A DNA stretch of 64,000 nucleotides from a candidate division WOR-3 bacterium. GTDB lineage: Bacteria; Hydrothermota; Tepidihabitantia; SM23-42. The stretch covers positions 8,943-72,942 of the forward strand of contig DRIG01000095.1 of NCBI GenBank assembly GCA_011052815.1. The letters run 5' to 3'. A program made the translations under genes and the position numbers. Each line of letters begins with the position of its first letter. The stretch's first letter is position 1. Shown in pieces: positions 1 to 64,000 of the stretch. The notes beneath the pieces were generated by a model. That model ran no database searches and was not told the origin of the DNA. It worked only from the letters and a program-made list of their open reading frames with translations.

Positions 1-615
1 ATCACCGGGAGGTGTCTCACCATAATTTTCCCTGATTGCTTTATAAAATTTGATTATCGATTCAAAATCATACCCGGCGCGCATCGCATATAAAATTCCA
101 TATTCATCGGCTTCGAACTCCTGCTGTCTCGAATACCCTTTTTCTAAAATCTGAACGATCTCCGAAGGTATCGCCGCTCTTTCCTCATCCATAAAATTTT
201 TCAATCTCTGCCAGGCGACCGAATGTCTGAGAAAGACATGTGCGATTTCATGACCGAGAATACCGGCAAGCATGGACTGACTCTCTTCTGTTTTCAAAGA
301 ATCCAGAAAATTGAGCATCCCGAGTGTTACATAAATAGGTCCGGCGGGAAGTGCAAAGGCGTTTACAACATCGGTATTCAGAATACGGCAGTCGAAGATC
401 GTACGCAGGTCTGACGCCCTCATTATTTTTCGGGCGATGGGCACAACACGGTTCACCAGGACAGTATCCGTTATTATCTCATTCTGACTTTCTATCAGCT
501 TCACCGCCTCTTCACTGATTTTTACGGCAAACGCCGGTCCGGGTTCGACCTTCTGGCCGAAGACCGGTATAAAAAAACCGACAAAACATATTAAGCACAT
601 CTTAAATATCTTCAT
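1..615 (-). CDS. M48-family zinc metallopeptidase with a signal peptide. It is partial: the C-terminus runs off the window start.
   Basis: The minus-strand translation from the ATG at 613-615 gives a signal-peptide-like N-terminus (MKIFKMCLICFVGFFIPVFG) and an HExxH zinc motif (GHEIAHVFLRH), typical of M48/BepA-like peptidases. The ORF track misses it because it is truncated. Confidence 0.7.
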   Translation of the reverse strand, partial: MKIFKMCLICFVGFFIPVFGQKVEPGPAFAVKISEEAVKLIESQNEIITDTVLVNRVVPIARKIMRASDLRTIFDCRILNTDVVNAFALPAGPIYVTLGMLNFLDSLKTEESQSMLAGILGHEIAHVFLRHSVAWQRLKNFMDEERAAIPSEIVQILEKGYSRQQEFEADEYGILYAMRAGYDFESIIKFYKAIRENYGETPPGD

Positions 616-646
616 ATCGTTTTACCTTTGTCTATAACTGTTTTCA

Positions 647-676
647 GGGGGCACTGCATAAAAAACCAGTGCCCCC
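647..676 (-). terminator. GC-rich hairpin (GGGGGCACTG ... CAGTGCCCCC) downstream of the 688..1392 gene. Likely the terminator of the CHAT operon.
   Basis: A 10-bp perfect stem, 12 bp after the stop codon of the 234-aa gene. G5/C5-stem hairpins recur after other genes in this window. Confidence 0.45.
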
Positions 677-687
677 CATATGTAAAA

Positions 688-1392
688 TTAATCCCAGAGA
701 TTCCAGGTGAACGTCTCGTCTTCACCGATATCCCGGTATATCGGACCCCAGAAATAATCGGTATAAGTACCTTCTCCATATAGTTTGGTATAACCTTCCC
801 AGATTTTATAATATGAATAATAACCCGGAGAAAGGGTTCCCTTGTACCAACCGTCGATATAGATATCTATGGTCCAGGAAGAATAATTGTTAACCCTGAC
901 CCAGCAATATCCTCTGGTCTGGGAAGCGACGAGTTCATATTCTTTGGCGAGCTTCATAAATTCATCGGCCTTCGCATTGTCTCCCAAACCGAAGATTGCA
1001 TCCTTATAAAAATCAGCAACCGCCCGGGCGAGCTTTGCGTTCTTCTGTTCTTTTGCCAATTCACCTACCTCTTCGAGCAATGCGGCGGCGGTGATTATGC
1101 TGCTTTTTTTACCGGACATCTTCTCTGCGCAGAAAAGAAGTGAAACCGCTGCGAGTAAATCATTACCGTCTTTCTGATGACGGGCGTTATCAATCATTTC
1201 ACCGATGTCACCCAGAAAATCATAAGTAGGATCGATCTCATCCTGAATATTTTTATACTTCAATTTCTCCACCGTCAGTTTTTCTGAACCGGTCTTCAGT
1301 TCCTCTCCCTTTCCCTTTTGGGCAAACGTTAATCCGGGGATAACCAGTGCGGCAACCAGTAAGATTGCCAGTATTTTTGTTGCGACTTTCAT
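688..1392 (-). CDS. Secreted hypothetical protein with a W/Y-rich C-terminal domain; third gene of the FecR-like/CHAT operon.
   Basis: N-terminal signal peptide (MKVATKILAILLVAALVIPGLTFA). No recognisable catalytic motifs. It is 94 nt downstream of the CHAT gene on the same strand. Confidence 0.55.
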   Translation of the reverse strand: MKVATKILAILLVAALVIPGLTFAQKGKGEELKTGSEKLTVEKLKYKNIQDEIDPTYDFLGDIGEMIDNARHQKDGNDLLAAVSLLFCAEKMSGKKSSIITAAALLEEVGELAKEQKNAKLARAVADFYKDAIFGLGDNAKADEFMKLAKEYELVASQTRGYCWVRVNNYSSWTIDIYIDGWYKGTLSPGYYSYYKIWEGYTKLYGEGTYTDYFWGPIYRDIGEDETFTWNLWD

Positions 1393-1486
1393 TTTACCTC
1401 CTTTCTTGATTGATCTGTTTTTATATCCCGGTAATCAAAGGTTGGATTGATGCTTATATATATAAAACAACCGTTCTTATTTGATA

Positions 1487-4297
1487 TCATCGCCAATCCC
1501 CGATTACCACAAACGGTGCCCAGAAAAACGGGCGATCGAGAAACTCCTGTTTCTTCAACCACCGCTGGGCATTGCACAAAGCATTCGTCTTATCTGTATC
1601 TTTCAGATTTTGATAAAATCTCATCATCAGAAGGACAGTGGAAAGATCACTGACCTTCCAGAGCGAAGCGACCACGGATGAAGAGCCGGCATATATAAAG
1701 GCGCGGCTTAAACCGGTGAGTTCATCGCCCATCAAGCCGACTTCGGAAAAACCCCGTAATTGACCTGTTTCACATGCCGACAATGTAACAAGGTATGCAT
1801 CGATTTCCAGATTGAAGATTTCCCGTACCTTCAGATAACCGTCGTTCTTTTCATCTTTGGAGAGGATAATACGCGATTCAAGAGCGGAATCACCCGGTGC
1901 AAGTTTTCCATGGGTCGCGAAATGGATGATGTCAAAATCCTTGAGAAATCGCTTTGCATTGGTTTCTGATGGTTGTGGTAATGAACTGTCGGCGTCGGAA
2001 AAGATTCTTAAATCAGGCAGCGCCTTCGTGGCGAGAATGGAATCCGTCTCCTCTTTTGTCCCCGGCAGAGAGAGATCAAACCACTCCGGGTGTTCGGAAA
2101 AATCCGCCTTGGCGAAAATAACCGCTTTCGCTTTCCGGCTTTTGTTCTTTCTCCGGGCGATTTCATATACAGAAGCCGACGGAGCGTAGAATATGTCGTA
2201 TCTGTCAATCAAGAGCGACAAAGGGTCTTTTCCAATGACGATTGCGGCGAACGGAAGATGATGCAAAACACCGTAGGGGATAATGCATAACCTCTCTTTA
2301 TTCTGGATTTCCGTCATCAACGGATTCAAGAGAAATGTATAGAACCATTCTGATAAAACCAGGAGTTCGTCATCAGTATAATTAACCCTGCGTTTGATTA
2401 TCTTACGGTACTTATCAACCTTCTCGTAGATCCGTACCGCCGGAACGTCAATCTTTTTGACACTCAGGCTCGTACTCGTAACGACAAAAACATAAGCGTT
2501 CTTCACACCGATGAAGTACTCAACAATCGCGGTGGCGTCATCCAGTATTGACTGAAGTCGTTTTATTTCAATCGGTTTTACTGATTTCAGAGTAGTGTAC
2601 TCCGGATACACCCGCTCCAGCTCATCTAAGACATTATTGTGTTCCATTATCACATCACGCTGTTCAAGGGTTCCCGCTAAAAATTCAATCTTTTTTTCGA
2701 GCATCTGTTCTTTCTTTATCAACGAAACAACCTCGGAATCCAGGCCTTCTTTACCGGTAAGTTCTGCACCGGCAAGCAGATCAAGAAAAGCCCGCGCCTT
2801 TGCCCGTTCTGCATAGTTGAAAGCCTCCTCTGCTTTTCCTTGCTGATAGTAGATGTTGATAAGCTCTTCGTAGACCCTTATCTTGTTATCAAGATATGCC
2901 GAGCGGAAATCCTGACCCGTGATCTTACCCCGTAAATCTTCAATGATCGCAACCGCGTCGGTCAAAGATTCTATCGCTTCATCAGGTACGCCGCTGCGGT
3001 GCTGGGCAAAACCAAGATTGGCAAGAAGAGACGCCTTCCAGTCTTCCCGTTTAATATTTTCGATCACCCTGTATGCTCTCTTGTAATCAGCCACGGCTTT
3101 TTTATAATCACCCTGGAGCACAAAGAGATTACCCAGATTGCTTAATACCTTGGCTGCACCCAGCCTGTCGTCAATATCTTGATAGAGTTTCAATGCCTTT
3201 TTATAATTCCCCTCTGCGGTTTTATATTCGCCTTTCTTCTCATATAAGACTCCAAGATTATTATAATAATGGGCTTCGCCCTGTTTATCCTTTATTAAAT
3301 CATTTGCCAGATCATAATAGTATAAAGAAGAATCATAGTACGACTCATCTTCTGTCGCCAGCAGGGTATAAACAAAACCGATATTCTGGAAGGTCTCTCT
3401 CTTCCATGTGATATTCTTCATCTTTTCGAAGATATCACGGGCACGAAACAGAAATGTCAGGGCACTGTGATACTTTCCCATAGCAATGTAGAGTAAGGCG
3501 ATATTATGGAGAAGCTCTCCTTCACCGAGGAGGAATTCTTTCCCGGCTTTAATGCTGTCGGCAAGATTCAACGCACACAGAAAATTTCTGTATGCCGCAT
3601 CGTATTCACCCATCCTCCGCTGAACATTTCCGATCTCACGATATGCCTCATAAGCGCTTTTGTAATAACGGTGTTTTAAAGAGAGTGAACAGGAAGCGGA
3701 AAAATACTCCAGGGCGCTGTCACTGACCGCCTGCTGGACGAAAAGAGAACCGAGGAAATAACATCCGTCGATAATGCCTTTTTTATAATCAATGGATTTT
3801 GATCTCTCGACAGCCCGAAGCAGATAATCGCTTGCATCTTTGTATCGTCGCTTTGCCAAAAACAACCTTCCGAGCATCATCAGAACATTGCTCTCGTCTA
3901 TCCGGTCTGAAATCGTCTTTTCCTTCACCCTGCCGATGGTCTTCAATGCATCATTAAAATACTTCTGCGCCCGGGATAACTCGCCCTGGTAAAAAGCGAG
4001 TGAGCCAAAATTCAAATAAATTTTTGCTTCACCGCTTAAGTATTTTTCTTTCTTAAAGATCTTCAGGGCTTCGGTATAATAATCGTCTGCAGCAGCCGGG
4101 TCACCGAAGCATAGCGCGATATTCCCGAGTCCTTTCAAACAAAGACCTCTGTCAATACCCTGGACAGTCTTCAACAGTTCAATATAGATGGTCTCAGCCT
4201 GAGCAAAATTTTCATTATAGAACAGGGAATCAGCAATGTCCAGCAATGAACCAACAGGTTCTTCTTTGGTAATCAGAAAGAATAACAAGAAGATCAT
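1487..4297 (-). CDS. TPR-repeat protein with a C-terminal CHAT (caspase-like) protease domain and a hydrophobic N-terminus.
   Basis: Many TPR-like repeats, then the CHAT His/Cys dyad signatures HFATHG and SACETG near the C-terminus. Its start overlaps the stop of the upstream gene (ATGA). Confidence 0.8.
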   Translation of the reverse strand: MIFLLFFLITKEEPVGSLLDIADSLFYNENFAQAETIYIELLKTVQGIDRGLCLKGLGNIALCFGDPAAADDYYTEALKIFKKEKYLSGEAKIYLNFGSLAFYQGELSRAQKYFNDALKTIGRVKEKTISDRIDESNVLMMLGRLFLAKRRYKDASDYLLRAVERSKSIDYKKGIIDGCYFLGSLFVQQAVSDSALEYFSASCSLSLKHRYYKSAYEAYREIGNVQRRMGEYDAAYRNFLCALNLADSIKAGKEFLLGEGELLHNIALLYIAMGKYHSALTFLFRARDIFEKMKNITWKRETFQNIGFVYTLLATEDESYYDSSLYYYDLANDLIKDKQGEAHYYNNLGVLYEKKGEYKTAEGNYKKALKLYQDIDDRLGAAKVLSNLGNLFVLQGDYKKAVADYKRAYRVIENIKREDWKASLLANLGFAQHRSGVPDEAIESLTDAVAIIEDLRGKITGQDFRSAYLDNKIRVYEELINIYYQQGKAEEAFNYAERAKARAFLDLLAGAELTGKEGLDSEVVSLIKKEQMLEKKIEFLAGTLEQRDVIMEHNNVLDELERVYPEYTTLKSVKPIEIKRLQSILDDATAIVEYFIGVKNAYVFVVTSTSLSVKKIDVPAVRIYEKVDKYRKIIKRRVNYTDDELLVLSEWFYTFLLNPLMTEIQNKERLCIIPYGVLHHLPFAAIVIGKDPLSLLIDRYDIFYAPSASVYEIARRKNKSRKAKAVIFAKADFSEHPEWFDLSLPGTKEETDSILATKALPDLRIFSDADSSLPQPSETNAKRFLKDFDIIHFATHGKLAPGDSALESRIILSKDEKNDGYLKVREIFNLEIDAYLVTLSACETGQLRGFSEVGLMGDELTGLSRAFIYAGSSSVVASLWKVSDLSTVLLMMRFYQNLKDTDKTNALCNAQRWLKKQEFLDRPFFWAPFVVIGDWR

Positions 4298-5250
4298 TTT
4301 CCCCCGTTGAGCAAGGCTTCGTACTGCTCAAGATATCTGTTTCCAAGCCCGGTAAGTCCGTATCTGTTATAGAGAATTGAAAGTGAACGATAAAGAGTCG
4401 GATTATCAGGGTCCATCTCCAGAAGGGTTCTATACTCATTTATCGCATCACCTATCAATCCTTTTTCTTCATATATTTTGGCACTTAAAAAGTGGACGGT
4501 AAAAGGATCAGGACTTTGAGATTTGATATTGTTCAAAATATCATGAAGCTCGTTGATGACATCAGAAGATAAAACCTTGATGTGCCGTTCAGCCGTGCTG
4601 ACTGTGTCATTATCCTTTATTGCCGCAATCTTCAAGAAATAAAATCCCGGTTTAAGTTCGGCTTCATCCTCAGGATAGGTCAGAATCGTATCAATAGTCG
4701 TTCTGCACCAGACAACATCACCCATCTTCATAAGTTGAACAATGTATGATTGAACATCTGGAAATTCCGACCAGACAATATCCGGTCTTCCCGTAAGTAA
4801 TGTACTGTTCCCTGGTTTATAAACGACGATATTCAAAGTATCTTCTTCTCCCCTTACCAGAACCTTTAAACCGCTCTTTTCACCCTCGGCGTTGAATACA
4901 AATAAAGGCGATAATATCGATTTCGTCTCCTGGCCCAAGCCGGTTTCATCGGGAGCGCCCCGAACAACTGTATCTGCAGGTGAAACCTCAATTTTTATAC
5001 TCTCCCCTTTGGTGAGGGAAAGAAGTTTACCGCTGTTGCAGTAAAGAATCGTGACCTGACCGTCGGTATCTGTTCTCAAACTGTCACCGGCGAAAAGCCC
5101 GTCTTCCAGGTGGGCGGGAATAAACTCTTTTTCACCGGCACGGTGAATCTTGACATCCCCTTTGACTGCCGTTATTACAGCAACCGCTTTAATCCCTTCC
5201 TCAACCTCATTCTGCAGGTATAATATCAAGCAGAACCAGAAAACCAGCAT
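4294..5250 (-). CDS. Membrane-anchored FecR-like domain protein with C-terminal TPR; first gene of the CHAT operon.
   Basis: N-terminal hydrophobic segment. A FecR-type beta domain pattern (VKGDVKI...AGDSLRTDTDGQVTILYCNSGKLLSL), then TPR-like helices. It is translationally coupled to the CHAT gene. Confidence 0.55.
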   Translation of the reverse strand: MLVFWFCLILYLQNEVEEGIKAVAVITAVKGDVKIHRAGEKEFIPAHLEDGLFAGDSLRTDTDGQVTILYCNSGKLLSLTKGESIKIEVSPADTVVRGAPDETGLGQETKSILSPLFVFNAEGEKSGLKVLVRGEEDTLNIVVYKPGNSTLLTGRPDIVWSEFPDVQSYIVQLMKMGDVVWCRTTIDTILTYPEDEAELKPGFYFLKIAAIKDNDTVSTAERHIKVLSSDVINELHDILNNIKSQSPDPFTVHFLSAKIYEEKGLIGDAINEYRTLLEMDPDNPTLYRSLSILYNRYGLTGLGNRYLEQYEALLNGGK

Positions 5251-5293
5251 TCATCTCCTTTCAATAAATTATATGCACAGGAAGTACTATGTA

Positions 5294-5321
5294 AGTATAA
5301 CTAATTTTAAATAATTGTCAA
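5294..5321 (-). promoter_or_regulatory. Sigma-70-like promoter for the FecR-like/CHAT operon.
   Basis: On the minus strand: TTGACA (rc of 5316-5321), N16, TATACT (rc of 5294-5299). A GGAG ribosome-binding site precedes the ATG at 5250. Confidence 0.45.
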
Positions 5322-5393
5322 TGATACCCTCATTTTTTTCCTCTAAAAAAGAAATTTTTGTGAAAATCGATGATTTAACTCCATTTGTTGTTG

Positions 5394-5421
5394 TTGACAA
5401 TTATGAAAATTCTAATATAAT
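5394..5421 (+). promoter_or_regulatory. Consensus sigma-70 promoter driving the tRNA Arg-Lys-His cluster.
   Basis: TTGACA 5394-5399, 16-nt spacer, TATAAT 5416-5421. This sits about 175 nt upstream of the first tRNA. Confidence 0.5.
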
Positions 5422-5596
5422 AAATTAAAAATTAAATGGTATGAGGCCTCCACGAATGTTTTTGTCGCCGTTTACAAAAACTGAGTGGAGAATAGGGGGG
5501 AGAATCCCCCATCATTAAGGGGGGTTCAAAGGCTTCCGAAAGGAATTTTTCGGTGTTTAAAAATTCCGTCAGGGAAAAAGGGGGTGCTCCCCCTTT

Positions 5597-5670
5597 GCGC
5601 CTGTAGCTCAGTTGGATAGAGCAACGGATTTCTAATCCGTAGGTCGTGGGTTCGAATCCCTCCAGGCGTG
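5597..5670 (+). tRNA. tRNA-Arg (anticodon TCT)
   Basis: Cloverleaf with GCGCCTG/CAGGCGT acceptor stem, TTCGAATCC T-loop, and anticodon loop TTTCTAA. Confidence 0.85.
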
Positions 5671-5675
5671 TATCT

Positions 5676-5749
5676 GCCCCGCTAGCTCAATCTGGCAGAG
5701 CAACGGATTCTTAATCCGTGGGTTGCAGGTTCAAGTCCTGCGCGGGGTA
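5676..5749 (+). tRNA. tRNA-Lys (anticodon CTT)
   Basis: Acceptor GCCCCGC/GCGGGGT, anticodon loop TTCTTAA, T-loop GGTTCAAGTCC. Confidence 0.85.
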
Positions 5750-5759
5750 TATAGAATGT

Positions 5760-5833
5760 GGTGAGTGTAGCTCAACTGGCAGAGCATTGGACTGTGGTTC
5801 CAATGGTTGGGGGTTCAAGTCCCCTCACTCACC
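5760..5833 (+). tRNA. tRNA-His (anticodon GTG) with the extra 5' G-1.
   Basis: G-1 followed by GTGAGTG/CACTCAC acceptor stem and a C discriminator. Anticodon loop CTGTGGT. Confidence 0.85.
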
Positions 5834-5845
5834 CTTTTTTTTCAA
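5834..5845 (+). terminator. T8 run immediately after tRNA-His; possible end of the tRNA transcript.
   Basis: CCCTTTTTTTTC directly follows the tRNA-His acceptor stem. Confidence 0.3.
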
Positions 5846-5870
5846 TCGGGGGAAATGGTAAGCGGAGAAA

Positions 5871-7034
5871 TCATCTGTTTTTCCGCCAGTATCTTCTTTC
5901 CAGTCGTTTCACCATCTCTTCACGTTTTGCGTAAAGACGGCGCAGAGGGCGCCTTTTGTGTTTTGCCAGCGCATAATGTACAAGCAACGGTAGAGCGACT
6001 GTCGCATCCAGATAACAGACTACGGCATCAGGCAGACGATTGGGATCGACCTTTCCCCAGGACACGGCTTCATGAGGAGTCGCGCCCGAAAGACCACCGG
6101 TGTCAGGACGGGCGTCTGTGATCTGGAGAAAATAATCATGCCCCACATCCGGAATATGAAGGATCTCCTGAATATGGGGTTCGGTCTGAAGCATAAAATT
6201 TTTGGGACTGCCGCCGCCGATGATCACCACTGCCGATTTGTTTTTAGAACTCTTCGCCGCATAAACAATTGCTGCGGTTTCATTGACATCAAGTGACGGA
6301 AGTATGCGTGTACTGAAATTACGAAGTCTGTTCTCTGCAAGGTGCATCCCCAGTGCGGAATCTCCGGGTGCGCTTGTATATACGGGGACCTTTGCCCGAT
6401 ATGCCGCTGCCAGGATTGATGAACCTTTGATATGATTCTTCTCTTCTTCACGCGCCGCATACTTCCCGAGCAGATAATGAAACTCGGCGCTGCCCATCTC
6501 TTTTTGGAACTCATCTTGACTCAATATCTCACGTAACCGCCTGTCTGTCTCAACCAGACAATCAGGATAACTGAGCAGAATATCATAAATTCTCACCACA
6601 TTGTTTTTCTTCAAGTCTGTATCATCAATATGATGAGTCCCCCTGTGCAGTTTAAGATTGAATGCGAAGTGAAGATCATGAAACAGATTCGCTCCTGTCG
6701 ACACAATCCAGTCGACGAATCCGGCATTGATCAAAGGAACAACAGCGGACTTCCCGAGGCCGGCGGGTGTAAGAGCACCGGACAAACTTAATCCAACATA
6801 AACTTTCGGCTCAAGCATCTTTTCCACATAAAGACGACAAGCCTCCTGAATCCGTGCTGCATTATACGCAAGGAACGTCTTATTGATAAGTTCAACAGCC
6901 CTTTCTTTACCGGTTATCGATTTCGGGAAGATTCTGGGACCTTTTAAATATCTATCTTTCAAACGCCTTTTTTTCTTAAGCCATTCAGGGCTGTAGTCAT
7001 ACCCTTTTTTATAAGGTATTCGTTTCTTCCTCAT
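5871..7034 (-). CDS. Deoxyhypusine synthase-like protein (DHS family).
   Basis: Motifs [20 protein letters not shown] and [11 protein letters not shown] match DHS family signatures. Confidence 0.65.
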
Positions 7035-7073
7035 ATCTCTTCAGTAAAAAAACCGCACAATACGAAGTTCTCC

Positions 7074-7961
7074 TTAATAAGCAATGAGGTCTTCATCAAA
7101 GGAGCTCAAAGACCCCTCCACCTGCCAGATCCGTAATTTCATTTCTTTTAATCTTCCCAGAAGGTTATACATATCTTCATTCAGTTCCTTCAACTCGATG
7201 TTTGATATGGTTATCGGATCATGTTTTAAATGAACCCGGTGGATCGGCAAATCGGGAAAATTTCTTAAAAGACGGGGAGTCAAAATCAAGAGATCAATTA
7301 AGGTATACCCCTCTCCTGTCTTTGTGATCTTCAGAGGGTAAAACAACGACTCACTTTTGAATTGATATTGGATCGGTTCATTTGTTACGAACTCTTCAGT
7401 AAGTGAAACAAGATCAAAGACGAACCAGATAAAGCCGTCGGCGATATATTCCTCAATCAACTCTTGCATCTCAGCGGAAATTATATTTTTTTCGACACCA
7501 AGTGACTTAAGATACTTCGCAACCCAATCAACGAACTTCGCACCGTTGATAAGACGGGTTACGGAAATGTCATGGGCTCCGATTTTTTTGTGGAATGTCA
7601 CCTCACCGCCGGGAACGGCTTCCTTCGCACCTTCACCATTCCTCTTGCTCAAACCTGCTGATGAGGCGAGTTTACTGTTGATCAATGCAGTCGCCTTCTG
7701 GAATGTTTTGATATCTCCTTTCTTGACTGCAGGTTCAGCAGGTAAAGGAAGCACTTCCAGAAGGATGGTTGAATCGGATGCGTGAAGATCAGTGCTGAGC
7801 AGAAGAATTTCTTCTTCACCATTCCAGGCGATCATGGCTCTTTGATTCGGTTCGAAAATTTGAACATTGGGGTTAAGTGGAAGCAAACCACGGTCACTGT
7901 ACCCGGGTGAGAGAAAACCAAGCGTGTAGACTGACGTCACGACAAGGATTATTTTTCTCAT
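7074..7961 (-). CDS. Hypothetical exported protein.
   Basis: Signal peptide (MRKIILVVTSVYTLGFLSPG). No motif recognised. Confidence 0.45.
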   Translation of the reverse strand: MRKIILVVTSVYTLGFLSPGYSDRGLLPLNPNVQIFEPNQRAMIAWNGEEEILLLSTDLHASDSTILLEVLPLPAEPAVKKGDIKTFQKATALINSKLASSAGLSKRNGEGAKEAVPGGEVTFHKKIGAHDISVTRLINGAKFVDWVAKYLKSLGVEKNIISAEMQELIEEYIADGFIWFVFDLVSLTEEFVTNEPIQYQFKSESLFYPLKITKTGEGYTLIDLLILTPRLLRNFPDLPIHRVHLKHDPITISNIELKELNEDMYNLLGRLKEMKLRIWQVEGSLSSFDEDLIAY

Positions 7962-8097
7962 ATCCCATTATATAGAGATAAAAATAAAAGTCAATCACTG
8001 AATTCCCGAATTTTTCAAGAAACAAAAAGCGGGATTGAACCGGACGACCGGTTCAATCCCGCTTCTCTTTTTCAGGTTTACGGGAGAAAGAATTTAT

Positions 8098-8553
8098 TTA
8101 CTTTACTTCAACTTCTATCTGCTTCGGTTTCGCCGACTCCGGCTTCGGTAGTGTGATGTTCAACACCCCGTCTTTATAAGTCGCTTTCACTTTATCTGGA
8201 TCGACCTCAGAAGGTAACTCGATGCTTCGACAGAACTTACCGTAGTACCGTTCGATCCTGTGGAATGTTTTGTCCTTGGTCTCTTTTTCCTGTTTCCGCT
8301 CACCGGATACCGAAAGAATATTGTCCTTCACCGTCACCTTTATATCCTCTTTCTTCATACCGGGAAGTTCAGCCTTGACCTCGATATTTCCATTACTCTC
8401 TACGACATCCATCACAGGTGCCCAGAATTCTTCTTTTTCAATCGGCCCTCTACCGAAGAAATTTTCCAGAAGACGATCAAAGTCGTCTCTTAAACTCACT
8501 AAATCTCTGAACGGCTCCCATCTTATTAAATTTCTCTCTTTCATAGATACCAC
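8098..8553 (-). CDS. Hsp20/alpha-crystallin small heat-shock protein, paralogue 1.
   Basis: Alpha-crystallin domain (ELPGMKKEDIKVTVKDNILSVSGERK...). Strong RBS AGGAGG. Shares long identical stretches with the gene at 17156-17602 (~85-90% nucleotide identity by eye over the aligned stretches). Confidence 0.9.
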   Translation of the reverse strand: MVSMKERNLIRWEPFRDLVSLRDDFDRLLENFFGRGPIEKEEFWAPVMDVVESNGNIEVKAELPGMKKEDIKVTVKDNILSVSGERKQEKETKDKTFHRIERYYGKFCRSIELPSEVDPDKVKATYKDGVLNITLPKPESAKPKQIEVEVK

Positions 8554-8740
8554 CTCCTTTTTGGTCTCTCTACCCTTTAGACACCCCGGCAGCGGAAAAG
8601 TTTAGTTCAACAATACTGACTTTTGCTGAAAAAAATAAAGATAGCAATAATCTGCTCTGGTGTGCCGAAGATGCTGATGCGTCGAACTTCCTTGCGATGG
8701 GTTATTGGTTCGGATTTAAATTATGATTGGAGAATAAAAT

Positions 8741-8780
8741 AAAAAACAAAAGGGGGAGTTTACTCCCCCTTTTATTTTTT
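8741..8780. terminator. Bidirectional intrinsic-terminator-like hairpin: GGGGGAG-TTTA-CTCCCCC flanked by T-runs on both strands.
   Basis: 7-bp G/C stem 8752-8769. TTTTATTTTTT follows on the plus strand and TTTTGTTTTTT on the minus strand. It lies downstream of the minus-strand lysine-rich mini-gene. Confidence 0.5.
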
Positions 8781-8790
8781 ATAATACATT

Positions 8791-8931
8791 CTATCTCTTC
8801 TTTTTCTTGGTCTTTTTCTTGGTCTTTTTCTTGGTTTTCTTCTTAGTCGTCTTCTTCTTAGTCTTCTTCTTTGTTACTTTCTTCTTTGTTTTCTTTTTTG
8901 TTTTTTTCTTTGTTTTTCTTTTTGCAGGCAT
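8791..8931 (-). CDS. Small (~47 aa) extremely lysine-rich basic protein with KKKT repeats (MPAKRKTKKKTKKK...). An alternative start at 8943 would add MEVR.
   Basis: Minus-strand ORF missed by the track because it is under 60 aa. GGAGGT sits 4 nt before the ATG at 8929-8931. A consensus promoter lies immediately upstream and a terminator hairpin downstream. Confidence 0.55.
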   Translation of the reverse strand: MPAKRKTKKKTKKKTKKKVTKKKTKKKTTKKKTKKKTKKKTKKKKR

Positions 8932-8952
8932 TCTAACCTCCATTTGTAAATG

Positions 8953-8980
8953 ATTATAACCATAATTTTAATTTTGTCAA
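8953..8980 (-). promoter_or_regulatory. Consensus sigma-70 promoter for the lysine-rich mini-protein gene.
   Basis: On the minus strand: TTGACA (rc of 8975-8980), N16, TATAAT (rc of 8953-8958). This puts the transcription start about 5-15 nt before the start codons. Confidence 0.5.
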
Positions 8981-9196
8981 GACTTTTTTGCGGTGTAGTA
9001 ATTGAATGCTACTGTTTTATTTGTATCATTCCGACGGTAAATCTCCTGTTCTTTACCAACATTCATTAATATATCTTTATTTTAAAATAAACCTTTACTT
9101 CTCTTCTTCTGTCTAAATAAAAAATAACCTTGCAATTTTCCGAATTTTATATTAAATTAACTGATCTGAAGGTTCTGTCCATAACAGGAGGTAATC

Positions 9197-10195
9197 ATGG
9201 AAGGGATGAAGGACGAGATTAAAAAAATCCACGAGGAGATCGAAAAAGAAAGTATTATTGTGCAGACGATAACGAATGAAATCGGCAAGGCGATAGTCGG
9301 GCAGAAATATCTTATAAACAGGCTTCTGGTCGGTCTGCTTGCGGACGGGCATATTCTGATAGAAGGTGTACCAGGACTCGCAAAGACCTATGCCGTACGG
9401 ACCCTGGCCAATGTAATAAAAACCGAATTCCATCGTATCCAGTTCACCCCTGACCTTCTTCCCGCCGATATCATCGGTACAATGGTATATAATCAAAGAA
9501 CCAATGAATTCACGGTAAGTAAAGGCCCCATCTTTGCCAATCTAATACTCGCCGATGAAATAAACCGGACACCACCCAAGGTCCAGAGTGCGCTCCTCGA
9601 AGCAATGCAGGAACGGCAGGTCACGATCGGCGACAAAACCTTTAAACTGGATGATCCTTTTATGGTGTTTGCAACACAAAATCCTATAGAGCAGGAAGGA
9701 ACATATCCACTCCCGGAAGCCCAGATAGATCGTTTTCTCTTGAAGATAAAAATTACATATCCCGATAAAAAAGAAGAGAAAGAAATAGTTGAACGGATAG
9801 CGGTCGCCGGAGAACCGAAAATCAAACCGGTCGTGGATCCAAAGACGATAATCAAAGCCCGGGAGTTGTGCAAAAAAATATATATCGACGATAAAATCAA
9901 GGACTATATCATCGACCTCGTATTCGCCACCCGAGAACCGAAATCTTTCGGCCTGGAGGAACTCTCCGGTTTAATACGCTACGGCGCATCACCACGCGCT
10001 TCAATCTATCTGACCAGTACGGCACGTGCCCTTGCGTTTCTGAAACGCCGTGGTTTTGTAATTCCCGAAGATATAAAAGAACTGGCACCGGATGTCCTGC
10101 GCCATCGAATCATTCTCACTTATGAAGCCGAAGCCGAAGAAGTCACGACCGATGACGTGATCCAGAAAATATTAAGCGGTGTTGAAGTGCCATAA
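9197..10195 (+). CDS. MoxR-family AAA+ ATPase; first gene of the Bat operon.
   Basis: Walker A GVPGLAKT, MoxR-like length and context, strong RBS. Confidence 0.9.
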   Translation: MEGMKDEIKKIHEEIEKESIIVQTITNEIGKAIVGQKYLINRLLVGLLADGHILIEGVPGLAKTYAVRTLANVIKTEFHRIQFTPDLLPADIIGTMVYNQRTNEFTVSKGPIFANLILADEINRTPPKVQSALLEAMQERQVTIGDKTFKLDDPFMVFATQNPIEQEGTYPLPEAQIDRFLLKIKITYPDKKEEKEIVERIAVAGEPKIKPVVDPKTIIKARELCKKIYIDDKIKDYIIDLVFATREPKSFGLEELSGLIRYGASPRASIYLTSTARALAFLKRRGFVIPEDIKELAPDVLRHRIILTYEAEAEEVTTDDVIQKILSGVEVP

Positions 10196-10221
10196 CTGCT
10201 ACTTACTGAACGGAGACGCTG

Positions 10222-11121
10222 ATGGCTTTACTGTCAGCTGAATTTCTGAAGAAGATAAGACGCATCGAGATCCGCACGAAGAAACTGGTCAACACGATGT
10301 TCGCCGGCGAGTATAAATCAACTTTTAAAGGAACCGGTATTGAGTTTCTTGATGTAAGGGAATATCTACCCGGCGACGATGTCAGAACCATCGACTGGAA
10401 AGTAACGGCGCGCATGGGAAAACCTTATGTAAAAAAATTCGCCGAGGATCGGGAATTGACGGTGATCCTCTGTGTCGATGCATCCGGGTCAGGCCGCTTC
10501 AGCACGCGCAATCAATTCAAGCTCGAACAAGCCGCGGAGATAGCCGCAACCCTCGCCTTCTCCGCTGTCAGGAATAATGATAAAGTCGGGCTTCTCTTTT
10601 TCACTGAACAACCGGAAAAATACATCCCGCCGCGTAAAGGAAGATTCCATGTCCTGCGTCTTATTCGGGATATCTTATATTTTACTCCCCGGCACAAAGG
10701 AACGAATCCGATACTCGCCCTTGAATTTCTCATGCACATCCTCAAACACCGCGCGATCATCTTTTTTATAAGTGATTTCATCGGTGATGCCTTCTCGGTC
10801 GATGACCTGCGTATCCCCCTTGGAGTCGTGGCGAGACGCCATGATTTTGTGGTGATAACGATAAATGATCCGATGGAACATCTCCTTCCGAAAATGGGAA
10901 TCGTTGATTTGGAAGATACTGAAACCGGTGAAATAATGACAATCAATACTTCCTCGACGTCACTGCGCAATGACTACCGGGCGCATCGTATGATGGAACA
11001 GGAAAAAAGACAACGGCTTCTGAAATCACTCGGCATCGATTCGATCGAGCTTCTCACATCCGAAGACTTCACTCCGAAACTCCATAAATTCTTTCAGGAA
11101 CGCGCCAGGAGATACAGATAA
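10222..11121 (+). CDS. DUF58 family protein (vWA-like partner of MoxR).
   Basis: Conserved position after moxR. The sequence pattern is typical of DUF58. Confidence 0.8.
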   Translation: MALLSAEFLKKIRRIEIRTKKLVNTMFAGEYKSTFKGTGIEFLDVREYLPGDDVRTIDWKVTARMGKPYVKKFAEDRELTVILCVDASGSGRFSTRNQFKLEQAAEIAATLAFSAVRNNDKVGLLFFTEQPEKYIPPRKGRFHVLRLIRDILYFTPRHKGTNPILALEFLMHILKHRAIIFFISDFIGDAFSVDDLRIPLGVVARRHDFVVITINDPMEHLLPKMGIVDLEDTETGEIMTINTSSTSLRNDYRAHRMMEQEKRQRLLKSLGIDSIELLTSEDFTPKLHKFFQERARRYR

Positions 11122-11123
11122 CC

Positions 11124-12005
11124 ATGCTGTTGCTTATTGTGTTGTTGTCACAGATCGAGATTCACGCCAAGCTCGATAAACACTTCATCAATAAAAAGCT
11201 TACGGTCGGAGAGCCGTTCCAGATAATTCTGACATTAAAATATCCTCACGACCTGGACGTCTCGACTTTCTTCGTGGATTCACTTGAGCCCTTTGTGATT
11301 ATCGATCAAAAGAATAAGATGGTGCGGGAAAAAGGTTATGTCTCAAATGTATATACAATCAAAGCAGCCGCTTTTAAGACCGGTGAGCTGGAAATTCCAC
11401 CATTCAAATTTCTATACCGCCATCATGACGGTATAGATACTTTAAAGAGCAACACCATTCCCATAAGAATTGAAAGTGTCATGCCCGCGGACATGAAAGA
11501 TATAAACGATATCAAAAAAGCAATAGAATTCCCCAACTATCTACCATTGATAATCGCTGCGGTAGTCATCATCGGTGCTCTCCTTGCGTATTTTGCTTAT
11601 AAATTTTTAAAGAGGTTGAAAAAAGAACGCATAATGAGTCGGCCCTTACCCCCTCCCTGGGTGGAGGCGCTTGCCGCGATTGAAAACATTCCTGTCGTGG
11701 AGTGGCTGGAAAAAGGTTTGATCAAAAAATATTATTATACACTTTCCGAAATTTTAAAACGCTATCTTGAACGCCGTTTTGAATTCAACGCCGCCGAGCA
11801 GACGACCACCGAAATAATAAATAATTTGAAGCTCCAGAAAGTTCCATCTTATGACGGTTTTAGGAATTTCTTCACCCAGGCCGATCTGGTGAAGTACGCA
11901 AAATTCACGCCCTCATCGGATGAGATGGAAAAAGCCGTTGATGTCGCAAAAGAACTTATTGATAAAACAAAACCTCAGACAGAAGAAAGGGAGACGAACA
12001 AATGA
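11124..12005 (+). CDS. Hypothetical membrane protein of the Bat operon (DUF4381-like).
   Basis: Single transmembrane segment mid-protein. Sits between DUF58 and batA, as in Bat operons. Confidence 0.45.
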   Translation: MLLLIVLLSQIEIHAKLDKHFINKKLTVGEPFQIILTLKYPHDLDVSTFFVDSLEPFVIIDQKNKMVREKGYVSNVYTIKAAAFKTGELEIPPFKFLYRHHDGIDTLKSNTIPIRIESVMPADMKDINDIKKAIEFPNYLPLIIAAVVIIGALLAYFAYKFLKRLKKERIMSRPLPPPWVEALAAIENIPVVEWLEKGLIKKYYYTLSEILKRYLERRFEFNAAEQTTTEIINNLKLQKVPSYDGFRNFFTQADLVKYAKFTPSSDEMEKAVDVAKELIDKTKPQTEERETNK

Positions 12006-12979
12006 GATTTGCAGAACCGTGGTATCTTCTTCTTTTGCTATTGATTATTCCATTAATCTATCTCGAAACAAAGAAGAAAAGAGCCGCCGTCAGATTCTCG
12101 GACATATCCTTTTTCAAAAACACTGCAAAATACAACCGGATTCTCCATTATCTTCCCATCAGCCTTAATATAGTTGTATTGGTTCTCATAACAATCGGAC
12201 TTGCACGTCCCCAGAAAGGCAGGGTATTTGAAGAGATTGAAACAAAAGGAGTTGATATTATACTCTGTCTGGATATCTCCACGTCAATGAAGGCGGAAGA
12301 TTTCAAACCGAAGAACCGCCTCTTCGTGGCGAAAGAAAAGGCGAAAGAGTTTATCAATAAACGACGGGGCGATCGAATAGGGCTCGTCGTATTCGCCGCC
12401 GACGCACTCACTCAATGTCCATTAACCTTTGACCATAAGATTCTGAACGAACTCATTGACTATGTCGATTTCGGAATTCTTGAAGACGGCACGGCAATCG
12501 GAATGGGTTTGGCGACCGCTGTAGCACGCCTGAAAGATTCCCGGGCAAAAGAGAAAATGATTATACTCCTTACTGATGGAGTAAACAACACGGGCGAGGT
12601 TGATCCGACGAGTGCCGCGAAGATAGCTCAGGCGTATAATATCAAAGTATACTGCATCGGTGTCGGTACCAAAGGAAAAGTTCCGTATCCGGTTGACCAT
12701 CCGATATTCGGACGTCAGTACGCACAGGTGGAGATTGATTTCAATATGGAAACATTAAATGAAATCGCAGCCGCCACCGGAGGACGGGCGTTTCTCGCTT
12801 CGGACGCCGAAGCGCTGGGGGTAATCTATGACGAAATTGATAAGATGGAGCCGACCACGTTCAAAACAACAAAACACACGGTCTATTCGGAAAAAGCCGG
12901 TTGTTTCCTCCTTCCGTCTGTGATAATTTTGATTGTGAATTTTCTCCTCAACATCACAATCTTCAGGAGGTTACCGTGA
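12002..12979 (+). CDS. batA: BatA-like von Willebrand factor A domain membrane protein.
   Basis: N-terminal transmembrane segments, MIDAS motif LDISTSM, vWA fold pattern. Confidence 0.8.
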   Translation: MRFAEPWYLLLLLLIIPLIYLETKKKRAAVRFSDISFFKNTAKYNRILHYLPISLNIVVLVLITIGLARPQKGRVFEEIETKGVDIILCLDISTSMKAEDFKPKNRLFVAKEKAKEFINKRRGDRIGLVVFAADALTQCPLTFDHKILNELIDYVDFGILEDGTAIGMGLATAVARLKDSRAKEKMIILLTDGVNNTGEVDPTSAAKIAQAYNIKVYCIGVGTKGKVPYPVDHPIFGRQYAQVEIDFNMETLNEIAAATGGRAFLASDAEALGVIYDEIDKMEPTTFKTTKHTVYSEKAGCFLLPSVIILIVNFLLNITIFRRLP

Positions 12980-14604
12980 TAAAATGGGCTGAGCCTCACT
13001 ATCTTTCTTTATTGCTGTTAATCCCGCTTTTCATCATCGGAATCATCATTTATATGATGCGTAAAAAGAAAACCTTATCAAAATTCGCCGATGACCATAT
13101 TATACCGAGAATCACCGATACATTAAATAAAAAACTTCAGGTTTCAAAATATATTTTATTGATTCTGGCATTTGCTTTCCTGGTCATAAGCCTGGCACGG
13201 CCTAAATGGGGGGAAAAATTACAAATCTACAAAGGAAAGGGAATCGACGTCGTCATCGCACTTGATGCGTCAAAGAGTATGCTTGCTCAGGACATCAAAC
13301 CGGACAGATTGACCAGGGCGAAAACCGAAATCATCTCCCTGCTCGACAATCTCACCACAGACCGTGTCGGGATAACCGCATTTGCGGGTGAATGTTATAT
13401 TATGTGTCCACTAACGACAGACATTGAAGCTGCAAAACTGTTTTTAAATGTAATCTCTCCCGAAGTGATACCTAAACCGGGTACTGATCTCGAAAAGGCG
13501 ATTTCAGTTTCATGCTCGCTCTTCAACCCTGACGAAGAAACGCATAAAGCACTGATCCTCTTTACCGACGGTGACAATCTGGTGGGTGATCCGATGTCTG
13601 CCGTTGAAAAAATAAAAGATCAGGGAGTAAGACTTTTTACAATCGGTGTCGGAACAATCGAAGGCTCACCGGTTCCGGAAATAGATGAACAGGGTAATTT
13701 CAGTTCTTACAAGAAAGACAAGGATGATAAAATCGTTATGTCCCGATTGGCGGAAAGGCTTCTTATAATTCTTGCAAAGGCAACCGACGGCAGGTATTTC
13801 AGAACTGAGGGAGTCTATATAGATAGATTGGTCGGTGAACTTGACAAAATAAAGAAGAAGGAGATCGGCGGGGGTGAGTATGTGGAATATGAGGAACGTT
13901 ATCAATATTTCCTTACCATCGCATTCATCTTTCTCTTTCTCAATATCTTTCTCACGGATCGCAGAGGCAGGTGGTTTGAAAGGCTGTTCTTACTTTTTCT
14001 GTTTTCTTGCGGTTTGAATTTTGCATATGCCGATGTGGGAGCGAATATGCGGAAAGGAAATCACCTCTGTCGTAAAGGCAAATATGAAGATGCATTACAA
14101 CAATATCAAAAGGCACTGGTTCAGGAACCGGATAATCCGAAGATCCATTATAATATGGCGCGGGCATTGTATAAAACCGAAAAGTATGATGAAGCAATCA
14201 GTGAATTCGAATTAGGACTGCTTATGAAAGATGAAAAGTTCAAAGCAAACAGCTTCTATAATATCGGCAACTGCCAGTTCAGAAAGGGACAGCTCGATGC
14301 CGCAATCAACGCCTACAAAACAGCCCTCCTTTTAAATCCAGACGATATGGAAGCTAAACAGAACCTCGAATTCTGCATCAAATTGAAAGAATCCCTCAAG
14401 AACCAGCCGCAGAGTGATTCTCTCCAGCAGCAGCAACAACAACGGCAACAAAATCAACCGCAACCTCAGCCGCAGAAAAAGAAAGGTGAAATCAATAAAG
14501 AAGAAGCTGAACGGATTCTACAGGCCCTAAAAGATAAAGAAAAAGAGAATCTGAAAAAGTCAAAACAGAAAAGAAAGAAAGAAAATGTGGCGAAAGATTG
14601 GTAG
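12976..14604 (+). CDS. batB: BatB-like vWA + TPR protein. Start revised to the GTG at 12976, overlapping the batA stop.
   Basis: The N-terminus VIKWAEPHYL is paralogous to the BatA N-terminus. MIDAS LDASKSM, C-terminal TPRs, and a Q/PQ-rich tail. AGGAGG lies 6 nt before the GTG. Confidence 0.75.
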   Translation: MIKWAEPHYLSLLLLIPLFIIGIIIYMMRKKKTLSKFADDHIIPRITDTLNKKLQVSKYILLILAFAFLVISLARPKWGEKLQIYKGKGIDVVIALDASKSMLAQDIKPDRLTRAKTEIISLLDNLTTDRVGITAFAGECYIMCPLTTDIEAAKLFLNVISPEVIPKPGTDLEKAISVSCSLFNPDEETHKALILFTDGDNLVGDPMSAVEKIKDQGVRLFTIGVGTIEGSPVPEIDEQGNFSSYKKDKDDKIVMSRLAERLLIILAKATDGRYFRTEGVYIDRLVGELDKIKKKEIGGGEYVEYEERYQYFLTIAFIFLFLNIFLTDRRGRWFERLFLLFLFSCGLNFAYADVGANMRKGNHLCRKGKYEDALQQYQKALVQEPDNPKIHYNMARALYKTEKYDEAISEFELGLLMKDEKFKANSFYNIGNCQFRKGQLDAAINAYKTALLLNPDDMEAKQNLEFCIKLKESLKNQPQSDSLQQQQQQRQQNQPQPQPQKKKGEINKEEAERILQALKDKEKENLKKSKQKRKKENVAKDW

Positions 14605-16345
14605 ACTATTCATCTTAACACAGATAATCTTATTTGCCGAAGAACTGAATTTCACTGCGTCAGTCAACCGAACCGAAGTGGGGCTTGATGAAGCCGTGGT
14701 TCTGACGGTCTCGGTCGAGGGAAATAATATCGATAAAATTCCTTCACCCCAATTACCTGATCTTCCGGACTTCGACATCGGCGGTACTTCATCTTCACAA
14801 TCAACCAGCATTCAAATAATCAACGGGAAATTCACCAAACAACAGTTAATCAACTTCATCTACACTCTATATCCGAAAAAAATCGGTGAACTGACGATTG
14901 GAATTTGTAAATTGGAATTTCAGGGAAAAACATACACCACCCAACCGATAAAAATAACCGTGATAAAAGGAAAAACAAAACCAGCCCGGCCTCCGTCAGC
15001 AGGGCCGGCCCCTTCAGAGCCACGGGTTCCCATCAGTGAAAATTTGAAACTGCTGGCGAGTGTCAATCGTAAAACCATCTATCTCGGAGAACAGGTCAAT
15101 GTCGAATTCAGCCTCTACAATCGATTGAATTTGAGCAATCTTAATCTCACAGAAACGCCGTCGTTCAGCGGTTTTTGGGTGGAGCCGATCTTTGATGCAA
15201 AAAAGATAAATTTCCAAAAGAAGAGCATCAACGGGAAATTATATGAAGTGTGTCTTTTGAAAAAAGCGGCCCTCTTTCCGATGACGACCGGCAAATTGAA
15301 AATCGGTCCGATGAAAATGGACGCGGAAATAGTACAACCTCCCCGTGACTTCTTCGATTTTTTCGGCAGGGCAAAAGTAGTGCAACTCGAATCTGAGCCA
15401 CTCTATATCACGGTCAAGCCTTTACCGGAAACCGGCAAGCCTGAAGAATTCACCGGCGGTGTCGGTCGATTCTCGATGTCAGCGACACTCGACAGAACAA
15501 CTTCTGAAGCGGCTGAACCGATCACCCTGACCATCAAAATCAAGGGAACGGGCAATATCAGGTTGATCGAAAAACCGAAAATTCCTCCAATTTCAGGAGT
15601 TAAAGTTCTCGACCCGGAAACAAAAGACAATGTCAAGATCGTAAATAACCGGGTAAAGGGCTACAAGGAGTTCCGCTATCCTCTTATTCCCCAGGTTGAC
15701 GGCGAACATCTTATTCCATCGATAAAGATCGCTTATTTCGACCCACGGGACAAAAAATATCACACGATAAAGACCGAACAGCTGACATTCACCGCCACCC
15801 GCACCACTGCCGCCGCCGAAGCGGTGCGAGCGGGCGGTCTTAAAATACTGGGCAGTGACATCAATTACATCAAATCCGACAGGCTGCGTCTGACCGCGCA
15901 AAAATATTCTGCAGATTGGTGGGTGCTTCTAATGTATTTTGCATCGTTGATAATCGTCGGGTTATCCCTGATCTACCGTCGTCATCAAGCAAAACTGCTC
16001 ACTGACCGCGCTTATGCAAGAAAATTACGTGCCAATAAAGAAGTGAGAAGAAAGATAAAGGAAGCGGAACGTTGTTTGGCGAAACAGGAAATCCAAAAGT
16101 TTTACGGACTTTTATCGAAGATCCTTATCGGTTATATCGGCGACCGCTTCAATCTTGACACCCGGATGCTCACCAGAGAGCAGTTGACAGAGGAACTGAT
16201 CAAACGAAATGTAAAAGAAGAACTCGTGAAAAGAATATCTACTGTTATCGAACGATGTGAAACAGTACGTTTTTCACCAGGCGGAGAATATGATGAACCG
16301 ATGGATATGCTGCAGCGAATAAAGGAGATTATCCGTGAATTATAA
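14585..16345 (+). CDS. batD: BatD-like oxygen-tolerance protein.
   Basis: Signal peptide, ~586 aa, C-terminal transmembrane segment followed by a charged tail. Canonical position in the Bat operon. Confidence 0.7.
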   Translation: MWRKIGRLFILTQIILFAEELNFTASVNRTEVGLDEAVVLTVSVEGNNIDKIPSPQLPDLPDFDIGGTSSSQSTSIQIINGKFTKQQLINFIYTLYPKKIGELTIGICKLEFQGKTYTTQPIKITVIKGKTKPARPPSAGPAPSEPRVPISENLKLLASVNRKTIYLGEQVNVEFSLYNRLNLSNLNLTETPSFSGFWVEPIFDAKKINFQKKSINGKLYEVCLLKKAALFPMTTGKLKIGPMKMDAEIVQPPRDFFDFFGRAKVVQLESEPLYITVKPLPETGKPEEFTGGVGRFSMSATLDRTTSEAAEPITLTIKIKGTGNIRLIEKPKIPPISGVKVLDPETKDNVKIVNNRVKGYKEFRYPLIPQVDGEHLIPSIKIAYFDPRDKKYHTIKTEQLTFTATRTTAAAEAVRAGGLKILGSDINYIKSDRLRLTAQKYSADWWVLLMYFASLIIVGLSLIYRRHQAKLLTDRAYARKLRANKEVRRKIKEAERCLAKQEIQKFYGLLSKILIGYIGDRFNLDTRMLTREQLTEELIKRNVKEELVKRISTVIERCETVRFSPGGEYDEPMDMLQRIKEIIREL

Positions 16346-16377
16346 TTATTCGGACAGAAGATATCCGGGAGAGTAAA

Positions 16378-17118
16378 ATGGTTTCAATATTGATTATTCT
16401 GACGGCTCTGAATTCAAACATAACTGCGGCTGATTTATATAACGAAGGCAACAGAGCCTATGAAAAAGGAGATTACAAAACCGCTGTTGAAAAATATGAA
16501 GAAGCCGCCTTGAGGATCAGAAATTCTGATCTTTACTACAATTTGGGAAACAGTTATTTTAAAGCGGGAAATATAGGAAAGGCAATCGTCAACTACCGAA
16601 GGGCATATTTCCTCAATCCCCGGGATGGTGATATAAAACATAACTTGGCGTTTGTAAGAAGATATCGTGTGGATAAAATCAACATCATTGAAAGTCCGAT
16701 AACAAAATTTTTCTCGGCGCTCTTCCACTTTCTGACCATAACTGAAGCGCAAAATCTGGCGGCGTTCTCATTTTTCCTCACCGCTGTTCTGGTTTCACTC
16801 TTTCTGATTATGAGAAAAAAAATCTACGGCTATGCAGCGATGGTCACTGTGATATCATTTTTCTTCTTTTTAATCAACTGGCAGATCTGGCGCCGTGAAT
16901 CGATTTCCTCCGATGCAGTGGTGGTCGTACCGGAAGTCACGGCTTTCAGCGGACCCGGTGATGAATACAAAGAAATTCTTGTAATCCACGACGGTGCTGA
17001 AGTGAAAATCCGGGAGATAAGAAACAATTACGCCCTGGTCCAGCTGCCCGGTGGTATCGGCGGCTGGGTCGACCTCAACGGTTTCGAAAAAATCTTCCCC
17101 CTCCCCACCTCCGATTAA
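16378..17118 (+). CDS. batE: BatE-like TPR + SH3b-domain membrane protein.
   Basis: N-terminal TPRs, a transmembrane segment, and a C-terminal SH3-like beta domain. Last gene of the Bat operon. Confidence 0.6.
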   Translation: MVSILIILTALNSNITAADLYNEGNRAYEKGDYKTAVEKYEEAALRIRNSDLYYNLGNSYFKAGNIGKAIVNYRRAYFLNPRDGDIKHNLAFVRRYRVDKINIIESPITKFFSALFHFLTITEAQNLAAFSFFLTAVLVSLFLIMRKKIYGYAAMVTVISFFFFLINWQIWRRESISSDAVVVVPEVTAFSGPGDEYKEILVIHDGAEVKIREIRNNYALVQLPGGIGGWVDLNGFEKIFPLPTSD

Positions 17119-17155
17119 ACTTTTGATTCTGAATTTTTCAGTTGTTCACCTTGAA

Positions 17156-17602
17156 TTATTTAATCTCTACATCAATCTGTCTCGGTTTTTCCTCTTCGAG
17201 TTTGGGCAATGTGATGTTCAACACCCCGTCTTTATAAGTGGCTTTGATCTTGTTTGAATCAACGGTCGACGGTAAAGAAATCGTCCTGCTGAATTTGCCG
17301 TATGAGCGTTCGATCCTGTGGAATGTTTTGTCCTTGGTCTCTTTTTCCTGTTTCCGCTCACCGGAAATCGAAAGGACATTATCACGCACCGTCACCTTTA
17401 TATCCTCTTTCTTCATACCGGGAAGTTCGGCTTTGACAATGTAGTTTTCATTATCTTCCTCAATGTCAATCACCGGTGACCAAAAACCTTCTTTCTCCTC
17501 AGGAAAACCGCTGAAGAAACTTTTGAAAAACCGATCCATATCCGCCCTCAAATTCAGCATATCCCGAAAAGGTTCCCATTTATCCAGAAATTTATCCGCC
17601 AT
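17156..17602 (-). CDS. Hsp20/alpha-crystallin small heat-shock protein, paralogue 2.
   Basis: Near-identical core to the 8098-8553 gene (GERKQEKETKDKTFHRIER). RBS GGAGG. Confidence 0.9.
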   Translation of the reverse strand: MADKFLDKWEPFRDMLNLRADMDRFFKSFFSGFPEEKEGFWSPVIDIEEDNENYIVKAELPGMKKEDIKVTVRDNVLSISGERKQEKETKDKTFHRIERSYGKFSRTISLPSTVDSNKIKATYKDGVLNITLPKLEEEKPRQIDVEIK

Positions 17603-17659
17603 AGCCGCCTCCTTCTATATTTTTGACATCGGAATCCCAAAAAAGTTAAACGCCTCTTC

Positions 17660-18637
17660 TTACGGCAGTTTGATGATTTTGTCCGCAATCCTCCTGTTTG
17701 CGTTCATAAGAAAATAGACACCCGGCGCCAGGATCCTATCTCTGTTATCTCTTCCATTCCAGGTATAGACAGAGGTCGAACCGTTAACTTTATATGTCGG
17801 CGGCAGAACTTTCACCACCCTTCCGGTCATATCAAAGATCTTCAGGTCTTCGTCATCTCCAACTATATCCCCGGTGTATTGAATCGTTATTTCAGCGATA
17901 TCCGTAAAGGGATTCGGTTGAATCGTAAAACAACCGTTTACGCCCCCTTCCATATTTTCCATAACAGCGGATTCTTCAGCCCGCACGATGATGTTGTCAC
18001 ATTTTGTCGAAGCGGTGTCAGCCATATTGAATACATAAATCCCAAAATACCCATGACTTACACTGTCATTTACAATCGGACACTCCGGAAGCAACTGATC
18101 ATCATAATAAGCCCAGATCGAATCGGCTATCACCGTAAGTTTAAACTTATGCCACGAAGATGTCGCAGGAACACCTCCCGGAATTTCAGAATCAAACCAG
18201 TCTTTCAAAACAACCGGCATACCACCAGAACCGATCAATCCCAACCTCAACCGTCCGTCTGCATCAAAATCCGATACAAAACGGTAATAATAACGGGTAG
18301 TGGGGTTCATCCTGATTGCAATTCCGTTATAGGGCCCAACGACACTACTAACCGTGGTATAAATCCAGGCTTCGACCGAGTAATCGGTCAAGTTTGGAAC
18401 TCCTGAATAGGTTAAACCCGCCATCCCCATATACTCATTTGATATACGTCCTGCCCAGAAATCTCCTCCGGGTGTGGTGGAATCCGCAATCACTCCCATA
18501 CTGTCTCCGATACCGAGGCTGTCCGTAAACCAAGGATGCCAGTCAAGTTGCATATTACCGTCTGTAAAATACTCTTCATAAAGCACCTGACTGAAAAGTA
18601 GACCACCTACCAGGATAAAACCTATTATTCTTTTCAT
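17660..18637 (-). CDS. Secreted protein with a T9SS C-terminal sorting domain.
   Basis: Signal peptide. The C-terminal ~80 aa carry a beta-sandwich pattern ending ...GVYFLMNANRRIADKIIKLP. Confidence 0.55.
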   Translation of the reverse strand: MKRIIGFILVGGLLFSQVLYEEYFTDGNMQLDWHPWFTDSLGIGDSMGVIADSTTPGGDFWAGRISNEYMGMAGLTYSGVPNLTDYSVEAWIYTTVSSVVGPYNGIAIRMNPTTRYYYRFVSDFDADGRLRLGLIGSGGMPVVLKDWFDSEIPGGVPATSSWHKFKLTVIADSIWAYYDDQLLPECPIVNDSVSHGYFGIYVFNMADTASTKCDNIIVRAEESAVMENMEGGVNGCFTIQPNPFTDIAEITIQYTGDIVGDDEDLKIFDMTGRVVKVLPPTYKVNGSTSVYTWNGRDNRDRILAPGVYFLMNANRRIADKIIKLP

Positions 18638-18679
18638 AAATACCTCCTTTTCTTCACCTTCTCGACCCTTTGTAAATAT

Positions 18680-19714
18680 TTAAAATCCTATTGTCACGGA
18701 TATCCTGTGAGTCGAGTCAAGGATGTCCATGTCAACATAAGCATAATCAACAGAAATGTCCCGGGAGCCGATCTTCATCTTCATACCGGCTCCAGCCGTA
18801 AACTTCTGGGTATCATAGTTCACTTTATACCCGCCGCGCAGAAAGAACATGTCAAAAAAGCCGTACTCGCATCCCACCTGAATCTTTTCTTCTCCGTCAT
18901 TCGGATGAATTCCATCCACCGAGACATCTAAATGGTGCTCATCACTCGTGAAAAAACCCTCCTCTTTATCAATGAGATTCAAGGCAAGACCCAACTTGAA
19001 CGCCATCGGTAAAGGAAAAGATTCTGTGGTAAGTCGGGCTTCAACATCAGGATTTCCATTGTAATCGGGCCAGGGGTCGGTCTGAACCACCAGATCATTG
19101 CCTGACAGCTGCATCCTGCCGCCGTAATTAACCAAACACATCCCCAATTTCATTCCCTTAAACGGAGTTTTCAGAATTGTTCCGACATCCAGAGCGCCTG
19201 TCGAGGCGGTTTCATTATGAAGGGTCTGTTGAATATATTTACCTGATAACCCGAGTGAAAGCTGGTTTGACAGAAACAGAGAAACGGTAAATCCGAGCAA
19301 TCCGTCGATATAATCGCAGGAAAGTCCTGTTCCCTCCGGTTCTTCAATCGTCGTCATCTCAAAGCTCGTTGAAAGAAATGAACCCCAAAGTCCGAAATTG
19401 ATTCTGGATGTCGGCAGAATAAAAGTAGCATAATCATAATTAAGATCAGCAAACCATTTGGTATGGCCTCCCAGGATATAAACCTTCTTCAATGCTGCTA
19501 TTCCTGCGGGATTATAGTATATGCCAGAGGGATCGTCCGCCAGAGCGACAAAAGCTCCGCCTCTACCCACAGGCCTTGCACCGAATTCGATCTTCAAGAA
19601 CGGTGCGGCGGTTGTGCCCACCTTATTGAAACCGTAGCCTGCAGCGGCGGTGATCAACAAAATGACATTCATCCATAAACTTCCGACTCTTCTCATCTGT
19701 GTAAAAAATCTCAT
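18680..19714 (-). CDS. PorV/PorQ-family T9SS-associated outer-membrane beta-barrel.
   Basis: Signature GARPVGRGGAFVALADD near the N-terminus. Immediately downstream of a large T9SS cargo gene. Confidence 0.6.
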   Translation of the reverse strand: MRFFTQMRRVGSLWMNVILLITAAAGYGFNKVGTTAAPFLKIEFGARPVGRGGAFVALADDPSGIYYNPAGIAALKKVYILGGHTKWFADLNYDYATFILPTSRINFGLWGSFLSTSFEMTTIEEPEGTGLSCDYIDGLLGFTVSLFLSNQLSLGLSGKYIQQTLHNETASTGALDVGTILKTPFKGMKLGMCLVNYGGRMQLSGNDLVVQTDPWPDYNGNPDVEARLTTESFPLPMAFKLGLALNLIDKEEGFFTSDEHHLDVSVDGIHPNDGEEKIQVGCEYGFFDMFFLRGGYKVNYDTQKFTAGAGMKMKIGSRDISVDYAYVDMDILDSTHRISVTIGF

Positions 19715-19724
19715 AAATCTCTCC

Positions 19725-22442
19725 CTATTTTACGATTATAAACTTACCCTTTGCTTTTGTCTGTTCGTCTGTTTTCACCACGAAGATGTATAGTCCATAA
19801 GCGACTTCAAGCCCGTATTTTGTCCGGAGATCCCAGAATTCATAACTGAGATTATTGTTGTGGTTGATTGTGGTTATATGCTCGCCGGCGATATTGTAAA
19901 TCTGAATTTCACATTCTTCCGGCAGGTTTGTAAACATAATCCGTCGATCATAAGGGGTATTTTCAAATCTTGAGTGAAGAATATAAGGATTGGGAACGAC
20001 CTTTACTGAGTTAAGATCAACAGCATCCGAGTTGATGGACGACGGAACCACTGTGAATTGATACTTTATCTTGGAAGAAAACGGTTTGTAAGTGATAATC
20101 GTGAACTCATCGCCTTCTGACGGAGCGATCGCGGTAGCGGGACCGTTTTGGGTCGCGAAATAAACAGCCTCTCCTTTATTATTCCAGCATCCGATTTGAT
20201 CGACAAACCCATAGCTTACGCCAGTAGGATTAGAATTATAGCCTGCTCCGCCCGGAATAAGATCCCAGCCTTCTGGTCCGAAAAGGGGATTACCGGGGTA
20301 AGCATAAGCATAATCCACAAGCCAGGTCGAATCACTGACATCAATTGGATTAAGGGTATCAGTAATATCATATACCCTGATCGGAATTTGGATCGGCGAG
20401 TAATTACCGCCAAAACCATCATCAATCCGGACTGTAGCAGGGTTGTTGTGATCTACGACAATCCGAAAATCGGCATTGCCACTGATGTAAGTATAGATCG
20501 GACCCATAGAGCCGACATAACCGGTCCACCAGGTGAAAGTACAGGTATCACCGCTCACTTTTGTCCAACCCAGGGATTTCACACCACTCTCAGTATTCAA
20601 GAGAGTCAATCTGAAACCATTCACCACCGGGATATTATCCAGTGATGAATCCGATAATTCCTGTTCTGAAAATATTGTTTCTTGAGCGGTCACGTCAAAG
20701 AGATTAAATGTTGTGGAATCCACCCAGGCCGTATCGACAAAAAGGGAATCATTGAAAGTTATCTCATAGGTATGGCCGAGAATCTCTGAGGGATTCAAAA
20801 TAGTAACAACTGCAAGCCCTTCACACGGACCTCCGATAGGTTCAAGTGTATCACCATTCTGGATATAGGCAGGGTTATAACCGGCTGGAGCGGCAGCAGG
20901 GATGACTGATACGATATTCGCCGCTTCGGGTCTTCCTCTGGGATTTTCATAGGAGGGTTCAAGTGAATCAGGATTTTGATTACCCTTGTCATAAGCCGCA
21001 ACACAATACCAATATTCAATGCCGTTATACACGGTGCTGTCAATAAAAGTATGCTGCAAGCCTGTTTCATTTCCCAGTGACTGATAGGGGAATGCCGGGT
21101 CGGTCCCGTAGATTGAGTCGATTAAATCAAATTGAGCAATGGGAACATAACCGACGACCTCTCCTTTTTCATTGGTTATCTCCTTGCCCCACGTCTTTCC
21201 CTGGTCATCACTTCGGTATATTTTATAACCCTCGAAATCATGTTTACCGCTTATGATATCGACTGATGACTCGGAAGGCTGTGGATTCCAGTAAAGAGTA
21301 ACCCTTTGGTCCCCCGGAATTCCGTAAACTGTAGGTGGAGAAGGAGGCCCGCTTCCCTGAAAATAATTATCCGCCATAATCAAGGCTCTATTCAGATTAT
21401 CGAATAAATCAGAAGAATCGCTGCCGCAGATCACGACAATCGTAAACTGCAGTGTATCACCCGGCGCTATTGTTTTAGGCCCAGACGACACAATATAATT
21501 ATAGGCGCTTGTTGAATCCGGCGGCAATGATTGCACGAACGAAGGATCATCGATATGAATATCATCGCCGTGGAAATAGAGTGAAGAATCGATATTCGGA
21601 TCAGAAGGGTCGGAGATTATTATCGGGTAAAGTCTGTAATCGTCACTCGGTTCATCCTGTTTTCGATAATAATGGAAGTCCGTGATTTCCTGATTAAGAA
21701 ATCCCACACCGATCATTCCAAGTGACTGCCATGGTTCCTGAGGGACACCGTCTGCGTCCCAGTAATAAACAAACGTCACCACGGAATCGCGATATAATCC
21801 GATGTAATCATGCATATCATAATCACAACGGAAATTACCGCGAAATCCTAAATAGAGATCATTGAGGGGAGTATTGCGGGTGTTATAGATCTTAAAATCA
21901 TAAAATATGAAATCCTGGGCGTAAATTCTGCCGTAGGAATAACCGGATTGGTTTACCTGGATACCGAAGACATCCTGATCATTAAAAATACAGAACAAAT
22001 CCTGATCAGAAGTAAACTCTCCCTCAACCTCCTCACCGGTCTCAAGATCGCGTCGGTATGGTCCTGGCCAGAAACTTCCGCTGCCGGTTTCAGGCCAGGT
22101 ATCGACATTGTCAGAGGTCGCGAAAATAGGTGTGCCGTCGGGAGTCGTTACATCGCCCGAGTATAAAGAACCATTTGAGCCCTCAAGCGGCGCCCATTCC
22201 GGAGCGGCAAGATCAAGGAACGACTCGATAACCGTATCGTTGCGCGCCGCAAGAAATCCCAATCCCGGACAATATTGATGCTGAAACGGCGCTGAGTTAG
22301 GCCAATGGAATGCCGGAGTAAAGTAGTGTAGATTCGCAATAAGACCGAAATTAGAGGTTACATTGGACAATTCCCCTTTGTCGGAAACACCGACTGCTTT
22401 GTCGGCTTCAGGATATAACAATAAAAATATGATAAAAATCAT
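19725..22442 (-). CDS. Large (905 aa) secreted protein with a T9SS C-terminal domain.
   Basis: Signal peptide. Ends ...GLYIFVVKTDEQTKAKGKFIIVK. Confidence 0.55.
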   Translation of the reverse strand: MIFIIFLLLYPEADKAVGVSDKGELSNVTSNFGLIANLHYFTPAFHWPNSAPFQHQYCPGLGFLAARNDTVIESFLDLAAPEWAPLEGSNGSLYSGDVTTPDGTPIFATSDNVDTWPETGSGSFWPGPYRRDLETGEEVEGEFTSDQDLFCIFNDQDVFGIQVNQSGYSYGRIYAQDFIFYDFKIYNTRNTPLNDLYLGFRGNFRCDYDMHDYIGLYRDSVVTFVYYWDADGVPQEPWQSLGMIGVGFLNQEITDFHYYRKQDEPSDDYRLYPIIISDPSDPNIDSSLYFHGDDIHIDDPSFVQSLPPDSTSAYNYIVSSGPKTIAPGDTLQFTIVVICGSDSSDLFDNLNRALIMADNYFQGSGPPSPPTVYGIPGDQRVTLYWNPQPSESSVDIISGKHDFEGYKIYRSDDQGKTWGKEITNEKGEVVGYVPIAQFDLIDSIYGTDPAFPYQSLGNETGLQHTFIDSTVYNGIEYWYCVAAYDKGNQNPDSLEPSYENPRGRPEAANIVSVIPAAAPAGYNPAYIQNGDTLEPIGGPCEGLAVVTILNPSEILGHTYEITFNDSLFVDTAWVDSTTFNLFDVTAQETIFSEQELSDSSLDNIPVVNGFRLTLLNTESGVKSLGWTKVSGDTCTFTWWTGYVGSMGPIYTYISGNADFRIVVDHNNPATVRIDDGFGGNYSPIQIPIRVYDITDTLNPIDVSDSTWLVDYAYAYPGNPLFGPEGWDLIPGGAGYNSNPTGVSYGFVDQIGCWNNKGEAVYFATQNGPATAIAPSEGDEFTIITYKPFSSKIKYQFTVVPSSINSDAVDLNSVKVVPNPYILHSRFENTPYDRRIMFTNLPEECEIQIYNIAGEHITTINHNNNLSYEFWDLRTKYGLEVAYGLYIFVVKTDEQTKAKGKFIIVK

Positions 22443-22452
22443 TTTGACTCCT

Positions 22453-24975
22453 TTATTGTAATTTTATTCTCATCCCCGCCTTAACGGCACGACGGGGACC
22501 GACATAAGAAGGATTCATTATGTAGTCCTTTGAACCCATAAGCCCGCCTTCTGACTCGCCTGAATCCCATGGTTCACCACTTCTTGGATAGACATAAAGA
22601 GGATTTTTATGATCTGTCAGATTCGTCCCTTTCACAAAAAATTCCAACACAGTTCCGCCTATTTTGAACCCCTGATATGCAATGGCGTCAAACGAATATT
22701 CCCATCCCATCCTTGCTGAATTCTGTTCGACAACAACACCTTCGCTGATATACGGAGTATACGGCAAACCACTGGCAGCGGTGACATTGAAACTCAATCC
22801 CCCTCCTTGTCCGAAGAGAATTTTAAGATTACTCGACAAGGTGTGTCGGCGGTCAAAATCAAGGAAATATTCTTTCAATCTTTCCGGCATCCCGGTGTAT
22901 ACATCATAAAATCCCTGCATTGCAAAAGAATGATTCCCCCGTGCCACCTGATAGGTATAATTGAAACTGAAACCGAAGTGTGAAACGACCTTCCGATTTA
23001 TCGTAACATCAATACCCTGAACACTGCCGAAATCATCATTTGTATATATGATGTAATCGTAAGGGAAACTTCTCACCTCGGTGGTGGCAAGTAAATTTTT
23101 GATATCTTTGAGGAAGAGTGTAATATCAACACCGTAGATCTGCTGAATCGCATATTTAATTCCAACTTCATATGCCGTGGTCCGTTGCGGTTCGATACGT
23201 GGATTACCGACCAATCCATAACGAGGTATACTTTCGGGGTGGGCGATGTAGTTACCGTTAAAATACATTATCTCATAAGGAGGCATCTGGAAGAAATACC
23301 CATAGGCAAAATGCAACATCGCATTATCCGTAATCGGATGGGACAAGCCGAAGCGCGGGGACAATTGATATTTAGGTTCCACCTCTGTGGACGGAGATGT
23401 GGGGTCTTCAATGTCCTCCCACATAACCGTCTTCGGGAAGCAGTAATCAAAACGTAAACCTAAATTCGCCACTAAAGAACGATGTTCGATTTTATCCTGC
23501 AGGAAAACCGCACCATCCATAGGAGTTCGTTGATAATTTTGATAAACCACCGCCCCTCTCGTAAAAAGTTGCTCACGTTTATCAAGAAAAAAATCATGGT
23601 GATTATGTTCGATCCCCCATTTCAGGTTGTGCACTCTGGCGAAATGAAGAGTGAAATCCATTTTAACGACATACTGCTTCGTCGTTGCGAATTGTCTGTA
23701 TATCGGATATCCGGAAACATAGAATTCAGAATAGTTGTCATATACCGGTTCAATAATGGTATCATCACTTAGACCGGGCACCGCTGTTTCGACGCTGTCT
23801 ACAAGGTATCCGACACGGAGGTTGTAGAAAAACGAACCAGCGGGGGCATGGTTGATTCCGACGATCGCCCGCAAATTCTTCCTGGTGGTTACAAGATAGT
23901 TTTCATAGATATATTTATAACGATGACTATAATTCTGTGTCTCTTCATTTACATATTGTCCGTCAATGAAAAGCTTAAGATTCCCGCCGAATTTCCTGGT
24001 TAATTTACCGTTCAGAGAATAAGAAGATTCGTAGCCGAACGGCAGATACGATTCCTCATTTGAATAGTTGCCGCTGAAGGAAAACTTTAAACGCCGGTCA
24101 AAGGGAATCGGCCCCATAACCGCGGCGTTTATCTCTCCAAGAAACGGAGCATCTAAATATTGAGGGTTATACTCGGAGATGTCCGATGAATCCCGATGGG
24201 CGTCATATGCGGTGCTGTCAAGGCTGTTCATCCAATCTTTTTTTCTGTATGGTGATGGATTGAGCATGAAAGAAGTATATTCAAGATAAGTAGAAATCCT
24301 CTCCCCGCCTTCCGGGGTTACGATGTTAACTACACCACTCATCACATTACCGTATTCGGCATTAAAGGTGCCTGACAGGAGCGACATTTCAGAAATAATA
24401 TTCTTATCAAAAATCGGACTGCTTCCCAGCAGTGGATTCGACACCTCAATACCGTCGATGTAATAAGCGAGCTCCCCGCTTCGTCCCCCACGTATATGAA
24501 GTTCACCGGCGCCGTCGGTCGTCACTCCTCCTTGAAGTACAATCACCTCCAGTGGTTTTTCAACGGGCAAGATATCCATTTCACTGCGTGTTATCCGTGC
24601 CTCTTTGGAAGTCATATCGACCTCAATAATCGGACGCTCCGCGACAACGACAACTGGATTCTCCATCTCAATCACAGTGGTCTGTAATTCGAAATTCAAC
24701 AAGGTGGTTCTATCCGTGTAGACCTGAACCTGCTGTTTAATCTCAGCTCGATATCCAATCATCGAAGCTTCAACCTCATAGGTACCCGGCGGAACATTCA
24801 GGATGAAATAATAACCGTTTTCATCAGTGGCACCTCCGATCCCCAGGTCAGGAATAAAGACATCAACACCGACAAGGGGTTCATTGGTTTCAGCATCCTT
24901 TACTGTTCCACTTATTTTACCTACGGTACCTCCGAAAAGAAAAAGCGGTAATAAGATAAAAATTATTTTGTTCAT
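22453..24975 (-). CDS. TonB-dependent-receptor-like outer-membrane protein with an N-terminal carboxypeptidase-regulatory-like domain. Start revised to the ATG at 24975.
   Basis: After a signal peptide (MNKIIFILLPLFLFGG): a CarbopepD_reg-like domain (GTVKDAETNEPLVGVDVFI...NVPPGTYEV), then a plug-like region (HIRGGRSGE...YYIDGI), then a long beta-barrel. An RBS precedes the internal ATG. Confidence 0.65.
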   Translation of the reverse strand: MNKIIFILLPLFLFGGTVGKISGTVKDAETNEPLVGVDVFIPDLGIGGATDENGYYFILNVPPGTYEVEASMIGYRAEIKQQVQVYTDRTTLLNFELQTTVIEMENPVVVVAERPIIEVDMTSKEARITRSEMDILPVEKPLEVIVLQGGVTTDGAGELHIRGGRSGELAYYIDGIEVSNPLLGSSPIFDKNIISEMSLLSGTFNAEYGNVMSGVVNIVTPEGGERISTYLEYTSFMLNPSPYRKKDWMNSLDSTAYDAHRDSSDISEYNPQYLDAPFLGEINAAVMGPIPFDRRLKFSFSGNYSNEESYLPFGYESSYSLNGKLTRKFGGNLKLFIDGQYVNEETQNYSHRYKYIYENYLVTTRKNLRAIVGINHAPAGSFFYNLRVGYLVDSVETAVPGLSDDTIIEPVYDNYSEFYVSGYPIYRQFATTKQYVVKMDFTLHFARVHNLKWGIEHNHHDFFLDKREQLFTRGAVVYQNYQRTPMDGAVFLQDKIEHRSLVANLGLRFDYCFPKTVMWEDIEDPTSPSTEVEPKYQLSPRFGLSHPITDNAMLHFAYGYFFQMPPYEIMYFNGNYIAHPESIPRYGLVGNPRIEPQRTTAYEVGIKYAIQQIYGVDITLFLKDIKNLLATTEVRSFPYDYIIYTNDDFGSVQGIDVTINRKVVSHFGFSFNYTYQVARGNHSFAMQGFYDVYTGMPERLKEYFLDFDRRHTLSSNLKILFGQGGGLSFNVTAASGLPYTPYISEGVVVEQNSARMGWEYSFDAIAYQGFKIGGTVLEFFVKGTNLTDHKNPLYVYPRSGEPWDSGESEGGLMGSKDYIMNPSYVGPRRAVKAGMRIKLQ

Positions 24976-25109
24976 AATGCTCCTTTGATCTTTGATATTA
25001 ATAAAACCGACACCACAAAGGTGCACGAACGGCCTTTGTATTCTGCAACACATTTTGTTTATTTTATAGGATTTCGTTATTTTTATGTTACCGAATAAAG
25101 CCAACCAGA

Positions 25110-25793
25110 TTATCTTATAAGAACAACTTTCTCGGTTAACCTGTAATTCTCTCCTGATATCCGCACAAAATAAACACCAGCTGGAACCGATCGACCTTTT
25201 TCATCTGTGCCATCCCATGGTATGATCGTTTTCTCGGAAAAACAGGCATCTGTTAATCTTTTGACTGTCCGGCCGTTACTGCTGAGAATTTCCAGTTTAA
25301 AAGTCGACGTCTGCACTCCATCACCCAAATTATAAAACGGCTGAATCTTGATCTCGGTTCTGTTTTGAAAAGGATTCGGTTGAACCATCAACTTGAAAGT
25401 CTCATTGGAAAAACAACAATCAGTCTCTGCTGCGCCGACTACGACCGTCCCCTCTTCATTTACCGCTGTCCAGCCGCTGTGGAACAAAGTCTGTCCGCCG
25501 ATTACATAAAGTTTGCCGCCGACCACTCCGATCCCGAATGTGCTCACTGCTGCGGGCAGTGAAGTACTGGATATCCAGGTATCAGCGGTCGCATCATAGA
25601 CTTCCAGACTGTCTATCTCTCCATTGGTATCTTCGCCACCGACGACATAGACTTTTTCTCCAACCGTAGCCACGCCCAAGAAGCTCCGCGGCGTGGGCAT
25701 AGCCGCTTTTGTTTGCCAGTTAATGCCGAACAACATTGAAGACGACAAACAGCTCAATAAAAATATCATAACAATTCTTTTATTCATCATCAC
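25110..25793 (-). CDS. Small secreted Kelch-repeat protein with a T9SS C-terminal domain.
   Basis: Two Kelch-like motifs (VYVVGG / LYVIGG). Ends KGRSVPAGVYFVRISGENYRLTEKVVLIR. Confidence 0.55.
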   Translation of the reverse strand: MMMNKRIVMIFLLSCLSSSMLFGINWQTKAAMPTPRSFLGVATVGEKVYVVGGEDTNGEIDSLEVYDATADTWISSTSLPAAVSTFGIGVVGGKLYVIGGQTLFHSGWTAVNEEGTVVVGAAETDCCFSNETFKLMVQPNPFQNRTEIKIQPFYNLGDGVQTSTFKLEILSSNGRTVKRLTDACFSEKTIIPWDGTDEKGRSVPAGVYFVRISGENYRLTEKVVLIR

Positions 25794-25934
25794 CTCCGTT
25801 ATCCATGCACCTCAACCTAAAACAGCCTTTTTCTTCTGCTATAAGAATAATCCAATCATGTTATTTCTGTGTTATGTGATACCTGGTATTCAAGCTCAAA
25901 TCTTACATCTGCAATATTCTTCTTTTCAGACTGA

Positions 25935-25962
25935 TTGACATCAGGAAAACATTGGCTATAAT
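25935..25962 (+). promoter_or_regulatory. Consensus sigma-70 promoter for the radical SAM gene.
   Basis: TTGACA 25935-25940, N16, TATAAT 25957-25962. Confidence 0.5.
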
Positions 25963-26013
25963 GAATGGTCGTGAAGTTTCTTGATCGATAAACTTAAAGA
26001 AAATGATGAAACT

Positions 26014-26889
26014 ATGCGTTATTACGGTACTGTAATCAGACCGCCGAGCGAGGCGGCGAGTTATCTTCTGCAGATAACCTACGGGTGTTCACATAATAAA
26101 TGCACCTTCTGCCCTACTTATCTTGACAAACCATTTAAAGTCCGTCCCCAGCATGAAGTATTTGAAGACATTCAAGAAGCGCAACGTTTGATGCCCGACA
26201 CCCGCCGGGTATTTCTCTGCGACGGCAATGCAATGGTGCTGAATACCGAATATCTTACGAACGTTTTGAAAGCTCTTGAAACGGCTTTTCCCGCGCTGCA
26301 GAGGGTGGGTATATATGCAAACGCACACGATATCCTCCGTAAATCCATCAAAGAACTACGCACCCTCGTCGCGCATCGTCTCACGATAATCTACATCGGC
26401 CTTGAAAGCGGCAGTGATAAAGTTCTGAAAAAGGTCTGTAAAGGCGCAACCGCCCGGGAGATAATCCAGGCCGTTCAAAAAGCACAGCAAGCAGGATTCA
26501 AGGTTTCTGTCATCGCTCTGCTCGGCCTTGGTGGAACTGATTTATGGAAAGAACACGCTGTATCAACAGGCAGAGCGATCAGCGAGATGAATCCCCGCTA
26601 CTTTTCTCTCCTTACCCTGATGCTCGTTCCAGGTACGATTCTTTACGAACAGCAACAAAAAGGGGATTTCATTCTACCCGATCCTCTTACCATGTTAAAG
26701 GAAATGCGCGTGATCATCGAACATACTGAGATGAAAAGAGGTTGTATTTTCCGCAGCAACCACGCATCAAACTATCTACCACTGGCAGGCACCTTGCCTA
26801 AAGACAAAACACGCCTGCTTGAAACAATCGATCTTGCCCTTAAATCGGGTACGCAGTCATTACGGCCTGAGTATTTGAGGGGATTATAA
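26014..26889 (+). CDS. Radical SAM protein with CX4CX2C spacing. The tool's start at 25981 is a TTG; the ATG at 26014 is more likely.
   Basis: Cluster motif GCSHNKCTFCP. Size (~290 aa) and glycine-rich SAM-binding stretches are consistent with radical SAM. Confidence 0.7.
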   Translation: MRYYGTVIRPPSEAASYLLQITYGCSHNKCTFCPTYLDKPFKVRPQHEVFEDIQEAQRLMPDTRRVFLCDGNAMVLNTEYLTNVLKALETAFPALQRVGIYANAHDILRKSIKELRTLVAHRLTIIYIGLESGSDKVLKKVCKGATAREIIQAVQKAQQAGFKVSVIALLGLGGTDLWKEHAVSTGRAISEMNPRYFSLLTLMLVPGTILYEQQQKGDFILPDPLTMLKEMRVIIEHTEMKRGCIFRSNHASNYLPLAGTLPKDKTRLLETIDLALKSGTQSLRPEYLRGL

Positions 26890-26893
26890 GAAA

Positions 26894-27823
26894 TCAAAAA
26901 GAACGGTAAACCGACGTTCCGTCGATGAATACCGGAATGTAACGTTTATCCCTGAATTGGTAGTAAAAAGAAACAAAGAGATTGATGAACTTGTTCAAAT
27001 CTTCATCTTTTTCCACAAAATCATCCTGAAGATAAATTAAAGTGGCGGCGATTATTATTTTATTCGTGAAGGCTTCAGCAGAATCCAGTTTCCCTTCTTC
27101 ACTCAATTTGATAAGTTTGTTGATACTCTCAAGGACGATCTGAAACTGGTCTTTATATTTAGTGGAAAGCGGTTTTTTGACCACAGCTTTACTTACGCGC
27201 ATAATTGCATCTGTTATTGCACTCTCGAAAAACTTATACTCTCGGTTAATCACGGCTGCATCCTCTGAAGAAACATCATACGGCTGCCAATCGACATTAA
27301 AAACCCGGTTTGTTCCATATAAACCGTAAACACTTGCCAGAAAGGCGACGTATTGATTCAAACCTTCAGACAACTCAGGTTCCAGAAACCCTTGGAGCCA
27401 TTTTAGAATCAAGGCGATGCAGACACGCATCTTGACCTTATCTATTGAAGTCTGTTTGTCTCTTTTTAACTTCTGAAAGATGACCGTGAGTTCTGTCTTA
27501 TCAAGCACTACATTCTTCCCTAATTTTTTTTCAAAATACCCGGTGAGATTTCTTAATCTGAAGTATCTGGTTTTATGGTCACATTCACTGTAAACATGAT
27601 TGACAAAATCCTGCATAAGTTTTTTATCGATTTTTATCACTTTTTGTGATCGGGGTGAACTGGAAAGAAACTTAAGATAAGCGACAAAATTTTCGATGTC
27701 ACGCTGCGTTATGTGTTGTTCAATAAGAAATCTGGTTTTTTCATATAGGATATCGATTATTCTTTCTGCGGAAATTTCTTTCAGCGTATATTTGAGGATC
27801 CTTGCTAAATTTCTGAGATGCAT
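26894..27823 (-). CDS. Hypothetical, mostly alpha-helical protein.
   Basis: ORF with ATG start. No recognisable motif. Confidence 0.45.
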   Translation of the reverse strand: MHLRNLARILKYTLKEISAERIIDILYEKTRFLIEQHITQRDIENFVAYLKFLSSSPRSQKVIKIDKKLMQDFVNHVYSECDHKTRYFRLRNLTGYFEKKLGKNVVLDKTELTVIFQKLKRDKQTSIDKVKMRVCIALILKWLQGFLEPELSEGLNQYVAFLASVYGLYGTNRVFNVDWQPYDVSSEDAAVINREYKFFESAITDAIMRVSKAVVKKPLSTKYKDQFQIVLESINKLIKLSEEGKLDSAEAFTNKIIIAATLIYLQDDFVEKDEDLNKFINLFVSFYYQFRDKRYIPVFIDGTSVYRSF

Positions 27824-27834
27824 TCTTAAGTAAT

Positions 27835-27862
27835 ATATTACTTAAAAAATCACCGAGGTCAA
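27835..27862 (-). promoter_or_regulatory. Putative promoter for the 26894-27823 gene.
   Basis: On the minus strand: TTGACC (rc of 27857-27862), N16, TAATAT (rc of 27835-27840). Near-leaderless. Confidence 0.4.
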
Positions 27863-27874
27863 GCTTTTTATGAC

Positions 27875-27971
27875 GGGGTCAGATCTCGAAACTTGACAAC
27901 TTATCGATTCTTTTCATACAGGGAGCCGAAACGAAATTCGGGGAATTTGTCAAGTTTCGAGATCTGACCCC
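27875..27971. repeat. Hairpin element, copy 1: 25-bp perfect inverted arms (GGGGTCAGATCTCGAAACTTGACAA / TTGTCAAGTTTCGAGATCTGACCCC) around a 47-nt loop.
   Basis: The arms are identical to those of copy 2 at 33190-33324. The loop edges are alignable with copy 2. Confidence 0.75.
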
Positions 27972-27984
27972 ATGTGCCTTCTAA

Positions 27985-29331
27985 CTACCGGACTTTAACG
28001 ATCTTCTGTTTAACCCCATCATCCGTCTCGATAAAGTAAATACCCGGCTCAATTAAACTCGGATTCACCTCCCGCCCGGAAATATCGAACACCCTGCATC
28101 TCTTTCCTCGCGGTAATCGCAACGGTCCGCTGATGACAGTAGCCCCGTGGAAAAATGTCGGCTTCTTTGAAATCTCTTCTTCGACCCCCACATCTGGCTC
28201 AGTCTTGATGAGCCACATATCACCAAGGCCTGCGCCATAACTATAGGTTATTCCTGCGATGACATACCCGCTGTCCGCAGTCGGTGCCACGGAATAACCA
28301 TAGTCACCACTGCTACCGCCAATGGTCATAGACCAGATCAAATCTCCCTGGGTGTCGGTCTTGATAAGCCACACATCACCACTGCCTGCACCGAAACTCT
28401 CGGTACTACCGCCAATAATGTAACCACCGTCGGTAGCCAGTATTATTGAATAACCATAATCATCACTACCACCACCAAAGATCTTGGACCAGACCTGATT
28501 TCCATTACCATCGGTCTTAAGCAACCAGGCGTTCTTTCCGGAGTAAAGAGAAGTGCGAACCCCGGTGATGATGTACCCGCCGTCTGAAGTCTGTTGAACT
28601 GATCTACCTTCATCAAAGAAACTGAGACCAAAGGTCTTGGTCCAAAATGCATTTCCCTGGCCATCAGTACTGATGAGCCATAAATCCCCATTGCCTGCAC
28701 CATAACTGTGGGTTTCGCCGGTGATGACATACCCACCGCTGGTGGTCTGTATTACTGAATAACCACTCTCACTATTGTCACCGCCGAAAGTTCTATGCCA
28801 AAGCATATTTCCCTGTGCATCGGTCTTGATGAGCCAGAGATCAGAAGAACTACTGTAACTTTCAGTTGTTCCTGTAATGATATACCCGCCGTCCGCAGTC
28901 TGTGCCACAGAATAGCCATAGTCATAGCCGTAGGCGCCAAAGGTCTTGGACCAGATCAAATTCCCCTGTGCATCGGTCTTGATGAGCCAGAGATCACTTT
29001 CATCCACACTATAACTGCGGGTTCCACCGGTGATAACATATCCGCTGTCAGAGGTCTGTATCACTGAATAAGCATAGTCACTGCTGTCACCGCCGAATGT
29101 TCTGGACCAAACCTGATTTCCCTGTGCGTCGGTCTTGAGCAACCAGACGTCAAAAGCACCAGCGCCGTAACTGCTGGTATATCCGGCAATAATATATCCG
29201 CCGTCAGCGGTCAAGGCAACCGAACAGGCGCAGTCATTACTGCTTCCTCCAAAGGGTCTGGTCCAGGCTGTGTCCGGTGCCTGGGCAGATACGAACACCG
29301 CCAGTATCAACAACCCTATTATGTAACGCAT
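27985..29331 (-). CDS. Secreted beta-propeller-type repeat protein (about 8 x 48-aa repeats) with a T9SS C-terminal domain.
   Basis: Signal peptide. Repeats follow the consensus DGGYIITG.T.SYG.G..D.WLIKTD.QGN..WS.TFGG. Ends ...EPGIYFIETDDGVKQKIVKVR. Confidence 0.6.
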   Translation of the reverse strand: MRYIIGLLILAVFVSAQAPDTAWTRPFGGSSNDCACSVALTADGGYIIAGYTSSYGAGAFDVWLLKTDAQGNQVWSRTFGGDSSDYAYSVIQTSDSGYVITGGTRSYSVDESDLWLIKTDAQGNLIWSKTFGAYGYDYGYSVAQTADGGYIITGTTESYSSSSDLWLIKTDAQGNMLWHRTFGGDNSESGYSVIQTTSGGYVITGETHSYGAGNGDLWLISTDGQGNAFWTKTFGLSFFDEGRSVQQTSDGGYIITGVRTSLYSGKNAWLLKTDGNGNQVWSKIFGGGSDDYGYSIILATDGGYIIGGSTESFGAGSGDVWLIKTDTQGDLIWSMTIGGSSGDYGYSVAPTADSGYVIAGITYSYGAGLGDMWLIKTEPDVGVEEEISKKPTFFHGATVISGPLRLPRGKRCRVFDISGREVNPSLIEPGIYFIETDDGVKQKIVKVR

Positions 29332-29377
29332 AAATACCTCCTTTCTTTGTTATCCTGTTCCGGCTTCAAACCCCCTC

Positions 29378-29575
29378 CTATTTCAGTTTTCTTACAATAT
29401 CCTGGAAGCGAAAGCCACAGGAATAACAGTATTCGGCAAACGCAACCATTATCGATGCACCGCAATTCGGGCATGCTGAGATTAACTTTATCCCGCAATA
29501 AGGACAGATATTATCTCCTCTCTTTCCGAGATAATTGCATTTAGGACAGATCTTTCTTAAGTTCTTCTTCATCAT
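29378..29575 (-). CDS. Double zinc-ribbon mini-protein (65 aa).
   Basis: Four CxxC pairs (CPKC...CPYC, CPNC...CYSC). A TATAAT box sits 3 nt upstream of the ATG, which suggests a leaderless transcript. Confidence 0.55.
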   Translation of the reverse strand: MMKKNLRKICPKCNYLGKRGDNICPYCGIKLISACPNCGASIMVAFAEYCYSCGFRFQDIVRKLK

Positions 29576-29671
29576 AAAATTATAATCGTGGGCGTTAAAA
29601 AACCGTTAAAAAGAATGATTTACTTTAACTAAATGGAACTTAAAGACTTTTCCGTGATGTCTTAATACAGT

Positions 29672-32600
29672 TTATTCTTCATTGGTGATTCTTTTATAGA
29701 GATTGAAGGTCTCAGCAGCAGGAACGGTGTTTAATTCTTCTTTCAAACTTTTCTCCAGACGATGGAACTGTCTTATCGCACCGGTTCGGTTTCCCTGGTT
29801 ATATAAAGCCTCCATCATAATCCGACAGGCTTGTTCATCATTCGCATCAAAAGAAAGAAGTCGGCGTGCAAAAGAGATTGCCTTCTGCCACTCAATCCGT
29901 TCCATACACCTCATCGCCAGCCAGAATAAAATTTCTCTCATTCTTTCTTTCAACTCAAACTGTTTGTCAACAAGGGAACGGGTGTAAAATTCCGGTAAAA
30001 AATCTCCACGGTATAATGCAACCGCTTTATGCGCACGGTCTTCTGCAAGGTGAAGCTTCCCGTGCCGCTTGAAATTCCGCCACTCTTTAACAAGCGATTC
30101 AAACTCCCAGAAGTCCACTTTCAGCAGTTCACGGTTGAGAGAAAGAAAAGGGCCCTTTTGAATAACGATATTGCCGCCGATGACTTTGTTAAGCCGGGCG
30201 AGAATAACCCGAAAATTCGCCTGTGATTTCTTTTTTGCCATATCCGACCAGAGATATGAAATCAAAATTTCCCTGGTGATGCCACCGGTTCGGGGCTGGA
30301 CTAATAACAAAGCCAGCAGTTCCTGTGCTTTTCTGGATTGCCATTCATTTCTGGTGATCTCTTCCAAATCACCGGCTTTTTTTACGGATAAACCACCAAA
30401 GGTGGTTATCTCAACAGAATTTATTCGAAATTCCTTTAGACGCTCATGAATGAGGTGGACGGCATTGTTGAATTTTTTTACTCTAACTTGTTTATAGAGT
30501 TCAGAAATTCTCGGTGTTGCGCGCATTTCAAAAAGAAGTTCTAAACCCTGTAAAAATATCGCCTCACCGCGAGTACCGCCGATTGCAAGTCCGAACCTCA
30601 CAAATATATCAGTAAGCAGTAATACTTCACCGTTTGCGGACAGAATCTCTTTTGCTTTTTCAAAAAGTTTCAATGCCTCACTGCGACGTCCTTTTTTCAA
30701 AAGAACCTGTGCCTTCTGCGCCAAGGCCCTTGCGAACCGTGGATTGAAATGGTGTTTCTCCGCAAATGTCAGTGATTTATTGACGAATTTCAACGCGTGA
30801 TCTATTTCATTTTTCTTTAAATAAATCATACTTTTGTATATCAACATATCACAGCGAGAATTTATCTCAAGTTTCTCCCCATCTATCTGCTTCAAGGCTG
30901 TTTCCGCTCTCTCAACATCATTCAATTCTAAATACAGCCGTGCAAAACTCAACCGGGCGGTTAAGTCAAGTCTTTGATTGCCTATCCTCTTTGCCTTACT
31001 CTCTGCTTTTTCAAAAAATTCTTTAGCCCGCTGGTATTCGCCTTTAACCAAAAAACAGTAACCCATATAAAGCAAATCAACACCAACAAGCTGTTCCTTT
31101 TGCAGCAATTTTGCTCTCTTTAAAGATTCATAAAATCTAATCAATGCCGAATCCACTTTCCCCATCCTCATTTCGACAAGTCCCAGTTGAGAGTAAGAAT
31201 CACCGAGATAAAAAAGGAGATGGTAATCCTCCGCAATCTTTTTCGCCTGCAGCATAAAATCAAACGCTTTATTTAAATCTCCCTTTGACATGGAGATCGA
31301 CCCGAGATACAAAAACACCTTATACCGCGCCTCGGGCGCCTTATCCTGAGGTATTTCTACAGCCAACCTTTTGGCTTCATCCTCTGCTTCCTTTAGCAGA
31401 CCTTTTCTCATCAACAACAGACAATGTTCCGCCAGCAAAGTCCAGTAAAGTCTGTCATTTTTCTTCACCAATGTTATCGCTTTATTTATATCTTCCTCTG
31501 CCTTTGACAGATCCTGAAGCGACAGCCTCTTATGAAAGAGCAGTCGGTAATGTATTCCGGCGTCTTTTCTTAAATTATTAACTTCGAGTTCCAGCGCGTT
31601 TTTTTCAATATCATCGACCTGGAGGGTGCTTTTTCCTGAGAACCAGAAAAGTTGATTTGATAAAGATTTGATTTTCAGTTTTATCTTATCGGCCATCTCT
31701 TTTTTATCCGCTATTCTTTGCGCAACATTCAAGTATCGTTGTGCAGATAAATATTGATAGTCATCGAACAGTCTTCTGGCTGTATTGAATAGATAAACGG
31801 CGAGCCTTTCTGTTTCTTCAGCAGGTTTTATGTCTTTTATAAGATGAAAGGCTATTTCCTCGCTGCTTGCTCTATTTTTTTTCAGAATACGGGCAAGCCT
31901 TCTGTGCAGTCTGCGTCGTTGATCAGAATTCATCTTATTATAAAACAGGCTTCGGATCAGAGGATGGGTGAATTGTTTGGCATTACCGGAATCTTCTATC
32001 AAGCCTGATGCGGAGAGGACATTTAGAGACCTCAGGAATTGCTTGTCGGACAGTGAATTCAATAGTTTACGAAGTATTGGAAGTTCAAATATTTCACCGA
32101 TTACTGCCGCACCCCGAAGGAATTTCAATTCTGAATCGGATAATCTATAAATACGATAACCTATTATACTCTCCACTGTCTCAGGAACAGGAAAGCTTTC
32201 ATAATCTGTTTCGACGAACCAACGATCTTTGGTTTCATCATAGAATATTATGTTCTGACGAACGAATGTCTTAACAATCTCTTTTATGAACAAAGGATTA
32301 CCCCGCGTGACACTGAAAAGCCAGTGTGTAAAAGAACCGGCGAAGGTGCTTCCGAACATTTGATTCAGGATGGTCATTATTTCTCCCCCCGAAAGGCCAG
32401 GAAGATCAAGGTAAGAAATCAGATGTTCATTATTCAATTCATCTATGAATATTTTCAGAAGTTGATTATTATTTTGAGTAGTCATTGTTGCGACTATCAA
32501 TATGGACTTACCGACCATCCTTCTTATAATGTATTTCAGTAACCCGGTTGATTCATCGCCCATCCACTGGATATCGTCCAGAAGCAGAATCAGTGGTTTG

Positions 32601-33067
32601 GAATTGGATAAATTATCAAAAAATGTTTGAAAAGAATAAAAGAACAGACGATTATCAATGGGGTGTTCCAGAGATTGTATCTCTAATGGATAATACCTTT
32701 TCAATTCAGGAATGAGATGAATAAAATAGGGGGCGATCTCTGGATTCAAAAACTTTACAAACCACCATCGGCGGTTTTCCACTTTGAGTAGATGGTCTTT
32801 AACCATCTGAATAAACGGTGAAAAAGGTTTTGTTTCATCCTTCAACACCCTGCCGTATAGAATGTGAATATTGGAAGCATCAACTTCATCAATAAATCGT
32901 TCAAGAAAGGAAGTTTTTCCGACACCGACTTCACCGCGGACAAGGATAAATCGACCGTTATAGTTTAACGTCTCTTCCAGGTGACTCTTTAACCATTTCA
33001 GTTCTTTTTTTCTTCCGACGAACGGTTCATCGACACCTGTGGTTCTAAATAAAAATTCTTTCTTCAT
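29672..33067 (-). CDS. STAND-type AAA ATPase - TPR - C-terminal SARP (OmpR-like winged helix + BTAD) regulator, 1131 aa.
   Basis: Walker A GEVGVGKTS at the N-terminus, then a long TPR region. The C-terminal ~250 aa have an OmpR-type DNA-binding pattern followed by a BTAD-like helical domain. Confidence 0.7.
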   Translation of the reverse strand: MKKEFLFRTTGVDEPFVGRKKELKWLKSHLEETLNYNGRFILVRGEVGVGKTSFLERFIDEVDASNIHILYGRVLKDETKPFSPFIQMVKDHLLKVENRRWWFVKFLNPEIAPYFIHLIPELKRYYPLEIQSLEHPIDNRLFFYSFQTFFDNLSNSKPLILLLDDIQWMGDESTGLLKYIIRRMVGKSILIVATMTTQNNNQLLKIFIDELNNEHLISYLDLPGLSGGEIMTILNQMFGSTFAGSFTHWLFSVTRGNPLFIKEIVKTFVRQNIIFYDETKDRWFVETDYESFPVPETVESIIGYRIYRLSDSELKFLRGAAVIGEIFELPILRKLLNSLSDKQFLRSLNVLSASGLIEDSGNAKQFTHPLIRSLFYNKMNSDQRRRLHRRLARILKKNRASSEEIAFHLIKDIKPAEETERLAVYLFNTARRLFDDYQYLSAQRYLNVAQRIADKKEMADKIKLKIKSLSNQLFWFSGKSTLQVDDIEKNALELEVNNLRKDAGIHYRLLFHKRLSLQDLSKAEEDINKAITLVKKNDRLYWTLLAEHCLLLMRKGLLKEAEDEAKRLAVEIPQDKAPEARYKVFLYLGSISMSKGDLNKAFDFMLQAKKIAEDYHLLFYLGDSYSQLGLVEMRMGKVDSALIRFYESLKRAKLLQKEQLVGVDLLYMGYCFLVKGEYQRAKEFFEKAESKAKRIGNQRLDLTARLSFARLYLELNDVERAETALKQIDGEKLEINSRCDMLIYKSMIYLKKNEIDHALKFVNKSLTFAEKHHFNPRFARALAQKAQVLLKKGRRSEALKLFEKAKEILSANGEVLLLTDIFVRFGLAIGGTRGEAIFLQGLELLFEMRATPRISELYKQVRVKKFNNAVHLIHERLKEFRINSVEITTFGGLSVKKAGDLEEITRNEWQSRKAQELLALLLVQPRTGGITREILISYLWSDMAKKKSQANFRVILARLNKVIGGNIVIQKGPFLSLNRELLKVDFWEFESLVKEWRNFKRHGKLHLAEDRAHKAVALYRGDFLPEFYTRSLVDKQFELKERMREILFWLAMRCMERIEWQKAISFARRLLSFDANDEQACRIMMEALYNQGNRTGAIRQFHRLEKSLKEELNTVPAAETFNLYKRITNEE

Positions 33068-33152
33068 AAATCAACGATTGTCAGGGAAATACTTACTTCC
33101 AGAGGAGAAAGCAGCTACCCTTCTTAAATTTTTCTGAAGAACAATCTTATAG

Positions 33153-33180
33153 ATTATAAAGAAGCAGCAGTGATAGTCAA
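33153..33180 (-). promoter_or_regulatory. Sigma-70-like promoter for the STAND-SARP gene.
   Basis: On the minus strand: TTGACT (rc of 33175-33180), N16, TATAAT (rc of 33153-33158). It is 10 bp from hairpin element copy 2. Confidence 0.5.
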
Positions 33181-33189
33181 GGGCTTATA

Positions 33190-33324
33190 GGGGTCAGATC
33201 TCGAAACTTGACAAATTATCACTTCTCATTATAATAACTTCGTGGTCAAACCATTGAAAACAGGATTCCGATGTTTTTCACCACAACAAGATGAGGGAGT
33301 TGTCAAGTTTCGAGATCTGACCCC
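33190..33324. repeat. Hairpin element, copy 2: the same 25-bp perfect inverted arms around an 85-nt loop. Ends 2 nt before tRNA-Arg.
   Basis: Exact match to the copy 1 arms. It contains the tRNA-Arg promoter. Confidence 0.75.
33208..33235 (+). promoter_or_regulatory. Consensus promoter of tRNA-Arg(TCG), embedded in hairpin element copy 2.
   Basis: TTGACA 33208-33213 lies inside the left arm. After a 16-nt spacer, TATAAT 33230-33235 lies in the loop. The tRNA starts about 85 nt downstream. Confidence 0.55.
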
Positions 33325-33326
33325 AT

Positions 33327-33400
33327 GCGCCTGTAGCTCAATCGGATAGAGCGACGGACTTCGAATCCGTAGGCTGGGGGTTCAATTCCCTCCAGGCGCG
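33327..33400 (+). tRNA. tRNA-Arg (anticodon TCG)
   Basis: Acceptor GCGCCTG/CAGGCGC, anticodon loop CTTCGAA, T-loop GGTTCAATTCC. Confidence 0.85.
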
Positions 33401-33417
33401 TTTCTGCAACTCAATTT

Positions 33418-36400
33418 TTATTTCTCTTGCCGCTCAAAGAGCGTGTAGAGGACCGGAATAAAGACCAGCGTTAAAAAGGTTGAAAGGACAAGACCGCCGA
33501 TAACCGACCGCGCCATCGGTGCGCGCAGTTCATTACCCGCACCCATTGCCAGTGCCATTGGAATAAGCCCAAATGTCGTGGTGAATGCGGTCATAAGAAT
33601 CGGCCTGAGCCGCACCCGACCGGCCTCGACCACCGCCTTAACCAGCGGCATTCCATGCTCCCGTCGCAACTGGTTTGTGTAAGTGATATAAACAATCGCA
33701 TTATTCACCACAATACCACCGAGCAACAACACTCCCATCAGACTCTGCATATTAATCGTGGTGCCGGTGAAGAAGAGCATCCAGAGTACTCCGATAATCG
33801 CCAGGGGAATTGTAAATATTATTATAAACGGCTCTTTGAAAGACTCGAACTGTCCGACCATTATCATATAAACGAGCACAAAAGCGAGAAGGATGACAAG
33901 CCCGAGGTCGCGGAATGTCGACTGCATCTCTTCAAAACCGCCGCTCAGCTCGATCTGGAAATCAGCCGGTTTTTCAATACTGTTAATTATTTTCTGAACA
34001 TCACGGCCCACACTTCCAGGGTCACGGCCCTCAACATCACCGCTGATCGTCACCACCCGATAATTGTCTTCGTGTTCGATCTCCACGGGGCCTACTGCAA
34101 TTGTATCTTTTATAAAGTTCTTGATCGGCACCTCACCGACCGGCGTTGTTATGGTCATCATCTGTATTTTCTTCAAGTCATCCCGATATCTTTTGTCGAA
34201 TTGTATCTTTATGTCGTACTCCTCACCCTGCTGGCGGAATTGACTGGCGACCACTCCCTCAATGCGCGCCCGTATCGCACTGCCGATCTGATACGGAGTC
34301 AAACCAAAGTTCGCCGCTTTCTGACGGTCGATTATCAGTCTGAATTCAGGTTTTCCTTCTTTTAAGTTTGATTCAAGATTGACCAACCCCTTCACAGATT
34401 TCAACCTTTCCATCAGAGTATCAGACAACAACTTCGCCTCAGCACGGTCATAACCGAAGATCTTGATGATGATGGGTTTACCGCCGAACATCTGCTGAAA
34501 TTCATTCTGTGCAAAGCTCACTTTCAAACCGGGGATGTTGCTGATCTTGGGCCGCAGGTCCCGCTGGATATCTTTGATCGAACGTTTACGCTTTTCCCGA
34601 TAAACAAGTTCCAGCCAGATCTGGGCGGCGTGGGGACCGGGATTACTGGCGAAAAGGCTTGTAAATCCGCCTTCTCCACTGCCGATCGAGGTCGAAAGAA
34701 TCTCCAGTTCAGGTACTTCTTTGAAAATAATTTGTTCAAGTTTACGCACGGCACTATCAGTGACCCAGAGATTCATTCCCACCGGCATTTCAGCCTTTAT
34801 TATGATCTCACCCCGATCGGTCTCAGGACTCAATTCTGTACCGATAAATGGAATAAGCACTAAACTGATAAGAAATACACTGATCGTTCCAAAGATAACA
34901 GTCTTACGGTGACCGAGCGCCCACTGGATAATACGTGCATAGAGATTTTCTATCCTCTCATAGAATCCGCGAACGCGCGTACTGAAACCTTTTTTCTGTT
35001 TTTTAATATCGATCGTTCCGAAACGGACCGAGAGCATGGGGATGATGGTTAAGGCGACGATAAGAGAAGAACCCAGGGCAAAAGTCACGGTCAAGGCAAG
35101 GGGTTTAAAAAAGACTGAAGCGAATCCTTTAACCAGAAGCAACGGCAAAAAGACCGCAACCGTGGTCAGGGTCGAGGCGGTGATCGCGGCACTCACTTCA
35201 CGCGCCCCTTTACTCGCTGCTGTCTTGGGTTCGACGCCCTTTTCTTTCTGGCGGAAAATCGCTTCGAAAACAACGATTGCGGAATCAAGCACCATGCCGA
35301 TGGCGATCGTCAATCCTCCCAGAGATATAATATTCAAACTCATCTTAAAAAGATACATAAAGAACAGGGCGAAGAAGACCGCGATCGGAATCGCCACCGC
35401 CATATAGATCGTCGAACGGAAGTTCGCCAGAAACAGAAAAAGTATGATCACGGCGAGGATTGCTCCGAGAATCAAAGTATTGGCTGTACTCTTCACCGAA
35501 CGCATGATATAATCAGCCTGATTGAACATAACATCAATCTTAACACCGGGAGGCAATTCTTTTTCGATCTTTTCAAGTTCTTTCACCGCTCTGGTGCCGA
35601 CATTTACTGAATTTGCATCACTCCGTTTCTGCACCATACCCCATATTGATTGAACACCATTGGTACGGGCGATCGATTTTATCTCAGCCGCCCGGGATTC
35701 AACCGTTGCAACCTGTGATAAAAGTATGGGAACCCCGTTATTGTTCCCCACCACAGTATTTCGAATTTCATCGAGGTCAGAGTACTGACCGGTCGTCCGC
35801 AGGATATAGACTTTTTTGCCGGTCTCCACACTGCCGATTGGATAATTGATATTATGTGCCTGAATCGTCCGCATAATCTGTTCCGGAGTTATACCGGTGC
35901 CTTTTAACTTCATCGGGTCAAGAACAATCTGAATCTCACGCTGGGTCCCGCCCATTGCATAAGACGCCGCGACGCCGCCGACCCGCTGGATGCGGTCCGC
36001 AATATCATTGGCGATCGCTTCGAGTTCCAGGGGATCGATATCACCCGAGATATTATACATCACCACAGGTTGCTGGGATATATCAAATTTGAAAATCAAG
36101 GGATAATCCGCGCCGTCCGGTAAATACGGTAAAACAAAACCGAGTTTATCCCTTACATCATTAGATGCTGCATCGACATCTGTGCCCCAATCAAATTGGA
36201 GGAAGATATTGGAAATATTCTCTGAGGTCTTCGAAGTTATTTTATCGAGATTATTGACCGTTCCGAGAGTCTTCTCCAGAGGTTCGGTGATCTGTGTTTC
36301 AATCTCTTCGGGTCCGGCACCCGGATAGGTCGTCAGCACGATCATCATCGGAAAAGTAATATTGGGAAAGAGATCGACCGGTAAATTCATTACGGAAATC

Positions 36401-36480
36401 GCCCCGAAAATAATAACTCCCAAAAACACCATTGAAACAGCAAGCGGTCTTTTTATTGAAAGATCCGTTAAATTCATCAC
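33418..36480 (-). CDS. RND-family efflux transporter permease (AcrB-like).
   Basis: 1020 aa, 12-TM RND architecture with two large periplasmic loops and characteristic motifs. Confidence 0.9.
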   Translation of the reverse strand: MMNLTDLSIKRPLAVSMVFLGVIIFGAISVMNLPVDLFPNITFPMMIVLTTYPGAGPEEIETQITEPLEKTLGTVNNLDKITSKTSENISNIFLQFDWGTDVDAASNDVRDKLGFVLPYLPDGADYPLIFKFDISQQPVVMYNISGDIDPLELEAIANDIADRIQRVGGVAASYAMGGTQREIQIVLDPMKLKGTGITPEQIMRTIQAHNINYPIGSVETGKKVYILRTTGQYSDLDEIRNTVVGNNNGVPILLSQVATVESRAAEIKSIARTNGVQSIWGMVQKRSDANSVNVGTRAVKELEKIEKELPPGVKIDVMFNQADYIMRSVKSTANTLILGAILAVIILFLFLANFRSTIYMAVAIPIAVFFALFFMYLFKMSLNIISLGGLTIAIGMVLDSAIVVFEAIFRQKEKGVEPKTAASKGAREVSAAITASTLTTVAVFLPLLLVKGFASVFFKPLALTVTFALGSSLIVALTIIPMLSVRFGTIDIKKQKKGFSTRVRGFYERIENLYARIIQWALGHRKTVIFGTISVFLISLVLIPFIGTELSPETDRGEIIIKAEMPVGMNLWVTDSAVRKLEQIIFKEVPELEILSTSIGSGEGGFTSLFASNPGPHAAQIWLELVYREKRKRSIKDIQRDLRPKISNIPGLKVSFAQNEFQQMFGGKPIIIKIFGYDRAEAKLLSDTLMERLKSVKGLVNLESNLKEGKPEFRLIIDRQKAANFGLTPYQIGSAIRARIEGVVASQFRQQGEEYDIKIQFDKRYRDDLKKIQMMTITTPVGEVPIKNFIKDTIAVGPVEIEHEDNYRVVTISGDVEGRDPGSVGRDVQKIINSIEKPADFQIELSGGFEEMQSTFRDLGLVILLAFVLVYMIMVGQFESFKEPFIIIFTIPLAIIGVLWMLFFTGTTINMQSLMGVLLLGGIVVNNAIVYITYTNQLRREHGMPLVKAVVEAGRVRLRPILMTAFTTTFGLIPMALAMGAGNELRAPMARSVIGGLVLSTFLTLVFIPVLYTLFERQEK

Positions 36481-37361
36481 TCACCCCTTACGATTGGTGC
36501 CACACTCTCTCCGCCCGCCAGCCGTTCCTGTCCTACAATAATAACCGCTTCACCCGGTTTGACTCCGGAGATGATTTCAACGTTCTCATCACCGACCAAA
36601 CCGATCTTGACGTCCCGACGTTCTGCCTTGTCATTTGACACCACAAAGAGATAGTCATCGAGCAGGGCGTCGCGCGGCACAGCGATTACATCTTTCTTTT
36701 CGTCGAGGGTAATGGTAATCCGCGCCGTCATCCCGGGTTTCAACAGCTTTTTACTGTTCTTAACAACCGCTTTCACCGCAACGGTCCGGGTTCTGGGGTC
36801 GATCACCGGACTGATCTCTGATATCTTACCGCTGAATACATCATCAGGAAACGGATCCACCCTTATCTCCACCCTGCTTCCCTTGAAGATAGAACCTATC
36901 AGGTCTTCTGCAATGTTAAAAACCACCTTGACCGTCGAGAATTCAACAACCATCGCCACCGGTGTCTGCGGGGTCACCATGGACCCGACATTGACGAGAA
37001 TTCGGGCGACATTTCCGGAAATCGGAGCTTTAATATACCCTTCTTCATAATTAAAACCGACCGTTTCGTTCCTCAACGCCATAAGGTGGGTGTTTTTGGC
37101 GACATAACTTCCTTCTTTGACATAAATTCTGGTGATCCTGCCCATGGTCTCTGGAAAGACCTGTGCTGTTTTATCGGCATTGATTGTGCCAAGGAGTTCG
37201 TAAGTGTTTTTGACATCGCCTCTCTTCACACGAACAACCTCGACCGCGATCTCCGCCACCTCCTCACTTGCCCGGGAGCCGCTCTTCAATACCGCGATTC
37301 TGATTATGAAACCGATAATTAAAACAGCAATTATTATCAATGTAATAAAAACTTTGCGCAT
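36477..37361 (-). CDS. RND efflux periplasmic adaptor (membrane fusion protein).
   Basis: HlyD/AcrA-like lipoyl and beta-barrel pattern. Overlaps the RND start. Confidence 0.85.
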   Translation of the reverse strand: MRKVFITLIIIAVLIIGFIIRIAVLKSGSRASEEVAEIAVEVVRVKRGDVKNTYELLGTINADKTAQVFPETMGRITRIYVKEGSYVAKNTHLMALRNETVGFNYEEGYIKAPISGNVARILVNVGSMVTPQTPVAMVVEFSTVKVVFNIAEDLIGSIFKGSRVEIRVDPFPDDVFSGKISEISPVIDPRTRTVAVKAVVKNSKKLLKPGMTARITITLDEKKDVIAVPRDALLDDYLFVVSNDKAERRDVKIGLVGDENVEIISGVKPGEAVIIVGQERLAGGESVAPIVRGE

Positions 37362-38633
37362 CTATTCCTCCTTACCGATTGCTTTCTGAATCTCAGCCTT
37401 GGAGCTATAATAATCCTTCAATGCTGAGAGGTAATTTGTTCGTGCCTGCATTGCGGCAAGCTGGGCATCCATATATTCAAGATTTGTCGCAAGCCCGTTC
37501 TTGTAACGTTTTTCAATAATTTCAAATGCCTTTTCCGCCTGACTTACATTCTTTTCGGCGGTGAGGAGTGCCTCTTTTGCCGCAACAAAATTCAAATATG
37601 CTTTTTTGACTTCAAGCCTTATCGCCTTCTTCAAATTTTCCAGTGCAAGCTCAGCCTCCCGCAATTGCAACGCCGCATCTCTTTGCTGGTAGAAATTTTT
37701 AAAACCGGTGAATATCGGAACCTGGAAACCGATGTTGAATATAACATTAGAACCCCATTCGCCGCTCGTAAAACTGAATGGTTTTTTACGCTCATAGGTC
37801 GCTCCGGCGACGACCACGGGAAGATTGGAGCGACGCATAATCGCTTCGTTCAACCGTGCGATTTCCTTTACTTTCATCAAATTTTTGAGCTCTATTCGAT
37901 TAAGGAGTGCTTCGTCGACCAACTCCTCAAGAACAAAATCTTCATCAACCATCTTCAGCTCTCCGGAAATAGTGAAGTCGGCTGCCAAATCCATACCCAG
38001 CAGCATCTTGAATCCCTCACGGGCGAGATTTAATCCGTGTTCGGCCTTGATGACCCGGGGTTTTAAATTTGAAACCTGAACCCGCGCCCGCAGTAGATCA
38101 AACTGCGATACCAGCCCTGCTTTATAGCGTTCTTCAACAGCCCGGGCATGGCGCTTAAGCTGAGCAAGGCTCTTTTGTGAAACCTGAACCATGTCTTCGA
38201 GCACCAGAAGACCGTAAAAAGCATCGCTCACAGCACAACGGAGTTCTTGCTTTTTACGAACCAGTTTGAGCTCGGCGATCTCTTTCCCCAGATCAGAAAT
38301 CTTATAAGCATTATAAATCTTACCCCAGGCAAAGAGCACCTGCTGCAGGGAAACCTGCAGACTGTAGTTTTCATTCTGTCCCATTGGTATCGGCATACTG
38401 TCAAGCTGAAACACCGGGACATCGGTCAGATAAGCGTATCCGCCGGTTGCGGAGATGCTGGGATAAAACGCCGAGATTGCTTTATTGACACCGGTCTGTG
38501 CTCTTGCATACTCGAGCTCAAGCTGCTCGATTTCAGGATTATTCTCCAATGCATAATCAACCGCCTGAACCAAAGTGAAATGGAGGGTATCACCACCACT
38601 GATACTTATAAGCAAAATTAAAATTACTGACAT
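37362..38633 (-). CDS. TolC-like outer-membrane efflux protein.
   Basis: Signal peptide and two OEP repeats of coiled-coil/beta structure. Abuts the adaptor gene. Confidence 0.8.
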   Translation of the reverse strand: MSVILILLISISGGDTLHFTLVQAVDYALENNPEIEQLELEYARAQTGVNKAISAFYPSISATGGYAYLTDVPVFQLDSMPIPMGQNENYSLQVSLQQVLFAWGKIYNAYKISDLGKEIAELKLVRKKQELRCAVSDAFYGLLVLEDMVQVSQKSLAQLKRHARAVEERYKAGLVSQFDLLRARVQVSNLKPRVIKAEHGLNLAREGFKMLLGMDLAADFTISGELKMVDEDFVLEELVDEALLNRIELKNLMKVKEIARLNEAIMRRSNLPVVVAGATYERKKPFSFTSGEWGSNVIFNIGFQVPIFTGFKNFYQQRDAALQLREAELALENLKKAIRLEVKKAYLNFVAAKEALLTAEKNVSQAEKAFEIIEKRYKNGLATNLEYMDAQLAAMQARTNYLSALKDYYSSKAEIQKAIGKEE

Positions 38634-38651
38634 TGTCGCCTCCTTATATAT

Positions 38652-39239
38652 TCAGGGTAAAATTAATTTCAGCCCGAGACCGTTTTCCCATATCTTTTCA
38701 TCCTTGTCGTAAAATCCGTATTTATAAATATCTGAGCTGGCAAGGTAATTATATCTGCTGGAAAATTCTATCCCGATGAATCTCAACGGAATCAATTGTA
38801 AGGTAAATCCGCCGATAAATCCTATATCCCTTTCCTCCATCTTCTCCCCACTGGGAAGCGTGATGACCTCATCATTCAAAAATCCCTTCCAGAGATATAT
38901 CCCGATCCCGGTCTCTGCGGAAAGTCTGACCCACCTTGAATGTATAAACGGCAGGATGTCGAAACTGGTGCAGAGGGTCAGTGGAAGATATTCATAACGA
39001 TACGTGCCGAAAGTCGAGGATCTCTCGAAACTCAACTTCGTCCCTCTGACCTTTAATCCCAGATGGGGAATAAAATCCCTCATTTCAAACTCACCGCTGA
39101 AAGACCACTGTGTTTCTGTCTCTTCCTCATCCTGGAAAAGCTGAAAAACGGAATAGTTCGGTCCCAAGGAAAATTGAATATGCCCACCTTCCTGAATGGC
39201 GAAAACGAGAATGAGCACATTCGTAAAAAGAGCATACAT
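38652..39239 (-). CDS. Hypothetical small outer-membrane beta-barrel-like protein in the efflux operon.
   Basis: Signal peptide and alternating hydrophobic beta pattern. Confidence 0.4.
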   Translation of the reverse strand: MYALFTNVLILVFAIQEGGHIQFSLGPNYSVFQLFQDEEETETQWSFSGEFEMRDFIPHLGLKVRGTKLSFERSSTFGTYRYEYLPLTLCTSFDILPFIHSRWVRLSAETGIGIYLWKGFLNDEVITLPSGEKMEERDIGFIGGFTLQLIPLRFIGIEFSSRYNYLASSDIYKYGFYDKDEKIWENGLGLKLILP

Positions 39240-39240
39240 T

Positions 39241-39831
39241 CTACCTCCTTTGCTTTAGCCCTTCAAAAAATAACTGCAGAACGACCTCTGAGCCGAAATC
39301 GGCTTCGGGTATGATTAAATTCCCCAAAAAAACAGTCCTCATCGTAACGAGAAAATAGAACGCCGCGACATCCGGATCCACCTCACGGAATTCGCCCTGC
39401 TCAATACCTTGCTTGATGATCCGGCTGAGGCTCTTTGTCATCTCAGTCAATCTGGGAGTTATAATCTGCTTCAACTTCTTTAAAACCTTGCTCGACAGAT
39501 GAATATTCTCAAATGTAAACATCGGGTGGGAAACTTTCATCTTTTCTAAATAATTGACAAAACTCTCGGAAATTCGATTCATCTTTTCGGTCGCCGAGCC
39601 CGGCTGGACCGCGATCCGGTTGAATAATGCTGTCGCATTGTTGAGGTGTTCGTTTATTGCGGCGATATATATGGATTCTTTATCATTAAAATAGAGATAA
39701 ACCGTTCCCTTGGCGATATGCGCCGCCCTGGCGATATCCTCGACCGTGGTCCTGAAATACCCCTTTTTCGAAAAAATCCTCAGGGCGCACTTTATTATCT
39801 TATGCCTGACTGTTGTCTCTCTCTTCTTCAT
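39241..39831 (-). CDS. TetR/AcrR-family transcriptional regulator.
   Basis: N-terminal HTH: ALRIFSKKGYFRTTVEDIARAAHIAKGTVYLYF. Confidence 0.85.
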   Translation of the reverse strand: MKKRETTVRHKIIKCALRIFSKKGYFRTTVEDIARAAHIAKGTVYLYFNDKESIYIAAINEHLNNATALFNRIAVQPGSATEKMNRISESFVNYLEKMKVSHPMFTFENIHLSSKVLKKLKQIITPRLTEMTKSLSRIIKQGIEQGEFREVDPDVAAFYFLVTMRTVFLGNLIIPEADFGSEVVLQLFFEGLKQRR

Positions 39832-39875
39832 AATTTTATATATATTTTGACCATCTCACTCAAAAAAGGTTTATT

Positions 39876-39895
39876 CTGACTGACCAGTCAGTCAG
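39876..39895. promoter_or_regulatory. Palindromic operator candidate (CTGACTGAC-CA-GTCAGTCAG) for the adjacent TetR regulator.
   Basis: 9-bp inverted arms with a 2-bp spacer, 45 bp upstream of tetR in the tetR/crp divergent region. Confidence 0.45.
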
Positions 39896-39957
39896 TGTAC
39901 ATTATATCCGAAAACAAAAGAATGTCAAGTTAAAAATGCACCCCTGGAAATTCGCGG

Positions 39958-39985
39958 TTGACTTTGAGTGATTTTTCAATAAAAT
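39958..39985 (+). promoter_or_regulatory. Sigma-70-like promoter for the Crp/Fnr-family gene.
   Basis: TTGACT 39958-39963, N16, TAAAAT 39980-39985. AGGAGG RBS before the ATG at 40008. Confidence 0.5.
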
Positions 39986-40007
39986 AGTATAGTAAAAAGG
40001 AGGTTGT

Positions 40008-40640
40008 ATGGTCGAAGGAATGGAAAGGAAACTTAATCCTGGTGATGTTCTATTTGAAGAAGGTGATAAGGGTGATGTGATGTATCTTATTCGCGAGGGA
40101 AAAATAAAGATTACCAAAGGGAAAGGTGAGGATGAAAAAGTCCTGGCAGTGCTCAAAGAAGGTGATTTTTTCGGTGAAATGGCGATTATCGACGGTTCTC
40201 CCCGCTCAGCCTCAGCGATCGCGACGACCCCGGTCTCCCTGCTGGTCATCGACAAAGAAACCTTCAAATCAAAGATTAAAGAAAACCCTCTTATTGAATA
40301 TGTACTGGAAACACTCTCGAGAAGGCTGCGCACAACCGACGAGCAGATAAGATTATTAACCATAAAAAGTGAAGAACGAAGGGTTGTGGCGTATATAATA
40401 ACCAAAGCCAAGGAAATCGGGAAAAAGACCGATCAGGGCATCGAAATCAGCCCCTTCTCTTATGAGAATCTTGCTCATATTACGGGTATTGAAGAAGGAA
40501 AGATCAAGAACTATGTCGAGAATCTGGAAAAGGCAAACTTAATTACGCTTAAGGATAATGCTGTAATAATCAAAGGAATTGAAGATTTAGATGATTATCT
40601 GAGATATATCGCATTAAAGGAGAAATTCGAAAAGCCGTAA
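40008..40640 (+). CDS. Crp/Fnr-family transcriptional regulator (cNMP-binding + HTH).
   Basis: Cyclic-nucleotide-binding signature GDFFGEMAIIDGSPRSASA. C-terminal HTH. Confidence 0.85.
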   Translation: MVEGMERKLNPGDVLFEEGDKGDVMYLIREGKIKITKGKGEDEKVLAVLKEGDFFGEMAIIDGSPRSASAIATTPVSLLVIDKETFKSKIKENPLIEYVLETLSRRLRTTDEQIRLLTIKSEERRVVAYIITKAKEIGKKTDQGIEISPFSYENLAHITGIEEGKIKNYVENLEKANLITLKDNAVIIKGIEDLDDYLRYIALKEKFEKP

Positions 40641-40703
40641 TCAATAATTCCGATTAATCTGCGCGCCGAAAAAACTCATTTAATCTAAATCAGGAGAGAA
40701 TAT

Positions 40704-41759
40704 TTGCAAAAGAGAAAGGAAGAGGAAAGTAGATTCAAGGAATTGAGTGTTTTATTAACCAAGGCGGAGGTTTTAAAGAACCACAAGGAATACGCCGCAC
40801 TTTCAAAAGAGTATAAAAAGCTGGAACAACTCATTCAAAGATACGAACAGCATGATAAACTCTTAAAAGAGATAGAAGACGTCAAAAAGATACTCAACAG
40901 CGACGATGGAGAACTGAAAGAACTCGCAGCGGTTGAACTGGAGAATCTCAAGAAGAAAGTGAAGAACATAGAATTCGAAATCGACGAACTGTCCAATCCG
41001 GATTATGAAGAGTATAAAAAAAATTGTATCATCGAACTTCGTGCCGGAACCGGCGGTGATGAAGCATCCCTTTTCGCCGCAGATCTCTTTCGAATGTACA
41101 CCAAATATATTGAGAAGAAAGGCTTGAAGTTCGAGGTGCTCTCTTCGCATCATAGTGATATCGGTGGTTACAAAGAGATTATCTTCCTCGTCTCGGGTGA
41201 AAATGCTTATAAATTATTCCATTTTGAAAAAGGCGTCCACAGGGTCCAGAGGGTGCCGATAACCGAAACCGGCGGCAGAATCCATACCTCGACGGTGACC
41301 GTTGCAGTCCTTCCAGAAATCGAGGAAACACAATTCGAAATAAATCCCAATGATTTGAAGATCGACACATTCCGCGCCGGCGGTCACGGCGGTCAGAATG
41401 TAAATAAGGTCTCTTCCGCGGTAAGAATCACCCACATTCCTTCAGGTATCGTTGTAAGTTGTCAGGATGAGCGTTCCCAGCATAAGAATAGAGTGCGGGC
41501 GATGAAAATCTTACGAGCCCGTTTGGCTGCGATTGAGCAGGAGAAGAGACAAAAAGAGATAGAAAAACAACGTCGTCAGCAGGTGGGAACCGGTGAAAGG
41601 AGTGAAAAAATCAGAACGTATAATTTCCCGCAAAACAGAGTGACGGATCACAGAATCGGACTCAGCCTCTATAATCTGGATAATATTCTTGAAGGAGACC
41701 TGGATCCGATCATAAAAAGCCTTGAAGAATATGAAAAACGCAGTAGCACAAGTAAGTAA
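40704..41759 (+). CDS. prfA: Peptide chain release factor 1 (TTG start).
   Basis: [17 protein letters not shown] (RF1 PxT-type region) and the GGQ motif [11 protein letters not shown]. Confidence 0.9.
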
Positions 41760-42570
41760 AGAGTTGAATATATCACGGGCAGAAGCCGAATTGATTGTCG
41801 CCGCGCTCCTTGAGAAACCGAGGTTCGAACTCTATTTGAAAGGAGAACTCGATGAACCGCGACGCCGTGCTTTGAAGATAAAAATCATGCAACTGCGTAA
41901 AGGGATACCGCTTGAATATCTTACCAAAAAAGTCCAATTTTTAAATTATACTTTGAATATCTATCCGGGCGTCTTCATCCCCAGGCTCGAAACAGAATAT
42001 TTTGTTGAAATAATCGGCAGGCTCGTGAAGAAAACACCCGTCGCGATCCTCGAAATCGGAACAGGTTCAGGCGCCCTGGCTATCGCCCTTTCTTCGTTGT
42101 TCCCGAAGAGTTCCATCATCGCCACCGACATATCCCCTGCCGCACTCAGCTGTGCCCGCCAGAACATCAAACAATACAATCTTGAAAAGCAGATCAAACT
42201 TGTCCGTGGTGATATGTTGAACGCCTTCTCGACGCCATTCGATTTAATCGTTTCAAATCCGCCTTATATTCCCGATTCACGCCTCAAATCCCTGCCTGAC
42301 AGCGTAAAATATTTTGAACCGATTCTGGCGATAGCCGGTGGTAAAAACGGTATTGATTTTACAAAACGGATGCTTTTGCAAGCCGTGAAACAAATCACTC
42401 CCGATGGAATGATCGCCGTTGAAATCGATGAAGATGCGGTCGATCCATTGAAGGACTTTATCCAATCAGACCTCTCCGCAAAATTCCTGTTCAAAAAGGA
42501 TTTATTCAACAGGAATCGTTATCTTTTTATAGGAAACTTTAATAATGAAAAAAGTAAAGATAGTAATTAA
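41731..42570 (+). CDS. prmC: Release-factor glutamine N5-methyltransferase PrmC/HemK. ATG at 41731 preferred over the tool's TTG at 41722.
   Basis: NPPY motif (VSNPPYIP). SAM-binding EIGTGSGA. Confidence 0.85.
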
Positions 42571-43327
42571 TTTAAAGAAAAAATCTGCAAGCCGTATATT
42601 AAAAGATACCAAGGCATTATTGAAAGCAAACGGATTCACTTTTTCAAAAAGACCGGATTTTGTGATCGCCATGGGCGGTGATGGAACATTATTACATGCC
42701 GCCGCACTTTATTGCAAAAAAGGAATACCGATTCTCGGAGTGAACTCAGGCGGTCTCGGCTTCCTTACTGATGTGACATTAGAGCAGCTGCCGGATATGC
42801 TTATGCGAATCAGAAGGAAGAAATTTGTCCTGGAAAAAAGGATGATGGTAGCCGCGAAGTTCGACAAAACCATCCTCTATGCCTTGAATGATCTGACGAT
42901 AATAACAAGAATACCCGGCCGGGCAGTGGAATTCCTCGCCGCCATAAATAATGAATATCTCTGTCGGTTCATCGCCGACGGCATAATAATCGCCACACCT
43001 ACGGGTTCAACGGCTTATTCCTTAGCGACAAGCGGTCCGATCCTGCAGCCCCATACTGAAGCGATCATCGTAACGGCGATCGCACCCCATACCCTTTCCG
43101 TAAGGCCCATTGTGTTGCCCGCCGACAGCACGGTTGAGATAACGGTCGGTAAAAAAGGTAAAGCCGTTCTTGTGGCTGACGGGCAGAGAAGTAAATCCGT
43201 AAAAAACGGTCAAACGATAAAATTCAAAAAGGCGAAATTCCATGTAACTCTCATCAAACCCCACCATACAACCTTTTTCAAGACCCTGCGCGAAAAGATG
43301 AAATGGGGAGGCAGGGAGGATGCTTAA
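42545..43327 (+). CDS. nadK: NAD+ kinase.
   Basis: GGDGT motif (AMGGDGTLLHAA), NDLTI, ~260 aa. Confidence 0.85.
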   Translation: MKKVKIVINLKKKSASRILKDTKALLKANGFTFSKRPDFVIAMGGDGTLLHAAALYCKKGIPILGVNSGGLGFLTDVTLEQLPDMLMRIRRKKFVLEKRMMVAAKFDKTILYALNDLTIITRIPGRAVEFLAAINNEYLCRFIADGIIIATPTGSTAYSLATSGPILQPHTEAIIVTAIAPHTLSVRPIVLPADSTVEITVGKKGKAVLVADGQRSKSVKNGQTIKFKKAKFHVTLIKPHHTTFFKTLREKMKWGGREDA

Positions 43328-44978
43328 GTTATTAAAGGTCAAGAACTTTGCACTGCTGGAAGACCTCACCATCGAATTTGAATCCGGTTTGACCGTAATC
43401 ACCGGTGAAACGGGAGCGGGAAAATCGATGATCGTCGAAGCCGTCGCCACATTGTGCGGCAATCGGATGGAAGAGGTATTGATCAGAAGCGGCAAGAACT
43501 TCGCCGAAGTGACCGGAATCTTCAGCATAACTCCGGTACTGACGAAGAAGCTGGAAAAAGCCGGGATTGAAACGGATTCGGAAATGATTATAAGACGCAA
43601 AATCGAACGTGGAAGAAGACAGAACGCATATATAAACGACCAGATTGTAAGCCTGAATCTGTTGCGGGAGATTTCACGTGAAACAATAGATCTCATCGGA
43701 CAATATGAACATCAATCTCTCTTTTATCCGAAAAATCATCTGGTGCTTCTGGACTCATTCGCCGGCGTCGATAATTTAAAGAAGGAATATAATACCAACT
43801 ACTCTGAATATCGCAGACTGCAGGGGAAATTACAGGAACTTCTTGAAGCGGTAAGACAGAAAGATGAAAGGGTAGAATATTTGAGGTATCAAATCGACGA
43901 GATTGAAAAGGCGAATATCCAGCCAGGTGAAGAGGATGAATTGCTTGAAGAACAGAACCTACTCGTGAGCAGTGAGAAACGCACCATACTCTCCACGGAA
44001 ATCGTGAACAGATTGTATGAGGCGGACGGCTCGATAATTGAAAATCTGGCTGCGGTGAAAAAGTTGTTTGATGATCTCTGTGAATACGACCCCAAACTTT
44101 CACAGAACAGTAAGGAACTGGAAACCGTCATTTCCTCAATCGATGAAATTTACAGACAAATCAGCAGTTATCGCGAACAGATAGAATTTTCCGAAACAAG
44201 ACTCGACTATGTCCAGGGAAGATTGGAAACAATAACAAAGATAAAGAAGAAGTATGGAAAGAGCCTCGATGAAGTCTATGATTATCTGCTGACCGTAAAA
44301 AAAGAATTATCTATGATAGAAACACGTGATGAGGAAATAAGCCGGGTTAAAAACCAGATTACCGACATCGAAAAGAAATTGATGAAACAAGCCGATGAAC
44401 TTTCGGCGCGGCGACGGACGGCTGCGGAATCATTGAGAAAAAAAATTTTGAATATCCTGTCACAGCTGGGTATGAAAAAAGCCGATTTTGAAATTTCGAT
44501 AAATCATAAAGAACTTGGAGAAAACGGTAAAGAGGATGTTGAATTTTATATTTCGACAAATCCCGGCGAGGAATTGAAACCCCTGAGGAAAGTGGCTTCA
44601 GGTGGAGAAACATCACGGATTATCCTCGGGCTCAAAACAATATTGTCCGAAGTCGACAAAATCCCCACCATCATATTTGATGAGGTCGACACAGGCATCG
44701 GCGGCGGCATTGCGGAAGCCGTCGGTGACCTCCTGGCGAAAATCAGCAGACAACACCAGATCATCTGCATCACCCATCTCCCCCAAATATCGATATTCGC
44801 CGACAGTCATATCCTCGTCGAAAAAAAGATCAAGGGAAAAGAAACCTTTACGAAAGTCACGAAACTGGATAAAGAAAAAAGAAAGCAAGAGGTCGCCAGA
44901 ATGCTCGGCGGCAGGGAAATAACCGAAAAGACAATCGAACACGCCGCTGAATTTCTGGAAAGAAGGCGGAAACGATGA
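43320..44978 (+). CDS. recN: DNA repair protein RecN.
   Basis: N-terminal Walker A GETGAGKS. Coiled-coil middle. C-terminal SMC-like signature and Walker B. Confidence 0.9.
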   Translation: MLKLLKVKNFALLEDLTIEFESGLTVITGETGAGKSMIVEAVATLCGNRMEEVLIRSGKNFAEVTGIFSITPVLTKKLEKAGIETDSEMIIRRKIERGRRQNAYINDQIVSLNLLREISRETIDLIGQYEHQSLFYPKNHLVLLDSFAGVDNLKKEYNTNYSEYRRLQGKLQELLEAVRQKDERVEYLRYQIDEIEKANIQPGEEDELLEEQNLLVSSEKRTILSTEIVNRLYEADGSIIENLAAVKKLFDDLCEYDPKLSQNSKELETVISSIDEIYRQISSYREQIEFSETRLDYVQGRLETITKIKKKYGKSLDEVYDYLLTVKKELSMIETRDEEISRVKNQITDIEKKLMKQADELSARRRTAAESLRKKILNILSQLGMKKADFEISINHKELGENGKEDVEFYISTNPGEELKPLRKVASGGETSRIILGLKTILSEVDKIPTIIFDEVDTGIGGGIAEAVGDLLAKISRQHQIICITHLPQISIFADSHILVEKKIKGKETFTKVTKLDKEKRKQEVARMLGGREITEKTIEHAAEFLERRRKR

Positions 44979-45565
44979 ACCGGGAACAGAATATCAACGA
45001 CATCATCAAACAGGGAAAAGGATTGACCGCTGTTCTGTTCAACAGTTCTATCACCGTAGCCAATGTTATAACGGTCTCAAGACTTCTCCTTCTTCCGTTT
45101 ATAATCTATTTCATCATCACCGGTCAGCGGACCACCGCCTTCATCATATTGCTGATCTCCCTGCTTTCAGATGCGGTCGACGGTTACCTCGCAAGAAGAT
45201 TAAAGCAGGAATCAGAAATAGGAAAATATCTTGATCCGCTGGTCGATAAAATTTCATTAACTACGGTGTTGATTACACTTTTTTTGATCAAAGCGATACC
45301 CTTATGGGGGATTATAATTATCGTATTAAGGGATGTCCTGATTCTTATAGGAAGTTTTGTCCTGTTGAAGCATAAGTCGAAAGTTTTCAAGTCCCATGTC
45401 GTCGGTAAAATCACCGGAGTAATTCTCGGAGCGATAATCTGTTCCTTCACATTGAACTGGAACAAGTTAGGGGAAATATTACTCTACATAAGCATACCGG
45501 CGATAGTGGTGTCATTCGGGATTTATCTGAAAAGATACATAAGTACAATGAAAGGAGCAGAATGA
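44975..45565 (+). CDS. CDP-alcohol phosphatidyltransferase family protein (PgsA-like).
   Basis: Motif DAVDGYLARR...G...D. Multiple transmembrane segments. Confidence 0.75.
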   Translation: MNREQNINDIIKQGKGLTAVLFNSSITVANVITVSRLLLLPFIIYFIITGQRTTAFIILLISLLSDAVDGYLARRLKQESEIGKYLDPLVDKISLTTVLITLFLIKAIPLWGIIIIVLRDVLILIGSFVLLKHKSKVFKSHVVGKITGVILGAIICSFTLNWNKLGEILLYISIPAIVVSFGIYLKRYISTMKGAE

Positions 45566-46368
45566 AGCCAATATTTTTTACAAAGATGGAAGGGTCGGGA
45601 AATGACTTCTTGATTATTGATAATTACAACGGTTTGATCAACGAAACACTCACCGCTCCGGAAATCCCCGGCCTTGTCAAAAAAATAGCAAATCGCAATC
45701 TCGGTGCCGGGGCTGACGGTGTGCTTTTCGTTGAACAATCAAAGGATTTCGCATTCGGTATGAAATACTTCAACCGTGATGGAAGTGAAGCGGAGATATG
45801 TCTCAACGGTGCACGATGTATCGTCAGTTTCGCCCATAGACTGGGATTGATTCAAGAAAAAGGAAAATTCCTGTCGGCTTCGGGTCCGTTGGGGTTTTAT
45901 TATAAAAACGGGAATGTTAGTATTGAAGTACAACCGCCGGTCGAGATCAAGTTGAATTTCAGTTTTACGATGAAACGAAAGAAGTACCGCGCCAATTTCT
46001 TGAAACTCGGTGTGCCGCACTGCGTGATCTTTGTGGATTCTTACGAAAAGATAGACGTCAAAGAGTTGGGGCGTGAAATCCGCAATCATCGTACTTTCAA
46101 GCCCGACGGCGTGAACGTCAATTTTGTGAAGGTCGAGAACAACAACTCTCTGTTCATCCGAACCTACGAACGCGGCGTGGAAGACGAAACATTATCATGC
46201 GGTAGTGGCGTCCTGGCGTCCGCATACATCGCGACAAAACTCTTTCTTACGGAATCTCCGGTAACCTGCAAAACCCAGGGCGGTGACCTGCTTGTAACGA
46301 TAAAGGACAAACTCTATCTTGAAGGACCGGCGCGTGTCGTATACGACGGAGTATACTATATAGAATAG
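45562..46368 (+). CDS. dapF: Diaminopimelate epimerase.
   Basis: GSGNDF near the N-terminus and a second catalytic Cys in SCGSG. Confidence 0.85.
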   Translation: MKPIFFTKMEGSGNDFLIIDNYNGLINETLTAPEIPGLVKKIANRNLGAGADGVLFVEQSKDFAFGMKYFNRDGSEAEICLNGARCIVSFAHRLGLIQEKGKFLSASGPLGFYYKNGNVSIEVQPPVEIKLNFSFTMKRKKYRANFLKLGVPHCVIFVDSYEKIDVKELGREIRNHRTFKPDGVNVNFVKVENNNSLFIRTYERGVEDETLSCGSGVLASAYIATKLFLTESPVTCKTQGGDLLVTIKDKLYLEGPARVVYDGVYYIE

Positions 46369-46413
46369 CGACCGATCATCATCTCTTCAGGGTTCTTAAA
46401 GTTCTGATTTTGT

Positions 46414-47610
46414 TCAGCGGTTCAGAAGAACACGTTCAATTCGGGGTAGAGCCCATATAAGTTCTTCTTTTTTTATGGTCAACGGCGGGGCGAACCGGAC
46501 GACCATCGCGTGGGTCTCTTTCGCAAGAATCCCCTGGTTCATCAATTTCTCACAGTACGGACGTGCCTTCTTCTTCAATTCAACGCCGATCAATAAACCC
46601 TTACCCCTTACTTCTTTAATAATCGGGCTCTTAATCTTACGCAGTTCCTCCATAAACCAGTTTCCCAGACGGAAGGCGCGCTGAGCCAGTCTCTCTTTAA
46701 GGATAACCTCAAGCGCTGCAATCCCTATGGCTGAGGCTAAAGGGTTGCCGCCGAATGTGGAGCCGTGGTCACCGGGATGGAGTACATTCATAATCCGATT
46801 ATTACACAGAATCGCTGAAACCGGATAAAAGCCGCCGCTTAAGGCTTTACCCACGATGGTGATATCGGGTTTCACCCGCTCATAATTACAGGCGAATAAT
46901 CTACCGGTGCGGCCGAGCCCGGTCTGTATTTCATCTGCAATGAATAAGACATTATTTTTCTTACAGATCCTGGCGCATTCCCGAAGGTAACCGTTGTCAG
47001 GAACAATCACACCTCCCTCACCCTGAATCGGCTCAACCAGGAAACCGACTGTATTCCTGGTGATCGCCCTGCTCAAAGCCCGTGGGTCGTTATAAGGGAT
47101 GATCTTAAAACCGGGAGTAAACCCGCCGAATCCTTCGCGGTATTGTGCTTCTGATGAGAAACCGATGATCGTTGTTGTTCGACCATGAAAATTATTTTCA
47201 CAAACAATAATCTCCGCCCGATTCTTTGTAACCTTTTTCTTCAAATACCCCCATTTCCGCGCCACTTTAATAGCGGTCTCAACCGCCTCGGCACCGGAAT
47301 TCATCGGCAGAGCCTTTTCATAACCAGTGAGTGTGCAGAGTTTTTTCAAAAAAGGACCCATCCGGTCATTATGGAACGCCCTTGAAGTAAGGGTCAACCT
47401 CGCCGCCTGTTTTTTCAACGCCTTGACGATATGCGGATGACAATGTCCCTGATTAAGAGCCGAGTACGCACTCAGCATATCAAGATACTTATTCCCTTCG
47501 ACATCCCAGACCCACACTCCTTTTCCTTTTGTCAGAACGACCGGTAAAGGTTTGTAATTGCGGGCGCTGAATTTCTCGGTCAACTTTATAAAAGCCTTAT
47601 TTTTTTTCAT
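46414..47610 (-). CDS. Ornithine aminotransferase-like class-III aminotransferase. ATG at 47610 with GGAGGA RBS preferred over the tool's GTG at 47637.
   Basis: YLDMLSAYSALNQGHCHPHIV matches the OAT family. Confidence 0.8.
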   Translation of the reverse strand: MKKNKAFIKLTEKFSARNYKPLPVVLTKGKGVWVWDVEGNKYLDMLSAYSALNQGHCHPHIVKALKKQAARLTLTSRAFHNDRMGPFLKKLCTLTGYEKALPMNSGAEAVETAIKVARKWGYLKKKVTKNRAEIIVCENNFHGRTTTIIGFSSEAQYREGFGGFTPGFKIIPYNDPRALSRAITRNTVGFLVEPIQGEGGVIVPDNGYLRECARICKKNNVLFIADEIQTGLGRTGRLFACNYERVKPDITIVGKALSGGFYPVSAILCNNRIMNVLHPGDHGSTFGGNPLASAIGIAALEVILKERLAQRAFRLGNWFMEELRKIKSPIIKEVRGKGLLIGVELKKKARPYCEKLMNQGILAKETHAMVVRFAPPLTIKKEELIWALPRIERVLLNR

Positions 47611-47689
47611 AAATCCTCCATTCTGAATAAATTCCACTACGTCAGATTATACTTAATTTTGCTGATTTTTCAAGAGAAGACAGAGGATT

Positions 47690-50185
47690 TTATAAACGCA
47701 ATTTTATCGCTGCAATGCAAAGCAGAACAGAAAGCACAAGGGTAATAATTGAAATAACCGAACCGATGTTAAAATACGGTGATATGTACTTGAAGACGAC
47801 TTCGTGATCGCCCGCCGGAACATGTACGGCGCGAAACGTATAATCTGCGCGATAAAGCTCTTGTTCCTTTCCGTCGACAAAGACCTTCCAGTCAGGATGC
47901 CAGTTGTCTGCAAGCACCAGAAATCCCGGATAAGGAGTCTCAATACCACAAACAACCTCATTGGCGGAATACTTTATGATTTCAGCCGGCACCATGGGCA
48001 GACCTCTTTTCAATCCGGAGACCGACGGTTCTTTTTCAAGAATCACCGTCGCCTCTGGTTCATATTCCGGAGATTTCAGAATATCAAGAATCGCAGAGTC
48101 TTTCGCAACCAGATAATCAGAAACAAGATAAGCGCGCGGCAGAAAACCGCTGTTTCTGTAAACCGAATATTGCCGTCCCCTGAATACAAGGTTGAATTCA
48201 GAAAAATATTCTCTCAATCCGATGATCGTCTGTTGCGATTGCGGATCATATCGTGAGATATCCTCCGGCAGTATCGGTCCGATAATATATTTTATATTAA
48301 GCATATTAATGAATTTATAACAGAACCGATCAGTGGAATCCGTCTGTCCCGGAAGAGTAAAAAGATTAGCCGGGCTGAACATAACACTCGTGCCGGCACC
48401 GATAAAATCCTGATAGCGTTGAATGGGATTGGGAATATAGCCTCCGACGCTCTGGATGTCGTGATACAAAAAATACAGATCTCTCGCATGTTCACAGTAT
48501 AAAGTCGGAAAAACCCTGAATACAGCCTTGTCCTTTTTTATGAATCTCACGACATCGTCTGCAGCATAATATTTTGCCGGTGCGGGTGCCGACGGTAGAA
48601 ACTTTCTCATAAGCGGCAGTTGATCAAAAAGTGTTATTATTATCGCAATAACGGCGAAGTTCCACAGCCTGAGCCGTTTGTTCAATCCGAGAAAGACCAC
48701 TGCAAGAATCATGACTGAAAAGAGCAGGCTCCGCCAGATCCCCATGAGGAAATTGGGGAAATTTTTGGAAATAAGCATAAGTTTCATCTCGGCTGCTCTC
48801 TTACCCCATTGATTGATTAACTGGGAACCAAAGGATTGCTGCATTGATGTCACAATCGAATCACTGCCTGCGGCACAGATCAGACCGGTAATGAGTAACG
48901 CACCTGCTATGATACCGCTGATTATTAAAAAGTTGCGCTGTACAAATTTCCGGTTCTTGATTTTATCCGGGTGGACGATTAAGTTGTCAAACCCGATGGT
49001 TCCAAGGACCACAAATGCGAAACTTACAAGATAAAAAATCAATGAGGGTGCACGTGTCAATTTAAATCCCGGTACCAGAGTATAAAAGATACGAAATACC
49101 GGTGTCGCACCACCGAGTGCGACAAGAAGAGCAATCAAGGATGCAATGGTATAAAATTTAACATACCTCTTTTTCCAGAAAAGAATGATCGTAAAGACCG
49201 ACAGAATAAGGGCAAGCAGTCCGAAGTACTCAAGATGTATCTTGAAAGTGTTGAATCCCCAATAATTATCGAGTATACCTGAATATCCGGGAATGACAAG
49301 GTCGATCAATTCCAACGGCGGCATTGCCCAGGATACCGCATATTCATACCCGCGTTCCACGCCCCGGGCGACAATCCCCAGACCGCCCAGAACCGGCAGC
49401 CAGACCGCAGCCATCAGTAAACAGAGCACTGCAATCGAGAAAACTCCGTACCCGACAAATCGAAAATAATCTTTTTTGCTCAGTTCTTTACGCCGACTGA
49501 TGAAATAATAAAGAACATAGCAGAGGATGAACAAAAGACTGTAGTAAGTTATCTGAAAATGGCCTTCATAAAATGTGAAGGCAGCGGCAAAACTGAACAG
49601 CAGGAAGAACAAAATCTTTTTTGTCCGCAATCCGCGGTGTATGAAAAAAATCAAGAGAGGAAACATCGCGACACTTGCGGCGCGTCCGGCATGGCCCGCC
49701 ATGGGAGTCGTGGCAAGATTACCGATGAACTGATAGATGACGGCACCCACTGCAGCGCTGTACTGCGACAGGCCGATTTCTTTTAAATAAAGATATGTCC
49801 CGAGCCCGGCGAGAAAGAAGAAGATGATGAATGTCAATGCCAGAACGACATGCGGCGGGATGAATACTCTTAGCTGAGCAAGCGGTGCCAGAGGTCCTCC
49901 AACAGGTGAACCGAGCACCGGAACACCGCCGAAAACATGAGGATACCACAGGGGCATTTCCGGCTGTTCCACGGTCCACGCTTCAAACGGGTAACCGCCG
50001 TTCAAATAATCAGAACCTCCGATCATCTTATTGCTATTCAAGAAAGAGGCGAAGTAAAGAAGCGGCAAGAGAAAGAGGAGAATAATAATGATTTTATCCC
50101 ATTGTTTCTCAATAAAGAACGGCTCCGCGGAAACAGTCGTCTCTTTTTTGTTCTTTATCTTCCTCTTTTTCTTCTTCTTTCCCAT
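47690..50185 (-). CDS. Large polytopic membrane protein, YfhO-like putative glycosyltransferase.
   Basis: 831 aa. Lys-rich cytoplasmic N-terminus, more than 10 transmembrane segments, large C-terminal extracytoplasmic domain. Confidence 0.5.
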   Translation of the reverse strand: MGKKKKKRKIKNKKETTVSAEPFFIEKQWDKIIIILLFLLPLLYFASFLNSNKMIGGSDYLNGGYPFEAWTVEQPEMPLWYPHVFGGVPVLGSPVGGPLAPLAQLRVFIPPHVVLALTFIIFFFLAGLGTYLYLKEIGLSQYSAAVGAVIYQFIGNLATTPMAGHAGRAASVAMFPLLIFFIHRGLRTKKILFFLLFSFAAAFTFYEGHFQITYYSLLFILCYVLYYFISRRKELSKKDYFRFVGYGVFSIAVLCLLMAAVWLPVLGGLGIVARGVERGYEYAVSWAMPPLELIDLVIPGYSGILDNYWGFNTFKIHLEYFGLLALILSVFTIILFWKKRYVKFYTIASLIALLVALGGATPVFRIFYTLVPGFKLTRAPSLIFYLVSFAFVVLGTIGFDNLIVHPDKIKNRKFVQRNFLIISGIIAGALLITGLICAAGSDSIVTSMQQSFGSQLINQWGKRAAEMKLMLISKNFPNFLMGIWRSLLFSVMILAVVFLGLNKRLRLWNFAVIAIIITLFDQLPLMRKFLPSAPAPAKYYAADDVVRFIKKDKAVFRVFPTLYCEHARDLYFLYHDIQSVGGYIPNPIQRYQDFIGAGTSVMFSPANLFTLPGQTDSTDRFCYKFINMLNIKYIIGPILPEDISRYDPQSQQTIIGLREYFSEFNLVFRGRQYSVYRNSGFLPRAYLVSDYLVAKDSAILDILKSPEYEPEATVILEKEPSVSGLKRGLPMVPAEIIKYSANEVVCGIETPYPGFLVLADNWHPDWKVFVDGKEQELYRADYTFRAVHVPAGDHEVVFKYISPYFNIGSVISIITLVLSVLLCIAAIKLRL

Positions 50186-50234
50186 CGCTATTTAGAGTAT
50201 AGATAAAATCCGGTAAGAGTCAAGATATGCCTAT

Positions 50235-51152
50235 TCATCCGATTCTCCTTTTTCCTTCCGCTTTTCTCTTCACCAGGAGACCGATGAAAAAGACGACTAC
50301 CTCAAAGACGGTTATCCAGACCCGCGAAATAAAACTGATTGCAATCGCAAGGGGGGTCGGCAGAAGAGGCGACAGAAGTAAAGTCATCATACCCTCACGC
50401 ACACCGAGGCCACCGGGAGCGAAAAGAACGATGAATCCACTCATCCAGGACAGAGTGTAAGCACCCCCCAGATTGAATATTTCACCAAAGGAGATCGGCA
50501 TAATGGCGTTTATCAAAAAATAGAATCCAATGATCTGGGCGCACCATAAACCGAAAAAATATACTGATAAATTAAGCAGTTTTTTATATTCAATTGTAAG
50601 TTTGATTTCTGGTTTCTTCAATACCTTCAGACCGAAATTCGTCAATCTATTGAGAAAATAAGGGTGAAGCATAAAGAGAAGCACGACTACAATCAAGATC
50701 AATATCAAAGGATTTACAGAAACAGCTTTCTGGGTAAGTGCAATCGCGCTCAGAAATATAATCATACTGGTCAGTAAGAGCAGACAGGTTTCAATGATGA
50801 CGCTCAGGAAGACGATACCACTATTCAGCTTCTTTGTTTTGCAGAGGTAGACACGACCGAGGGTATACCATATACCACCGGGAACATATTTTGCCAGCTG
50901 GGAGGTCGTAATAATCCAGAACGCCTCGCTGAAACGTATATCTTCACCCAATTCCCGCAATATCTTCGCCCAGACGAGGACAAAGATGAGAAGATAGATA
51001 GACAGCCAGATAAAAGAAATGGCGAGTTCAGCAAAACCGAAGCGTAATTTTGAAAAAGGAATTCTCTGCCAATTAGTCACCAATGTGGTAATAAGAAAGT
51101 AGAAAATCAATAAAATAATGAGTACGGAAACAATCCGGCGGATGGTCTGCAT
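50235..51152 (-). CDS. Flippase-like / lysylphosphatidylglycerol-synthase-TM-region family membrane protein. ATG at 51152 preferred; the tool's start at 51170 is a TTG.
   Basis: About 8 transmembrane segments and a KYVPGGIWYTLGR-type motif. Confidence 0.45.
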   Translation of the reverse strand: MQTIRRIVSVLIILLIFYFLITTLVTNWQRIPFSKLRFGFAELAISFIWLSIYLLIFVLVWAKILRELGEDIRFSEAFWIITTSQLAKYVPGGIWYTLGRVYLCKTKKLNSGIVFLSVIIETCLLLLTSMIIFLSAIALTQKAVSVNPLILILIVVVLLFMLHPYFLNRLTNFGLKVLKKPEIKLTIEYKKLLNLSVYFFGLWCAQIIGFYFLINAIMPISFGEIFNLGGAYTLSWMSGFIVLFAPGGLGVREGMMTLLLSPLLPTPLAIAISFISRVWITVFEVVVFFIGLLVKRKAEGKRRIG

Positions 51153-51214
51153 ATTATAAATATATATCAATTGCTGGGCTTGTCAACAACCGCCCGATAT
51201 ACGTGTCCGATTTA

Positions 51215-51242
51215 TTGACAACAGTAGTGAATTTTATATAAT
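51215..51242 (+). promoter_or_regulatory. Consensus sigma-70 promoter for the aminotransferase / phosphomutase / deiminase gene string.
   Basis: TTGACA 51215-51220, N16, TATAAT 51237-51242. AGGAGG RBS at the ATG at 51260. Confidence 0.5.
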
Positions 51243-51259
51243 TATAAAAAAGGAGGAAA

Positions 51260-52672
51260 ATGAAAAAAATAGACTATACTTCACCGGAAATAGGTCCCAA
51301 TGCAGAGAAATTGATTGAACGGGATAAAAAGGTCATGTTCGGTGCCCATACACGAACACGGGAAATCCCGCTTGTCGTCGATTATGCGAAAGGTGCACGT
51401 ATTACTGATGTAGACGGTAAAACCTATCTTGATTTCGGAGCGGGATTCGCCGTCGTCGGTACAGGACACTGTCATCCTGAAGTCATCGCCGCGGTTAATA
51501 AACAGATGAACCGTTTAATTCATATCTCAGGCTGTGATTTTTATTATGAACCCCAGATTCAACTTGCTGAAAAACTTTTTCAAATCACTCCCGGTAAATT
51601 TGAAAAACGTGTATACTTTGGAAACTCCGGTGTTGAAGGCGTCTCCGCAACGATAAAGATCGCCCGTCACTTTACCCGCCGGCCGCGTATGATAAGCTTC
51701 CTCGGAGCGTTCCACGGCAGAACATTTTCCGGTATGTCCATGGCCGGCAGTAAAAAAATACAACGTGCTCATTTCTCACCCCTGATACCCGAGGTCACGC
51801 ACACACCTTATCCCTATTGCTATCATTGTATTTTCAACGAAACATATCCCCATTGCATTCGAAAGGAATTCGAAGGTATTCCCCTGGTTTACTGTCTGTC
51901 ATATTTAACCGACGTAATATTTGAAAGACTTATTGATCCGGAAGATGTCTCACTGGTCCTCGTGGAACCGATTCAAGGTGAAGGTGGTTATATCGTACCA
52001 CCGAAAGAATTTCTTCCCGCCCTCCGTAAAATCGCCGATAAGTACGGAATAATCCTCGCTTTTGACGAAATTCAGTGCGGTCTGGGAAGAACCGGTAAAT
52101 GGTTCGCCTGCGACCATGTAGATGTGGTGCCTGACATAATAATAATAGCTAAAGCAATCGCTTCGGGTCTGCCGATGAGTGCCACTGTAAGCCGTGCCGA
52201 ACTACAGGATCCGGAACTTGACGAGCGTGCATGGCATCACGGTGCTCATGGTTCGACCTTCGGCGGCAATCCGGTTATAGCCGCCGCCGGTATCGCCTCC
52301 CTTAAATTAATAGAGAACGGTCTGATCGAGAACGCCGCAAAGATCGGTGAATTTTTAAAACAGGGGATGATTGAAATTATGAATCGACATACAATCATCG
52401 GTGAAGTACGAGGTCTTGGACTCATGGTCGGGCTTGAACTTGTGAAGGACAAAAAAACAAAAGAAAATTTCCCCAGGGTCGTGACTGATAACGGGAAGAA
52501 CATCAAAGAAGTGATAACCGGGGAATGCTTTAAAAGAGGATTGATACTGTATGGCGCGGGCTTCAACTCCCTGCGTATGTCCCCTCCTTTAATCATAACC
52601 AAAGATGACGCAGAGGAAGCATTACGAATCATCGAAGAAGTCATCACCTGGGTGGAGAAACAGATTTTATGA
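51260..52672 (+). CDS. Class-III (GabT-like) PLP aminotransferase with a Cys/His-rich insertion.
   Basis: Aminotransferase class III pattern. Insertion PYPYCYHCIFNETYPHC. Confidence 0.75.
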   Translation: MKKIDYTSPEIGPNAEKLIERDKKVMFGAHTRTREIPLVVDYAKGARITDVDGKTYLDFGAGFAVVGTGHCHPEVIAAVNKQMNRLIHISGCDFYYEPQIQLAEKLFQITPGKFEKRVYFGNSGVEGVSATIKIARHFTRRPRMISFLGAFHGRTFSGMSMAGSKKIQRAHFSPLIPEVTHTPYPYCYHCIFNETYPHCIRKEFEGIPLVYCLSYLTDVIFERLIDPEDVSLVLVEPIQGEGGYIVPPKEFLPALRKIADKYGIILAFDEIQCGLGRTGKWFACDHVDVVPDIIIIAKAIASGLPMSATVSRAELQDPELDERAWHHGAHGSTFGGNPVIAAAGIASLKLIENGLIENAAKIGEFLKQGMIEIMNRHTIIGEVRGLGLMVGLELVKDKKTKENFPRVVTDNGKNIKEVITGECFKRGLILYGAGFNSLRMSPPLIITKDDAEEALRIIEEVITWVEKQIL

Positions 52673-54009
52673 TCAATCCGACAATCTTCAGGGAATATGA
52701 TATACGGGGTATCGCTGAAACCGATTTGACGGATGAAAATGTCTATCTCTGCGGTCGCGGATTCGGGAGCTATTATATCTCCCAGGGAACGAAAAAAGTA
52801 ATCATCGGCCGTGATGTCAGGTTATCATCACCGAGGATTACCGAAGCACTGCAAAAGGGTTTGAATGATTCCGGTTGCGAGGTGATTGAAATCGGAGAAG
52901 TACCCACGCCGATCCTTTATTTTGCACTCTATTATTATAATATAGGAAGCGGAATAATGATCACTGCAAGCCACAATCCTAAGGAATTCAACGGTTTCAA
53001 AATCTGTTTGAACAAAAGCACCATCTACGGTGAAGAACTTCAGAAATTAAGGGGGATTATAGAAGAAAAGAAATTTTCATCAGGGAAAGGTTCGGTCGAG
53101 AAACGGAATATAATTCCGGCTTACATCGATCATGTCACTCAACAGGTAAAAATCAAACGGAAGCTAAAGGTGATTTTCGACACCGGTAATGGAACATGCG
53201 GGCCGATAATCGAGCAGATGATGAAAAGGATGCCTGTTGAATATGATATTCTCTTCAAGGAGCCCGATGGAAACTTTCCAAATCACCTGCCTGACCCGAC
53301 AGTGGTCAAGCATATTTCAAAATTGATAGAGGCTGTAAAGAAAAACGAAGTCGATTGCGGCATCGGATTCGACGGTGACGGAGACAGAATCGGGGTGATC
53401 GATGAAAACGGTGAGATAGTATGGGGTGATATTCTTCTCGCGATCTACGCCGAATCGGTTCTGAAGATAATACCCGGGGCGAAGATAATATTTGAAGTGA
53501 AATGCTCCAAGGGATTGATTGAAAGAATTGAAGAATTGGGCGGCACACCTTTAATGTACAAAACCGGCCATTCTCTCATCAAGGCGAAAATGAAACTTGA
53601 GAATTCACCTTTGGCCGGTGAGATGTCGGGCCACATCTTCTTTGCTGATAAATATTACGGGTTCGATGATGCACTCTATGCCTGTCTCAGGTTGCTTGAA
53701 ATATTGGGCGACAACGAAAAATTATCCGCATTAGCCAACAAAGTCCCAAAGTACTATTCAACCCCGGAAATACGGATTGAAACAACCGATGAGAAAAAAT
53801 TCGAGATCGTCGAAAGATTCAAAGAATCTTTTAAAAAAACTTACAAGGTTATTGACATCGACGGCGTCAGGATAGATTTCTCTGACGGCTGGGGACTTAT
53901 CAGACCGTCGAATACCCAGCCGGTGCTTGTCCTGAGATTTGAAGCAAAGACCGAAAAAAGGTTGGAAGAAATAAAAAGATTGTTTTTTGACAAATTAGAA
54001 AAAATGTAA
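52669..54009 (+). CDS. Phosphomannomutase/phosphoglucomutase family enzyme.
   Basis: TASHNP phosphoserine loop, GFDGDGDR metal loop, GEMSGH sugar-binding loop. Confidence 0.85.
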   Translation: MINPTIFREYDIRGIAETDLTDENVYLCGRGFGSYYISQGTKKVIIGRDVRLSSPRITEALQKGLNDSGCEVIEIGEVPTPILYFALYYYNIGSGIMITASHNPKEFNGFKICLNKSTIYGEELQKLRGIIEEKKFSSGKGSVEKRNIIPAYIDHVTQQVKIKRKLKVIFDTGNGTCGPIIEQMMKRMPVEYDILFKEPDGNFPNHLPDPTVVKHISKLIEAVKKNEVDCGIGFDGDGDRIGVIDENGEIVWGDILLAIYAESVLKIIPGAKIIFEVKCSKGLIERIEELGGTPLMYKTGHSLIKAKMKLENSPLAGEMSGHIFFADKYYGFDDALYACLRLLEILGDNEKLSALANKVPKYYSTPEIRIETTDEKKFEIVERFKESFKKTYKVIDIDGVRIDFSDGWGLIRPSNTQPVLVLRFEAKTEKRLEEIKRLFFDKLEKM

Positions 54010-54030
54010 TAAAAATAATAAGGAGGTATT

Positions 54031-56649
54031 ATGTCTGTTCTGTTCTGCACCGTGATTCTGTTGATTCAGACAAATGATCCATTCCTCCCCCGATGGATGA
54101 CACCTGAAGAGAGCTTGATGATTGACAAAATCGGGCAGGGACATATCATCACCGCCCCTCCCGGTGGATGGGTCGAAACTCCGGGTGAATTTGAACCGTT
54201 GAAAGGTGTCTTCATCACCTGGATATGGAATCAATACAATTCCGTATTCCGGGAGATAGTGCGTGAAGTCGTGGAAGTATCAAGGGTATATATTGTGGTT
54301 GGCTCGAGCAGTGAGCAGACCAACATCACAAATTATCTCCAGAGTAATGGTATACCACTTGATTCGGTGACATTCTACATCTGGCCCAGAAATTCAATAT
54401 GGATGCGTGATTACGGACCCTGGTTTATCCGTAAAGAGGATAATTCAGAGGGGATTGTTGACTTCATCTATAATAGACCAAGACCGAGTGATGATACCAT
54501 TCCCTGGCGTATCGGTCAGCAATGGGGGATCCCGGTCTATGGTTCACCCCTTACCCATCCCGGTGGCAACTTTATGGTCGACGGTCTGGGTACCGGGTTT
54601 TCCAGCAACTTAATCTATGATGAAAATCCATCATACACCCCTGAGGAAATCGATTCCCTTATGCTTGAATACAACGGCCTTGAACAGTTTATTGTACTGG
54701 ACTCGATGATAACCGAATATACCAAACATATCGACCTCTGGGCAAAGGTACTGAATGATACGCTTGTGATGGTCGGCGAATATACCAATACAAACCATCC
54801 TGACTATCAAACGCTCAACAACAACGCCGATTCGATCTCCCGTTGTAAAAATCGTGAAGGTCAACCCTACCGTGTGGTGCGCATTCCCATGCCCTATTCC
54901 ACCTCAAACGCTCCTCCTTCTTATCTCAACTCACTCTTTGTCAACAATAAAGTACTCGTGCCGCTCTGGGGAGAACCGGAAGATGATACGGCCCTCTTCA
55001 TCTACCAGCAGGCATTACCCGGATACACCATCGTGGGAATCGACTGTTCTTCAATGGCGGGTTCAGGAGGTGCGATACACTGCATCACAATGCAGGCACC
55101 GAGCCCCAGATTCATACATATTCTCCATTATCCTTTAACAGATACTGAAGACACCTTGAATCCCTATCGTGTTCGGGCGCGTATAACCACTTCCAACACA
55201 CTCCAGACCGATTCAACCGTGATTTTCTATAAAATCAACAGCGGTTCTTTCACCACCACTCCCCTCTCAGTGGTAAGCGACACACCGGGTGTCTATGCAG
55301 GCTATATACCCTCTCAATCCGCCGGTGACACAGTACATTATTATCTCCTTGTGAAAAACAACGATGGTGTCAGACGGACCTCACCGGTCCATGCGCCTGC
55401 ACATATCTACTCATTCCTCGTGGGTCCTGACGCCGTTCCGCCGGAAATAATCCATACACCGTTGAGTGACCAACTCGTATCTAATTGGCCCGCTCATGTT
55501 ACCGCCACGGTAACGGATAATTCAGGAGTGGACTCAGTAATTCTTGAATATTCAATAAACAGTTCTCCTCAGTCTCCGATATTGATGCAGAATACAGGCG
55601 GCGATCTCTACGAAGCGGACTTCGCGGGAACCGTCAATGTAGGCGATTCAATATTCTATCGTATAAAAGCGGTCGACGGTTCGGTAAATCACAATACAGC
55701 ATACCATCCGCCTTCAGGTTACCATTCCTTCGCAATCATTGACAAAATTCCTGTCGGCATATGGGAGCCCGACCAGACACCAATTACAAGTACACCCCTC
55801 ATAAACTTCCTCGACAGTGCGGGAATCGCCTATGAATACAACACCTCTTACCCGACATTTGATCTATATACCTGTATATTCATATGCCTGGGTGTCTACT
55901 CAAACAACTATCAATTGACCAATGCACAGGCGAACGATCTGGTTTCATACCTGAACAACGGCGGTAGATGCTACATGGAAGGCGGTGACGCCTGGTGCTA
56001 TGATCCGGCAGGAAGTATCTATCGAAGTTATTTCGGAATAAGCCAGGTCGACGACGGCAGCACGATGACCGGTAATATCAACGGAGTCAGCGGGACATTC
56101 ACTGAAGGGATGTCTTTCGCCTATGCAGGTGAAAACAGTTATATGGATCGGATCGCCCCTGTCTCACCGGCGTTTACAATATTCACGAACGGCGGATACA
56201 ACCGCACTGTTGCATACGATGCCGGCACATACCGAACCATCGGTTCGTCGTTTGAACTCGGCGGCTTGACTGACGGCGCCTCACCAAGCACGAAATCAGA
56301 ACTCATCCAGCAGATTCTTATCTTCTTCGGTATAATTGTCGGGTCAGAAGAAGAACAAAGATTCGAAAAATCCCAGGTCGACCTTACTTCTGTCACGCCG
56401 AATCCCGTACGCCGTGACGTTACATTCAATATCAGTCTTCAGAAAAAATCCGACGTCAGAATCGATATCTACAACGTACTCGGTCAGCGGGTTAAATCTC
56501 TGGAATTCAAATCGCTCAAAGCGGGCGGCCATAATATAGAATGGAATTTACACGACGATAGAAATAGAATGCTGGCGCAGGGAGCGTATTTCTACCGTGT
56601 TACAACGGATAAGGGAGTAACGACAGGAAAAATCCTTTTGATAAAATAA
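54031..56649 (+). CDS. Agmatine deiminase / Porphyromonas-type peptidyl-arginine deiminase family enzyme, fused to extra beta domains and a T9SS C-terminal domain.
   Basis: Signal peptide. An AguA-like N-terminus (TPGEFEPLKGVFITW). Catalytic Cys motif GGAIHCITMQ at about residue 345. About 400 aa of Ig-like domains. Ends ...GAYFYRVTTDKGVTTGKILLIK. Confidence 0.7.
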   Translation: MSVLFCTVILLIQTNDPFLPRWMTPEESLMIDKIGQGHIITAPPGGWVETPGEFEPLKGVFITWIWNQYNSVFREIVREVVEVSRVYIVVGSSSEQTNITNYLQSNGIPLDSVTFYIWPRNSIWMRDYGPWFIRKEDNSEGIVDFIYNRPRPSDDTIPWRIGQQWGIPVYGSPLTHPGGNFMVDGLGTGFSSNLIYDENPSYTPEEIDSLMLEYNGLEQFIVLDSMITEYTKHIDLWAKVLNDTLVMVGEYTNTNHPDYQTLNNNADSISRCKNREGQPYRVVRIPMPYSTSNAPPSYLNSLFVNNKVLVPLWGEPEDDTALFIYQQALPGYTIVGIDCSSMAGSGGAIHCITMQAPSPRFIHILHYPLTDTEDTLNPYRVRARITTSNTLQTDSTVIFYKINSGSFTTTPLSVVSDTPGVYAGYIPSQSAGDTVHYYLLVKNNDGVRRTSPVHAPAHIYSFLVGPDAVPPEIIHTPLSDQLVSNWPAHVTATVTDNSGVDSVILEYSINSSPQSPILMQNTGGDLYEADFAGTVNVGDSIFYRIKAVDGSVNHNTAYHPPSGYHSFAIIDKIPVGIWEPDQTPITSTPLINFLDSAGIAYEYNTSYPTFDLYTCIFICLGVYSNNYQLTNAQANDLVSYLNNGGRCYMEGGDAWCYDPAGSIYRSYFGISQVDDGSTMTGNINGVSGTFTEGMSFAYAGENSYMDRIAPVSPAFTIFTNGGYNRTVAYDAGTYRTIGSSFELGGLTDGASPSTKSELIQQILIFFGIIVGSEEEQRFEKSQVDLTSVTPNPVRRDVTFNISLQKKSDVRIDIYNVLGQRVKSLEFKSLKAGGHNIEWNLHDDRNRMLAQGAYFYRVTTDKGVTTGKILLIK

Positions 56650-56667
56650 TAAAGAAATCTTTAAGAA

Positions 56668-56955
56668 TTACATACCGGGAATAGGAAAACCTGTAATCGA
56701 TCGGAAACTTTCCCGGGTCGCTTCAGTTACCTTGCTCTTTGCGTCATTCAGGGCGGCGAGAATAAGGTCTTCGAGCATTGAAACGTCTTTTTCTTCGATT
56801 ATCTGCGGATCGATCTTTACAGAAAGGACATTCTGTTCACCGTCCATCTCGATCTTCACCATACCGCCACCGGCGCTTCCCTCGATTCTTATCTTCCTCA
56901 ACTCTTCCAGCAGTTTTGCCTGCAATTTCTGGGCTTCCTTTAAAATATCTTTCAT
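56668..56955 (-). CDS. ybaB: Nucleoid-associated protein YbaB/EbfC.
   Basis: 95 aa, conserved YbaB family sequence, immediately downstream of dnaX. Confidence 0.85.
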   Translation of the reverse strand: MKDILKEAQKLQAKLLEELRKIRIEGSAGGGMVKIEMDGEQNVLSVKIDPQIIEEKDVSMLEDLILAALNDAKSKVTEATRESFRSITGFPIPGM

Positions 56956-58403
56956 CGTATCTCCTCTCCGTCAAAGAGAACCTTTATTGATTTCACCAGG
57001 TCATTATCAACCTTTTGTTTTTCAACGACCTCGACATGCAGTTTGACATCAGAGCCGAAGAGTTCCTGGAGTACGGCTTCAATCTTTTTACGATGATCAA
57101 TCAACTGTTTTTTTGAAAATTCATTATCCACCAGAACAGTCACCCGATCATCAATCTTTTTTATTTCTGCTTTATGAATAATCCCCGCCAGTTTCGGACT
57201 TATCCTCTGTAGTTTTTTGAATATCCTGTCTCCGGGATCGTTGCTGTTCACATCCCCGTTCTCTTCAGAACCGGAATTCCTGATTTTCTTCGCTTCGTTC
57301 TCTCTTGTTCCACGTCCGGTTTCGGAAAAGATCAAAACCAACTGACTGAAGAGCAGTTCCAGAGCAATTCGAATATTGACCGACCTCCTGATGAGCTCTT
57401 CAAACCGCAGGCAGACTTCAAGAATATTTATAATGTCCGACTTGCTTAAACTCATCTTTCTCAAAAGTTCAATCTCCTCGGCATTCAGCTCTACAAATTC
57501 ATCAGGGATATTAATTCTAAAGAGAAGTGCTGCTCGTGTAAAATTGGTGAAGCCACGATAAATTTCAAGTGGATCGGCTCCGTCTTCTATACCTTTATTC
57601 AACAAAAGAATAACCTGTTTTAAATCACCGGCGACGACTCCCTTTAGTATATCAAAATAAAAGCTGCTGCTTAGGAATCCTATCAGCTGAAAAACATCTT
57701 TCTCAGTAATTTCACCTTCTACAAACGACGCCAGTTGCTCAAGAATACTTTCACCGTCCCGGATACTGCCGTCCGCGCGAATGGCGATGTAGTGTAGAGC
57801 ATTCTCCGTAATCTTAAGATTCTCCTTCCCGGCGATCAAAGCCAAGCGGGAACTGATTTCCTTAAGGGACAGTCTTTTAAAGACGAATCTCTGACAGCGC
57901 GACAAGATGGTCGCCGGAACCTTCATCGGATTTGTGGTGGCGAAAATGAAGATCACCTTTGGAGGCGGTTCTTCAAGGGTTTTCAATAAGGCGTTAAACG
58001 CCTCCTGGGTCAACATATGAACCTCATCGATGATATAAATCTTATATCGCCCGTGAATCGGTGAATATTTCACCCCTTCTCTTAAATTCCGAATCTCCTC
58101 AATACCGCGGTTTGAAGCGCCGTCGATTTCCACAACATCGATACTTCTGCTCAACGTGATCTCACGACAGGAAGTACATTTCTGACAGGGTTCGAGTGTA
58201 GGACCATTCTCGCAATTCAAGCTTTTTGCAAGAATTCTCGCTGTCGTCGTCTTGCCGACGCCGCGCGGACCCGCGAAGAGAAAGGCATGGCCTATTCTAC
58301 CGCTTCTGATCGCACCCTTCAACGAAAAAACAATATGGTCCTGTCCTGTCAACTCATCAAAATTCTGTGGTCGGTACTTCAATGAAATAACACGATGTGC
58401 CAT
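56952..58403 (-). CDS. dnaX: DNA polymerase III subunit gamma/tau.
   Basis: Walker A GPRGVGKTT, zinc module CQKCTSC, clamp-loader domains. Confidence 0.9.
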   Translation of the reverse strand: MAHRVISLKYRPQNFDELTGQDHIVFSLKGAIRSGRIGHAFLFAGPRGVGKTTTARILAKSLNCENGPTLEPCQKCTSCREITLSRSIDVVEIDGASNRGIEEIRNLREGVKYSPIHGRYKIYIIDEVHMLTQEAFNALLKTLEEPPPKVIFIFATTNPMKVPATILSRCQRFVFKRLSLKEISSRLALIAGKENLKITENALHYIAIRADGSIRDGESILEQLASFVEGEITEKDVFQLIGFLSSSFYFDILKGVVAGDLKQVILLLNKGIEDGADPLEIYRGFTNFTRAALLFRINIPDEFVELNAEEIELLRKMSLSKSDIINILEVCLRFEELIRRSVNIRIALELLFSQLVLIFSETGRGTRENEAKKIRNSGSEENGDVNSNDPGDRIFKKLQRISPKLAGIIHKAEIKKIDDRVTVLVDNEFSKKQLIDHRKKIEAVLQELFGSDVKLHVEVVEKQKVDNDLVKSIKVLFDGEEIR

Positions 58404-58498
58404 ATTTACCTCATTAAATGGATATATTCAAATTCTCTTTTAACATCACATTCAACCGTAAATTTGCAGATAACCCTGTTTTGAAATTCAGATTGAAT

Positions 58499-58787
58499 CG
58501 GTCGTGCACTCCCTTCGCCAGTCTCTCCAGGAACAGAAAGGCGAAGAGCTCAGACCAGGTTTCCTTATGACCGGCCCATTTCTACTTACCGCTGCTTCTT
58601 TCCAGACCTGACGGGGTTTGTAGCTGGTACCATCATAAGACCCAATCCTCAACACTCTTCAACTCCTCACTGTCGCCCCTGAAAAGTACTGTCTCAAATG
58701 GAGCCTTCAGTCCCGCATAAGCGGATTTCGGGTCATCCGCCAAACGGCGGATTCAAGGCACCGCTAACTCCCCACTTAGCACGACCG
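58499..58787 (-). ncRNA. ffs: Signal recognition particle RNA, long (Bacillus-type) form with an Alu domain.
   Basis: The reverse complement begins GGUCGUGCUAAGUGGGGAGUUAGCGGUGCC (5' Alu motif). It contains the domain IV motif GUCAGGUCUGGAAAGAAGCAGC and ends GUGCACGACC, which pairs with the 5' end. It sits immediately upstream of dnaX, as in many bacteria. No ORF in the region. Confidence 0.75.
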
Positions 58788-58790
58788 AAT

Positions 58791-59792
58791 CTATCGGACA
58801 AAATCCAATTTGTCAAATAAAAATTCGTTCGGTTTTATACCGCAGGTGCCGATTCCCAGCTTAACCAGTTTTGTCTGCAGATTCTCCACATTCTTTAAAT
58901 TTATCTCAGCAAGTCTCTGATACTCAGGTGTTCGGATATTATGCACCAATTCCGACTCATGAGGCCAGTTATTGATCTTTATTATAACTTTCTTACAGAT
59001 TTCCGGATTCCTCGTTATATAACTTAATGTAGCATCCAGTGCATTTTTTAATCGTATCCCTGCCAGTTTATTCTCTTCCTTGACATAACTCTTGCGCATT
59101 ACAATCGCCGTATAGGGAAAAGACGACGAGATGATGTACATAGAAATAAGACCCTCAAAAAGTATCTTGTTTCCTTGATACAGCATATATCCTCGATACG
59201 GATCGATCAGATACACGGCATCCACTTCTTTATTCGTAAATGCGGTCGCAAGCTGTTCCGGTTCCAGCAGCACTTTTTTCACTCTGGTGATCTTCTCCTT
59301 TTCGGCAAGCTGGGAAAGAATCAAATCAACAATATACTCATCCTGTTTCAGATATCCCAATCTTTTCCCTTTGAGATGACCCAACCTTCTAATCTTCGAT
59401 TTCTCGGGAACTATTATCGCGTCCAGAAGCTTACCCGACCTCAGTTCAAGAGAAGCACACACCTTCACCGTATCACCGTCGATCGCCGGGGAGAGCAGAA
59501 GGTTATACCACGGTACCGCGACAATGTCATAAAGGCCGTCTTTTAACCCCTGCAGGGGGTCTCCTGTAACCTCGACGAATTCCGGTTCGATCTTTTCGAT
59601 GACAAAATACTGTCGTGACGTATCTTCTTCAGCGACATAAAAAGGTACTGAAGCAAATGATTTATCAACACCGATCTTTATCTGTGAGGGTAATGACTCT
59701 TTGTATTGGGGATAACCGACGACGAAGAGCAAAGCGATGATACCCAAAAAGATGAGAACATTCAATATTCTTTCTCTCGCCTTTATACTCAT
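58791..59792 (-). CDS. Membrane-anchored periplasmic substrate-binding-like protein (NMT1/SsuA-like fold suspected).
   Basis: N-terminal transmembrane anchor. IKIGVDKSFASVPFYVA pattern. Confidence 0.4.
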   Translation of the reverse strand: MSIKARERILNVLIFLGIIALLFVVGYPQYKESLPSQIKIGVDKSFASVPFYVAEEDTSRQYFVIEKIEPEFVEVTGDPLQGLKDGLYDIVAVPWYNLLLSPAIDGDTVKVCASLELRSGKLLDAIIVPEKSKIRRLGHLKGKRLGYLKQDEYIVDLILSQLAEKEKITRVKKVLLEPEQLATAFTNKEVDAVYLIDPYRGYMLYQGNKILFEGLISMYIISSSFPYTAIVMRKSYVKEENKLAGIRLKNALDATLSYITRNPEICKKVIIKINNWPHESELVHNIRTPEYQRLAEINLKNVENLQTKLVKLGIGTCGIKPNEFLFDKLDFVR

Positions 59793-61015
59793 TGTTGCTC
59801 CTTTTGCAATTTGTCTGCCTTTGTAAGATACTCAAGCGCTTTTTTATTATTGCCGATTTCACGGTAACAGTAAGCGAGATTCGTCATCGCCTCGATATTT
59901 TTGGGACTGAGAACCAGAACCTTACCTTCATAGAGATCAATCGCCTTCTTATATTTCTTCAATTGTGTATAACAGACCGCCAGGTAGAACCACGCATAGA
60001 TATCATCCTCTTTCAATTTTGTGATCGTCTCAAACTTCTTGATCGCCTCTTGATATTTCTTGGCTCTCAAAAACAATTCTCCGGCATAGAACAATGCATC
60101 CAGATCATCAGGAACAAAGGTAAGGCTGGTCAGTATGTTCTTTAAAGCCGTACTGTCATCGCGCAGATTATAATAAGCCATTCCCAGTAAGTAATAGGAA
60201 CGCGCCAGACCGTCATTACTCTTGTAAAATTTCTCCAGTGCCCGTTCCACTGCACCCAGACCGCCGTCATGGCCGAGTTTTACCTTTACTATCTCATCGA
60301 GTTTTTTGCGGTTGTTTTTCTTGTCACGCCATAGTCTTAAAATTTCATGCTCCAGTTCTTTATCGGGTGAGGGAAGATTGGAGAATAAAACTTTTTTATT
60401 CAATTCATTTGTAGTTATGTAATTCTTTATAGCCTCCTCGAAGTACACCATACTACTGTCATATTTTTTGCTTTCGAACAGCGATTTTCCAATGAGAAAA
60501 TGAACATCGGGATTATCTGGATCCACTTTCAATGCCTTTGTATACTGTTCTTTCGCTTTATCGATCTCGCCCGTTTGATGGTATATCGCGCCCCGCAGGG
60601 TGTATGTCCGTGCATCCGACGGATTAATCTTTTCGGCGTACTTCAAATCTTTCAAAGCATCCTCATACTTCCCTTTGGTAAATAAATCCCTTGCTGCATA
60701 GTAAAAAGGTTGATAATAATACTGTTCACTATTTGGTTGTTTGGCAAGCCATGTGGACATCTTTAATGAATCAATTTCAAACGCCTTGATTAAGGCGTCA
60801 GATGCAGGCTGCCAGTTTCCAAGTGCTATTTCACTTCCTCCCAAAATAGCGAAAAGTTCAAAGTTGCTGGGGTCATTCTTTATTCCCTCTAAGCAGACTG
60901 CTTTTGCCCGCTGAAAATCCTGTCGGTTGAAATATTCAATGCGTGCGGTATTCAGAGAAGGCGACGGGCACCCTATAAAAAGAACAATAAAACCCAACAA
61001 TATCAGTTTCTTCAT
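59789..61015 (-). CDS. TPR-repeat lipoprotein.
   Basis: Lipobox LFIGC after the signal peptide. Multiple TPRs. Confidence 0.6.
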   Translation of the reverse strand: MKKLILLGFIVLFIGCPSPSLNTARIEYFNRQDFQRAKAVCLEGIKNDPSNFELFAILGGSEIALGNWQPASDALIKAFEIDSLKMSTWLAKQPNSEQYYYQPFYYAARDLFTKGKYEDALKDLKYAEKINPSDARTYTLRGAIYHQTGEIDKAKEQYTKALKVDPDNPDVHFLIGKSLFESKKYDSSMVYFEEAIKNYITTNELNKKVLFSNLPSPDKELEHEILRLWRDKKNNRKKLDEIVKVKLGHDGGLGAVERALEKFYKSNDGLARSYYLLGMAYYNLRDDSTALKNILTSLTFVPDDLDALFYAGELFLRAKKYQEAIKKFETITKLKEDDIYAWFYLAVCYTQLKKYKKAIDLYEGKVLVLSPKNIEAMTNLAYCYREIGNNKKALEYLTKADKLQKEQQ

Positions 61016-61108
61016 TTTACCTCCTTAATTACTATTCTATTTAATTTTTCGTGAAAGTCAACACCCAGATATAAGCTTCAAAAACCACTGATTTTCTAAA
61101 TAAAACTC

Positions 61109-62440
61109 TTGATTTTTCGTATAATCAGCCTATTATTTAACCATATGTGGAGTCTCTGCATAATCAACTTCCTGGTTTCACTGTCTTTCAGTCCGTTTAT
61201 AAAAGATTCTATTGTCTACGCCGTGGATATACCGACCAGGACCTTTATGGCACAATCTCTGAATGGAGAGATCGTCGATCACTGTATGGATAATTTCTTA
61301 TATGCACTCACCGGTCGATACCTCTACAAAATAGACCCGGATAATCTGTCGGTCTGCGACCGAATACCCCTGCCCCAACGATTCAACCATCTGACCACCA
61401 ACAAAGAAAAAATAATATTGATCTCTTCAGAGGAGATTGTTCTACTCAATAAAACCAATTTTGCCTTTGAGGCGGGCATTGGAATCGAACGAGGGGATTA
61501 TTATCCTCTTGTCACTTCAGAAGGCAGCAGTATCGTAAGGCACGGTTCAAGAATTTACCTTGCAATTGATTCTGATAAAAAAAGTATTATCAAGATTTTC
61601 GACCTATCAAACGGAAGGCTCGTTAAAAAATCAACGCTCAGCCGTATTCTGGATTACCGGTATGATTCCAAAGAAAATCAATTGACCATCCTCGGATTCA
61701 ATAAAAAGTTAACGATTTATACGCTCGGTCTTAAAAAGCGGAAAACGCTCAATCTAAATTTTCAGGCAACCGGATTTATAAAATATGACGGAGGTTATCT
61801 TCTGCACAACAAGGAAGGTCTGTTTTTTATCGACGAATCCGGCAGGCTGATTGATTTCCTGCCGTTATTAAATCAGAAGAAAGAAGAACTCGGGAAATTG
61901 CTCTTCCTCACTGAAAAAGGAATTTTATCCGTGGATTCTCTGACGCTCAGACCGAATTTCATTCTGAAGAACAGCGGGAAACTCAAAGACATTCTTTATG
62001 TCGATTATGTGAATTATGCTCTGGGAGTCGACGACGGCGGAAGATTCTATCTCATTGGTCTGAAAGACAGAAAGATCGAACCGATTATGAAACGAAAACC
62101 GGTCGTTGAAGAGATTAAACCGGTGGTCTCCGTAAAAAAATCCGATTCACTCTGGTATTTCCAGCTCGGCGCATTCAATAATTATGATAATGCATTAAAA
62201 CTGTTCAATGAACTTCGGCAAAAGAATATTCCGGTCTTCATCGATTCAACCGGGTTATACCGTATCAAACTGGGAGGCTTTATAAAAAAAGACATCGGTA
62301 TTGAAATCATTGAAAAATTACAACTCAACGGCTGGTTCATTTTCCAAAAAAAGCTCATCCAGTACGGAACGAGCAGGTTCTATATCGGCTCAGAAGAATA
62401 TATATTAAAGAACGGTGTAATAACAAGGAGGAAGATATGA
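61109..62440 (+). CDS. Exported protein with a C-terminal SPOR domain. The tool's start is a TTG; the ATG at 61145 is an alternative.
   Basis: The C-terminus WYFQLGAFNNYDNALKLF...LYRIKLGGF matches the SPOR peptidoglycan-binding fold. Confidence 0.55.
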   Translation: MIFRIISLLFNHMWSLCIINFLVSLSFSPFIKDSIVYAVDIPTRTFMAQSLNGEIVDHCMDNFLYALTGRYLYKIDPDNLSVCDRIPLPQRFNHLTTNKEKIILISSEEIVLLNKTNFAFEAGIGIERGDYYPLVTSEGSSIVRHGSRIYLAIDSDKKSIIKIFDLSNGRLVKKSTLSRILDYRYDSKENQLTILGFNKKLTIYTLGLKKRKTLNLNFQATGFIKYDGGYLLHNKEGLFFIDESGRLIDFLPLLNQKKEELGKLLFLTEKGILSVDSLTLRPNFILKNSGKLKDILYVDYVNYALGVDDGGRFYLIGLKDRKIEPIMKRKPVVEEIKPVVSVKKSDSLWYFQLGAFNNYDNALKLFNELRQKNIPVFIDSTGLYRIKLGGFIKKDIGIEIIEKLQLNGWFIFQKKLIQYGTSRFYIGSEEYILKNGVITRRKI

Positions 62441-62814
62441 AAAAAATCATCAAGACCGACAAGGCACCTGCGGCAATCGGTGCCTATTCCCAGGCAATTG
62501 TAGCAGGAGATTTTGTCTTCACCGCCGGTCAAATTGCAATCTCACCGGAAACCAATCAGATGCTTGAAGGAGATGTGGCAGAACAAACAAAACAGGTGCT
62601 TGAAAACATCAAAGCCGTTCTCAATGCAGCGGGAAGTGATCTGTCAAAGGTGGTCAAGGCAACGGTGTATTTAACTGCACCCGAACATTTTGCTCCGATG
62701 AATGAAGTTTACAGTCGATACTTCGCTGAAGAACCGCCCGCCCGGGTCGCCGTTTTTGTAAAGTCATTACCTAAAAACGCCCTTGTGGAAATAGATGCAA
62801 TCGCCTGTTTATAA
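62437..62814 (+). CDS. ridA: RidA/YjgF family reactive-intermediate deaminase.
   Basis: 125 aa. Conserved AIGAYSQA...VFTAGQI...VYL pattern. Confidence 0.85.
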   Translation: MKKIIKTDKAPAAIGAYSQAIVAGDFVFTAGQIAISPETNQMLEGDVAEQTKQVLENIKAVLNAAGSDLSKVVKATVYLTAPEHFAPMNEVYSRYFAEEPPARVAVFVKSLPKNALVEIDAIACL

Positions 62815-63487
62815 AACGATCGAAAAAGAACTGGGAGTAAGATTCAAACGGCGGTCATTGTTGAAAAGAGCACTGACGCACTCCTCTTATATCCAGGATC
62901 AACCGACATCCGGTTTATCCTCAAATGAAGTGCTTGAATTTCTCGGCGATGCGGTTCTTGAATTAATTACAAGAGAATATCTGTACAAAAAATTTCCTGA
63001 CGCGACTGAAGGAAAACTCAGCAAAATGAAGAGGAACTACACGAGCACCGATGCACTTTATCGTTTTGGAATGAGTTTGAATATTGGAAGATTTCTGCTG
63101 ATGGATAAAGGAGAAGAACAGACCGGCGGTAGAAAAAGGGTTTCTAATATCGCCGGCGCAATGGAAGCGATCATCGGTGCCCTGTATCTTGATCAGGGAT
63201 TAAGTGCCGTCAAAAAATTCCTCGACCGTACCCTATTTAGAAAAATAATTGCAGAACAGAAAGATTATAAATCATATCTGAATGAGTGGATAATGAAAAA
63301 GCAGTATACTCTCTCCTATAAGGTCATCAAAGAAACCGGACCTCAACACGATAAAAAATTCCATGTCGCCCTCTATGTGAACAACAAAAAAGTCGCTACT
63401 GGCTGTGGAGAAACGAAGAAGAGGGCTGAACAGAAAGCCGCGGAGAAATTTTTGAATAAATTATCCGTCACTCCTGATGAACACTAA
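62795..63487 (+). CDS. rnc: Ribonuclease III.
   Basis: Signature EFLGDAVLEL plus a C-terminal dsRBD (KKFHVALYVNNKKVATGCGETKKRAEQKAAEK). Confidence 0.9.
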   Translation: MQSPVYKTIEKELGVRFKRRSLLKRALTHSSYIQDQPTSGLSSNEVLEFLGDAVLELITREYLYKKFPDATEGKLSKMKRNYTSTDALYRFGMSLNIGRFLLMDKGEEQTGGRKRVSNIAGAMEAIIGALYLDQGLSAVKKFLDRTLFRKIIAEQKDYKSYLNEWIMKKQYTLSYKVIKETGPQHDKKFHVALYVNNKKVATGCGETKKRAEQKAAEKFLNKLSVTPDEH

Positions 63488-63592
63488 AACCGGCGAAGTT
63501 CTTTTTTTGCCACACATCCTGATTCCCTATTCGGTTTTGTGGACCAGCAGGTAATAATATAAAGACTTTTCGGGCTTCATTTAAATTAAATC

Positions 63593-63620
63593 TTGACATG
63601 TTTGAAATTATATGTATAAT
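63593..63620 (+). promoter_or_regulatory. Consensus sigma-70 promoter upstream of the last gene.
   Basis: TTGACA 63593-63598, N16, TATAAT 63615-63620. About 140-nt leader. Confidence 0.5.
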
Positions 63621-63767
63621 CTCACAATATGCAGGATGTGGTTATTGGTTGCACCCCGTTAAGACTCTTTTTATCGTCGAGAAAATAGTCTATGTTAAAA
63701 GAGGAGGTGGTGCAAAATAAAAAAAGAAAAGTTGGAAGCAAAGACAGGCATAATAAAAAGGAGGTAA

Positions 63768-64000
63768 GATGAAATATGCCATAGCAATTGCGATAATGCT
63801 GTCATTGTCATTCGGATTGGTAACTGAATCATTCAGGTACCAATCAACCGCTCAGCTCTTTGAGGACGACTATGACCTGATCTTTGACCCGGCAAGGATT
63901 CCAGAGATTCAGGGTTCCCGTTTATGGACAGGTCTTGCGAATTTTGTTACAAGCGATGAAGAGCTCTTCTCCAACAACAGCCAGCCTTATGTTCTGCTCG
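63768..64000 (+). CDS. Hypothetical exported protein; the 3' end is truncated by the window.
   Basis: RBS AAGGAGGT, an ATG at 63768, and a signal peptide (MKYAIAIAIMLSLSFGL). Confidence 0.5.

Follow-up and report, generated by a model that had tools for sequence, protein, structure and literature searches.

A MalT-like STAND regulator with a C-terminal SARP module, linked to a double zinc-ribbon gene and variable secreted-protein genes in WOR-3 and related candidate phyla

Introduction

The described classes of SARP regulators (small, medium, large and SARP-LAL) all carry the SARP module at the N-terminus (PMC10972967). A gene from a candidate division WOR-3 bacterium (GCA_011052815.1, DRIG01000095.1:8943-72942; this stretch of 64,000 nucleotides is referred to as the window, and coordinates are counted from its first letter) seems to have it at the opposite end, behind an ATPase and a TPR array. 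An initial annotation, made from the sequence alone, read this gene together with a neighbouring zinc-ribbon gene and a gene for an exported protein as a possible self-contained sensory and regulatory module. The locus thus raises the question whether the reversed domain order is genuine and conserved, and which genes such a regulator might control.

Domain architecture of the regulator

All three genes lie on the minus strand at the positions originally assigned to them. The open reading frame of the regulator, as defined by its translation and Pfam matches, spans 29672-33067 and encodes 1131 amino acids; the protein matches P0001, encoded in a candidate division WOR-3 MAG, at 100% identity, and its AF2 model has a pLDDT of 85.3 and a pTM of 0.70.

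Residues 1-420 (31808-33067, minus strand) constitute the nucleotide-binding oligomerisation module, as judged by the AAA_16 match, motifs and fold match, and comprise a P-loop NBD, a helical domain bearing the 'GxP' motif GNPLF and a winged-helix domain that includes His368. Pfam assigns AAA_16 to residues 15-191 (E about 1e-19 to 1.5e-20) along with ATPase_2 and AAA_22, while NB-ARC is not found. The Walker A sequence GEVGVGKTS, on which the ATPase had been proposed, occupies residues 45-53, and the NTPase motifs are GxxGxGK[TS] (45-52), DD (164-165), GNPL (256-259) and FxHPL (366-370). Across 22 orthologues Gly45, Gly48, Gly50 and Lys51 of Walker A, Asp165 of Walker B and the GNPL motif are invariant, Asp164 is nearly so and His368 is retained in 21 of them. 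In the ATTR motif, the window copy has Thr in place of the near-invariant Arg196, and its ATP cycle may therefore be atypical.

The arm and TPR sensor array follow at residues 421-879 (30431-31807, minus strand), which in the AF2 model are entirely helical hairpins, about 11 in number, with a pLDDT of ~90. TPR_MalT matches residues 665-809 (E about 8e-16 to 5.9e-17), accompanied by many other TPR models of Pfam. The top fold match of the NOD-arm-TPR part is the STAND-TPR protein 6mfv_A (E 1.2e-15), and the TPR part also matches MalT (8bob_C, TM 0.62) and MalT domain III (1hz4), so that both the long TPR array and the resemblance to MalT-like STAND regulators noted at the outset are confirmed.

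The SARP module occupies residues 880-1131 of 1131. Its first half, residues 884-984 (30116-30418, minus strand), is a divergent OmpR-type winged-helix DNA-binding domain, identified by sequence and structure alignment to AfsR, with the recognition helix at approximately residues 945-963. Pfam Trans_reg_C gives no match to the regulator even at E<=10. The NCBIfam AfsR and BagI/FevR models cover residues 913-1128, and phmmer against the PDB aligns AfsR 70-282 to residues 912-1127 (8hvr_I, E 7.6e-5). The AF2 model shows a layout of β-sheet, three helices and β-hairpin at residues 885-984, and superposes on the whole AfsR SARP domain 8k60_I/J with a TM of 0.77 and an rmsd of 3.5 Å for 250 columns (TM 0.76-0.77 over 8k60 and 8hvr); EmbR (2fez) superposes as well. 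The second half, residues 984-1127 (29687-30118, minus strand), is the BTAD (Pfam, 1.3e-21), which spans positions 1-145 of the 146 of the model and is fully conserved. GerE is not found in the regulator by Pfam; the C-terminus is a SARP module instead. Domain and structure searches hence agree with the initial annotation on a C-terminal DNA-binding/BTAD module, and the regulator is confirmed as a MalT-like STAND NTPase followed by a TPR sensor and a C-terminal SARP module. Because the latter forms the C-terminus, the domain order is the reverse of that in AfsR.

A STAND NTPase with a long TPR sensor would also suit a conflict system, antiviral (Avs-like) or other, whose TPR array detects a phage protein, and a faint P-loop similarity to BrxC/BrxD is detectable (Pfam 0.0024; PADLOC BrxD 0.0017). 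Such a role is nevertheless highly improbable. The regulator ends in a DNA-binding module of transcription-activator type as its output domain, and Pfam finds neither a nuclease, protease, TIR or SIR2 nor any other effector domain in it, in line with the initial annotation, which had seen no fused nuclease or protease. PADLOC gives no fitting family beyond the P-loop-level BrxD match, and in four phyla the locus keeps a stable position beside secreted-protein genes instead of lying in variable defence islands.

Distribution of the reversed domain order

About 23 orthologues of the regulator were found, in WOR-3, Fermentibacterota, Cloacimonadota and Latescibacteria. Within the top 120 homologues the order NTPase-SARP is confined to the 23 orthologues, whereas the other 49 proteins with both domains show SARP-NTPase; the fetched loci split alike (19 versus 40). 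The reversal relative to AfsR that had been proposed from a single protein is thereby upheld for the whole orthologous group. More distant, unstudied relatives with a C-terminal SARP module occur in Desulfobacterales and Anaerolineae, and the reversed architecture is consequently not unique to this clade. Some of these distant proteins are annotated as MalT by some sources.

Conserved linkage to a double zinc-ribbon gene

The gene next to the regulator (29378-29575, minus strand) encodes a double zinc-ribbon protein of 65 amino acids, or of 64 if translation starts from the second ATG at 29572. Its four CxxC pairs, already recognized in the initial annotation, belong to a Pfam DZR match (PF12773, 4.4e-12), and zinc binding is predicted. 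All eight cysteines are invariant in 34 members of the family, the 55-residue core is very strongly conserved, and the AF2 model has a pLDDT of 83.6. The family is sharply bounded, with 37 representatives scoring 84-138 bits and the next match 44 bits.

Of 17 distinct orthologous loci, 16 contain the zinc-ribbon gene, and in 15 it is the next gene downstream of the regulator, in the same orientation. Reciprocally, both look-ups that started from the zinc-ribbon protein (L172 from Latescibacteria, and L174) led to a gene for an AAA_16-TPR-BTAD protein of 1125/1126 amino acids directly upstream.

Variable secreted proteins and flanking hairpins

The third gene (27985-29331, minus strand) starts 46 nt past the zinc-ribbon gene, with GGAGG as ribosome-binding site, and encodes a secreted, SBBP-like β-propeller protein of 448 amino acids with a putative, shortened T9SS-type C-terminal domain, assigned by NCBIfam and by comparison with its orthologue in locus L001. 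The earlier description as a β-propeller T9SS cargo holds for the visible signal peptide and the SBBP-like propeller repeats (NCBIfam, 3e-14), but at a cut-off as loose as E<=10 Pfam finds no Por_Secre_tail in the window copy. Orthologues of the protein do match Por_Secre_tail, among them the L001 cargo, which is 44% identical and to whose C-terminus that of the window copy aligns, with ~28 amino acids missing. In the orthologous loci the zinc-ribbon gene is followed by variable secreted proteins, mostly T9SS cargo.

The hairpins that were thought to bracket the cassette are real, with perfect 25-nt inverted arms at 27875-27971 and 33190-33324, but they are specific to the genome of the window and not part of the conserved module.

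The linkage of the regulator with zinc-ribbon and cargo genes is strongly conserved across four candidate phyla, and the conserved core consists of the regulator, the promoter box described below and the zinc-ribbon gene, while the cargo varies. This module with its reversed STAND-SARP regulator recurs in several uncultured phyla and was previously undescribed. The earlier idea of a self-contained regulatory module for the cargo gains independent in silico support from a conserved SARP-box-like promoter, which is placed exactly between the regulator gene and the zinc-ribbon and cargo genes.

A predicted SARP box in the zinc-ribbon promoter

Approximately 60 nt past the stop codon of the regulator lies a predicted SARP box of two 11-nt direct repeats, TTTTTAACGG / TTTTTTAACGC (29592-29613, minus strand), which recurs at this place in every orthologous locus and is the sole match in the 64-kb window. 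Its TTAACG hexamers are located at 29604-29609 and 29593-29598. A -10 element, TATAAT (29579-29584, minus strand), is predicted from the sequence and the promoter alignment 7-8 nt past the second repeat and 3 or 6 nt before the two candidate ATGs. The 21 distinct promoters of orthologous loci share the arrangement (T/G)TAACGn-TTTT-(T/G)TAACGn-7 nt-TATAAT/TATACT, with the repeats 11 nt apart and ~6 nt from TATAAT to the start codon, whereas the flanks are not conserved. Strict matches number 17 in 0.26 Mb of orthologous loci versus 0 in 1.45 Mb of non-orthologous control loci.

For comparison, the afs box bound by AfsR consists of two 11-bp direct repeats centred at -29.5 (PMC10936776), and in SARP promoters the downstream site is positioned 8 bp upstream of the -10 element (PMC11301090). 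The box in the window is estimated to span about -41 to -20. A site with the geometry of a SARP operator hence adjoins the regulator gene, and we infer that this predicted operator is bound by the regulator.

The box promoters have no recognisable -35 hexamer at a spacing of 16-18 nt, as is typical of activator-dependent promoters, and their -10 elements are of the housekeeping and not of the ECF type. The overlap of the box with the -35 and spacer region would equally be a classical position for a repressor, so that the SARP module might occlude the -35 region until a signal relieves repression. The missing -35 hexamer and the fully conserved BTAD, which in AfsR contacts sigma region 4 and the polymerase core (PMC10936776), make this quite improbable, as does the fact that the characterised SARPs with such a geometry are all activators (PMC10972967).

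The short spacing between TATAAT and start codon suggests that the mRNA is mostly leaderless, given the predicted -10 element and transcription start; in L006 and L172 a leader with a Shine-Dalgarno sequence is found instead. Both repeats change from T to G together in one clade, where position 955 in the recognition helix is Thr versus Ala, Ile, Leu or Val elsewhere. Since the G-box loci form one clade, this covariation represents a single evolutionary event.

Just 50-170 nt separate the genes, and in the window no sequence between regulator and zinc-ribbon gene looks convincingly like a terminator. One might thus envisage a single read-through operon from the promoter of the regulator, with the repeat being an RNA element, an alternative-sigma promoter or a binding site for some other factor and the true targets of the regulator, whose occupancy of the box is itself a prediction, located elsewhere. 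This is unlikely: the 11-nt period, the repeat number and the distance to a TATAAT-like -10 element of housekeeping type are exactly those of SARP operators, and the box is absent from the control DNA. Moreover, the box + zinc-ribbon + cargo unit is duplicated in L001 and L170, while the regulator is not, and boxes precede these inverted or duplicated target units away from the 3' end of the regulator gene (L001 11213-11229 and 13999-14015, opposite strand; L170 11562). These detached boxes exclude a role tied to the end of the regulator transcript. In L007 the box stands directly before the cargo gene. From this arrangement and the duplicated units it follows that the box travels with the target genes. 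The short gap between regulator and zinc-ribbon gene would also permit co-transcription by read-through.

The regulator gene itself has a predicted sigma-70-like promoter, TTGACT-16-TATAAT (33153-33180, minus strand; 11/12 in a consensus scan), ~86 nt upstream of its ATG, and a like arrangement, TTGACTAT...TATAATCT, is found upstream of its closest orthologue in L001. No TTAACG box is present upstream of the regulator gene, and direct autoregulation is accordingly not indicated.

Comparison with known systems

AfsR-afsS of Streptomyces coelicolor resembles the present system in several respects. Both regulators unite a SARP module with a STAND NTPase and a TPR array, and in each case the gene immediately 3' of the regulator gene is small (63 amino acids for AfsS, 65 here). 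The geometry predicted for the promoter here, with two 11-bp repeats over the -35 position and ~8 bp to the -10 element, is also that of the afsS promoter. In AfsR, a large SARP of the order SARP-NOD-TPR, the SARP module is however N-terminal and the NOD is NB-ARC, whereas the NTPase here is of the AAA_16/MalT type; the repeat sequence here is TTAACG, and AfsS is unrelated to the Cys8 double zinc-ribbon protein. The hosts and regulons differ likewise, with Actinomycetota and antibiotic clusters on the one side and WOR-3 and related candidate phyla with secreted/T9SS proteins on the other.

MalT and the LAL regulators (NOD-arm-TPR-like sensor-LuxR HTH) share the order of STAND NTPase, arm and TPR, and C-terminal DNA-binding output, and the TPR_MalT match and the MalT fold matches accord with this. 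Their output is a LuxR/GerE helix-turn-helix and MalT boxes lie upstream, in contrast to the SARP module (winged helix and BTAD) and the predicted operator of 11-nt direct repeats inside the core promoter found here. SARP-LAL regulators such as PimR, FilR and SanG also join a SARP module to an AAA_16/LAL-type ATPase half, but they are actinobacterial, pathway-specific for antibiotic clusters, and carry the SARP module N-terminally; their binding sites are heptameric direct repeats separated by 4-nt spacers (PMC10972967). In overall structure the NOD-arm-TPR part is matched best by PH0952 of Pyrococcus horikoshii (STAND with TPR sensor, PDB code 6MFV), which is archaeal and lacks a SARP module. 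The GxP motif and the winged-helix/ADP-clamp layout suggest a double autoinhibition as in PH0952 (PMC6468293).

The zinc-ribbon protein is comparable to the small C(P)XCG zinc-finger proteins of archaea, which likewise have ~60 amino acids and CPxC-type knuckles. Its nearest structures are the N-terminal tandem ribbons of TniQ (8bd5_Q, TMq 0.69; 7n6i_A), at an E-value of 0.013, which is not significant. A sequence relationship to either group is not detectable.

Proposed mechanism

The regulator is probably a signal-gated activator of MalT type acting on the zinc-ribbon and cargo operon, as an architectural analogue of afsR-afsS. The arm and TPR sensor would keep its STAND NTPase (NBD, helical and winged-helix domains) in a closed, ADP-bound state. 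A ligand or protein bound to the TPR array would then trigger ATP binding and opening or multimerisation, in analogy to the ATP-dependent, inducer-triggered multimerisation of MalT, and thereby free the C-terminal SARP modules. Two of these would sit side by side on the TTAACG direct repeats, the upstream repeat overlapping the -35 position and the downstream one lying ~8 nt from TATAAT, and would recruit the housekeeping RNA polymerase or adapt it, in the way known from AfsR and the afsS promoter. The resulting, mostly leaderless transcript would encode the zinc-ribbon protein first and then at least one surface or secreted protein exported by Sec/T9SS, in the window the SBBP propeller. The zinc-ribbon protein is presumably a cytoplasmic, constant member of the regulon, whose most likely task, in the manner of AfsS, is to act back on the STAND protein or to pass the signal on to other targets.

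It might instead be more than a regulon member and belong to the STAND protein as an obligate subunit, or modulate it directly, docking on the NTPase or TPR array as an anti-activator with negative feedback, as a co-activator or as a redox/zinc-sensing input. MalT has negative modulators of its own in MalY, MalK and Aes. We consider this a serious but minority possibility. The near-universal and reciprocal linkage to the regulator is consistent with it, as is the retention of the 55-residue core with its eight cysteines while the cargo varies. Other relatives have zinc ribbons fused N-terminally to an AAA_16 NTPase or kinase (P0046, P0056, P0065, P0070, P0076 and P0088), and the TniQ ribbons, the best structural analogues, dock on the AAA+ ATPase TnsC. 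On the other hand, the TniQ match is not significant and the fused ribbons are generic DZR domains of a different subfamily. In L007 the 4 kb examined contain no zinc-ribbon gene, yet regulator, box and cargo are kept, and in L001 and L170 the zinc-ribbon gene is duplicated together with box and cargo but not with the regulator, one copy decaying in each locus. A speculative and rather doubtful extension is that the zinc-ribbon protein, by docking on the NTPase or TPR array, closes a feedback loop or senses redox state or zinc, and that together with the STAND-SARP switch it times the deployment of T9SS surface proteins.

Implications

Should this doubtful extension hold as well, regulator and zinc-ribbon protein would together form a two-part regulatory system not recognised before in FCB-related candidate phyla. 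Activation of the 'sigma-adaptation' type would then extend beyond Actinomycetota, by means of a C-terminal SARP module on a MalT-like switch, and the C-terminal-SARP STAND proteins of Desulfobacterales and Anaerolineae would constitute a large unstudied class of regulators.

Domain architecture and fold of the regulator

The genes for the regulator (29672-33067, 1131 aa), the zinc-ribbon protein (29378-29575, 65 aa) and the exported cargo protein (27985-29331, 448 aa) lie consecutively on the minus strand; upstream of all three lies an RND efflux operon (AcrB, MFP, OEP; 33418-38633), and a tRNA-Arg(tcg) is encoded on the plus strand at 33326-33401. A hypothetical protein from a candidate division WOR-3 MAG matches the regulator at 100% identity. 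Pfam assigns AAA_16 to residues 15-191 (1e-19), TPR_MalT and many further TPR models to about 590-810, and BTAD to 984-1127 (1e-21); the Trans_reg_C winged helix is unmatched in the regulator by Pfam, E values up to 10 included. The presence of a winged helix is concluded from several other lines of evidence. The NCBIfam AfsR and BagI/FevR models align to residues 913-1128, and AfsR PDB chains match by sequence over their residues 70-282 (E 7.6e-5), the alignment thus starting inside the AfsR DNA-binding domain. In an AlphaFold2 model derived from 22 orthologues (pLDDT 85.3, pTM 0.70), residues 885-984 form a beta-sheet, three helices and a beta-hairpin, and the last 250 residues superpose on the SARP domain of AfsR within transcription-initiation complexes (8k60_I/J, 8hvr_I) with a TM score of 0.76-0.77 and an rmsd of about 3.5 Å. 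The same C-terminal residues also superpose on EmbR.

The N-terminal two thirds match the fold of the STAND-TPR protein PH0952 (6mfv_A, E 1.2e-15) as well as MalT (8bob_C) and MalT domain III (1hz4), which together with the TPR_MalT hit bears out the initial annotation of a MalT-like STAND regulator. Walker A, Walker B, the GxP motif of the helical domain (GNPLF, 256-260) and the histidine of the winged-helix domain (FxHPL, H368) are invariant or near-invariant in the 22 orthologues. A sensor-1-like arginine, Arg196 of an ATTR motif (Arg in 20 of the 22), is replaced by threonine in the window regulator (codon 32480-32482), a substitution which, judged by sequence, may alter ATP sensing or hydrolysis. 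An antiviral, Avs-type reading is rejected, as the regulator carries no effector domain and the PADLOC match is confined to the P-loop level.

Permuted order of the NTPase and SARP modules

SARPs are usually regarded as antibiotic regulators of actinobacteria whose DNA-binding module is N-terminal. A review distinguishes only small, medium, large and SARP-LAL classes, each with the SARP module at the N-terminus (PMC10972967), and full-text literature searches returned no description of a MalT-like protein bearing a SARP or BTAD at its C-terminus. Using local HMMs of the NTPase region (residues 1-420) and the SARP region (880-1131), built from the orthologue alignment, the order NTPase-SARP was found in 23 of the 120 best database homologues, all of them full-length orthologues of 33-65% identity, compared with 49 showing the AfsR order SARP-NTPase and 48 without a SARP module. 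Among the ORFs of about 170 fetched loci the corresponding figures are 19 NTPase-SARP versus 40 SARP-NTPase. The assumption that all AAA_16 and BTAD proteins share the order of the regulator is thus false, since the AfsR order prevails in most; tblastn ranges such as "16-1127" represent segments joined out of order. HMM searches, the AfsR superposition and the 23 orthologues agree with the initial proposal of a C-terminal SARP in reverse of the AfsR order.

When the last 252 residues were searched exhaustively with phmmer against 1.84 billion representatives, the most similar SARP domains proved to be mostly C-terminal as well. The NTPase-SARP order is detectable in 29 further representatives, and another 25 or so proteins, roughly 1050-1130 aa long, carry a C-terminal SARP preceded by TPRs and by a P-loop of divergent type (AAA_16 or NPHP3_N). 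These distant relatives, from Desulfobacterales, other Deltaproteobacteria and Anaerolineae, are named "MalT/DNA-binding SARP" or "BTAD domain-containing putative transcriptional regulator" by their sources. Because the C-terminal position extends to them, the permuted architecture is a real lineage, fairly broad and unstudied, and no one-off.

The zinc-ribbon family and its linkage to the regulator

Orthologous loci were scanned for small cysteine-rich ORFs. A zinc-ribbon gene of 65-98 aa with four CxxC pairs, the pattern noted initially in the small neighbour, occurs in 16 of 17 distinct loci, with the near-identical core KKICPxCNYLG...CPYCG..LIS.CP.CGAPI.VAFAEYCY.CGFRF, and in 15 of the 17 it lies directly downstream of the regulator on the same strand; several copies had previously been uncalled as genes. 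Three loci deviate: L001 has its zinc-ribbon gene inverted jointly with the cargo, L007 lacks a zinc-ribbon gene and has a cargo gene after the regulator, and L170 contains two paralogues with a cargo gene behind each. A single-sequence search with the zinc-ribbon protein retrieved only itself, so that a profile search was needed; this delineates a sharply bounded family of 37 representatives scoring 84-138 bits, the next match reaching 44 bits, with hosts among WOR-3, Fermentibacteria, Aegiribacteria and Latescibacteria. Two look-ups from zinc-ribbon proteins, one of them from Latescibacteria, both encountered a gene for a 1125/1126-aa AAA_16-TPR-BTAD protein directly upstream, and therefore the linkage, initially proposed for testing as a co-occurrence across genomes, is reciprocal.

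Decaying copies are seen as well. In L001, a 236-aa ORF (13266-13976, minus strand) has a zinc-ribbon-like start with several cysteines lost, a T9SS-like tail at its end and its own box at 13999-14015, and one of the two copies in L170 (9562-9849, plus strand) retains only three CxxC pairs. The unit of box, zinc-ribbon gene and cargo apparently duplicates as a block in these two loci. Near the module L172 encodes, a few genes away, a further large protein of kinase-AAA_16-TPR type (13374-14198), and L004 a 918-aa ORF (10734-13490) assigned to the AAA_16-TPR class from its sequence alone, which hints at a clustering of STAND signalling genes.

No signal peptide is present in the zinc-ribbon protein. 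Structurally it weakly resembles the tandem ribbons of TniQ (E 0.013, TMq 0.65-0.69). TniQ docks onto the AAA+ ATPase TnsC. Among the homologous proteins P0046, P0065, P0076, P0088, P0056 and P0070 there are kinase-AAA_16-TPR proteins that begin with a double zinc ribbon and LuxR-type regulators with a single ribbon directly before AAA_16. The ribbons fused to other AAA_16 proteins are generic; their occurrence in several AAA_16-TPR STAND proteins indicates a recurrent association with this NTPase class.

A predicted SARP-type promoter

Every zinc-ribbon gene is preceded by the element (T/G)TAACGn-TTTT-(T/G)TAACGn, followed after 7 nt by TATAAT or TATACT, with usually 5-7 nt, about 6 nt, between this -10 and the start codon. 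In the window, the repeats are located by sequence at 29604-29609 and 29593-29598, the predicted -10 at 29579-29584 and the candidate ATGs at 29575 and 29572, all on the minus strand. The 21 distinct promoters of this form have unconserved flanking sequence. The box is present once as a full match in the 64-kb window, and strict matches number 17 in 0.26 Mb of orthologous loci versus none in 1.45 Mb of non-orthologous control loci. The box likewise stands ahead of the target units that are inverted or duplicated in L001 and L170, and in L007 it stands immediately before the cargo. One clade has GTAACG in both repeats, and its regulators have threonine at position 955 of the recognition helix instead of A/I/L/V; as the G-box loci form a single clade, this covariation represents a single evolutionary event. 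Uniqueness in the window, lack of control matches, presence at rearranged targets and the clade-specific T/G switch show that the box is non-random.

Documented SARP operators consist of two 11-bp direct repeats, the upstream one overlapping the -35 region and the downstream one about 8 bp from the -10 (PMC10936776, PMC11301090), and the AfsR box at afsS is centred at -29.5 (PMC10936776). The arrangement of the predicted box is that of these operators, and binding of the regulator to it is predicted; if the first nucleotide of the ATG is the transcription start, the box extends from about -41 to -20. Since the -10 keeps a constant distance of about 6 nt from the start codon, the mRNAs would be leaderless in most loci; L006 and L172 have a Shine-Dalgarno leader instead. 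An ECF-sigma promoter as the explanation for GTAACG is rejected, as the -10 is TATAAT-like and lies 8 or 19 nt from the repeats, the wrong distance for such a promoter in both cases. Autoregulation through the box is likewise discounted: no regulator gene has a box upstream and these upstream regions are unconserved. In the window, the regulator has a predicted near-consensus sigma-70 promoter (33180->33153, minus strand).

A weak box-like site, GTAACATAAAAATAACG, at 25075-25091 (minus strand) is followed by TAAAAT and, 7 nt on, by the ATG of an 883-aa ORF (22453-25104). It could be a second, degenerate target; owing to one mismatch and an A-tract where a T-tract is expected, it is judged probably a chance occurrence.

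Palindromic elements and cargo genes

The regulator, zinc-ribbon and cargo genes are bracketed by two palindromes (27875-27971 and 33190-33324) with perfect, identical 25-nt arms, GGGGTCAGATCTCGAAACTTGACAA, and loops of 47 and 85 nt, the only such long inverted repeats in the 64 kb. The hairpin-bracketed cassette described initially is real in this sense but confined to this genome: the arms, with only two occurrences in the window, are missing from all of the roughly 170 related loci, and the orthologous modules are not flanked by inverted repeats of a comparable kind. The hairpins are therefore rejected as part of the system and regarded as genome-specific; they look like REP/MITE-type elements just upstream of promoters. 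A sigma-70-like promoter follows each on the minus strand (33180->33153 and 27862->27835), and inversion or deletion of the cassette through recombination between the palindromes is conceivable in principle. Within the left arm of the upstream palindrome lies a perfect TTGACA-16-TATAAT promoter (33208-33235, plus strand) directed towards the tRNA-Arg(tcg) gene, which begins 1 nt past the right arm, so that the palindrome seems to supply the tRNA promoter.

The genes following the zinc-ribbon gene vary between loci, yet nearly all encode signal-peptide proteins, among them SBBP propellers, LVIVD propellers and unknown proteins, most with Por_Secre_tail or FlgD_ig sorting domains. The window cargo, initially described as T9SS cargo, is an orthologue (44% identity) of a Por_Secre_tail-positive protein of L001, but its own T9SS-type sorting domain (27985-28150) is about 28 residues shorter and below Pfam detection; what is left may be a sorting signal that is either minimal or in decay.

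Proposed mechanism and implications

Most likely, the regulator is a signal-opened activator of the zinc-ribbon/cargo promoter. As a MalT-like STAND switch it would be autoinhibited in the ADP state by its TPR sensor and arm, like PH0952 and MalT (PMC6468293). A signal would open it, its C-terminal SARP modules would then bind next to each other, one on each repeat, and, in the manner of AfsR at afsS, activate the housekeeping polymerase on this promoter without a -35, and the zinc-ribbon micro-protein and exported, mostly T9SS, proteins would be switched on. The likeness to afsR-afsS extends to a large regulator followed at once by a gene of roughly 65 aa with a SARP box, although the small protein there is unrelated. 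Since the zinc-ribbon protein lacks a signal peptide and is the part of the regulon that stays constant, it most plausibly acts in feedback or as a relay, as tentatively suggested by the TniQ similarity and the generic ribbons fused to AAA_16 proteins.

The original observation is confirmed and its interpretation supported and extended; the regulator appears to be a STAND transcription factor with a SARP output. In uncultured members of WOR-3, Fermentibacterota, Cloacimonadota and Latescibacteria, for which we know of no genetics, a MalT-type ATP switch carries a SARP module at its output end. With the probable operator and regulon readable from DNA, the regulator-operator-target prediction is unusually complete in silico for uncultured phyla and of a rare, directly testable kind. 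In the zinc-ribbon micro-protein, which is conserved, there is a defined candidate small-protein partner for a STAND NTPase, the natural domain permutation could serve to test STAND gating of a DNA-binding output, and the regulator would be a first candidate for control of T9SS cargo expression outside Bacteroidota.

Follow-up and report, generated by a model that had tools for sequence, protein, structure and literature searches.

Why should the promoter of a tRNA gene lie inside a long, perfect palindrome? The question is raised by the tRNA-Arg gene with anticodon TCG (33327..33400, plus strand; ARAGORN; Rfam RF00005, 74.8 bits) in a 64-kb stretch of DNA from a candidate division WOR-3 bacterium, referred to below as the window. 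Directly in front of the gene lies a 135-bp hairpin, copy 2 (33190..33324, +), in which the left arm GGGGTCAGATCTCGAAACTTGACAA (33190..33214, +) is matched by a right arm that is its perfect complement (33300..33324, −). The arms are 25 nt each and 100% complementary, with 85 nt between them, and only 2 nt separate the right arm from the tRNA. A promoter scan placed the −35 hexamer TTGACA within the left arm (33208..33213, +) and, after a 16-nt spacer, the −10 hexamer TATAAT in the loop (33230..33235, +), a 12/12 match pointing at tRNA-Arg. Six nucleotides past the −10 follows the sequence GTG GTC AAA CCA TTG AAA (33242..33259, +), encoding (M)VKPLK, a probable transposase-start remnant discussed below. 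The predicted transcription start near 33242 coincides with its GTG, giving a predicted 85-nt pre-tRNA 5′ leader (33242..33326, +) that comprises the right loop half, the right arm and the dinucleotide AT. A first-pass annotation of this DNA had described the perfect promoter aimed at the tRNA and had placed the right arm within the leader; both statements were borne out, as were the other sequence features that it listed. Searches against Rfam 15 returned the tRNA as the only match for the region; the hairpin had no match at gathering or E-value thresholds, with sub-threshold scores to generic long-hairpin miRNA models. Elsewhere in the window, Rfam identified a large-type bacterial SRP RNA (58502-58784, −; RF01854, 131 bits).

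We examined how this tRNA is likely to be transcribed. Since everything between 26894 and 33067 is coded on the minus strand, tRNA-Arg needs its own promoter within 33068-33326, the 259 bp from the STAND gene to the tRNA, where the copy 2 promoter is the sole plus-strand site scoring at least 9/12. The window contains seven perfect TTGACA-N16-18-TATAAT sites (5394, 8953, 25935, 33208, 39901, 51215 and 63593) as compared with 0.01 expected, all seven with a 16-nt spacer, in contexts that include the other tRNA operon (~175 nt upstream), a radical-SAM gene and a TetR-efflux operon. The genome thus uses this signal, and the copy 2 site is very unlikely to be accidental. Judged by its consensus, it most likely drives tRNA-Arg: RNA polymerase would start near 33242 and produce the leader joined to the tRNA, from which RNase P would take the leader off. 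In the predicted fold of 33242-33401, the tRNA cloverleaf is undisturbed by the leader. Transcription from this promoter would leave out the left arm. The 25-bp RNA stem could then not form, and for the tRNA-Arg transcript the stem would be a DNA-level feature.

A transcript that began further upstream would behave differently. It would carry both arms and fold into a very stable hairpin (RNA fold z-scores were about −8 to −10, with copy 2 at −57 kcal/mol and z = −8), so that the tRNA might be released by cutting of the RNA stem, for example by RNase III, or be poorly expressed; REP and MITE hairpins are known as RNA processing and stability elements (PMC3733652). Such read-through is nevertheless improbable, given the lack of a further plus-strand site of at least 9/12 in 33068-33326, the wholly opposite-strand coding upstream of that interval and the standing of perfect promoters with 16-nt spacers as the standard signal of this genome, the other tRNA operon included.

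On the far side of copy 2, the scan found a divergent promoter, TTGACT-16-TATAAT (33180-33153, −; TTGACT 33180-33175, TATAAT 33158-33153), with a score of 11/12. The gene downstream of it encodes a 1131-aa AAA_16/TPR_MalT/BTAD protein, referred to here as STAND/BTAD. Two perfect 25-nt arms bracketing one promoter, with a second promoter 27 bp from the tRNA −35, could be read as an operator, that is, as a palindrome whose arms are both bound by a dimeric or looping regulator controlling tRNA-Arg and STAND together. The first-pass annotation had suggested as much in proposing that a single factor coordinates the two; the divergent promoter that it had noted is present, but its coordination with the tRNA through the palindrome does not hold up. 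No part of the STAND promoter falls within the element, and the centres of the arms are 110 bp apart. A second hairpin with the same arms, copy 1, occupies an unrelated intergenic site in the window, and, as described below, the same termini recur in at least 120 contigs from very different hosts and also lie beside Y1 transposase genes.

Comparison with relatives weighed further against an operator. One relative (L019) carries the same tRNA by the same efflux operon, preceded ~100 nt upstream by a 12/12 promoter, and the element is absent. Because this promoter lacks it, the palindrome is an acquired element and not a requirement of tRNA-Arg promoters, and we consider the operator explanation highly improbable. 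Hairpins of this kind should be annotated as repeat elements, not as operators or attenuators. In the L019 promoter (13540-13600, TTGACA-17-TATAAT), the −35 falls within a loop formed by an unrelated inverted repeat of 12 nt (ATGTTTATGTTT / AAACATAAACA). The element is likewise absent from a second relative (L031), in which no consensus promoter was found within 400 nt of tRNA-Arg(TCG); a short GC hairpin, CAAGGGGGTGTCCCCCTTG (1176-1200), lies immediately 5′ of that gene. Among the nearest STAND orthologues (65-56% identity), which lack the element and are non-syntenic with the tRNA, there was no clean empty site of a close relative. Several WOR-3 MAG 'chromosomes' (L003, L005, L022, L025 and L030; CP0706xx/CP0707xx/CP0708xx) contain regular 100-N scaffold gaps, one of which, in L030, falls exactly upstream of tRNA-Arg(TCG). 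We rejected masking as the origin of this run, as such runs recur throughout those MAGs and represent scaffold gaps; the contig may have broken at a repeat.

To what kind of element, then, does the palindrome belong? Within the window, the arm 25-mer has four exact matches (0.00 expected from shuffles), accounted for by two copies of the element: copy 2 and the 97-bp copy 1 (27875..27971, +), which carries identical arms at 27875-27899 and 27947-27971 with 47 nt between them. Beyond the window, loci of relatives, obtained via a neighbouring AcrB-like gene, contained hairpins whose arms were related, for example GGGGTCAAATCTCGACATTGGACAT and GGGGTCAAATCTTGACTATTGACAA. From the common 15-nt terminus, GGGGTCA[A/G]ATCT[C/T]GA, we derived a paired-arm search pattern, GGGGTCARATCTYGA...TCRAGATYTGACCCC, which matched four loci in the AcrB-neighbour relatives (WOR-3/Stahlbacteria) and at least 120 contigs in metagenomes, the metagenome scan covering elements of 80-110 bp only. 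A phage origin is not indicated, because the pattern was without a match in viral contigs. The exact 25-mer GGGGTCAGATCTCGAAACTTGACAA had no hits in 185,579 species-representative genomes, and the source genome therefore lies outside that set; a literature search by sequence returned unrelated primers only.

Among the matches listed, we distinguished 130 elements, mostly of 80-110 bp, in hosts with a GC content of 0.40-0.73 (median 0.65; window, 0.44). The 15-nt termini are conserved across this whole range. All four window arms and all family members begin with GGGGTCAG, fitting the motif GGGGWSAS. Subfamilies share identical long arms (22-45 nt) around variable apical loops, and some form tandem arm arrays; multi-copy loci include L150, with two copies, and L145, with several. 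Three arm clusters (L040 6926-7047, L084 3921-4153 and L103 7282-7485) consist of three to five arms in tandem, closed by one or two opposite arms, an arrangement reminiscent of BIME/REP arrays. Across WOR-3 lineages, the distribution of the element is patchy. In Stahlbacteria genomes, an element recurs at the same position (L013 6416-6516, L028 6420-6520, L014 6451-6542), directly upstream of the −35-like sequence CTTGACAA and ~3.5 kb upstream of the AcrB-like efflux-pump gene. Its inner arms vary between genomes while each pair remains perfectly complementary, so both arms changed together. No element was found at the equivalent site of the window, and degenerate arm-like matches occur near 6553 in L010 and near 6342 in L018.

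The ends of these elements bear on how they move. Among the matches listed, a direct flank repeat of at least 3 bp was seen in 0 of 127 elements, the flanks often continue the inverted repeat outward, and the base preceding GGGG is T at 49% of the ends. Without such direct repeats, ordinary cut-and-paste MITEs and Tn3-type ends can be ruled out. A classic MITE mobilised by a DDE transposase, be it of the Correia/NEMIS type, an IS630 derivative or a Tn3-derived TIME, would otherwise be in keeping with the terminal inverted repeats, the length of 80-135 bp and the promoter inside, and Tn3-family ends, too, typically terminate in GGGG. Yet the gene associated with the arms encodes a Y1/HUH transposase, and no DDE transposase adjoins them in any locus examined. 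Together with the missing duplications, this leaves a DDE origin with next to no likelihood. Further identities were tried and discarded. A Tn3-type end or TIME, prompted by the GGGG terminus, was rejected in the absence of a 5-bp duplication. A hammerhead-like reading, based on CUGAUG in some of the left flanks and CGAAAC within the arm, failed, as the window copies are without the CUGANGA core and the element is symmetric. Integron attC sites, tRNA-targeted att sites and CRISPR repeats were dismissed for wrong end motifs and the lack of an integrase; moreover, the element sits at the 5′ and not the 3′ end of the tRNA, and its hairpins are complete and not arrayed.

In five loci, the arms flank a ~290-aa Y1/HUH REP-associated tyrosine transposase with a C-terminal helix-turn-helix (HTH). 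At L145, two left arms and one right arm surround a 290-aa ORF (3724-4596) that matches the NCBIfam equivalog REP_Tyr_transpos with 86 bits (cut-off 80) and carries Pfam Y1_Tnp followed by a C-terminal HTH_23/28; its stop codon lies within the right arm (ATC AAG ATC TGA CCCC). Homologues adjoining arms were detected by tblastn in L142, L109 and L098, and in Ca. Bipolaricaulis sibiricus (L157) the transposase gene lies between GGGGTCAGATCTTGTTC... (left) and ...AAGACCTGACCCC (right). The motifs seen are NHYH/NHVH and YV[VM]LNP. The transposase clade is very large, with at least 8000 candidates at E ≤ 1e-25 and, among the matches listed, many named RayT. At L064, by comparison, arms ~800 bp apart surround a 185-aa ORF without a Pfam match. 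No Y1 transposase gene was found in the 64-kb window, nor a transposase gene in ~540 kb of WOR-3-group loci; we assume that the cognate transposase resides elsewhere in this genome.

The full units have a compact layout: the left arm supplies a −35, the subsequent −10 is separated by 6-7 nt from a leaderless start codon, and the stop lies in the right arm. In the L145 unit, the −35 TTGATA within the left arm is followed after 17 nt by TAGACT and after another 6 nt by ATG, and the L157 unit reads TTGTTC-17-TACACT-7-ATG. Miniature derivatives of such units are preserved. An L145 mini-element (5678-5780) can be aligned, base for base, to the transposase unit of the same locus at the 5′ end and also at the 3′ end, and is therefore an internal-deletion derivative; its 5′ end runs arm, TTGACA-17-TATACT, CC-ATAGCTCG-CCTCTG, where the transposase unit has CC-ATGGCCCGCCCTCTA. 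In a host of 46% GC, L054 6040-6170 comprises a degenerate arm, an ATG and 17 N-terminal transposase codons, the remnant MDRPLSMKFPGAVYHVTS* being joined to a TGACC..CCCC right end, and is clearly an internally deleted TIRtron, that is, a transposon of the kind in which long terminal inverted repeats (TIRs) with the common motif GGGGWSAS enclose a RAYT-like gene (PMC3733652).

Copy 2 fits this series. Its GTG-VKPLK parallels the transposase N-terminus MARPLR, the consensus over 117 TIRYT proteins being M-A-R-P-L-R-I-E-Y/F. A start codon followed by x[RK]P[LI][RK] occurred in one of the 136 elements among the matches listed, as compared with 0.14 per 136 with shuffled loops. The copy 2 loop shares only ~46% DNA identity with transposase 5′ ends, the homology being based on geometry and the 6-residue peptide pattern. 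As copy 2 keeps the full-unit geometry together with VKPLK, it would therefore represent an internally deleted unit, and its promoter is most simply explained as the transposase's own. We thus consider it probable that copies 1 and 2 are miniature TIRtron derivatives, each a dimer of TIRs, and that the transposase promoter of copy 2 most likely drives tRNA-Arg, which would account for the odd placement of a promoter in a palindrome: a miniature element retained the transposase promoter, which would now serve the tRNA. In the mechanism that we propose, a TIRtron, with its TIRYT gene (TnpA-Y1 subclass 2.1, C-terminal HTH) between long GGGGWSAS terminal inverted repeats, would be reduced by internal deletion to two repeats and a short loop, a REPIN-like hairpin. 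Such hairpins would then disperse without duplicating the target site, the transposase presumably acting on them in single-stranded form.

Probable promoter donation to tRNA genes is found once more in the family. Among the matches listed, a promoter of at least 10/12 is present in 4 of 136 elements (copy 2, L124, L145 and L098), L124 and L145 being the same locus at 98.7% identity. In this shared locus, which belongs to a high-GC lineage, the element (11/12) stops 48 nt in front of tRNA-Ser(CGA) and tRNA-Arg(GCG), which lie on the same strand. The scan showed no other promoter-like site upstream of these tRNAs; by eye, L145 has a weak alternative below the scan threshold, TTGCGC-17-TACCAT, directly upstream of tRNA-Ser. 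Counting independent cases among the matches listed, two of three promoter-bearing elements lie just upstream of tRNA genes, as compared with 0 of ~131 others (Fisher estimate about 3e-4). The REPIN/RAYT field is still seeking host benefits, and promoter donation to tRNA genes, with two independent cases, is a candidate. A broader generalization, that mini TIRYT elements serve as portable promoter cassettes recurrently domesticated for tRNA genes in unrelated phyla, is tempting, yet we regard it as rather unlikely. If true, it would be a concrete host benefit helping to explain the long-term persistence of RAYT/REPIN-like elements.

Among known systems, the nearest are the TIR repeats of TIRtrons/TIRYT (Di Nocera et al. 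2013, BMC Genomics 14:522; Group 1 RAYTs of Bertels). In some genomes, moderately abundant TIR repeat families have been described as dimers or clusters (PMC3733652). Quentin et al. (2018, BMC Genomics 19:475, PMC6006769) assigned TIRYT to TnpA-Y1 subclass 2.1, marked by NHVH or NH[YF]H, Y[IV]xLNP and a C-terminal HTH, and also give the GGGGWSAS TIR motif. The present family has the main traits of TIRtrons in common: GGGGTCAG arm starts fitting that motif, arms around a ~290-aa Y1/HUH transposase with NH[YV]H, Y[IV]xLNP and a C-terminal HTH_23/28, and TIRs that overlap the gene ends and are also dispersed as dimers and clusters. It differs in coming from candidate division WOR-3 and metagenomes, in its longer conserved terminus (15 nt), in miniatures that are internal-deletion derivatives able to keep the transposase promoter and first codons, and in having one copy placed where it would serve as a tRNA promoter. 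Quentin et al. (PMC6006769) reported no REP-like repeats near subclass 2.1 genes, whereas the repeats here do adjoin genes of that type. TIRYT/TIRtron repeat families thereby extend to candidate division WOR-3, a new phylum for them, and the GGGGTCAGATCT-type family proves far wider in metagenomes than the few genomes of the first TIR-repeat description. This is a probable case of promoter capture in a known TIRYT/TIRtron-derived, REPIN-like family and not a new kind of system; the re-use of a transposase promoter for a tRNA gene is, as read from the sequences, most likely a modest addition to it.

Likeness to REPINs and RAYTs (Bertels and Rainey 2011, PLoS Genet 7:e1002132) extends to conserved inverted ends around a variable spacer, the long hairpin, an extragenic location, the lack of target-site duplication, tandem clusters and the link to a single-copy-type Y1 transposase. 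The differences are equally plain. A classical REP unit is a 20-40-nt imperfect palindrome with a GT[AG]G tag, and the window arms are of another build: the ends are not short palindromes individually, and GGGGTCAGATCTCGAAACTTGACAA has no GTAG tag, its only internal palindrome being the 6-bp AGATCT, which is lost in GGGGTCAAATCT variants. In addition, the transposase here bears an HTH and belongs to Group 1/subclass 2.1, not Group 2/3, and the family is common to several phyla. Reviews of REPINs give termination and mRNA stability as functions, and the word 'promoter' was absent from the REPIN papers so searched.

Correia/NEMIS elements can supply promoters. As short inverted-repeat elements beside genes that give RNA hairpins, these Neisseria sequences (named in PMC3733652) resemble the family described here. 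They are set apart by a TA duplication, presumed DDE mobilisation and outward promoters at their ends, whereas the promoter here points inward from the left end, is apparently the transposase's own and comes without a duplication.

Copy 1 remains to be placed. It occupies an intergenic site flanked by two minus-strand ORFs, one of 448 aa whose stop is at 27985 and one of 309 aa that starts at 27823 and has its own weak promoter at 27862-27835. Copy 1 retains the −35 arm, as the first-pass annotation had observed; at the −10 position it reads CATACA (16-nt spacer) or ATACAG (17-nt spacer), and no plus-strand promoter of at least 9/12 was found in it by the scan. The idea that it is a decayed duplicate of the tRNA promoter and leader was not sustained, as both copies belong to a dispersed, transposase-associated family that spans many genomes and phyla. 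Within this population, copy 1 is a shorter member that has lost the −10 and the start remnant. Four identical arms beside diverged loops (the left parts are ~57% identical) suggest constraint or recent mobilisation. The predicted hairpin of copy 1 has ~−52 kcal/mol and, if co-transcribed with its minus-strand neighbours, copy 1 would yield a full RNA hairpin. No U-tract follows it, and any part in mRNA stability or processing is conjecture.

The right flanks of the two copies also invite comparison. In copy 1, the terminal CCCC is followed by ATGTGCCT and in copy 2 by ATGCGCCT, giving ATG[T/C]GCCT after both (27972-27979 and 33325-33332), identical at 7 of 8 positions. The contexts of this shared flank differ, being the 5′ end of the tRNA at copy 2 and a run into a gene's stop codon at copy 1. 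With a chance estimate of ~4e-4 per comparison, and with the resemblance of the left loop parts, this agreement could mean that a local duplication of copy 2, including the first bases of its tRNA flank, gave rise to copy 1, rather than an independent transposition. The likeness, however, ends at 8 nt, where copy 1 continues into the stop codon and 3′ end of the gene; the left flanks are unrelated, and 5.3 kb with three genes lie between the copies. Y1/HUH enzymes such as those of the IS200/IS605 family typically insert beside a short specific motif, and a motif-adjacent insertion would account for the shared flank as well. We therefore judge a local duplication to be quite improbable and retain the reading of copy 1 as another member of the dispersed family; the flank itself may be a target motif of the Y1 transposase, a longer element end or a co-duplicated flank. 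The adjacent 448-aa protein (27985-29331, −), for which there was no Pfam match, is built of about ten tandem repeats of ~40 aa (..GGYIITG..D.WL.KTD..GN..W..TFGG). In relatives, genes adjoining the STAND orthologues carry Por_Secre_tail domains.

What the first reader, a model, noticed from the sequence alone, without database searches (positions are those of the whole stretch)
54031..56649. T9SS-exported agmatine/peptidyl-arginine deiminase homologue
The 872-aa protein carries a signal peptide and an agmatine-deiminase/PAD-family catalytic domain with the Cys motif GGAIHCITMQ. It also has about 400 aa of Ig-like beta domains and a classic T9SS C-terminal domain.

This is the architecture of the Porphyromonas gingivalis peptidyl-arginine deiminase, a secreted citrullinating enzyme. 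The enzyme here could modify arginine residues or agmatine outside the cell. It is not embedded in a polyamine (aguB/speB) cluster.
Basis: partly seen in the sequence, partly recalled or inferred. Interest (0 to 1): 0.5.

Follow-up and report, generated by a model that had tools for sequence, protein, structure and literature searches.

The report
Secreted PPAD-type arginine deiminase, WOR-3
This gene from an uncultured WOR-3 bacterium encodes an exported relative of the Porphyromonas gingivalis enzyme that converts arginine at peptide ends to citrulline; it carries an extra domain of unknown function, and it belongs to a large environmental family, although the literature still calls the Porphyromonas enzyme unique.

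Summary
The 872-aa ORF at 54031-56649 (+) is real. An identical protein is already deposited from a candidate division WOR-3 MAG.

- **Enzyme type.** The N-terminal 460 residues are PPAD-type, not AguA-type. The best solved relative is P. gingivalis PPAD (E 4e-63, against 1e-17 for agmatine deiminases). All five catalytic residues are kept. So are the Arg152/Arg154/Tyr233 residues that bind a free alpha-carboxylate in PPAD; three annotated AguA enzymes have an unrelated, longer loop at that site.
- **Domains.** The "400 aa of Ig-like domains" is wrong in part. There are two Ig-like domains, then a 200-aa alpha/beta domain with a glutamine-amidotransferase-like fold and no Pfam family, then a T9SS C-terminal domain.
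- **Export.** The signal peptide is unusually short and uncharged, as in other exported proteins of this genome. A PorV/PorQ-family gene lies in the window.
- **Distribution.** Short (about 568 aa) and long (about 870 aa) forms sit at the same syntenic position in WOR-3 genomes. PPAD-type genes with the arginine pair occur in at least 597 species genomes across FCB-group phyla.

Most likely function: a surface or secreted deiminase acting on C-terminal or free arginine. It is a new architectural variant of a known kind, of moderate interest.

The parts
54020..54026 (+). Shine-Dalgarno-like AAGGAGG, 4 nt upstream of the ATG
   Evidence: Read directly from the sequence.
54031..56649 (+). Whole ORF, 872 aa plus stop codon: PPAD-type deiminase with added domains
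   Evidence: It is identical to P0001, 'MAG TPA: T9SS type A sorting domain-containing protein [candidate division WOR-3 bacterium]'.
54031..54069 (+). Residues 1-13: a short, uncharged hydrophobic N-terminus, taken to be a minimal Sec signal peptide
   Evidence: The pattern M-xx-LLC-xx-LL-xx-Q is conserved in 26 of 28 aligned family members. Two members (P0104, P0119) have classical signal peptides instead. The same style of N-terminus is seen in other exported-looking ORFs of the window. Relatives in other phyla have classical signal peptides. This is an inference; no predictor was available.
54070..54150 (+). Residues 14-40: conserved N-terminal segment (LPxWMTPEE...IG..H) ahead of the region that aligns to the PPAD crystal chains
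   Evidence: L19, P20, T24 and E27 are invariant or nearly so in alignments A1 and A3. Its function is untested.
54151..55107 (+). Residues 41-359: guanidino-group-modifying catalytic domain. Key residues in query numbering, with PPAD equivalents in brackets: W124 (W127), D127 (D130), R149 (R152), R151 (R154), Y230 (Y233), T231 (I234), H233 (H236), D235 (D238), N300 (N297), C351 (C351).
   Evidence: The phmmer alignment to 4yt9 was mapped to the residue roles given in PMC4893104. hmmalign and MAFFT checks agree. Pfam PF04371 E 1.3e-53.
55108..55422 (+). Residues 360-464: first Ig-like domain, equivalent to the PPAD Ig-like fold (IgLF)
   Evidence: It aligns to residues up to 409 of chain 4yt9. 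It is a beta-sandwich in the AlphaFold2 model, with pLDDT about 80-90.
55423..55743 (+). Residues 465-571: second Ig-like domain, absent from PPAD and from the 568-aa WOR-3 forms
   Evidence: It is part of the insertion seen in alignment A1. It is a beta-sandwich with pLDDT 85-92. Its relation to the first Ig-like domain is weak (hhalign E 1e-4, probability 57%). Pfam hits to Big_7 and CBM_56 are below threshold.
55744..56343 (+). Residues 572-771: 'domain X', an alpha/beta domain with a class-I glutamine-amidotransferase-like fold, no Cys nucleophile, and a conserved EGGDxWxYD motif
56383..56646 (+). Residues 785-872: T9SS type A C-terminal sorting domain
   Evidence: PF18962 31.8 bits (cut-off 27), PF13860 32.1 (27), TIGR04183 38.9 (23). 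It is a beta-sandwich with pLDDT 80-89.
51260..54009 (+). Two co-directional upstream genes: a class-III aminotransferase (51260-52672) and a PGM/PMM-family mutase (52669-54009). They overlap each other by 4 nt, and the second ends 21 nt before the deiminase ATG. They may form an operon with it.
   Evidence: Pfam and NCBIfam hits. The same order is seen in WOR-3 loci L004, L006-L010 and L012-L014, but not in other phyla. A 12/12 sigma-70-like promoter match lies at 51215-51242; this is a consensus match only.
18680..19714 (-). PorV/PorQ-family outer-membrane protein. It shows that a T9SS component exists in this genome.
   Evidence: NF033709 162.4 bits against a cut-off of 90. It is flanked by further proteins with a T9SS C-terminal domain at 17660-18637, 19725-22442 and 25110-25793.

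Best explanation
The gene encodes an exported deiminase of the PPAD type.

**Export (inferred).** A short Sec signal takes the protein to the periplasm. The C-terminal domain then directs it through a type IX secretion system to the cell surface or the medium.

**Catalysis (inferred from residue conservation).** The propeller-like catalytic domain uses Cys351 as nucleophile, with His233, Asp235, Asp127 and Asn300. It hydrolyses the guanidino group of arginine to a ureido group (citrulline) and releases ammonia.

**Substrate (inferred).** Arg149, Arg151 and Tyr230 occupy the positions of the PPAD residues that bind a free alpha-carboxylate. The expected substrates are therefore arginines at the C-terminal end of peptides, such as those left by extracellular proteases, and free L-arginine. 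Agmatine and internal protein arginines are not expected substrates. The plausible physiological gains are ammonia release and a change in peptide charge during extracellular protein degradation.

**Extra domains (function unknown).** This WOR-3 sub-lineage has an added second Ig-like domain and a GATase1-like 'domain X'. They most likely act as a spacer, binding or oligomerisation module rather than a second catalytic site.

Shown here: homology, residue conservation, domain folds, the C-terminal domain, a PorV-family gene, and synteny. Inferred: substrate, localisation, physiological role, and the role of domain X.
For: 1. **Closer to PPAD than to agmatine deiminases.** phmmer gives 216.7 bits (E 4e-63) over residues 41-454 against PPAD, 120 bits against 1xkn, and about 66 bits against the agmatine deiminases 2jer and 2ewo. 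blastp gives 32.6% identity over 417 aa. Foldseek on the full-length model ranks PPAD first, at E 1e-31 and target-normalised TM 0.67, against 1e-17 to 1e-20 for agmatine deiminases.
2. **Catalytic and clamp residues.** W127, D130, R152, R154, Y233, H236, D238, N297 and C351 of PPAD are all matched in the query. Their roles are taken from PMC4893104.
3. **The arginine pair is absent from AguA.** Annotated AguA from E. faecalis and Listeria, and an aguB-linked enzyme from Cetobacterium, have FNAWGGLVDGLYFPW-type sequence where the query and PPAD have YNRPRPxDD. They also have an extra insertion of roughly 13-22 residues before N297 and no Ig-like domain.
4. **Fails AguA membership.** The protein scores 93 bits against TIGR03380 (cut-off 381.8) and 97 against NF010070 (cut-off 483).
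5. **Export.** The C-terminal domain scores above curated cut-offs. A PorV/PorQ-family gene and three other proteins with the same domain lie in the window. Relatives in other phyla have classical signal peptides.
6. **Selection on the clamp.** All 80 genome-encoded relatives examined keep the YNRPR core of the clamp motif, 75 of them the full YNRPRPxDD, and 141-146 of 150 representatives at 50% identity keep both arginines.
7. **Vertical inheritance.** The gene sits in a conserved position in WOR-3 genomes.
Against: - No enzymatic data exist for any member outside Porphyromonas.
- PPAD residue Ile234, which lines the pocket wall, is Thr here.
- The sequence around the catalytic Cys (GGAIHCIT) looks more like AguA (GGGNIHCIT) than PPAD (DALHCRT).
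- The signal peptide lacks a charged n-region and could not be checked with a predictor.
- Only one T9SS component (PorV/PorQ family) was seen. WOR-3 is not among the phyla for which the reviewed literature suggests a T9SS (PMC11285876).
- No Arg-specific protease partner was looked for or found.
- The full-length AlphaFold2 model is poor in part of the catalytic domain (residues 120-180, pLDDT below 35), so pocket geometry was not examined.
Confidence: 0.65

Rival explanations
1. It is an extracellular agmatine deiminase, as several database names suggest ('agmatine deiminase family protein'). It would convert environmental agmatine to N-carbamoylputrescine.
For: Pfam PF04371 covers both activities. 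NCBIfam AguA models give sub-threshold hits. JGI and NCBI name relatives 'agmatine deiminase'. The motif around the catalytic Cys resembles AguA.
Against: - It scores 93 bits against the 381.8 cut-off of the AguA equivalog model.
- It keeps the two arginines and the tyrosine that bind a carboxylate in PPAD. Agmatine has no carboxylate.
- It lacks the AguA-specific loops and has the PPAD Ig-like domain.
- There is no aguB, carbamate kinase or putrescine carbamoyltransferase among the annotated flanking genes.
Confidence: 0.07
2. It is the same enzyme chemistry, but the physiological substrate is a small molecule with a free arginine carboxylate rather than protein fragments. Candidates are free L-arginine or beta-Asp-Arg units derived from cyanophycin. 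The enzyme would then serve nitrogen or arginine scavenging, with the citrulline taken up.
For: PPAD itself deiminates free L-arginine (PMC4893104). The carboxylate clamp is compatible with any arginine that has a free alpha-carboxylate. An ornithine-oxo-acid transaminase gene (46414-47637, TIGR01885 559.9 against a cut-off of 378.4) lies 6 kb away. The gene is a vertically inherited core-like gene in WOR-3 rather than an accessory virulence gene.
Against: Nothing in the sequence separates free arginine from peptide substrates. No arc genes or citrulline or ornithine transporters were seen next to the gene, and there is no recurrent neighbour across phyla. The cyanophycin idea comes from general knowledge only and was not tested.
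Confidence: 0.2
3. The protein is not secreted through a T9SS. The weak N-terminal signal or a non-functional C-terminal domain would leave it in the cytoplasm or periplasm, where it would act on intracellular substrates.
For: The N-terminus has no basic n-region and only about 11 hydrophobic residues. WOR-3 is not an established T9SS phylum.
Against: - The same minimal N-terminus occurs on other proteins with a T9SS C-terminal domain and on outer-membrane-type proteins in the window.
- Two family members, and relatives in other phyla, carry classical signal peptides.
- The C-terminal domain is conserved and above threshold.
- A PorV/PorQ-family gene is present.
Confidence: 0.06

Closest known systems
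Porphyromonas gingivalis peptidylarginine deiminase, PPAD (PDB 4YT9, 5AK7, 6I0X)
   Same: - The catalytic domain is followed by a tightly associated Ig-like domain and a T9SS C-terminal domain.
- The Asp/His/Asp/Asn/Cys catalytic set, the Arg152/Arg154/Tyr233 carboxylate clamp and Trp127 are all conserved.
- It is the best sequence hit and the best fold hit.
   Different: - Identity is only 32.6%.
- Ile234 is Thr, and the motif around the Cys is GGAIHCIT rather than DALHCRT.
- About 310 extra residues (a second Ig-like domain plus the GATase1-like domain X) lie between the Ig-like domain and the C-terminal domain.
- The signal peptide is minimal.
- The host is a free-living, uncultured WOR-3 bacterium, not a host-associated Bacteroidota.
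- No activity data exist.
Agmatine deiminase AguA (E. faecalis 2JER; TIGR03380)
   Same: Same superfamily and Pfam family (PF04371). The catalytic residues are the same, and the GG.IHCIT motif around the Cys is similar.
   Different: - AguA is cytoplasmic, with no Ig-like or C-terminal sorting domain.
- It lacks the Arg pair, having NAWGG...FPW instead.
- It has an extra loop before the Asn.
- It is encoded in agu clusters with a permease and carbamate kinase, or with aguB.
- The query scores far below the AguA equivalog cut-off.
Uncharacterised PPAD-type proteins of FCB-group bacteria (Ignavibacteria, Zixibacteria, Cloacimonadota, Saprospiraceae, Chitinophagales, Calditrichota, Gemmatimonadota and others)
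   Same: They share the catalytic plus Ig-like core and the YNRPRPxDD motif. Of the 74 whose C-terminus lies within the contig, 44 matched my narrow, WOR-3-derived model of the T9SS sorting domain. Four of them, including a Candidatus Effluviviacota MAG, have the same architecture: catalytic domain, two Ig-like domains, domain X, C-terminal domain.
   Different: Catalytic-domain identity is 33-42%. They have classical signal peptides and varied C-terminal additions. They do not share the WOR-3 synteny.
Non-catalytic GATase1-like domains: the GATase1-like domain of GH42 beta-galactosidases, STM3548 (2GK3), 3RHT, ThuA-like proteins, the IFT52 N-terminal domain
   Different: Identity is 11-15%. 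Domain X matches no Pfam family. It has its own conserved acidic and aromatic motif (E79, G80, D82, W84, D104, D135, E171 in domain numbering). It is found on T9SS cargo.

Membership tests
PPAD-type peptidylarginine deiminase | Guanidino-modifying catalytic set: Asp130, His236, Asp238, Asn297, Cys351 | tested here: met
   The query has D127, H233, D235, N300 and C351, aligned to PPAD by phmmer, hmmalign and MAFFT. Residue roles are from PMC4893104.
PPAD-type peptidylarginine deiminase | Carboxylate-binding Arg152 and Arg154 (plus Tyr233), which give specificity for C-terminal arginine | tested here: met
   The query has R149, R151 and Y230 within YNRPRPSDD. Three annotated AguA enzymes lack the motif. 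All 80 genome relatives keep its YNRPR core, 75 the full YNRPRPxDD.
PPAD-type peptidylarginine deiminase | Ig-like fold domain packed after the catalytic domain, reported absent from other guanidino-modifying enzymes | tested here: met
   The alignment to 4yt9 continues to query residue 454. Residues 362-464 form a beta-sandwich in the model.
PPAD-type peptidylarginine deiminase | T9SS C-terminal sorting domain | tested here: met
   PF18962 31.8 bits against 27, and TIGR04183 38.9 against 23.
PPAD-type peptidylarginine deiminase | N-terminal Sec signal peptide | tested here: inconclusive
   The N-terminus is a 13-residue uncharged hydrophobic stretch. This pattern is conserved in the family and typical of this genome. 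No predictor was available.
PPAD-type peptidylarginine deiminase | Calcium-independent deimination of C-terminal peptidyl-arginine and free L-arginine | not testable with these tools
   This needs an enzyme assay.
Agmatine deiminase AguA (TIGR03380 / NF010070) | Score above the curated equivalog cut-off | tested here: not met
   93.1 bits against 381.8, and 97.1 against 483.
Agmatine deiminase AguA (TIGR03380 / NF010070) | Genomic link to aguB, or to a putrescine carbamoyltransferase / carbamate kinase / antiporter cluster | tested here: not met
   The neighbours are an aminotransferase, a PGM/PMM mutase, ybaB and dnaX. Reference AguA genes sit in such clusters.
T9SS cargo (type A C-terminal domain) | T9SS machinery encoded in the same genome | tested here: inconclusive
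   A PorV/PorQ-family protein is present (NF033709 162 bits against 90), together with other proteins carrying the same C-terminal domain. The core genes sprA, porK, porL, porM, porN and porU were not seen in the parts of the 64-kb window I annotated, and the rest of the genome could not be searched.
Class-I glutamine amidotransferase (catalytic) | Cys-His-Glu triad with the Cys at the nucleophile elbow | tested here: not met
   The fold matches. The position after strand 75-79 carries the conserved EGGDxW motif, with no conserved Cys. The structural superposition itself was not inspected residue by residue.

The most novel reading that the evidence does not exclude
PPAD-type exo-deiminases would be an ancestral, widespread extracellular enzyme class of the FCB group rather than a Porphyromonas invention. 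Domain X, a GATase1-like domain with no Pfam family, would be a true functional partner of the deiminase: a substrate-capture site or a second active site for arginine- or citrulline-bearing ligands. Two observations leave this open. The same architecture (catalytic domain, two Ig-like domains, domain X, C-terminal domain) recurs at about 40% catalytic-domain identity in at least two phyla. Domain X also has a strongly conserved acidic and aromatic surface motif.
Probability: 0.2. Interest if true: 0.6.

Novelty: new variant of a known kind. Interest (0 to 1): 0.42.

Why it matters
Reviews as recent as 2026 still describe PPAD as a unique bacterial citrullinating enzyme, with homologues reported only in P. 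gulae and P. loveana (PMC13539308, PMC6367333, PMC11756583). One preprint remarks that pPAD genes are more widespread than thought (10.1101/2020.06.13.150037).

This locus shows that an enzyme with the full set of PPAD features is a syntenic, vertically inherited gene in WOR-3: the catalytic set, the clamp for C-terminal arginine, the Ig-like domain and the T9SS sorting domain. Enzymes with the catalytic core and the clamp motif occur in hundreds of FCB-group species.

If they are active, extracellular citrullination of peptide ends, with ammonia release, would be a common step in environmental protein degradation. The virulence role in Porphyromonas would then be a later recruitment of that function. 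These proteins also offer many natural variants for studying PPAD specificity and inhibition. The fused domain X is an uncharacterised domain family worth describing.

Tried and rejected
- **Full-length AlphaFold2.** With a 28-sequence alignment the model was mediocre (mean pLDDT 64.9; catalytic residues 120-180 below 35). I used it only for domain boundaries and a coarse Foldseek ranking, not for pocket analysis.
- **Fold search of domain X against afdb50.** The library was unavailable.
- **Pfam on domain X.** The fused domain and six other domain-X proteins gave no family at E <= 1 for the domain itself.
- **Context of other domain-X genes.** This was uninformative, and some of those genes may be fragments of larger genes broken in assembly.
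- **Neighbours conserved across phyla.** The aminotransferase-mutase linkage is confined to WOR-3-type loci. All-against-all clustering of ORFs in 80 loci found no recurrent partner family. I therefore dropped the idea of a functional operon with arginine or ornithine metabolism, although an ornithine aminotransferase lies 6 kb upstream.
- **Lipoprotein reading of the conserved Cys6.** Rejected, because five residues are too few to precede a lipobox Cys.
- **Longer N-terminus from an upstream start.** Excluded by the in-frame TAA at 54019-54021.
- **Second Ig-like domain as a duplicate of the first.** Support is weak only (hhalign E 1e-4, probability 57%).
- **Neighbour-joining tree.** The common ancestor of the query and PPAD spans 148 tips and excludes the three AguA sequences. 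The rooting was crude, so I do not lean on it.
- **Literature.** Searches for WOR-3 together with T9SS or PPAD returned nothing specific.
Full report
**Observation**

The ORF at 54031-56649 (+) is exactly as described: 872 codons. Its ATG is the first start after an in-frame TAA at 54019-54021, and AAGGAGG lies at 54020-54026. Pfam finds PAD_porph over residues 51-357 (E 1.3e-53). It also finds a T9SS C-terminal domain at 788-869, above the gathering cut-offs of PF18962 and PF13860. TIGR04183 is above its cut-off too. The motif GGAIHCITMQ is residues 346-355. An identical protein is already deposited from a 'candidate division WOR-3' MAG. Hundreds of relatives exist, mostly named 'agmatine deiminase family protein' or 'T9SS type A sorting domain-containing protein'. 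NCBI taxonomy now lists WOR-3 as the phylum Caldifarciminota.

**Which deiminase**

Against all PDB sequences the best matches are the five P. gingivalis PPAD entries (216.7 bits, E 4e-63, query residues 41-454). They are followed by the Chlorobium protein 1xkn (120 bits) and, much lower, by agmatine deiminases (about 66 bits). Identity to PPAD is 32.6% over 417 residues.

The chain index of 4yt9 plus 43 gives PPAD numbering. With that mapping the query keeps W127, D130, R152, R154, Y233, H236, D238, N297 and C351; only I234 differs, being Thr. The PPAD structure paper assigns D130, H236, D238, N297 and C351 to catalysis. It assigns R152, R154 and Y233 to binding the free carboxylate of a C-terminal arginine, and reports that mutating the two arginines impairs activity (PMC4893104).

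To check that the arginine pair discriminates, I fetched three annotated agmatine deiminases: E. faecalis and Listeria aguA, and a Cetobacterium gene next to aguB. I aligned them with the query.
- They have FNAWGGLVDGLYFPWDQDD-type sequence where the query and PPAD have YNRPRPxDD.
- They carry an extra insertion of roughly 13-22 residues before the catalytic Asn.
- They end right after the catalytic Cys, with no Ig-like domain.

The query also fails the AguA equivalog models by a wide margin (93 against 381.8 bits). Foldseek with a mediocre full-length model still ranks the PPAD structures first (E 1e-31, target-normalised TM 0.67), ahead of agmatine deiminases (1e-17 to 1e-20).

**Anatomy beyond the catalytic domain**

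An alignment of 28 family members shows two length classes: about 568 aa, which is the PPAD architecture, and about 870 aa. The long class has an insertion of roughly 310 residues between the Ig-like domain and the C-terminal domain.

The first part of the insertion (residues 465-571) is a confident beta-sandwich. It is only weakly related to the first Ig-like domain (hhalign E 1e-4).

**Export**

The N-terminus (MSVLFCTVILLIQ) is short and uncharged.
- The pattern is conserved in 26 of 28 aligned members. The two members with longer N-termini have classical signal peptides.
- Several other exported-looking ORFs in the window begin the same way, including a 905-aa protein with a T9SS C-terminal domain.
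- Relatives in other phyla have ordinary signal peptides.
- The window encodes a PorV/PorQ-family protein (NF033709 162 bits against a cut-off of 90), flanked by cargo with the C-terminal domain and a TonB-dependent receptor.
- A 2024 paper says T9SS may exist in several FCB phyla beyond Bacteroidota, though it does not list WOR-3 (PMC11285876).

Export by a T9SS is thus well supported but not proven.

**Distribution and context**

In WOR-3 loci the order is class-III aminotransferase, PGM/PMM mutase, deiminase, then convergent ybaB. This order is conserved for both long forms (L004, L006, L007, L010) and short forms (L008, L009, L012-L014). dnaX follows ybaB in most of these loci. The two length classes are therefore positional orthologues, and the module made of the second Ig-like domain and domain X was gained or lost within the lineage. 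This synteny does not extend to other phyla, and no neighbour recurs across 80 loci.

An exhaustive HMMER search of 1.84 billion cluster representatives found 1095 with E <= 1e-30. All of the top 150 scored higher against the query than PPAD does, and 141-146 of them keep both arginines.

The best 80 come from WOR-3, Cloacimonadota, Ignavibacteria, Zixibacteria, Bacteroidota (Saprospiraceae, Chitinophagales, Sphingobacteriales, Bacteroidales), Calditrichota, Gemmatimonadota, Krumholzibacteriota and others. All 80 keep the YNRPR core of the clamp motif, and 75 the full YNRPRPxDD. Four of them, including a Candidatus Effluviviacota MAG, share the full five-part architecture (catalytic domain, two Ig-like domains, domain X, C-terminal domain) at only about 40% catalytic-domain identity.

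**Most likely mechanism**

The protein is exported by Sec and then by a T9SS. On the surface or in the medium it deiminates arginines that have a free alpha-carboxylate, meaning peptide C-termini and free L-arginine, to citrulline, and releases ammonia. The extra domains probably act as a spacer, binding or oligomerisation module.
- Shown: homology, residue conservation, folds, the sorting domain, a PorV-family gene, and synteny.
- Inferred: substrate, localisation, physiology, and the role of domain X.

I put this at about 0.65. The rivals are these:
- an extracellular agmatine deiminase (0.07), contradicted by the clamp, the missing AguA loops and the failed equivalog score;
- a mainly small-molecule substrate such as free arginine (0.2), which the sequence cannot separate from peptide substrates;
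- no secretion at all (0.06).

**Comparison with what is known, and novelty**

The protein passes every sequence-testable defining feature of PPAD except a canonical signal peptide, and it fails the tests for AguA. The literature in the searchable library still calls PPAD unique, or limited to P. gingivalis, P. gulae and P. loveana (PMC6367333, PMC11756583, PMC13539308). [quoted passage not shown] I found no paper on PPAD-type enzymes in WOR-3 or other environmental FCB phyla.

The protein sequence itself is already in databases with generic names. I therefore rate it a new architectural variant of a known kind, of moderate interest. The interest lies in the family-level picture and in the uncharacterised domain X, not in a new mechanism.

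**Limits**

There is no enzymology. No signal-peptide predictor was available. The alignment was too shallow for a good full-length model. The afdb50 library was unavailable. I could not scan whole WOR-3 genomes for T9SS core genes or for Arg-specific proteases.

Noticed in passing
window 1487-4297(-), 4294-5250(-), 11124-12005(+), 16378-17118(+), 19725-22442(-), 37362-38633(-), 54031(+): Many exported-looking ORFs of this WOR-3 genome start with a very short hydrophobic stretch and no Lys or Arg n-region (for example MIFLLFFLITKEE, MIFIIFLLLYPEAD, MLLLIVLLSQIE), even at the longest possible start codon. This looks like a lineage habit of minimal signal peptides. In the deiminase family the stretch is followed by a conserved Gln13, which recalls the Bacteroidetes 'Q-rule' (PMC5837995).
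   Followed up: partly
window 17660-25793(-): A cluster of T9SS-related genes: a protein with the T9SS C-terminal domain (17660-18637), a PorV/PorQ-family protein (18680-19714), a 905-aa protein with the C-terminal domain and no other Pfam family (19725-22442), a TonB-dependent receptor with a CarboxypepD_reg domain (22453-25104), and a Kelch-repeat protein with the C-terminal domain (25110-25793).
   Followed up: partly
window 46414-47637(-) and 51260-52672(+): Two class-III aminotransferases lie near the deiminase. The first passes the ornithine-oxo-acid transaminase equivalog model (TIGR01885 559.9 against 378.4). The second scores just under the 'acetyl ornithine aminotransferase family' cut-off (545 against 552) and sits upstream of the deiminase, separated from it by the mutase gene, in every WOR-3-type locus whose upstream flank was recovered. 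No functional link to citrulline or ornithine metabolism could be shown.
   Followed up: partly
window 51215-51242(+): A perfect sigma-70-type consensus (TTGACA, 16 nt, TATAAT; 12/12) lies 18 nt upstream of the aminotransferase start. It could drive an aminotransferase-mutase-deiminase transcript. A weaker 10/12 match lies at 53987-54016, just before the deiminase gene.
   Followed up: no
L019 (Ca. Effluviviacota MAG WJLY01000230.1), L027, L029, L059: The full architecture (catalytic domain, two Ig-like domains, domain X, C-terminal domain) recurs in distant lineages. Catalytic-domain identity is only about 40%, while domain X scores strongly against the WOR-3-derived domain-X profile (E 1e-76 to 1e-82). 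This suggests either an ancient fusion with repeated loss, or transfer of the module made of the second Ig-like domain and domain X.
   Followed up: partly
L046 (JAGMDE010000050.1, labelled 'Thermoplasmatales archaeon'): A PPAD-type gene (608 aa) with a bacterial-style signal peptide (MRKLAILSILISLLFIVSTFVNAQQ) sits on a contig assigned to an archaeal MAG. This is most likely a binning error rather than an archaeal PPAD.
   Followed up: no
L008 (CP070795.1) and L090 (CP070664.1): Several genes in these complete WOR-3 MAG chromosomes look truncated: ybaB 48 aa against 95, the PCC-domain gene 84 aa against 139, and strings of short ORFs before a domain-X gene. This suggests frameshift errors in the assemblies, so some apparently stand-alone domain-X proteins may be fragments.
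   Followed up: no
window 1487-4297(-) and 14585-16345(+): A 936-aa TPR plus CHAT-domain protein lies at 1487-4297, and a BatD-family protein at 14585-16345. Neither is related to the finding.
   Followed up: no
(tool behaviour): Word-indexed searches with domain X alone did not return the 870-aa deiminases that contain it, although they are in the same database. Counts of proteins carrying domain X are therefore lower bounds.
   Followed up: no

Follow-up and report, generated by a model that had tools for sequence, protein, structure and literature searches.

The minus strand of a 64,000-nucleotide stretch of DNA from a candidate division WOR-3 bacterium (the whole stretch analysed, hereafter the window) carries at 58499-58787 the ffs gene for a 289-nt large (Alu-domain) SRP RNA, as seen from its match to RF01854, its fold and its WOR-3 orthologues. 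The feature that sets this RNA apart is an extra hairpin at the junction of helices 3 and 4 of the Alu domain and, judging from sequence comparison, we put the probability that the locus codes for a functional large SRP RNA carrying a real extra helix at about 0.88. The locus is the ffs of a WOR-3 (Caldifarciminota) bacterium and a member of a known family detectable by any Rfam pipeline. The gene itself is a routine housekeeping RNA and, apart from the distribution of the long form and the hairpin, the finding is modest. The hairpin may be a new element on this otherwise ordinary gene, and an earlier description is possible: no mention of it was found in the SRP RNA literature, in a search that stopped short of Rosenblad et al. 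2009 and the SRPDB alignments.

The RNA lies in a 387-nt gap without ORFs (58404-58790) that is bounded by the start of dnaX and the stop codon of the ORF upstream. Overlapping ffs are two small ORFs (58488-58655 on the minus strand and 58418-58570 on the plus strand), which are mechanical calls only. An Rfam scan of the whole window matched RF01854 (Bacteria_large_SRP) to 58502-58784 on the minus strand with 131.2 bits, relative to a gathering score of 60, and an E value of 2.6e-20, and this was the sole non-tRNA match in the scan. The match spans model positions 1-256 of 256, is not truncated and is the best in clan CL00003, a lower-scoring overlapping clan match having been discarded. The RNA falls outside RF00169, the 4.5S family of ~100 nt that consists of the helix 5/8 hairpin only and has no Alu domain. 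The Rfam alignment has a mean posterior of 0.85 and contains several non-canonical helix 5 positions. Terminal pairing widens the Rfam extent to 58499-58787, the ends of the RNA being placed by pairing alone. The 289-nt strand has an MFE of -118.6 kcal/mol versus -95.6 +/- 5.3 for 200 shuffles, none of which (0/200) was as good. The initial annotation had proposed a long-form Alu-domain SRP RNA, and the large model being best in its clan over its full length bears this out; the motifs that it had listed, GUGCUAAGUGGGGAGUUAGCGGUGCC (58757-58782) and GUCAGGUCUGGAAAGAAGCAGC (58591-58612), each occur once, and the terminal pairing of CGGUCGUGC with GCACGACCG is present. Neither of the outcomes that it had named as refuting, a match to the small SRP model only or a failure to fold, was seen in the Rfam scan or in the folding energy (z -4.35).

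Ten loci were fetched for eight DnaX homologues, nine of them with sufficient upstream sequence, and a large SRP RNA of 276-286 nt (101-120 bits) is present in 9/9 of these WOR-3 assemblies, which include the closed genomes CP070834.1 and CP070686.1. The gene order binding protein, ffs, dnaX, ybaB is common to all nine. An RNAalifold consensus of the window RNA and eight relatives contains 94 pairs, 17 of them with compensatory changes, that run through helix 5 and domain IV. The identity of the window RNA to any non-WOR-3 relative in the set is at most ~58%. In the gene calls of a public protein collection, hypothetical ORFs that lack a Pfam match are placed over ffs at three of the relatives' loci (L202 932-1309 on the minus strand, L209 1097-1288 and L211 1128-1469 on the plus strand), and these are likely spurious proteins.

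With RNA position n defined as window coordinate 58788 - n, all of the Bacillus-type secondary-structure elements are present on the minus strand, specifically helix 1, helices 2-4 with their pseudoknot, a long helix 5 and domain IV; as in B. subtilis scRNA, the L3/L4 pseudoknot has five pairs and there is no helix 6. Helix 1, a prokaryote-specific element, is formed by nine base pairs between CGGUCGUGC (58779-58787, RNA 1-9) and GCACGACCG (58499-58507, RNA 281-289) and closes both ends. These terminal sequences are conserved in 8/9 WOR-3 RNAs, with two gapped positions in L207, and at one pair of helix 1 U-A is replaced by U-G among the WOR-3 RNAs. The Alu 5' domain (58708-58777), as parsed by comparison with large SRP RNAs from Bacillaceae and elsewhere, contains helices 2, 3 and 4 and the extra hairpin, and its helices are 91-98% paired with compensatory changes. 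Helix 2 (AAGU/ACUG) pairs RNA 11-14 with 77-80. Helix 3 (GGGGAGUU-AGC-GGUGCCUU) pairs RNA 15-22 with 26-33 around a loop containing AGCGG (23-27), and is followed by a 22-nt junction segment (RNA 34-55) and then by helix 4 (CCCG.../...CGGG, RNA 56-59 with 73-76), whose loop is AAUCCGCUUAU. Loop L3 (AGCGG, 58761-58765) is the 5' strand of the pseudoknot and loop L4 (CCGCU, 58720-58724, RNA 64-68) the 3' strand, and five Watson-Crick pairs, AGCGG/CCGCU, are possible between them. The crystal structure of the B. subtilis Alu domain contains a five-pair loop-loop pseudoknot, helix t1 (Kempf et al. 2014, PMC4231752), and compensatory variants of the same contact occur in other RNAs of the set as GGCGG/CCGCC (L004 and L005) and UGCGG/CCGCA (L046). 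The MFE structure instead pairs CCGC with GCGG inside the helix 4 loop; this was rejected because these bases form the L3/L4 pseudoknot in B. subtilis and covary with L3. The Rfam pairing of the 5' arm of the hairpin with the 3' strand of helix 4 was likewise rejected on the comparative parse.

Helix 5 is long. The core of domain IV (helix 8), GUCAGGUCUGGAAAGAAGCAGC, occupies RNA 176-197 and aligns to the RF01854 consensus with high posterior. Its GGAA tetraloop lies at 58600-58603 and is closed by U-A versus C-G in the consensus, with U-A in six and C-G in three of the WOR-3 RNAs. The domain IV core with its GNRA tetraloop is shared with E. coli-type 4.5S RNA (RF00169), the small form of which is also located upstream of dnaX in many phyla; in contrast, 4.5S RNA is ~100 nt and has neither an Alu domain nor helix 1, while the window RNA is 289 nt.

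The extra element G-A-[AUCCGCC GUUU GGCGGAU]-G-A occupies 58733-58754 on the minus strand, with the hairpin proper at 58735-58752, and the 7-bp hairpin by itself folds at -12.4 kcal/mol. Positions at the junction were mapped on the basis of Kempf et al. 2014 (PMC4231752) and a Bacillaceae locus with the junction GUA (L047). By this mapping U33-G34 of the window RNA correspond to U34-G35 of B. subtilis and A55 to A37, with A35-G54 standing in place of U36. Thus the U-G-U-A linker of Bacillus becomes U-G-A-[7-bp hairpin]-G-A, and where B. subtilis scRNA has a bulged U36 the window RNA has a 20-nt A-[7-bp hairpin]-G. The short (3-4 nt) UGU(A) linker is therefore altered at its third position only, the U, the G and the closing A being kept, and we treat this deviation as a variant and not as grounds for exclusion because the model score is still far above threshold. 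According to Kempf et al. 2014 (PMC4231752), no part of the Alu core is more conserved than the 'UGU' of this linker, which in human SRP serves as the central site for SRP9/14 binding. The eukaryotic 7SL Alu domain shares with the window RNA the core of helices 2-5, the loop-loop contact and the UG of the UGU linker (PMC4231752), but its linker is a U-turn bound by SRP9/14 whereas the window RNA has a helix there.

The RF01854 consensus has no helix at the helix 3/helix 4 junction, and the Rfam alignment sets 28 unaligned nt of the window RNA against nine model positions within the model's helix 4. Covariance models without the extra helix misalign helix 4 in hairpin-bearing lineages. An alignment of eight large SRP RNAs shows a ~20-nt insertion right after helix 3 that is common to the window RNA and L034. 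The junction was parsed in 30 RNAs, in which the ordinary junctions read GUA, GUAA, GAA, GUAG, CUA, GGA or UUA. The arrangement G-A-hairpin-G-A is found in 13 sequences, namely the window RNA, L034 and eleven metagenome RNAs; among the parsed insert RNAs one has the hairpin one position earlier and two lack the G-A flanks.

Evidence that the hairpin is maintained as a helix comes from paired changes across these sequences. In a MAFFT alignment of 13 sequences, which was not fitted to the structure, 7/7 pairs of the extra helix are changed on both sides and 89% of cells are paired, and the whole Alu structure is 95.7% paired versus 41-53% when the partners are slid. A model-fitted alignment of 35 sequences, biased toward the structure by construction, again has 7/7 pairs changed on both sides with 87% of cells paired (24 insert-bearing sequences), and the whole structure is 91.4% paired versus 41-58% when the partners are slid. 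A further MAFFT alignment of 21 Alu domains was left out of the pair counts, four of its WOR-3 hairpins being one column off register. In about one third to one half of the insert-bearing sequences the outermost pair of the hairpin is not formed. The stems are 4-8 bp long and are capped by generic stable loops (UUCG, GAAA, CUUG, GUUU), in keeping with a constraint that acts on structure and not on sequence.

The hairpin is present in 9/9 of the WOR-3 relatives, with a different stem sequence in each. It is absent from two other 'WOR-3'/Stahlbacteria genomes in the set (L004 and L005); these RNAs and that of Ca. Scalindua (L031) resemble the window RNA in being non-Firmicute large forms located upstream of dnaX, but differ from it in having ordinary 3-nt junctions (CUA, GGA and GUA, respectively) and no hairpin. 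Further examples came from a metagenome scan whose pattern was anchored on the two conserved loops and demanded a spacing of 20-50 nt. This gave 120 loci, of which an nhmmer profile retained 15 as real large SRP RNAs and removed ~105 as non-SRP; five of the 15, rechecked in Rfam, score 141-160 bits. Note that the frequency of the insert among these metagenome examples is uninformative because the pattern itself demanded the 20-50-nt spacing. A tight group of eight metagenome RNAs adjoins a DnaX whose named homologues (59-72% identity) are Phycisphaerae or Planctomycetota. One named locus (L213, GCA_035357775.1), whose DnaX is also in NCBI as 'Planctomycetes bacterium ADurb.Bin126', codes for a large SRP RNA of 142.8 bits with the hairpin GA-CUCCC GAAA GGGAU-GA, and at a second named Phycisphaerae locus (L212) a sigma-factor gene, and not ffs, lies upstream of dnaX. 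The occurrences in the WOR-3 clade and in Planctomycetota-type sequences thus place the extra helix in at least two phyla. A neighbor-joining tree of the full-length RNAs is too weakly resolved to count the origins of the insert.

As a member of its family the RNA would be expected to bind Ffh through domain IV, and the particle to target ribosome-nascent-chain complexes to FtsY, while the Alu domain would reach the elongation-factor site of the ribosome and slow elongation via RNA contacts alone. The hairpin would leave the fold at the position of U36, the lone bulged U in B. subtilis, and exit at this sole exposed nucleotide would explain why the insert is tolerated. Tandem sheared pairs may form between the G-A/G-A flanks, and the hairpin could stack on these, in which case the three-way junction would become a four-way one. 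At roughly even odds, we favor the view that the hairpin is an expansion helix which is tolerated, is constrained in its pairing and makes the junction stiffer, with no sequence-specific role, a reading to which its variable length and generic loops point. Helices 9-12 of fungal SRP RNA are located in the helix 5 or S-domain region of eukaryotic RNAs and so, unlike the hairpin described here, not at the helix 3/helix 4 junction of a bacterial Alu domain. They nevertheless offer a precedent for lineage-specific helices on a conserved scaffold, being listed as four additional helices with positions not given (PMC11431127).

A distinctly less likely reading is that the hairpin acts as an RNA substitute for SRP9/14, in which case it would point from the UGU site to the small ribosomal subunit. 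Elongation arrest would be strengthened, either through a restored contact that is missing from B. subtilis SRP or through clamping of the Alu domain in its closed fold, as SRP9/14 does. We know of no SRP9/14-like protein in bacteria. The insertion point coincides with the UGU linker that forms the central SRP9/14 site of human SRP, and modelling led Kempf et al. to conclude that, when the protein is absent, the Alu domain of bacteria is detached from the small subunit (PMC4231752). The helix is also kept by compensatory change across the WOR-3 clade and in Planctomycetota. However, the 4-8 bp range in length and the unrelated generic tetraloops would be unexpected of a specific ribosome contact and favor the expansion helix. 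We consider it more doubtful still that two unrelated phyla, probably outer-membraned (represented by the WOR-3/Caldifarciminota clade and Phycisphaerae-type Planctomycetota), added an RNA helix at the SRP9/14 site as a surrogate that clamps the fold or contacts the 30S subunit; if true, SRP elongation arrest would have a third kind of architecture in addition to the protein-assisted one of eukaryotes and the Bacillus-type RNA-only one.

Proteins commonly recognize helices that have tandem G-A pairs at their flanks, and this general property is one of two points in favor of an improbable alternative, in which the hairpin serves to bind a protein particular to the lineage (HU/HBsu-like or other) and the Alu domain is a protein-containing bacterial one. 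The other is that HBsu has been reported to bind the B. subtilis Alu domain, as that report is cited in a later paper (Nakamura 1999, cited in PMC4231752). Against such a platform, the stem and loop have no conserved sequence, neither the window nor the nine WOR-3 loci have a candidate gene linked to ffs, and the literature describes prokaryotic Alu domains as protein-free, a specific SRP role of HBsu being one that 'could not be established' (PMC4231752). A search of the 64-kb window for Ffh, FtsY and HU found none. HU is close to universal in bacteria. Given this near-ubiquity, the protein-free Alu domains and the unestablished role of HBsu, the HBsu-like partner proposed in the initial annotation is a weak suggestion.

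The 5' arm of the hairpin, AAUCCGCC (58735-58742), nearly copies part of the helix 4 loop, AAUCCGCU (58720-58727), a resemblance seen only in the window RNA, L206 and L150 that could reflect local duplication or alternative pairing. A closed/open Alu switch, in which this arm would pair with L3 (GCGG) in place of the L4 loop, strikes us as very improbable. AAUCCGC is indeed identical in the arm and the loop of these three RNAs, but most hairpins are unrelated in sequence, and the 7-bp stem, at -12.4 kcal/mol, should outcompete a 4-bp loop contact; the similarity is explained by the shared ancestry of the three related sequences. Finally, although the source contig is metagenome-assembled, there is next to no chance that misassembly, pseudogene formation or fortuitous similarity around a 4.5S core accounts for the long form or the insert, given the same architecture in nine independent assemblies, two of them closed genomes, the full-length model match at E 2.6e-20 and the compensatory changes all along the molecule.

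Whatever its role, the covarying hairpin provides structural biologists with a naturally occurring variant of the UGU junction, where conservation of the Alu core is highest. The hairpin could be grafted into B. subtilis scRNA to probe the role of the junction in RNA-only elongation arrest.

The host had been described as a T9SS-bearing, candidate-phylum lineage, and both parts of this description hold. Five window proteins are identical to, or fall in 90%-identity clusters with, 'candidate division WOR-3 bacterium' proteins HEC79285-HEC79330. The organism-named DnaX homologues at 58-70% identity are all WOR-3 or unclassified '[bacterium]' MAGs, the WOR-3 ones including RBG_13_43_14, 4484_100 and the two closed genomes. 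Taxid 2052148 is now Caldifarciminota, and the NCBI lineage places this phylum directly under Pseudomonadati; it gives no support to the FCB-group (Fibrobacterota-Chlorobiota-Bacteroidota) membership that the initial annotation had proposed. In regards to the T9SS, the window codes for a PorV/PorQ-family outer-membrane protein (18680-19714; NF033709, 162 bits with a cutoff of 90), and TIGR04183, the T9SS C-terminal sorting domain, is above cutoff on four window proteins. The T9SS and PorV genes point to a host with an outer membrane, and in this the T9SS-bearing candidate-phylum bacterium would differ from B. subtilis. The PorV/PorQ-family gene is part of a cluster (17660-25793) in which it is flanked by genes for three T9SS-sorting-domain proteins and a TonB-dependent-receptor-like protein with CarboxypepD_reg.

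Several other loci of the window are of note in their own right. A co-directional run at 9197-17118 codes for a MoxR AAA_3 ATPase, a DUF58 protein and BatA/BatD-like VWA and TPR proteins, and resembles the Bacteroides aerotolerance (bat) operon. A gene for a deoxyhypusine-synthase-family protein (5871-7034, minus strand; PF01916, 229 bits) adjoins three tRNA genes at 5597-5833. The minus strand also codes for two large signalling-type proteins, one of 1131 aa (29672-33067) with a region like a TOMM kinase/cyclase fusion and a SARP/TPR-like C-terminus, and the other a TPR-CHAT protein of 936 aa (1487-4297).

The minus-strand order around ffs is a TPR protein, an NMT1/SsuA-like substrate-binding protein (58791-59792), ffs, dnaX and ybaB, and the convergent neighbor codes for a PAD_porph protein with a T9SS C-terminal sorting domain. 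The dnaX gene (56952-58403; DNA polymerase III gamma/tau, TIGR02397, 431 bits) lies directly downstream of ffs and is followed by ybaB/ebfC (56668-56955; PF02575 and TIGR00103). Location of ffs directly upstream of dnaX-ybaB is also seen at Bacillaceae loci (L047, L050 and L057), while Firmicute RNAs differ from the window RNA in sequence, with ~50% identity. The stop codon of the binding-protein gene is 3 nt before the 5' end of the RNA, and in all eight distinct WOR-3 loci examined the RNA begins 2-4 nt past this stop codon. From this spacing we infer either a promoter inside the upstream coding sequence or co-transcription followed by cutting of the RNA from the longer transcript. A weak promoter-like sequence, TTGACA-17-TAGATT (58788-58816, minus strand), overlaps the last codons and the stop of the upstream gene. 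It was rejected as promoter evidence, since it overlaps coding sequence and is no better than chance (one site found versus 1.2 expected); in the relatives the corresponding stretch is coding and the hexamers are kept only loosely. No intrinsic terminator was found at the ffs locus.

A DnaX scan of genome contigs gave 80 loci among the matches listed, these listed relatives having no more than 53% identity and coming from many phyla, and location of ffs upstream of dnaX is widespread among them. Among these listed matches, the large form occurs upstream of dnaX in Bacilli, Clostridia, Ca. Scalindua, Stahlbacteria/WOR-3 and several MAGs, and the small form in Syntrophales/Smithella, Verrucomicrobiota, Planctomycetaceae/Pirellulales, Bdellovibrionales, Spirochaetales and Thermodesulfovibrionales; no SRP RNA was found near dnaX at the listed loci of Bacteroidota, Ignavibacteria, Fibrobacteria and Cloacimonadota. 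Long bacterial SRP RNAs have been described as limited to Firmicutes and Thermotogae (PMC4231752, whose wording is 'except in Thermotogae'; PMC11431127, 2024). The long form is the rule in the WOR-3 clade and is found as well in Stahlbacteria, Ca. Scalindua and Phycisphaerae-type Planctomycetota, and its presence outside the published distribution reflects an ageing literature rather than a surprise. This wider distribution is relevant to the question of whether bacteria had the Alu domain ancestrally, with the 4.5S form arising by repeated loss.

Differences in form also occur within phyla. The Planctomycetota loci compared (L031, L036, L037, L118 and L213) include three forms, with a large RNA lacking the insert in Ca. 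Scalindua, a small RNA in Planctomycetaceae/Pirellulales and a large RNA with the insert in the Phycisphaerae type. A Selenomonas MAG (L026 2724-2894) codes for a 171-nt RNA, a shortened long form with a match (97 bits) to the large-SRP model in its entirety, and a locus of Mitsuokella, which is related to Selenomonas, codes for a small SRP RNA (L020 1609-1708). In addition, one Verrucomicrobiota locus has a 751-nt MISL RNA (L055 1635-2385, minus strand; RF03079, 581 bits) just upstream of the small SRP RNA and dnaX.
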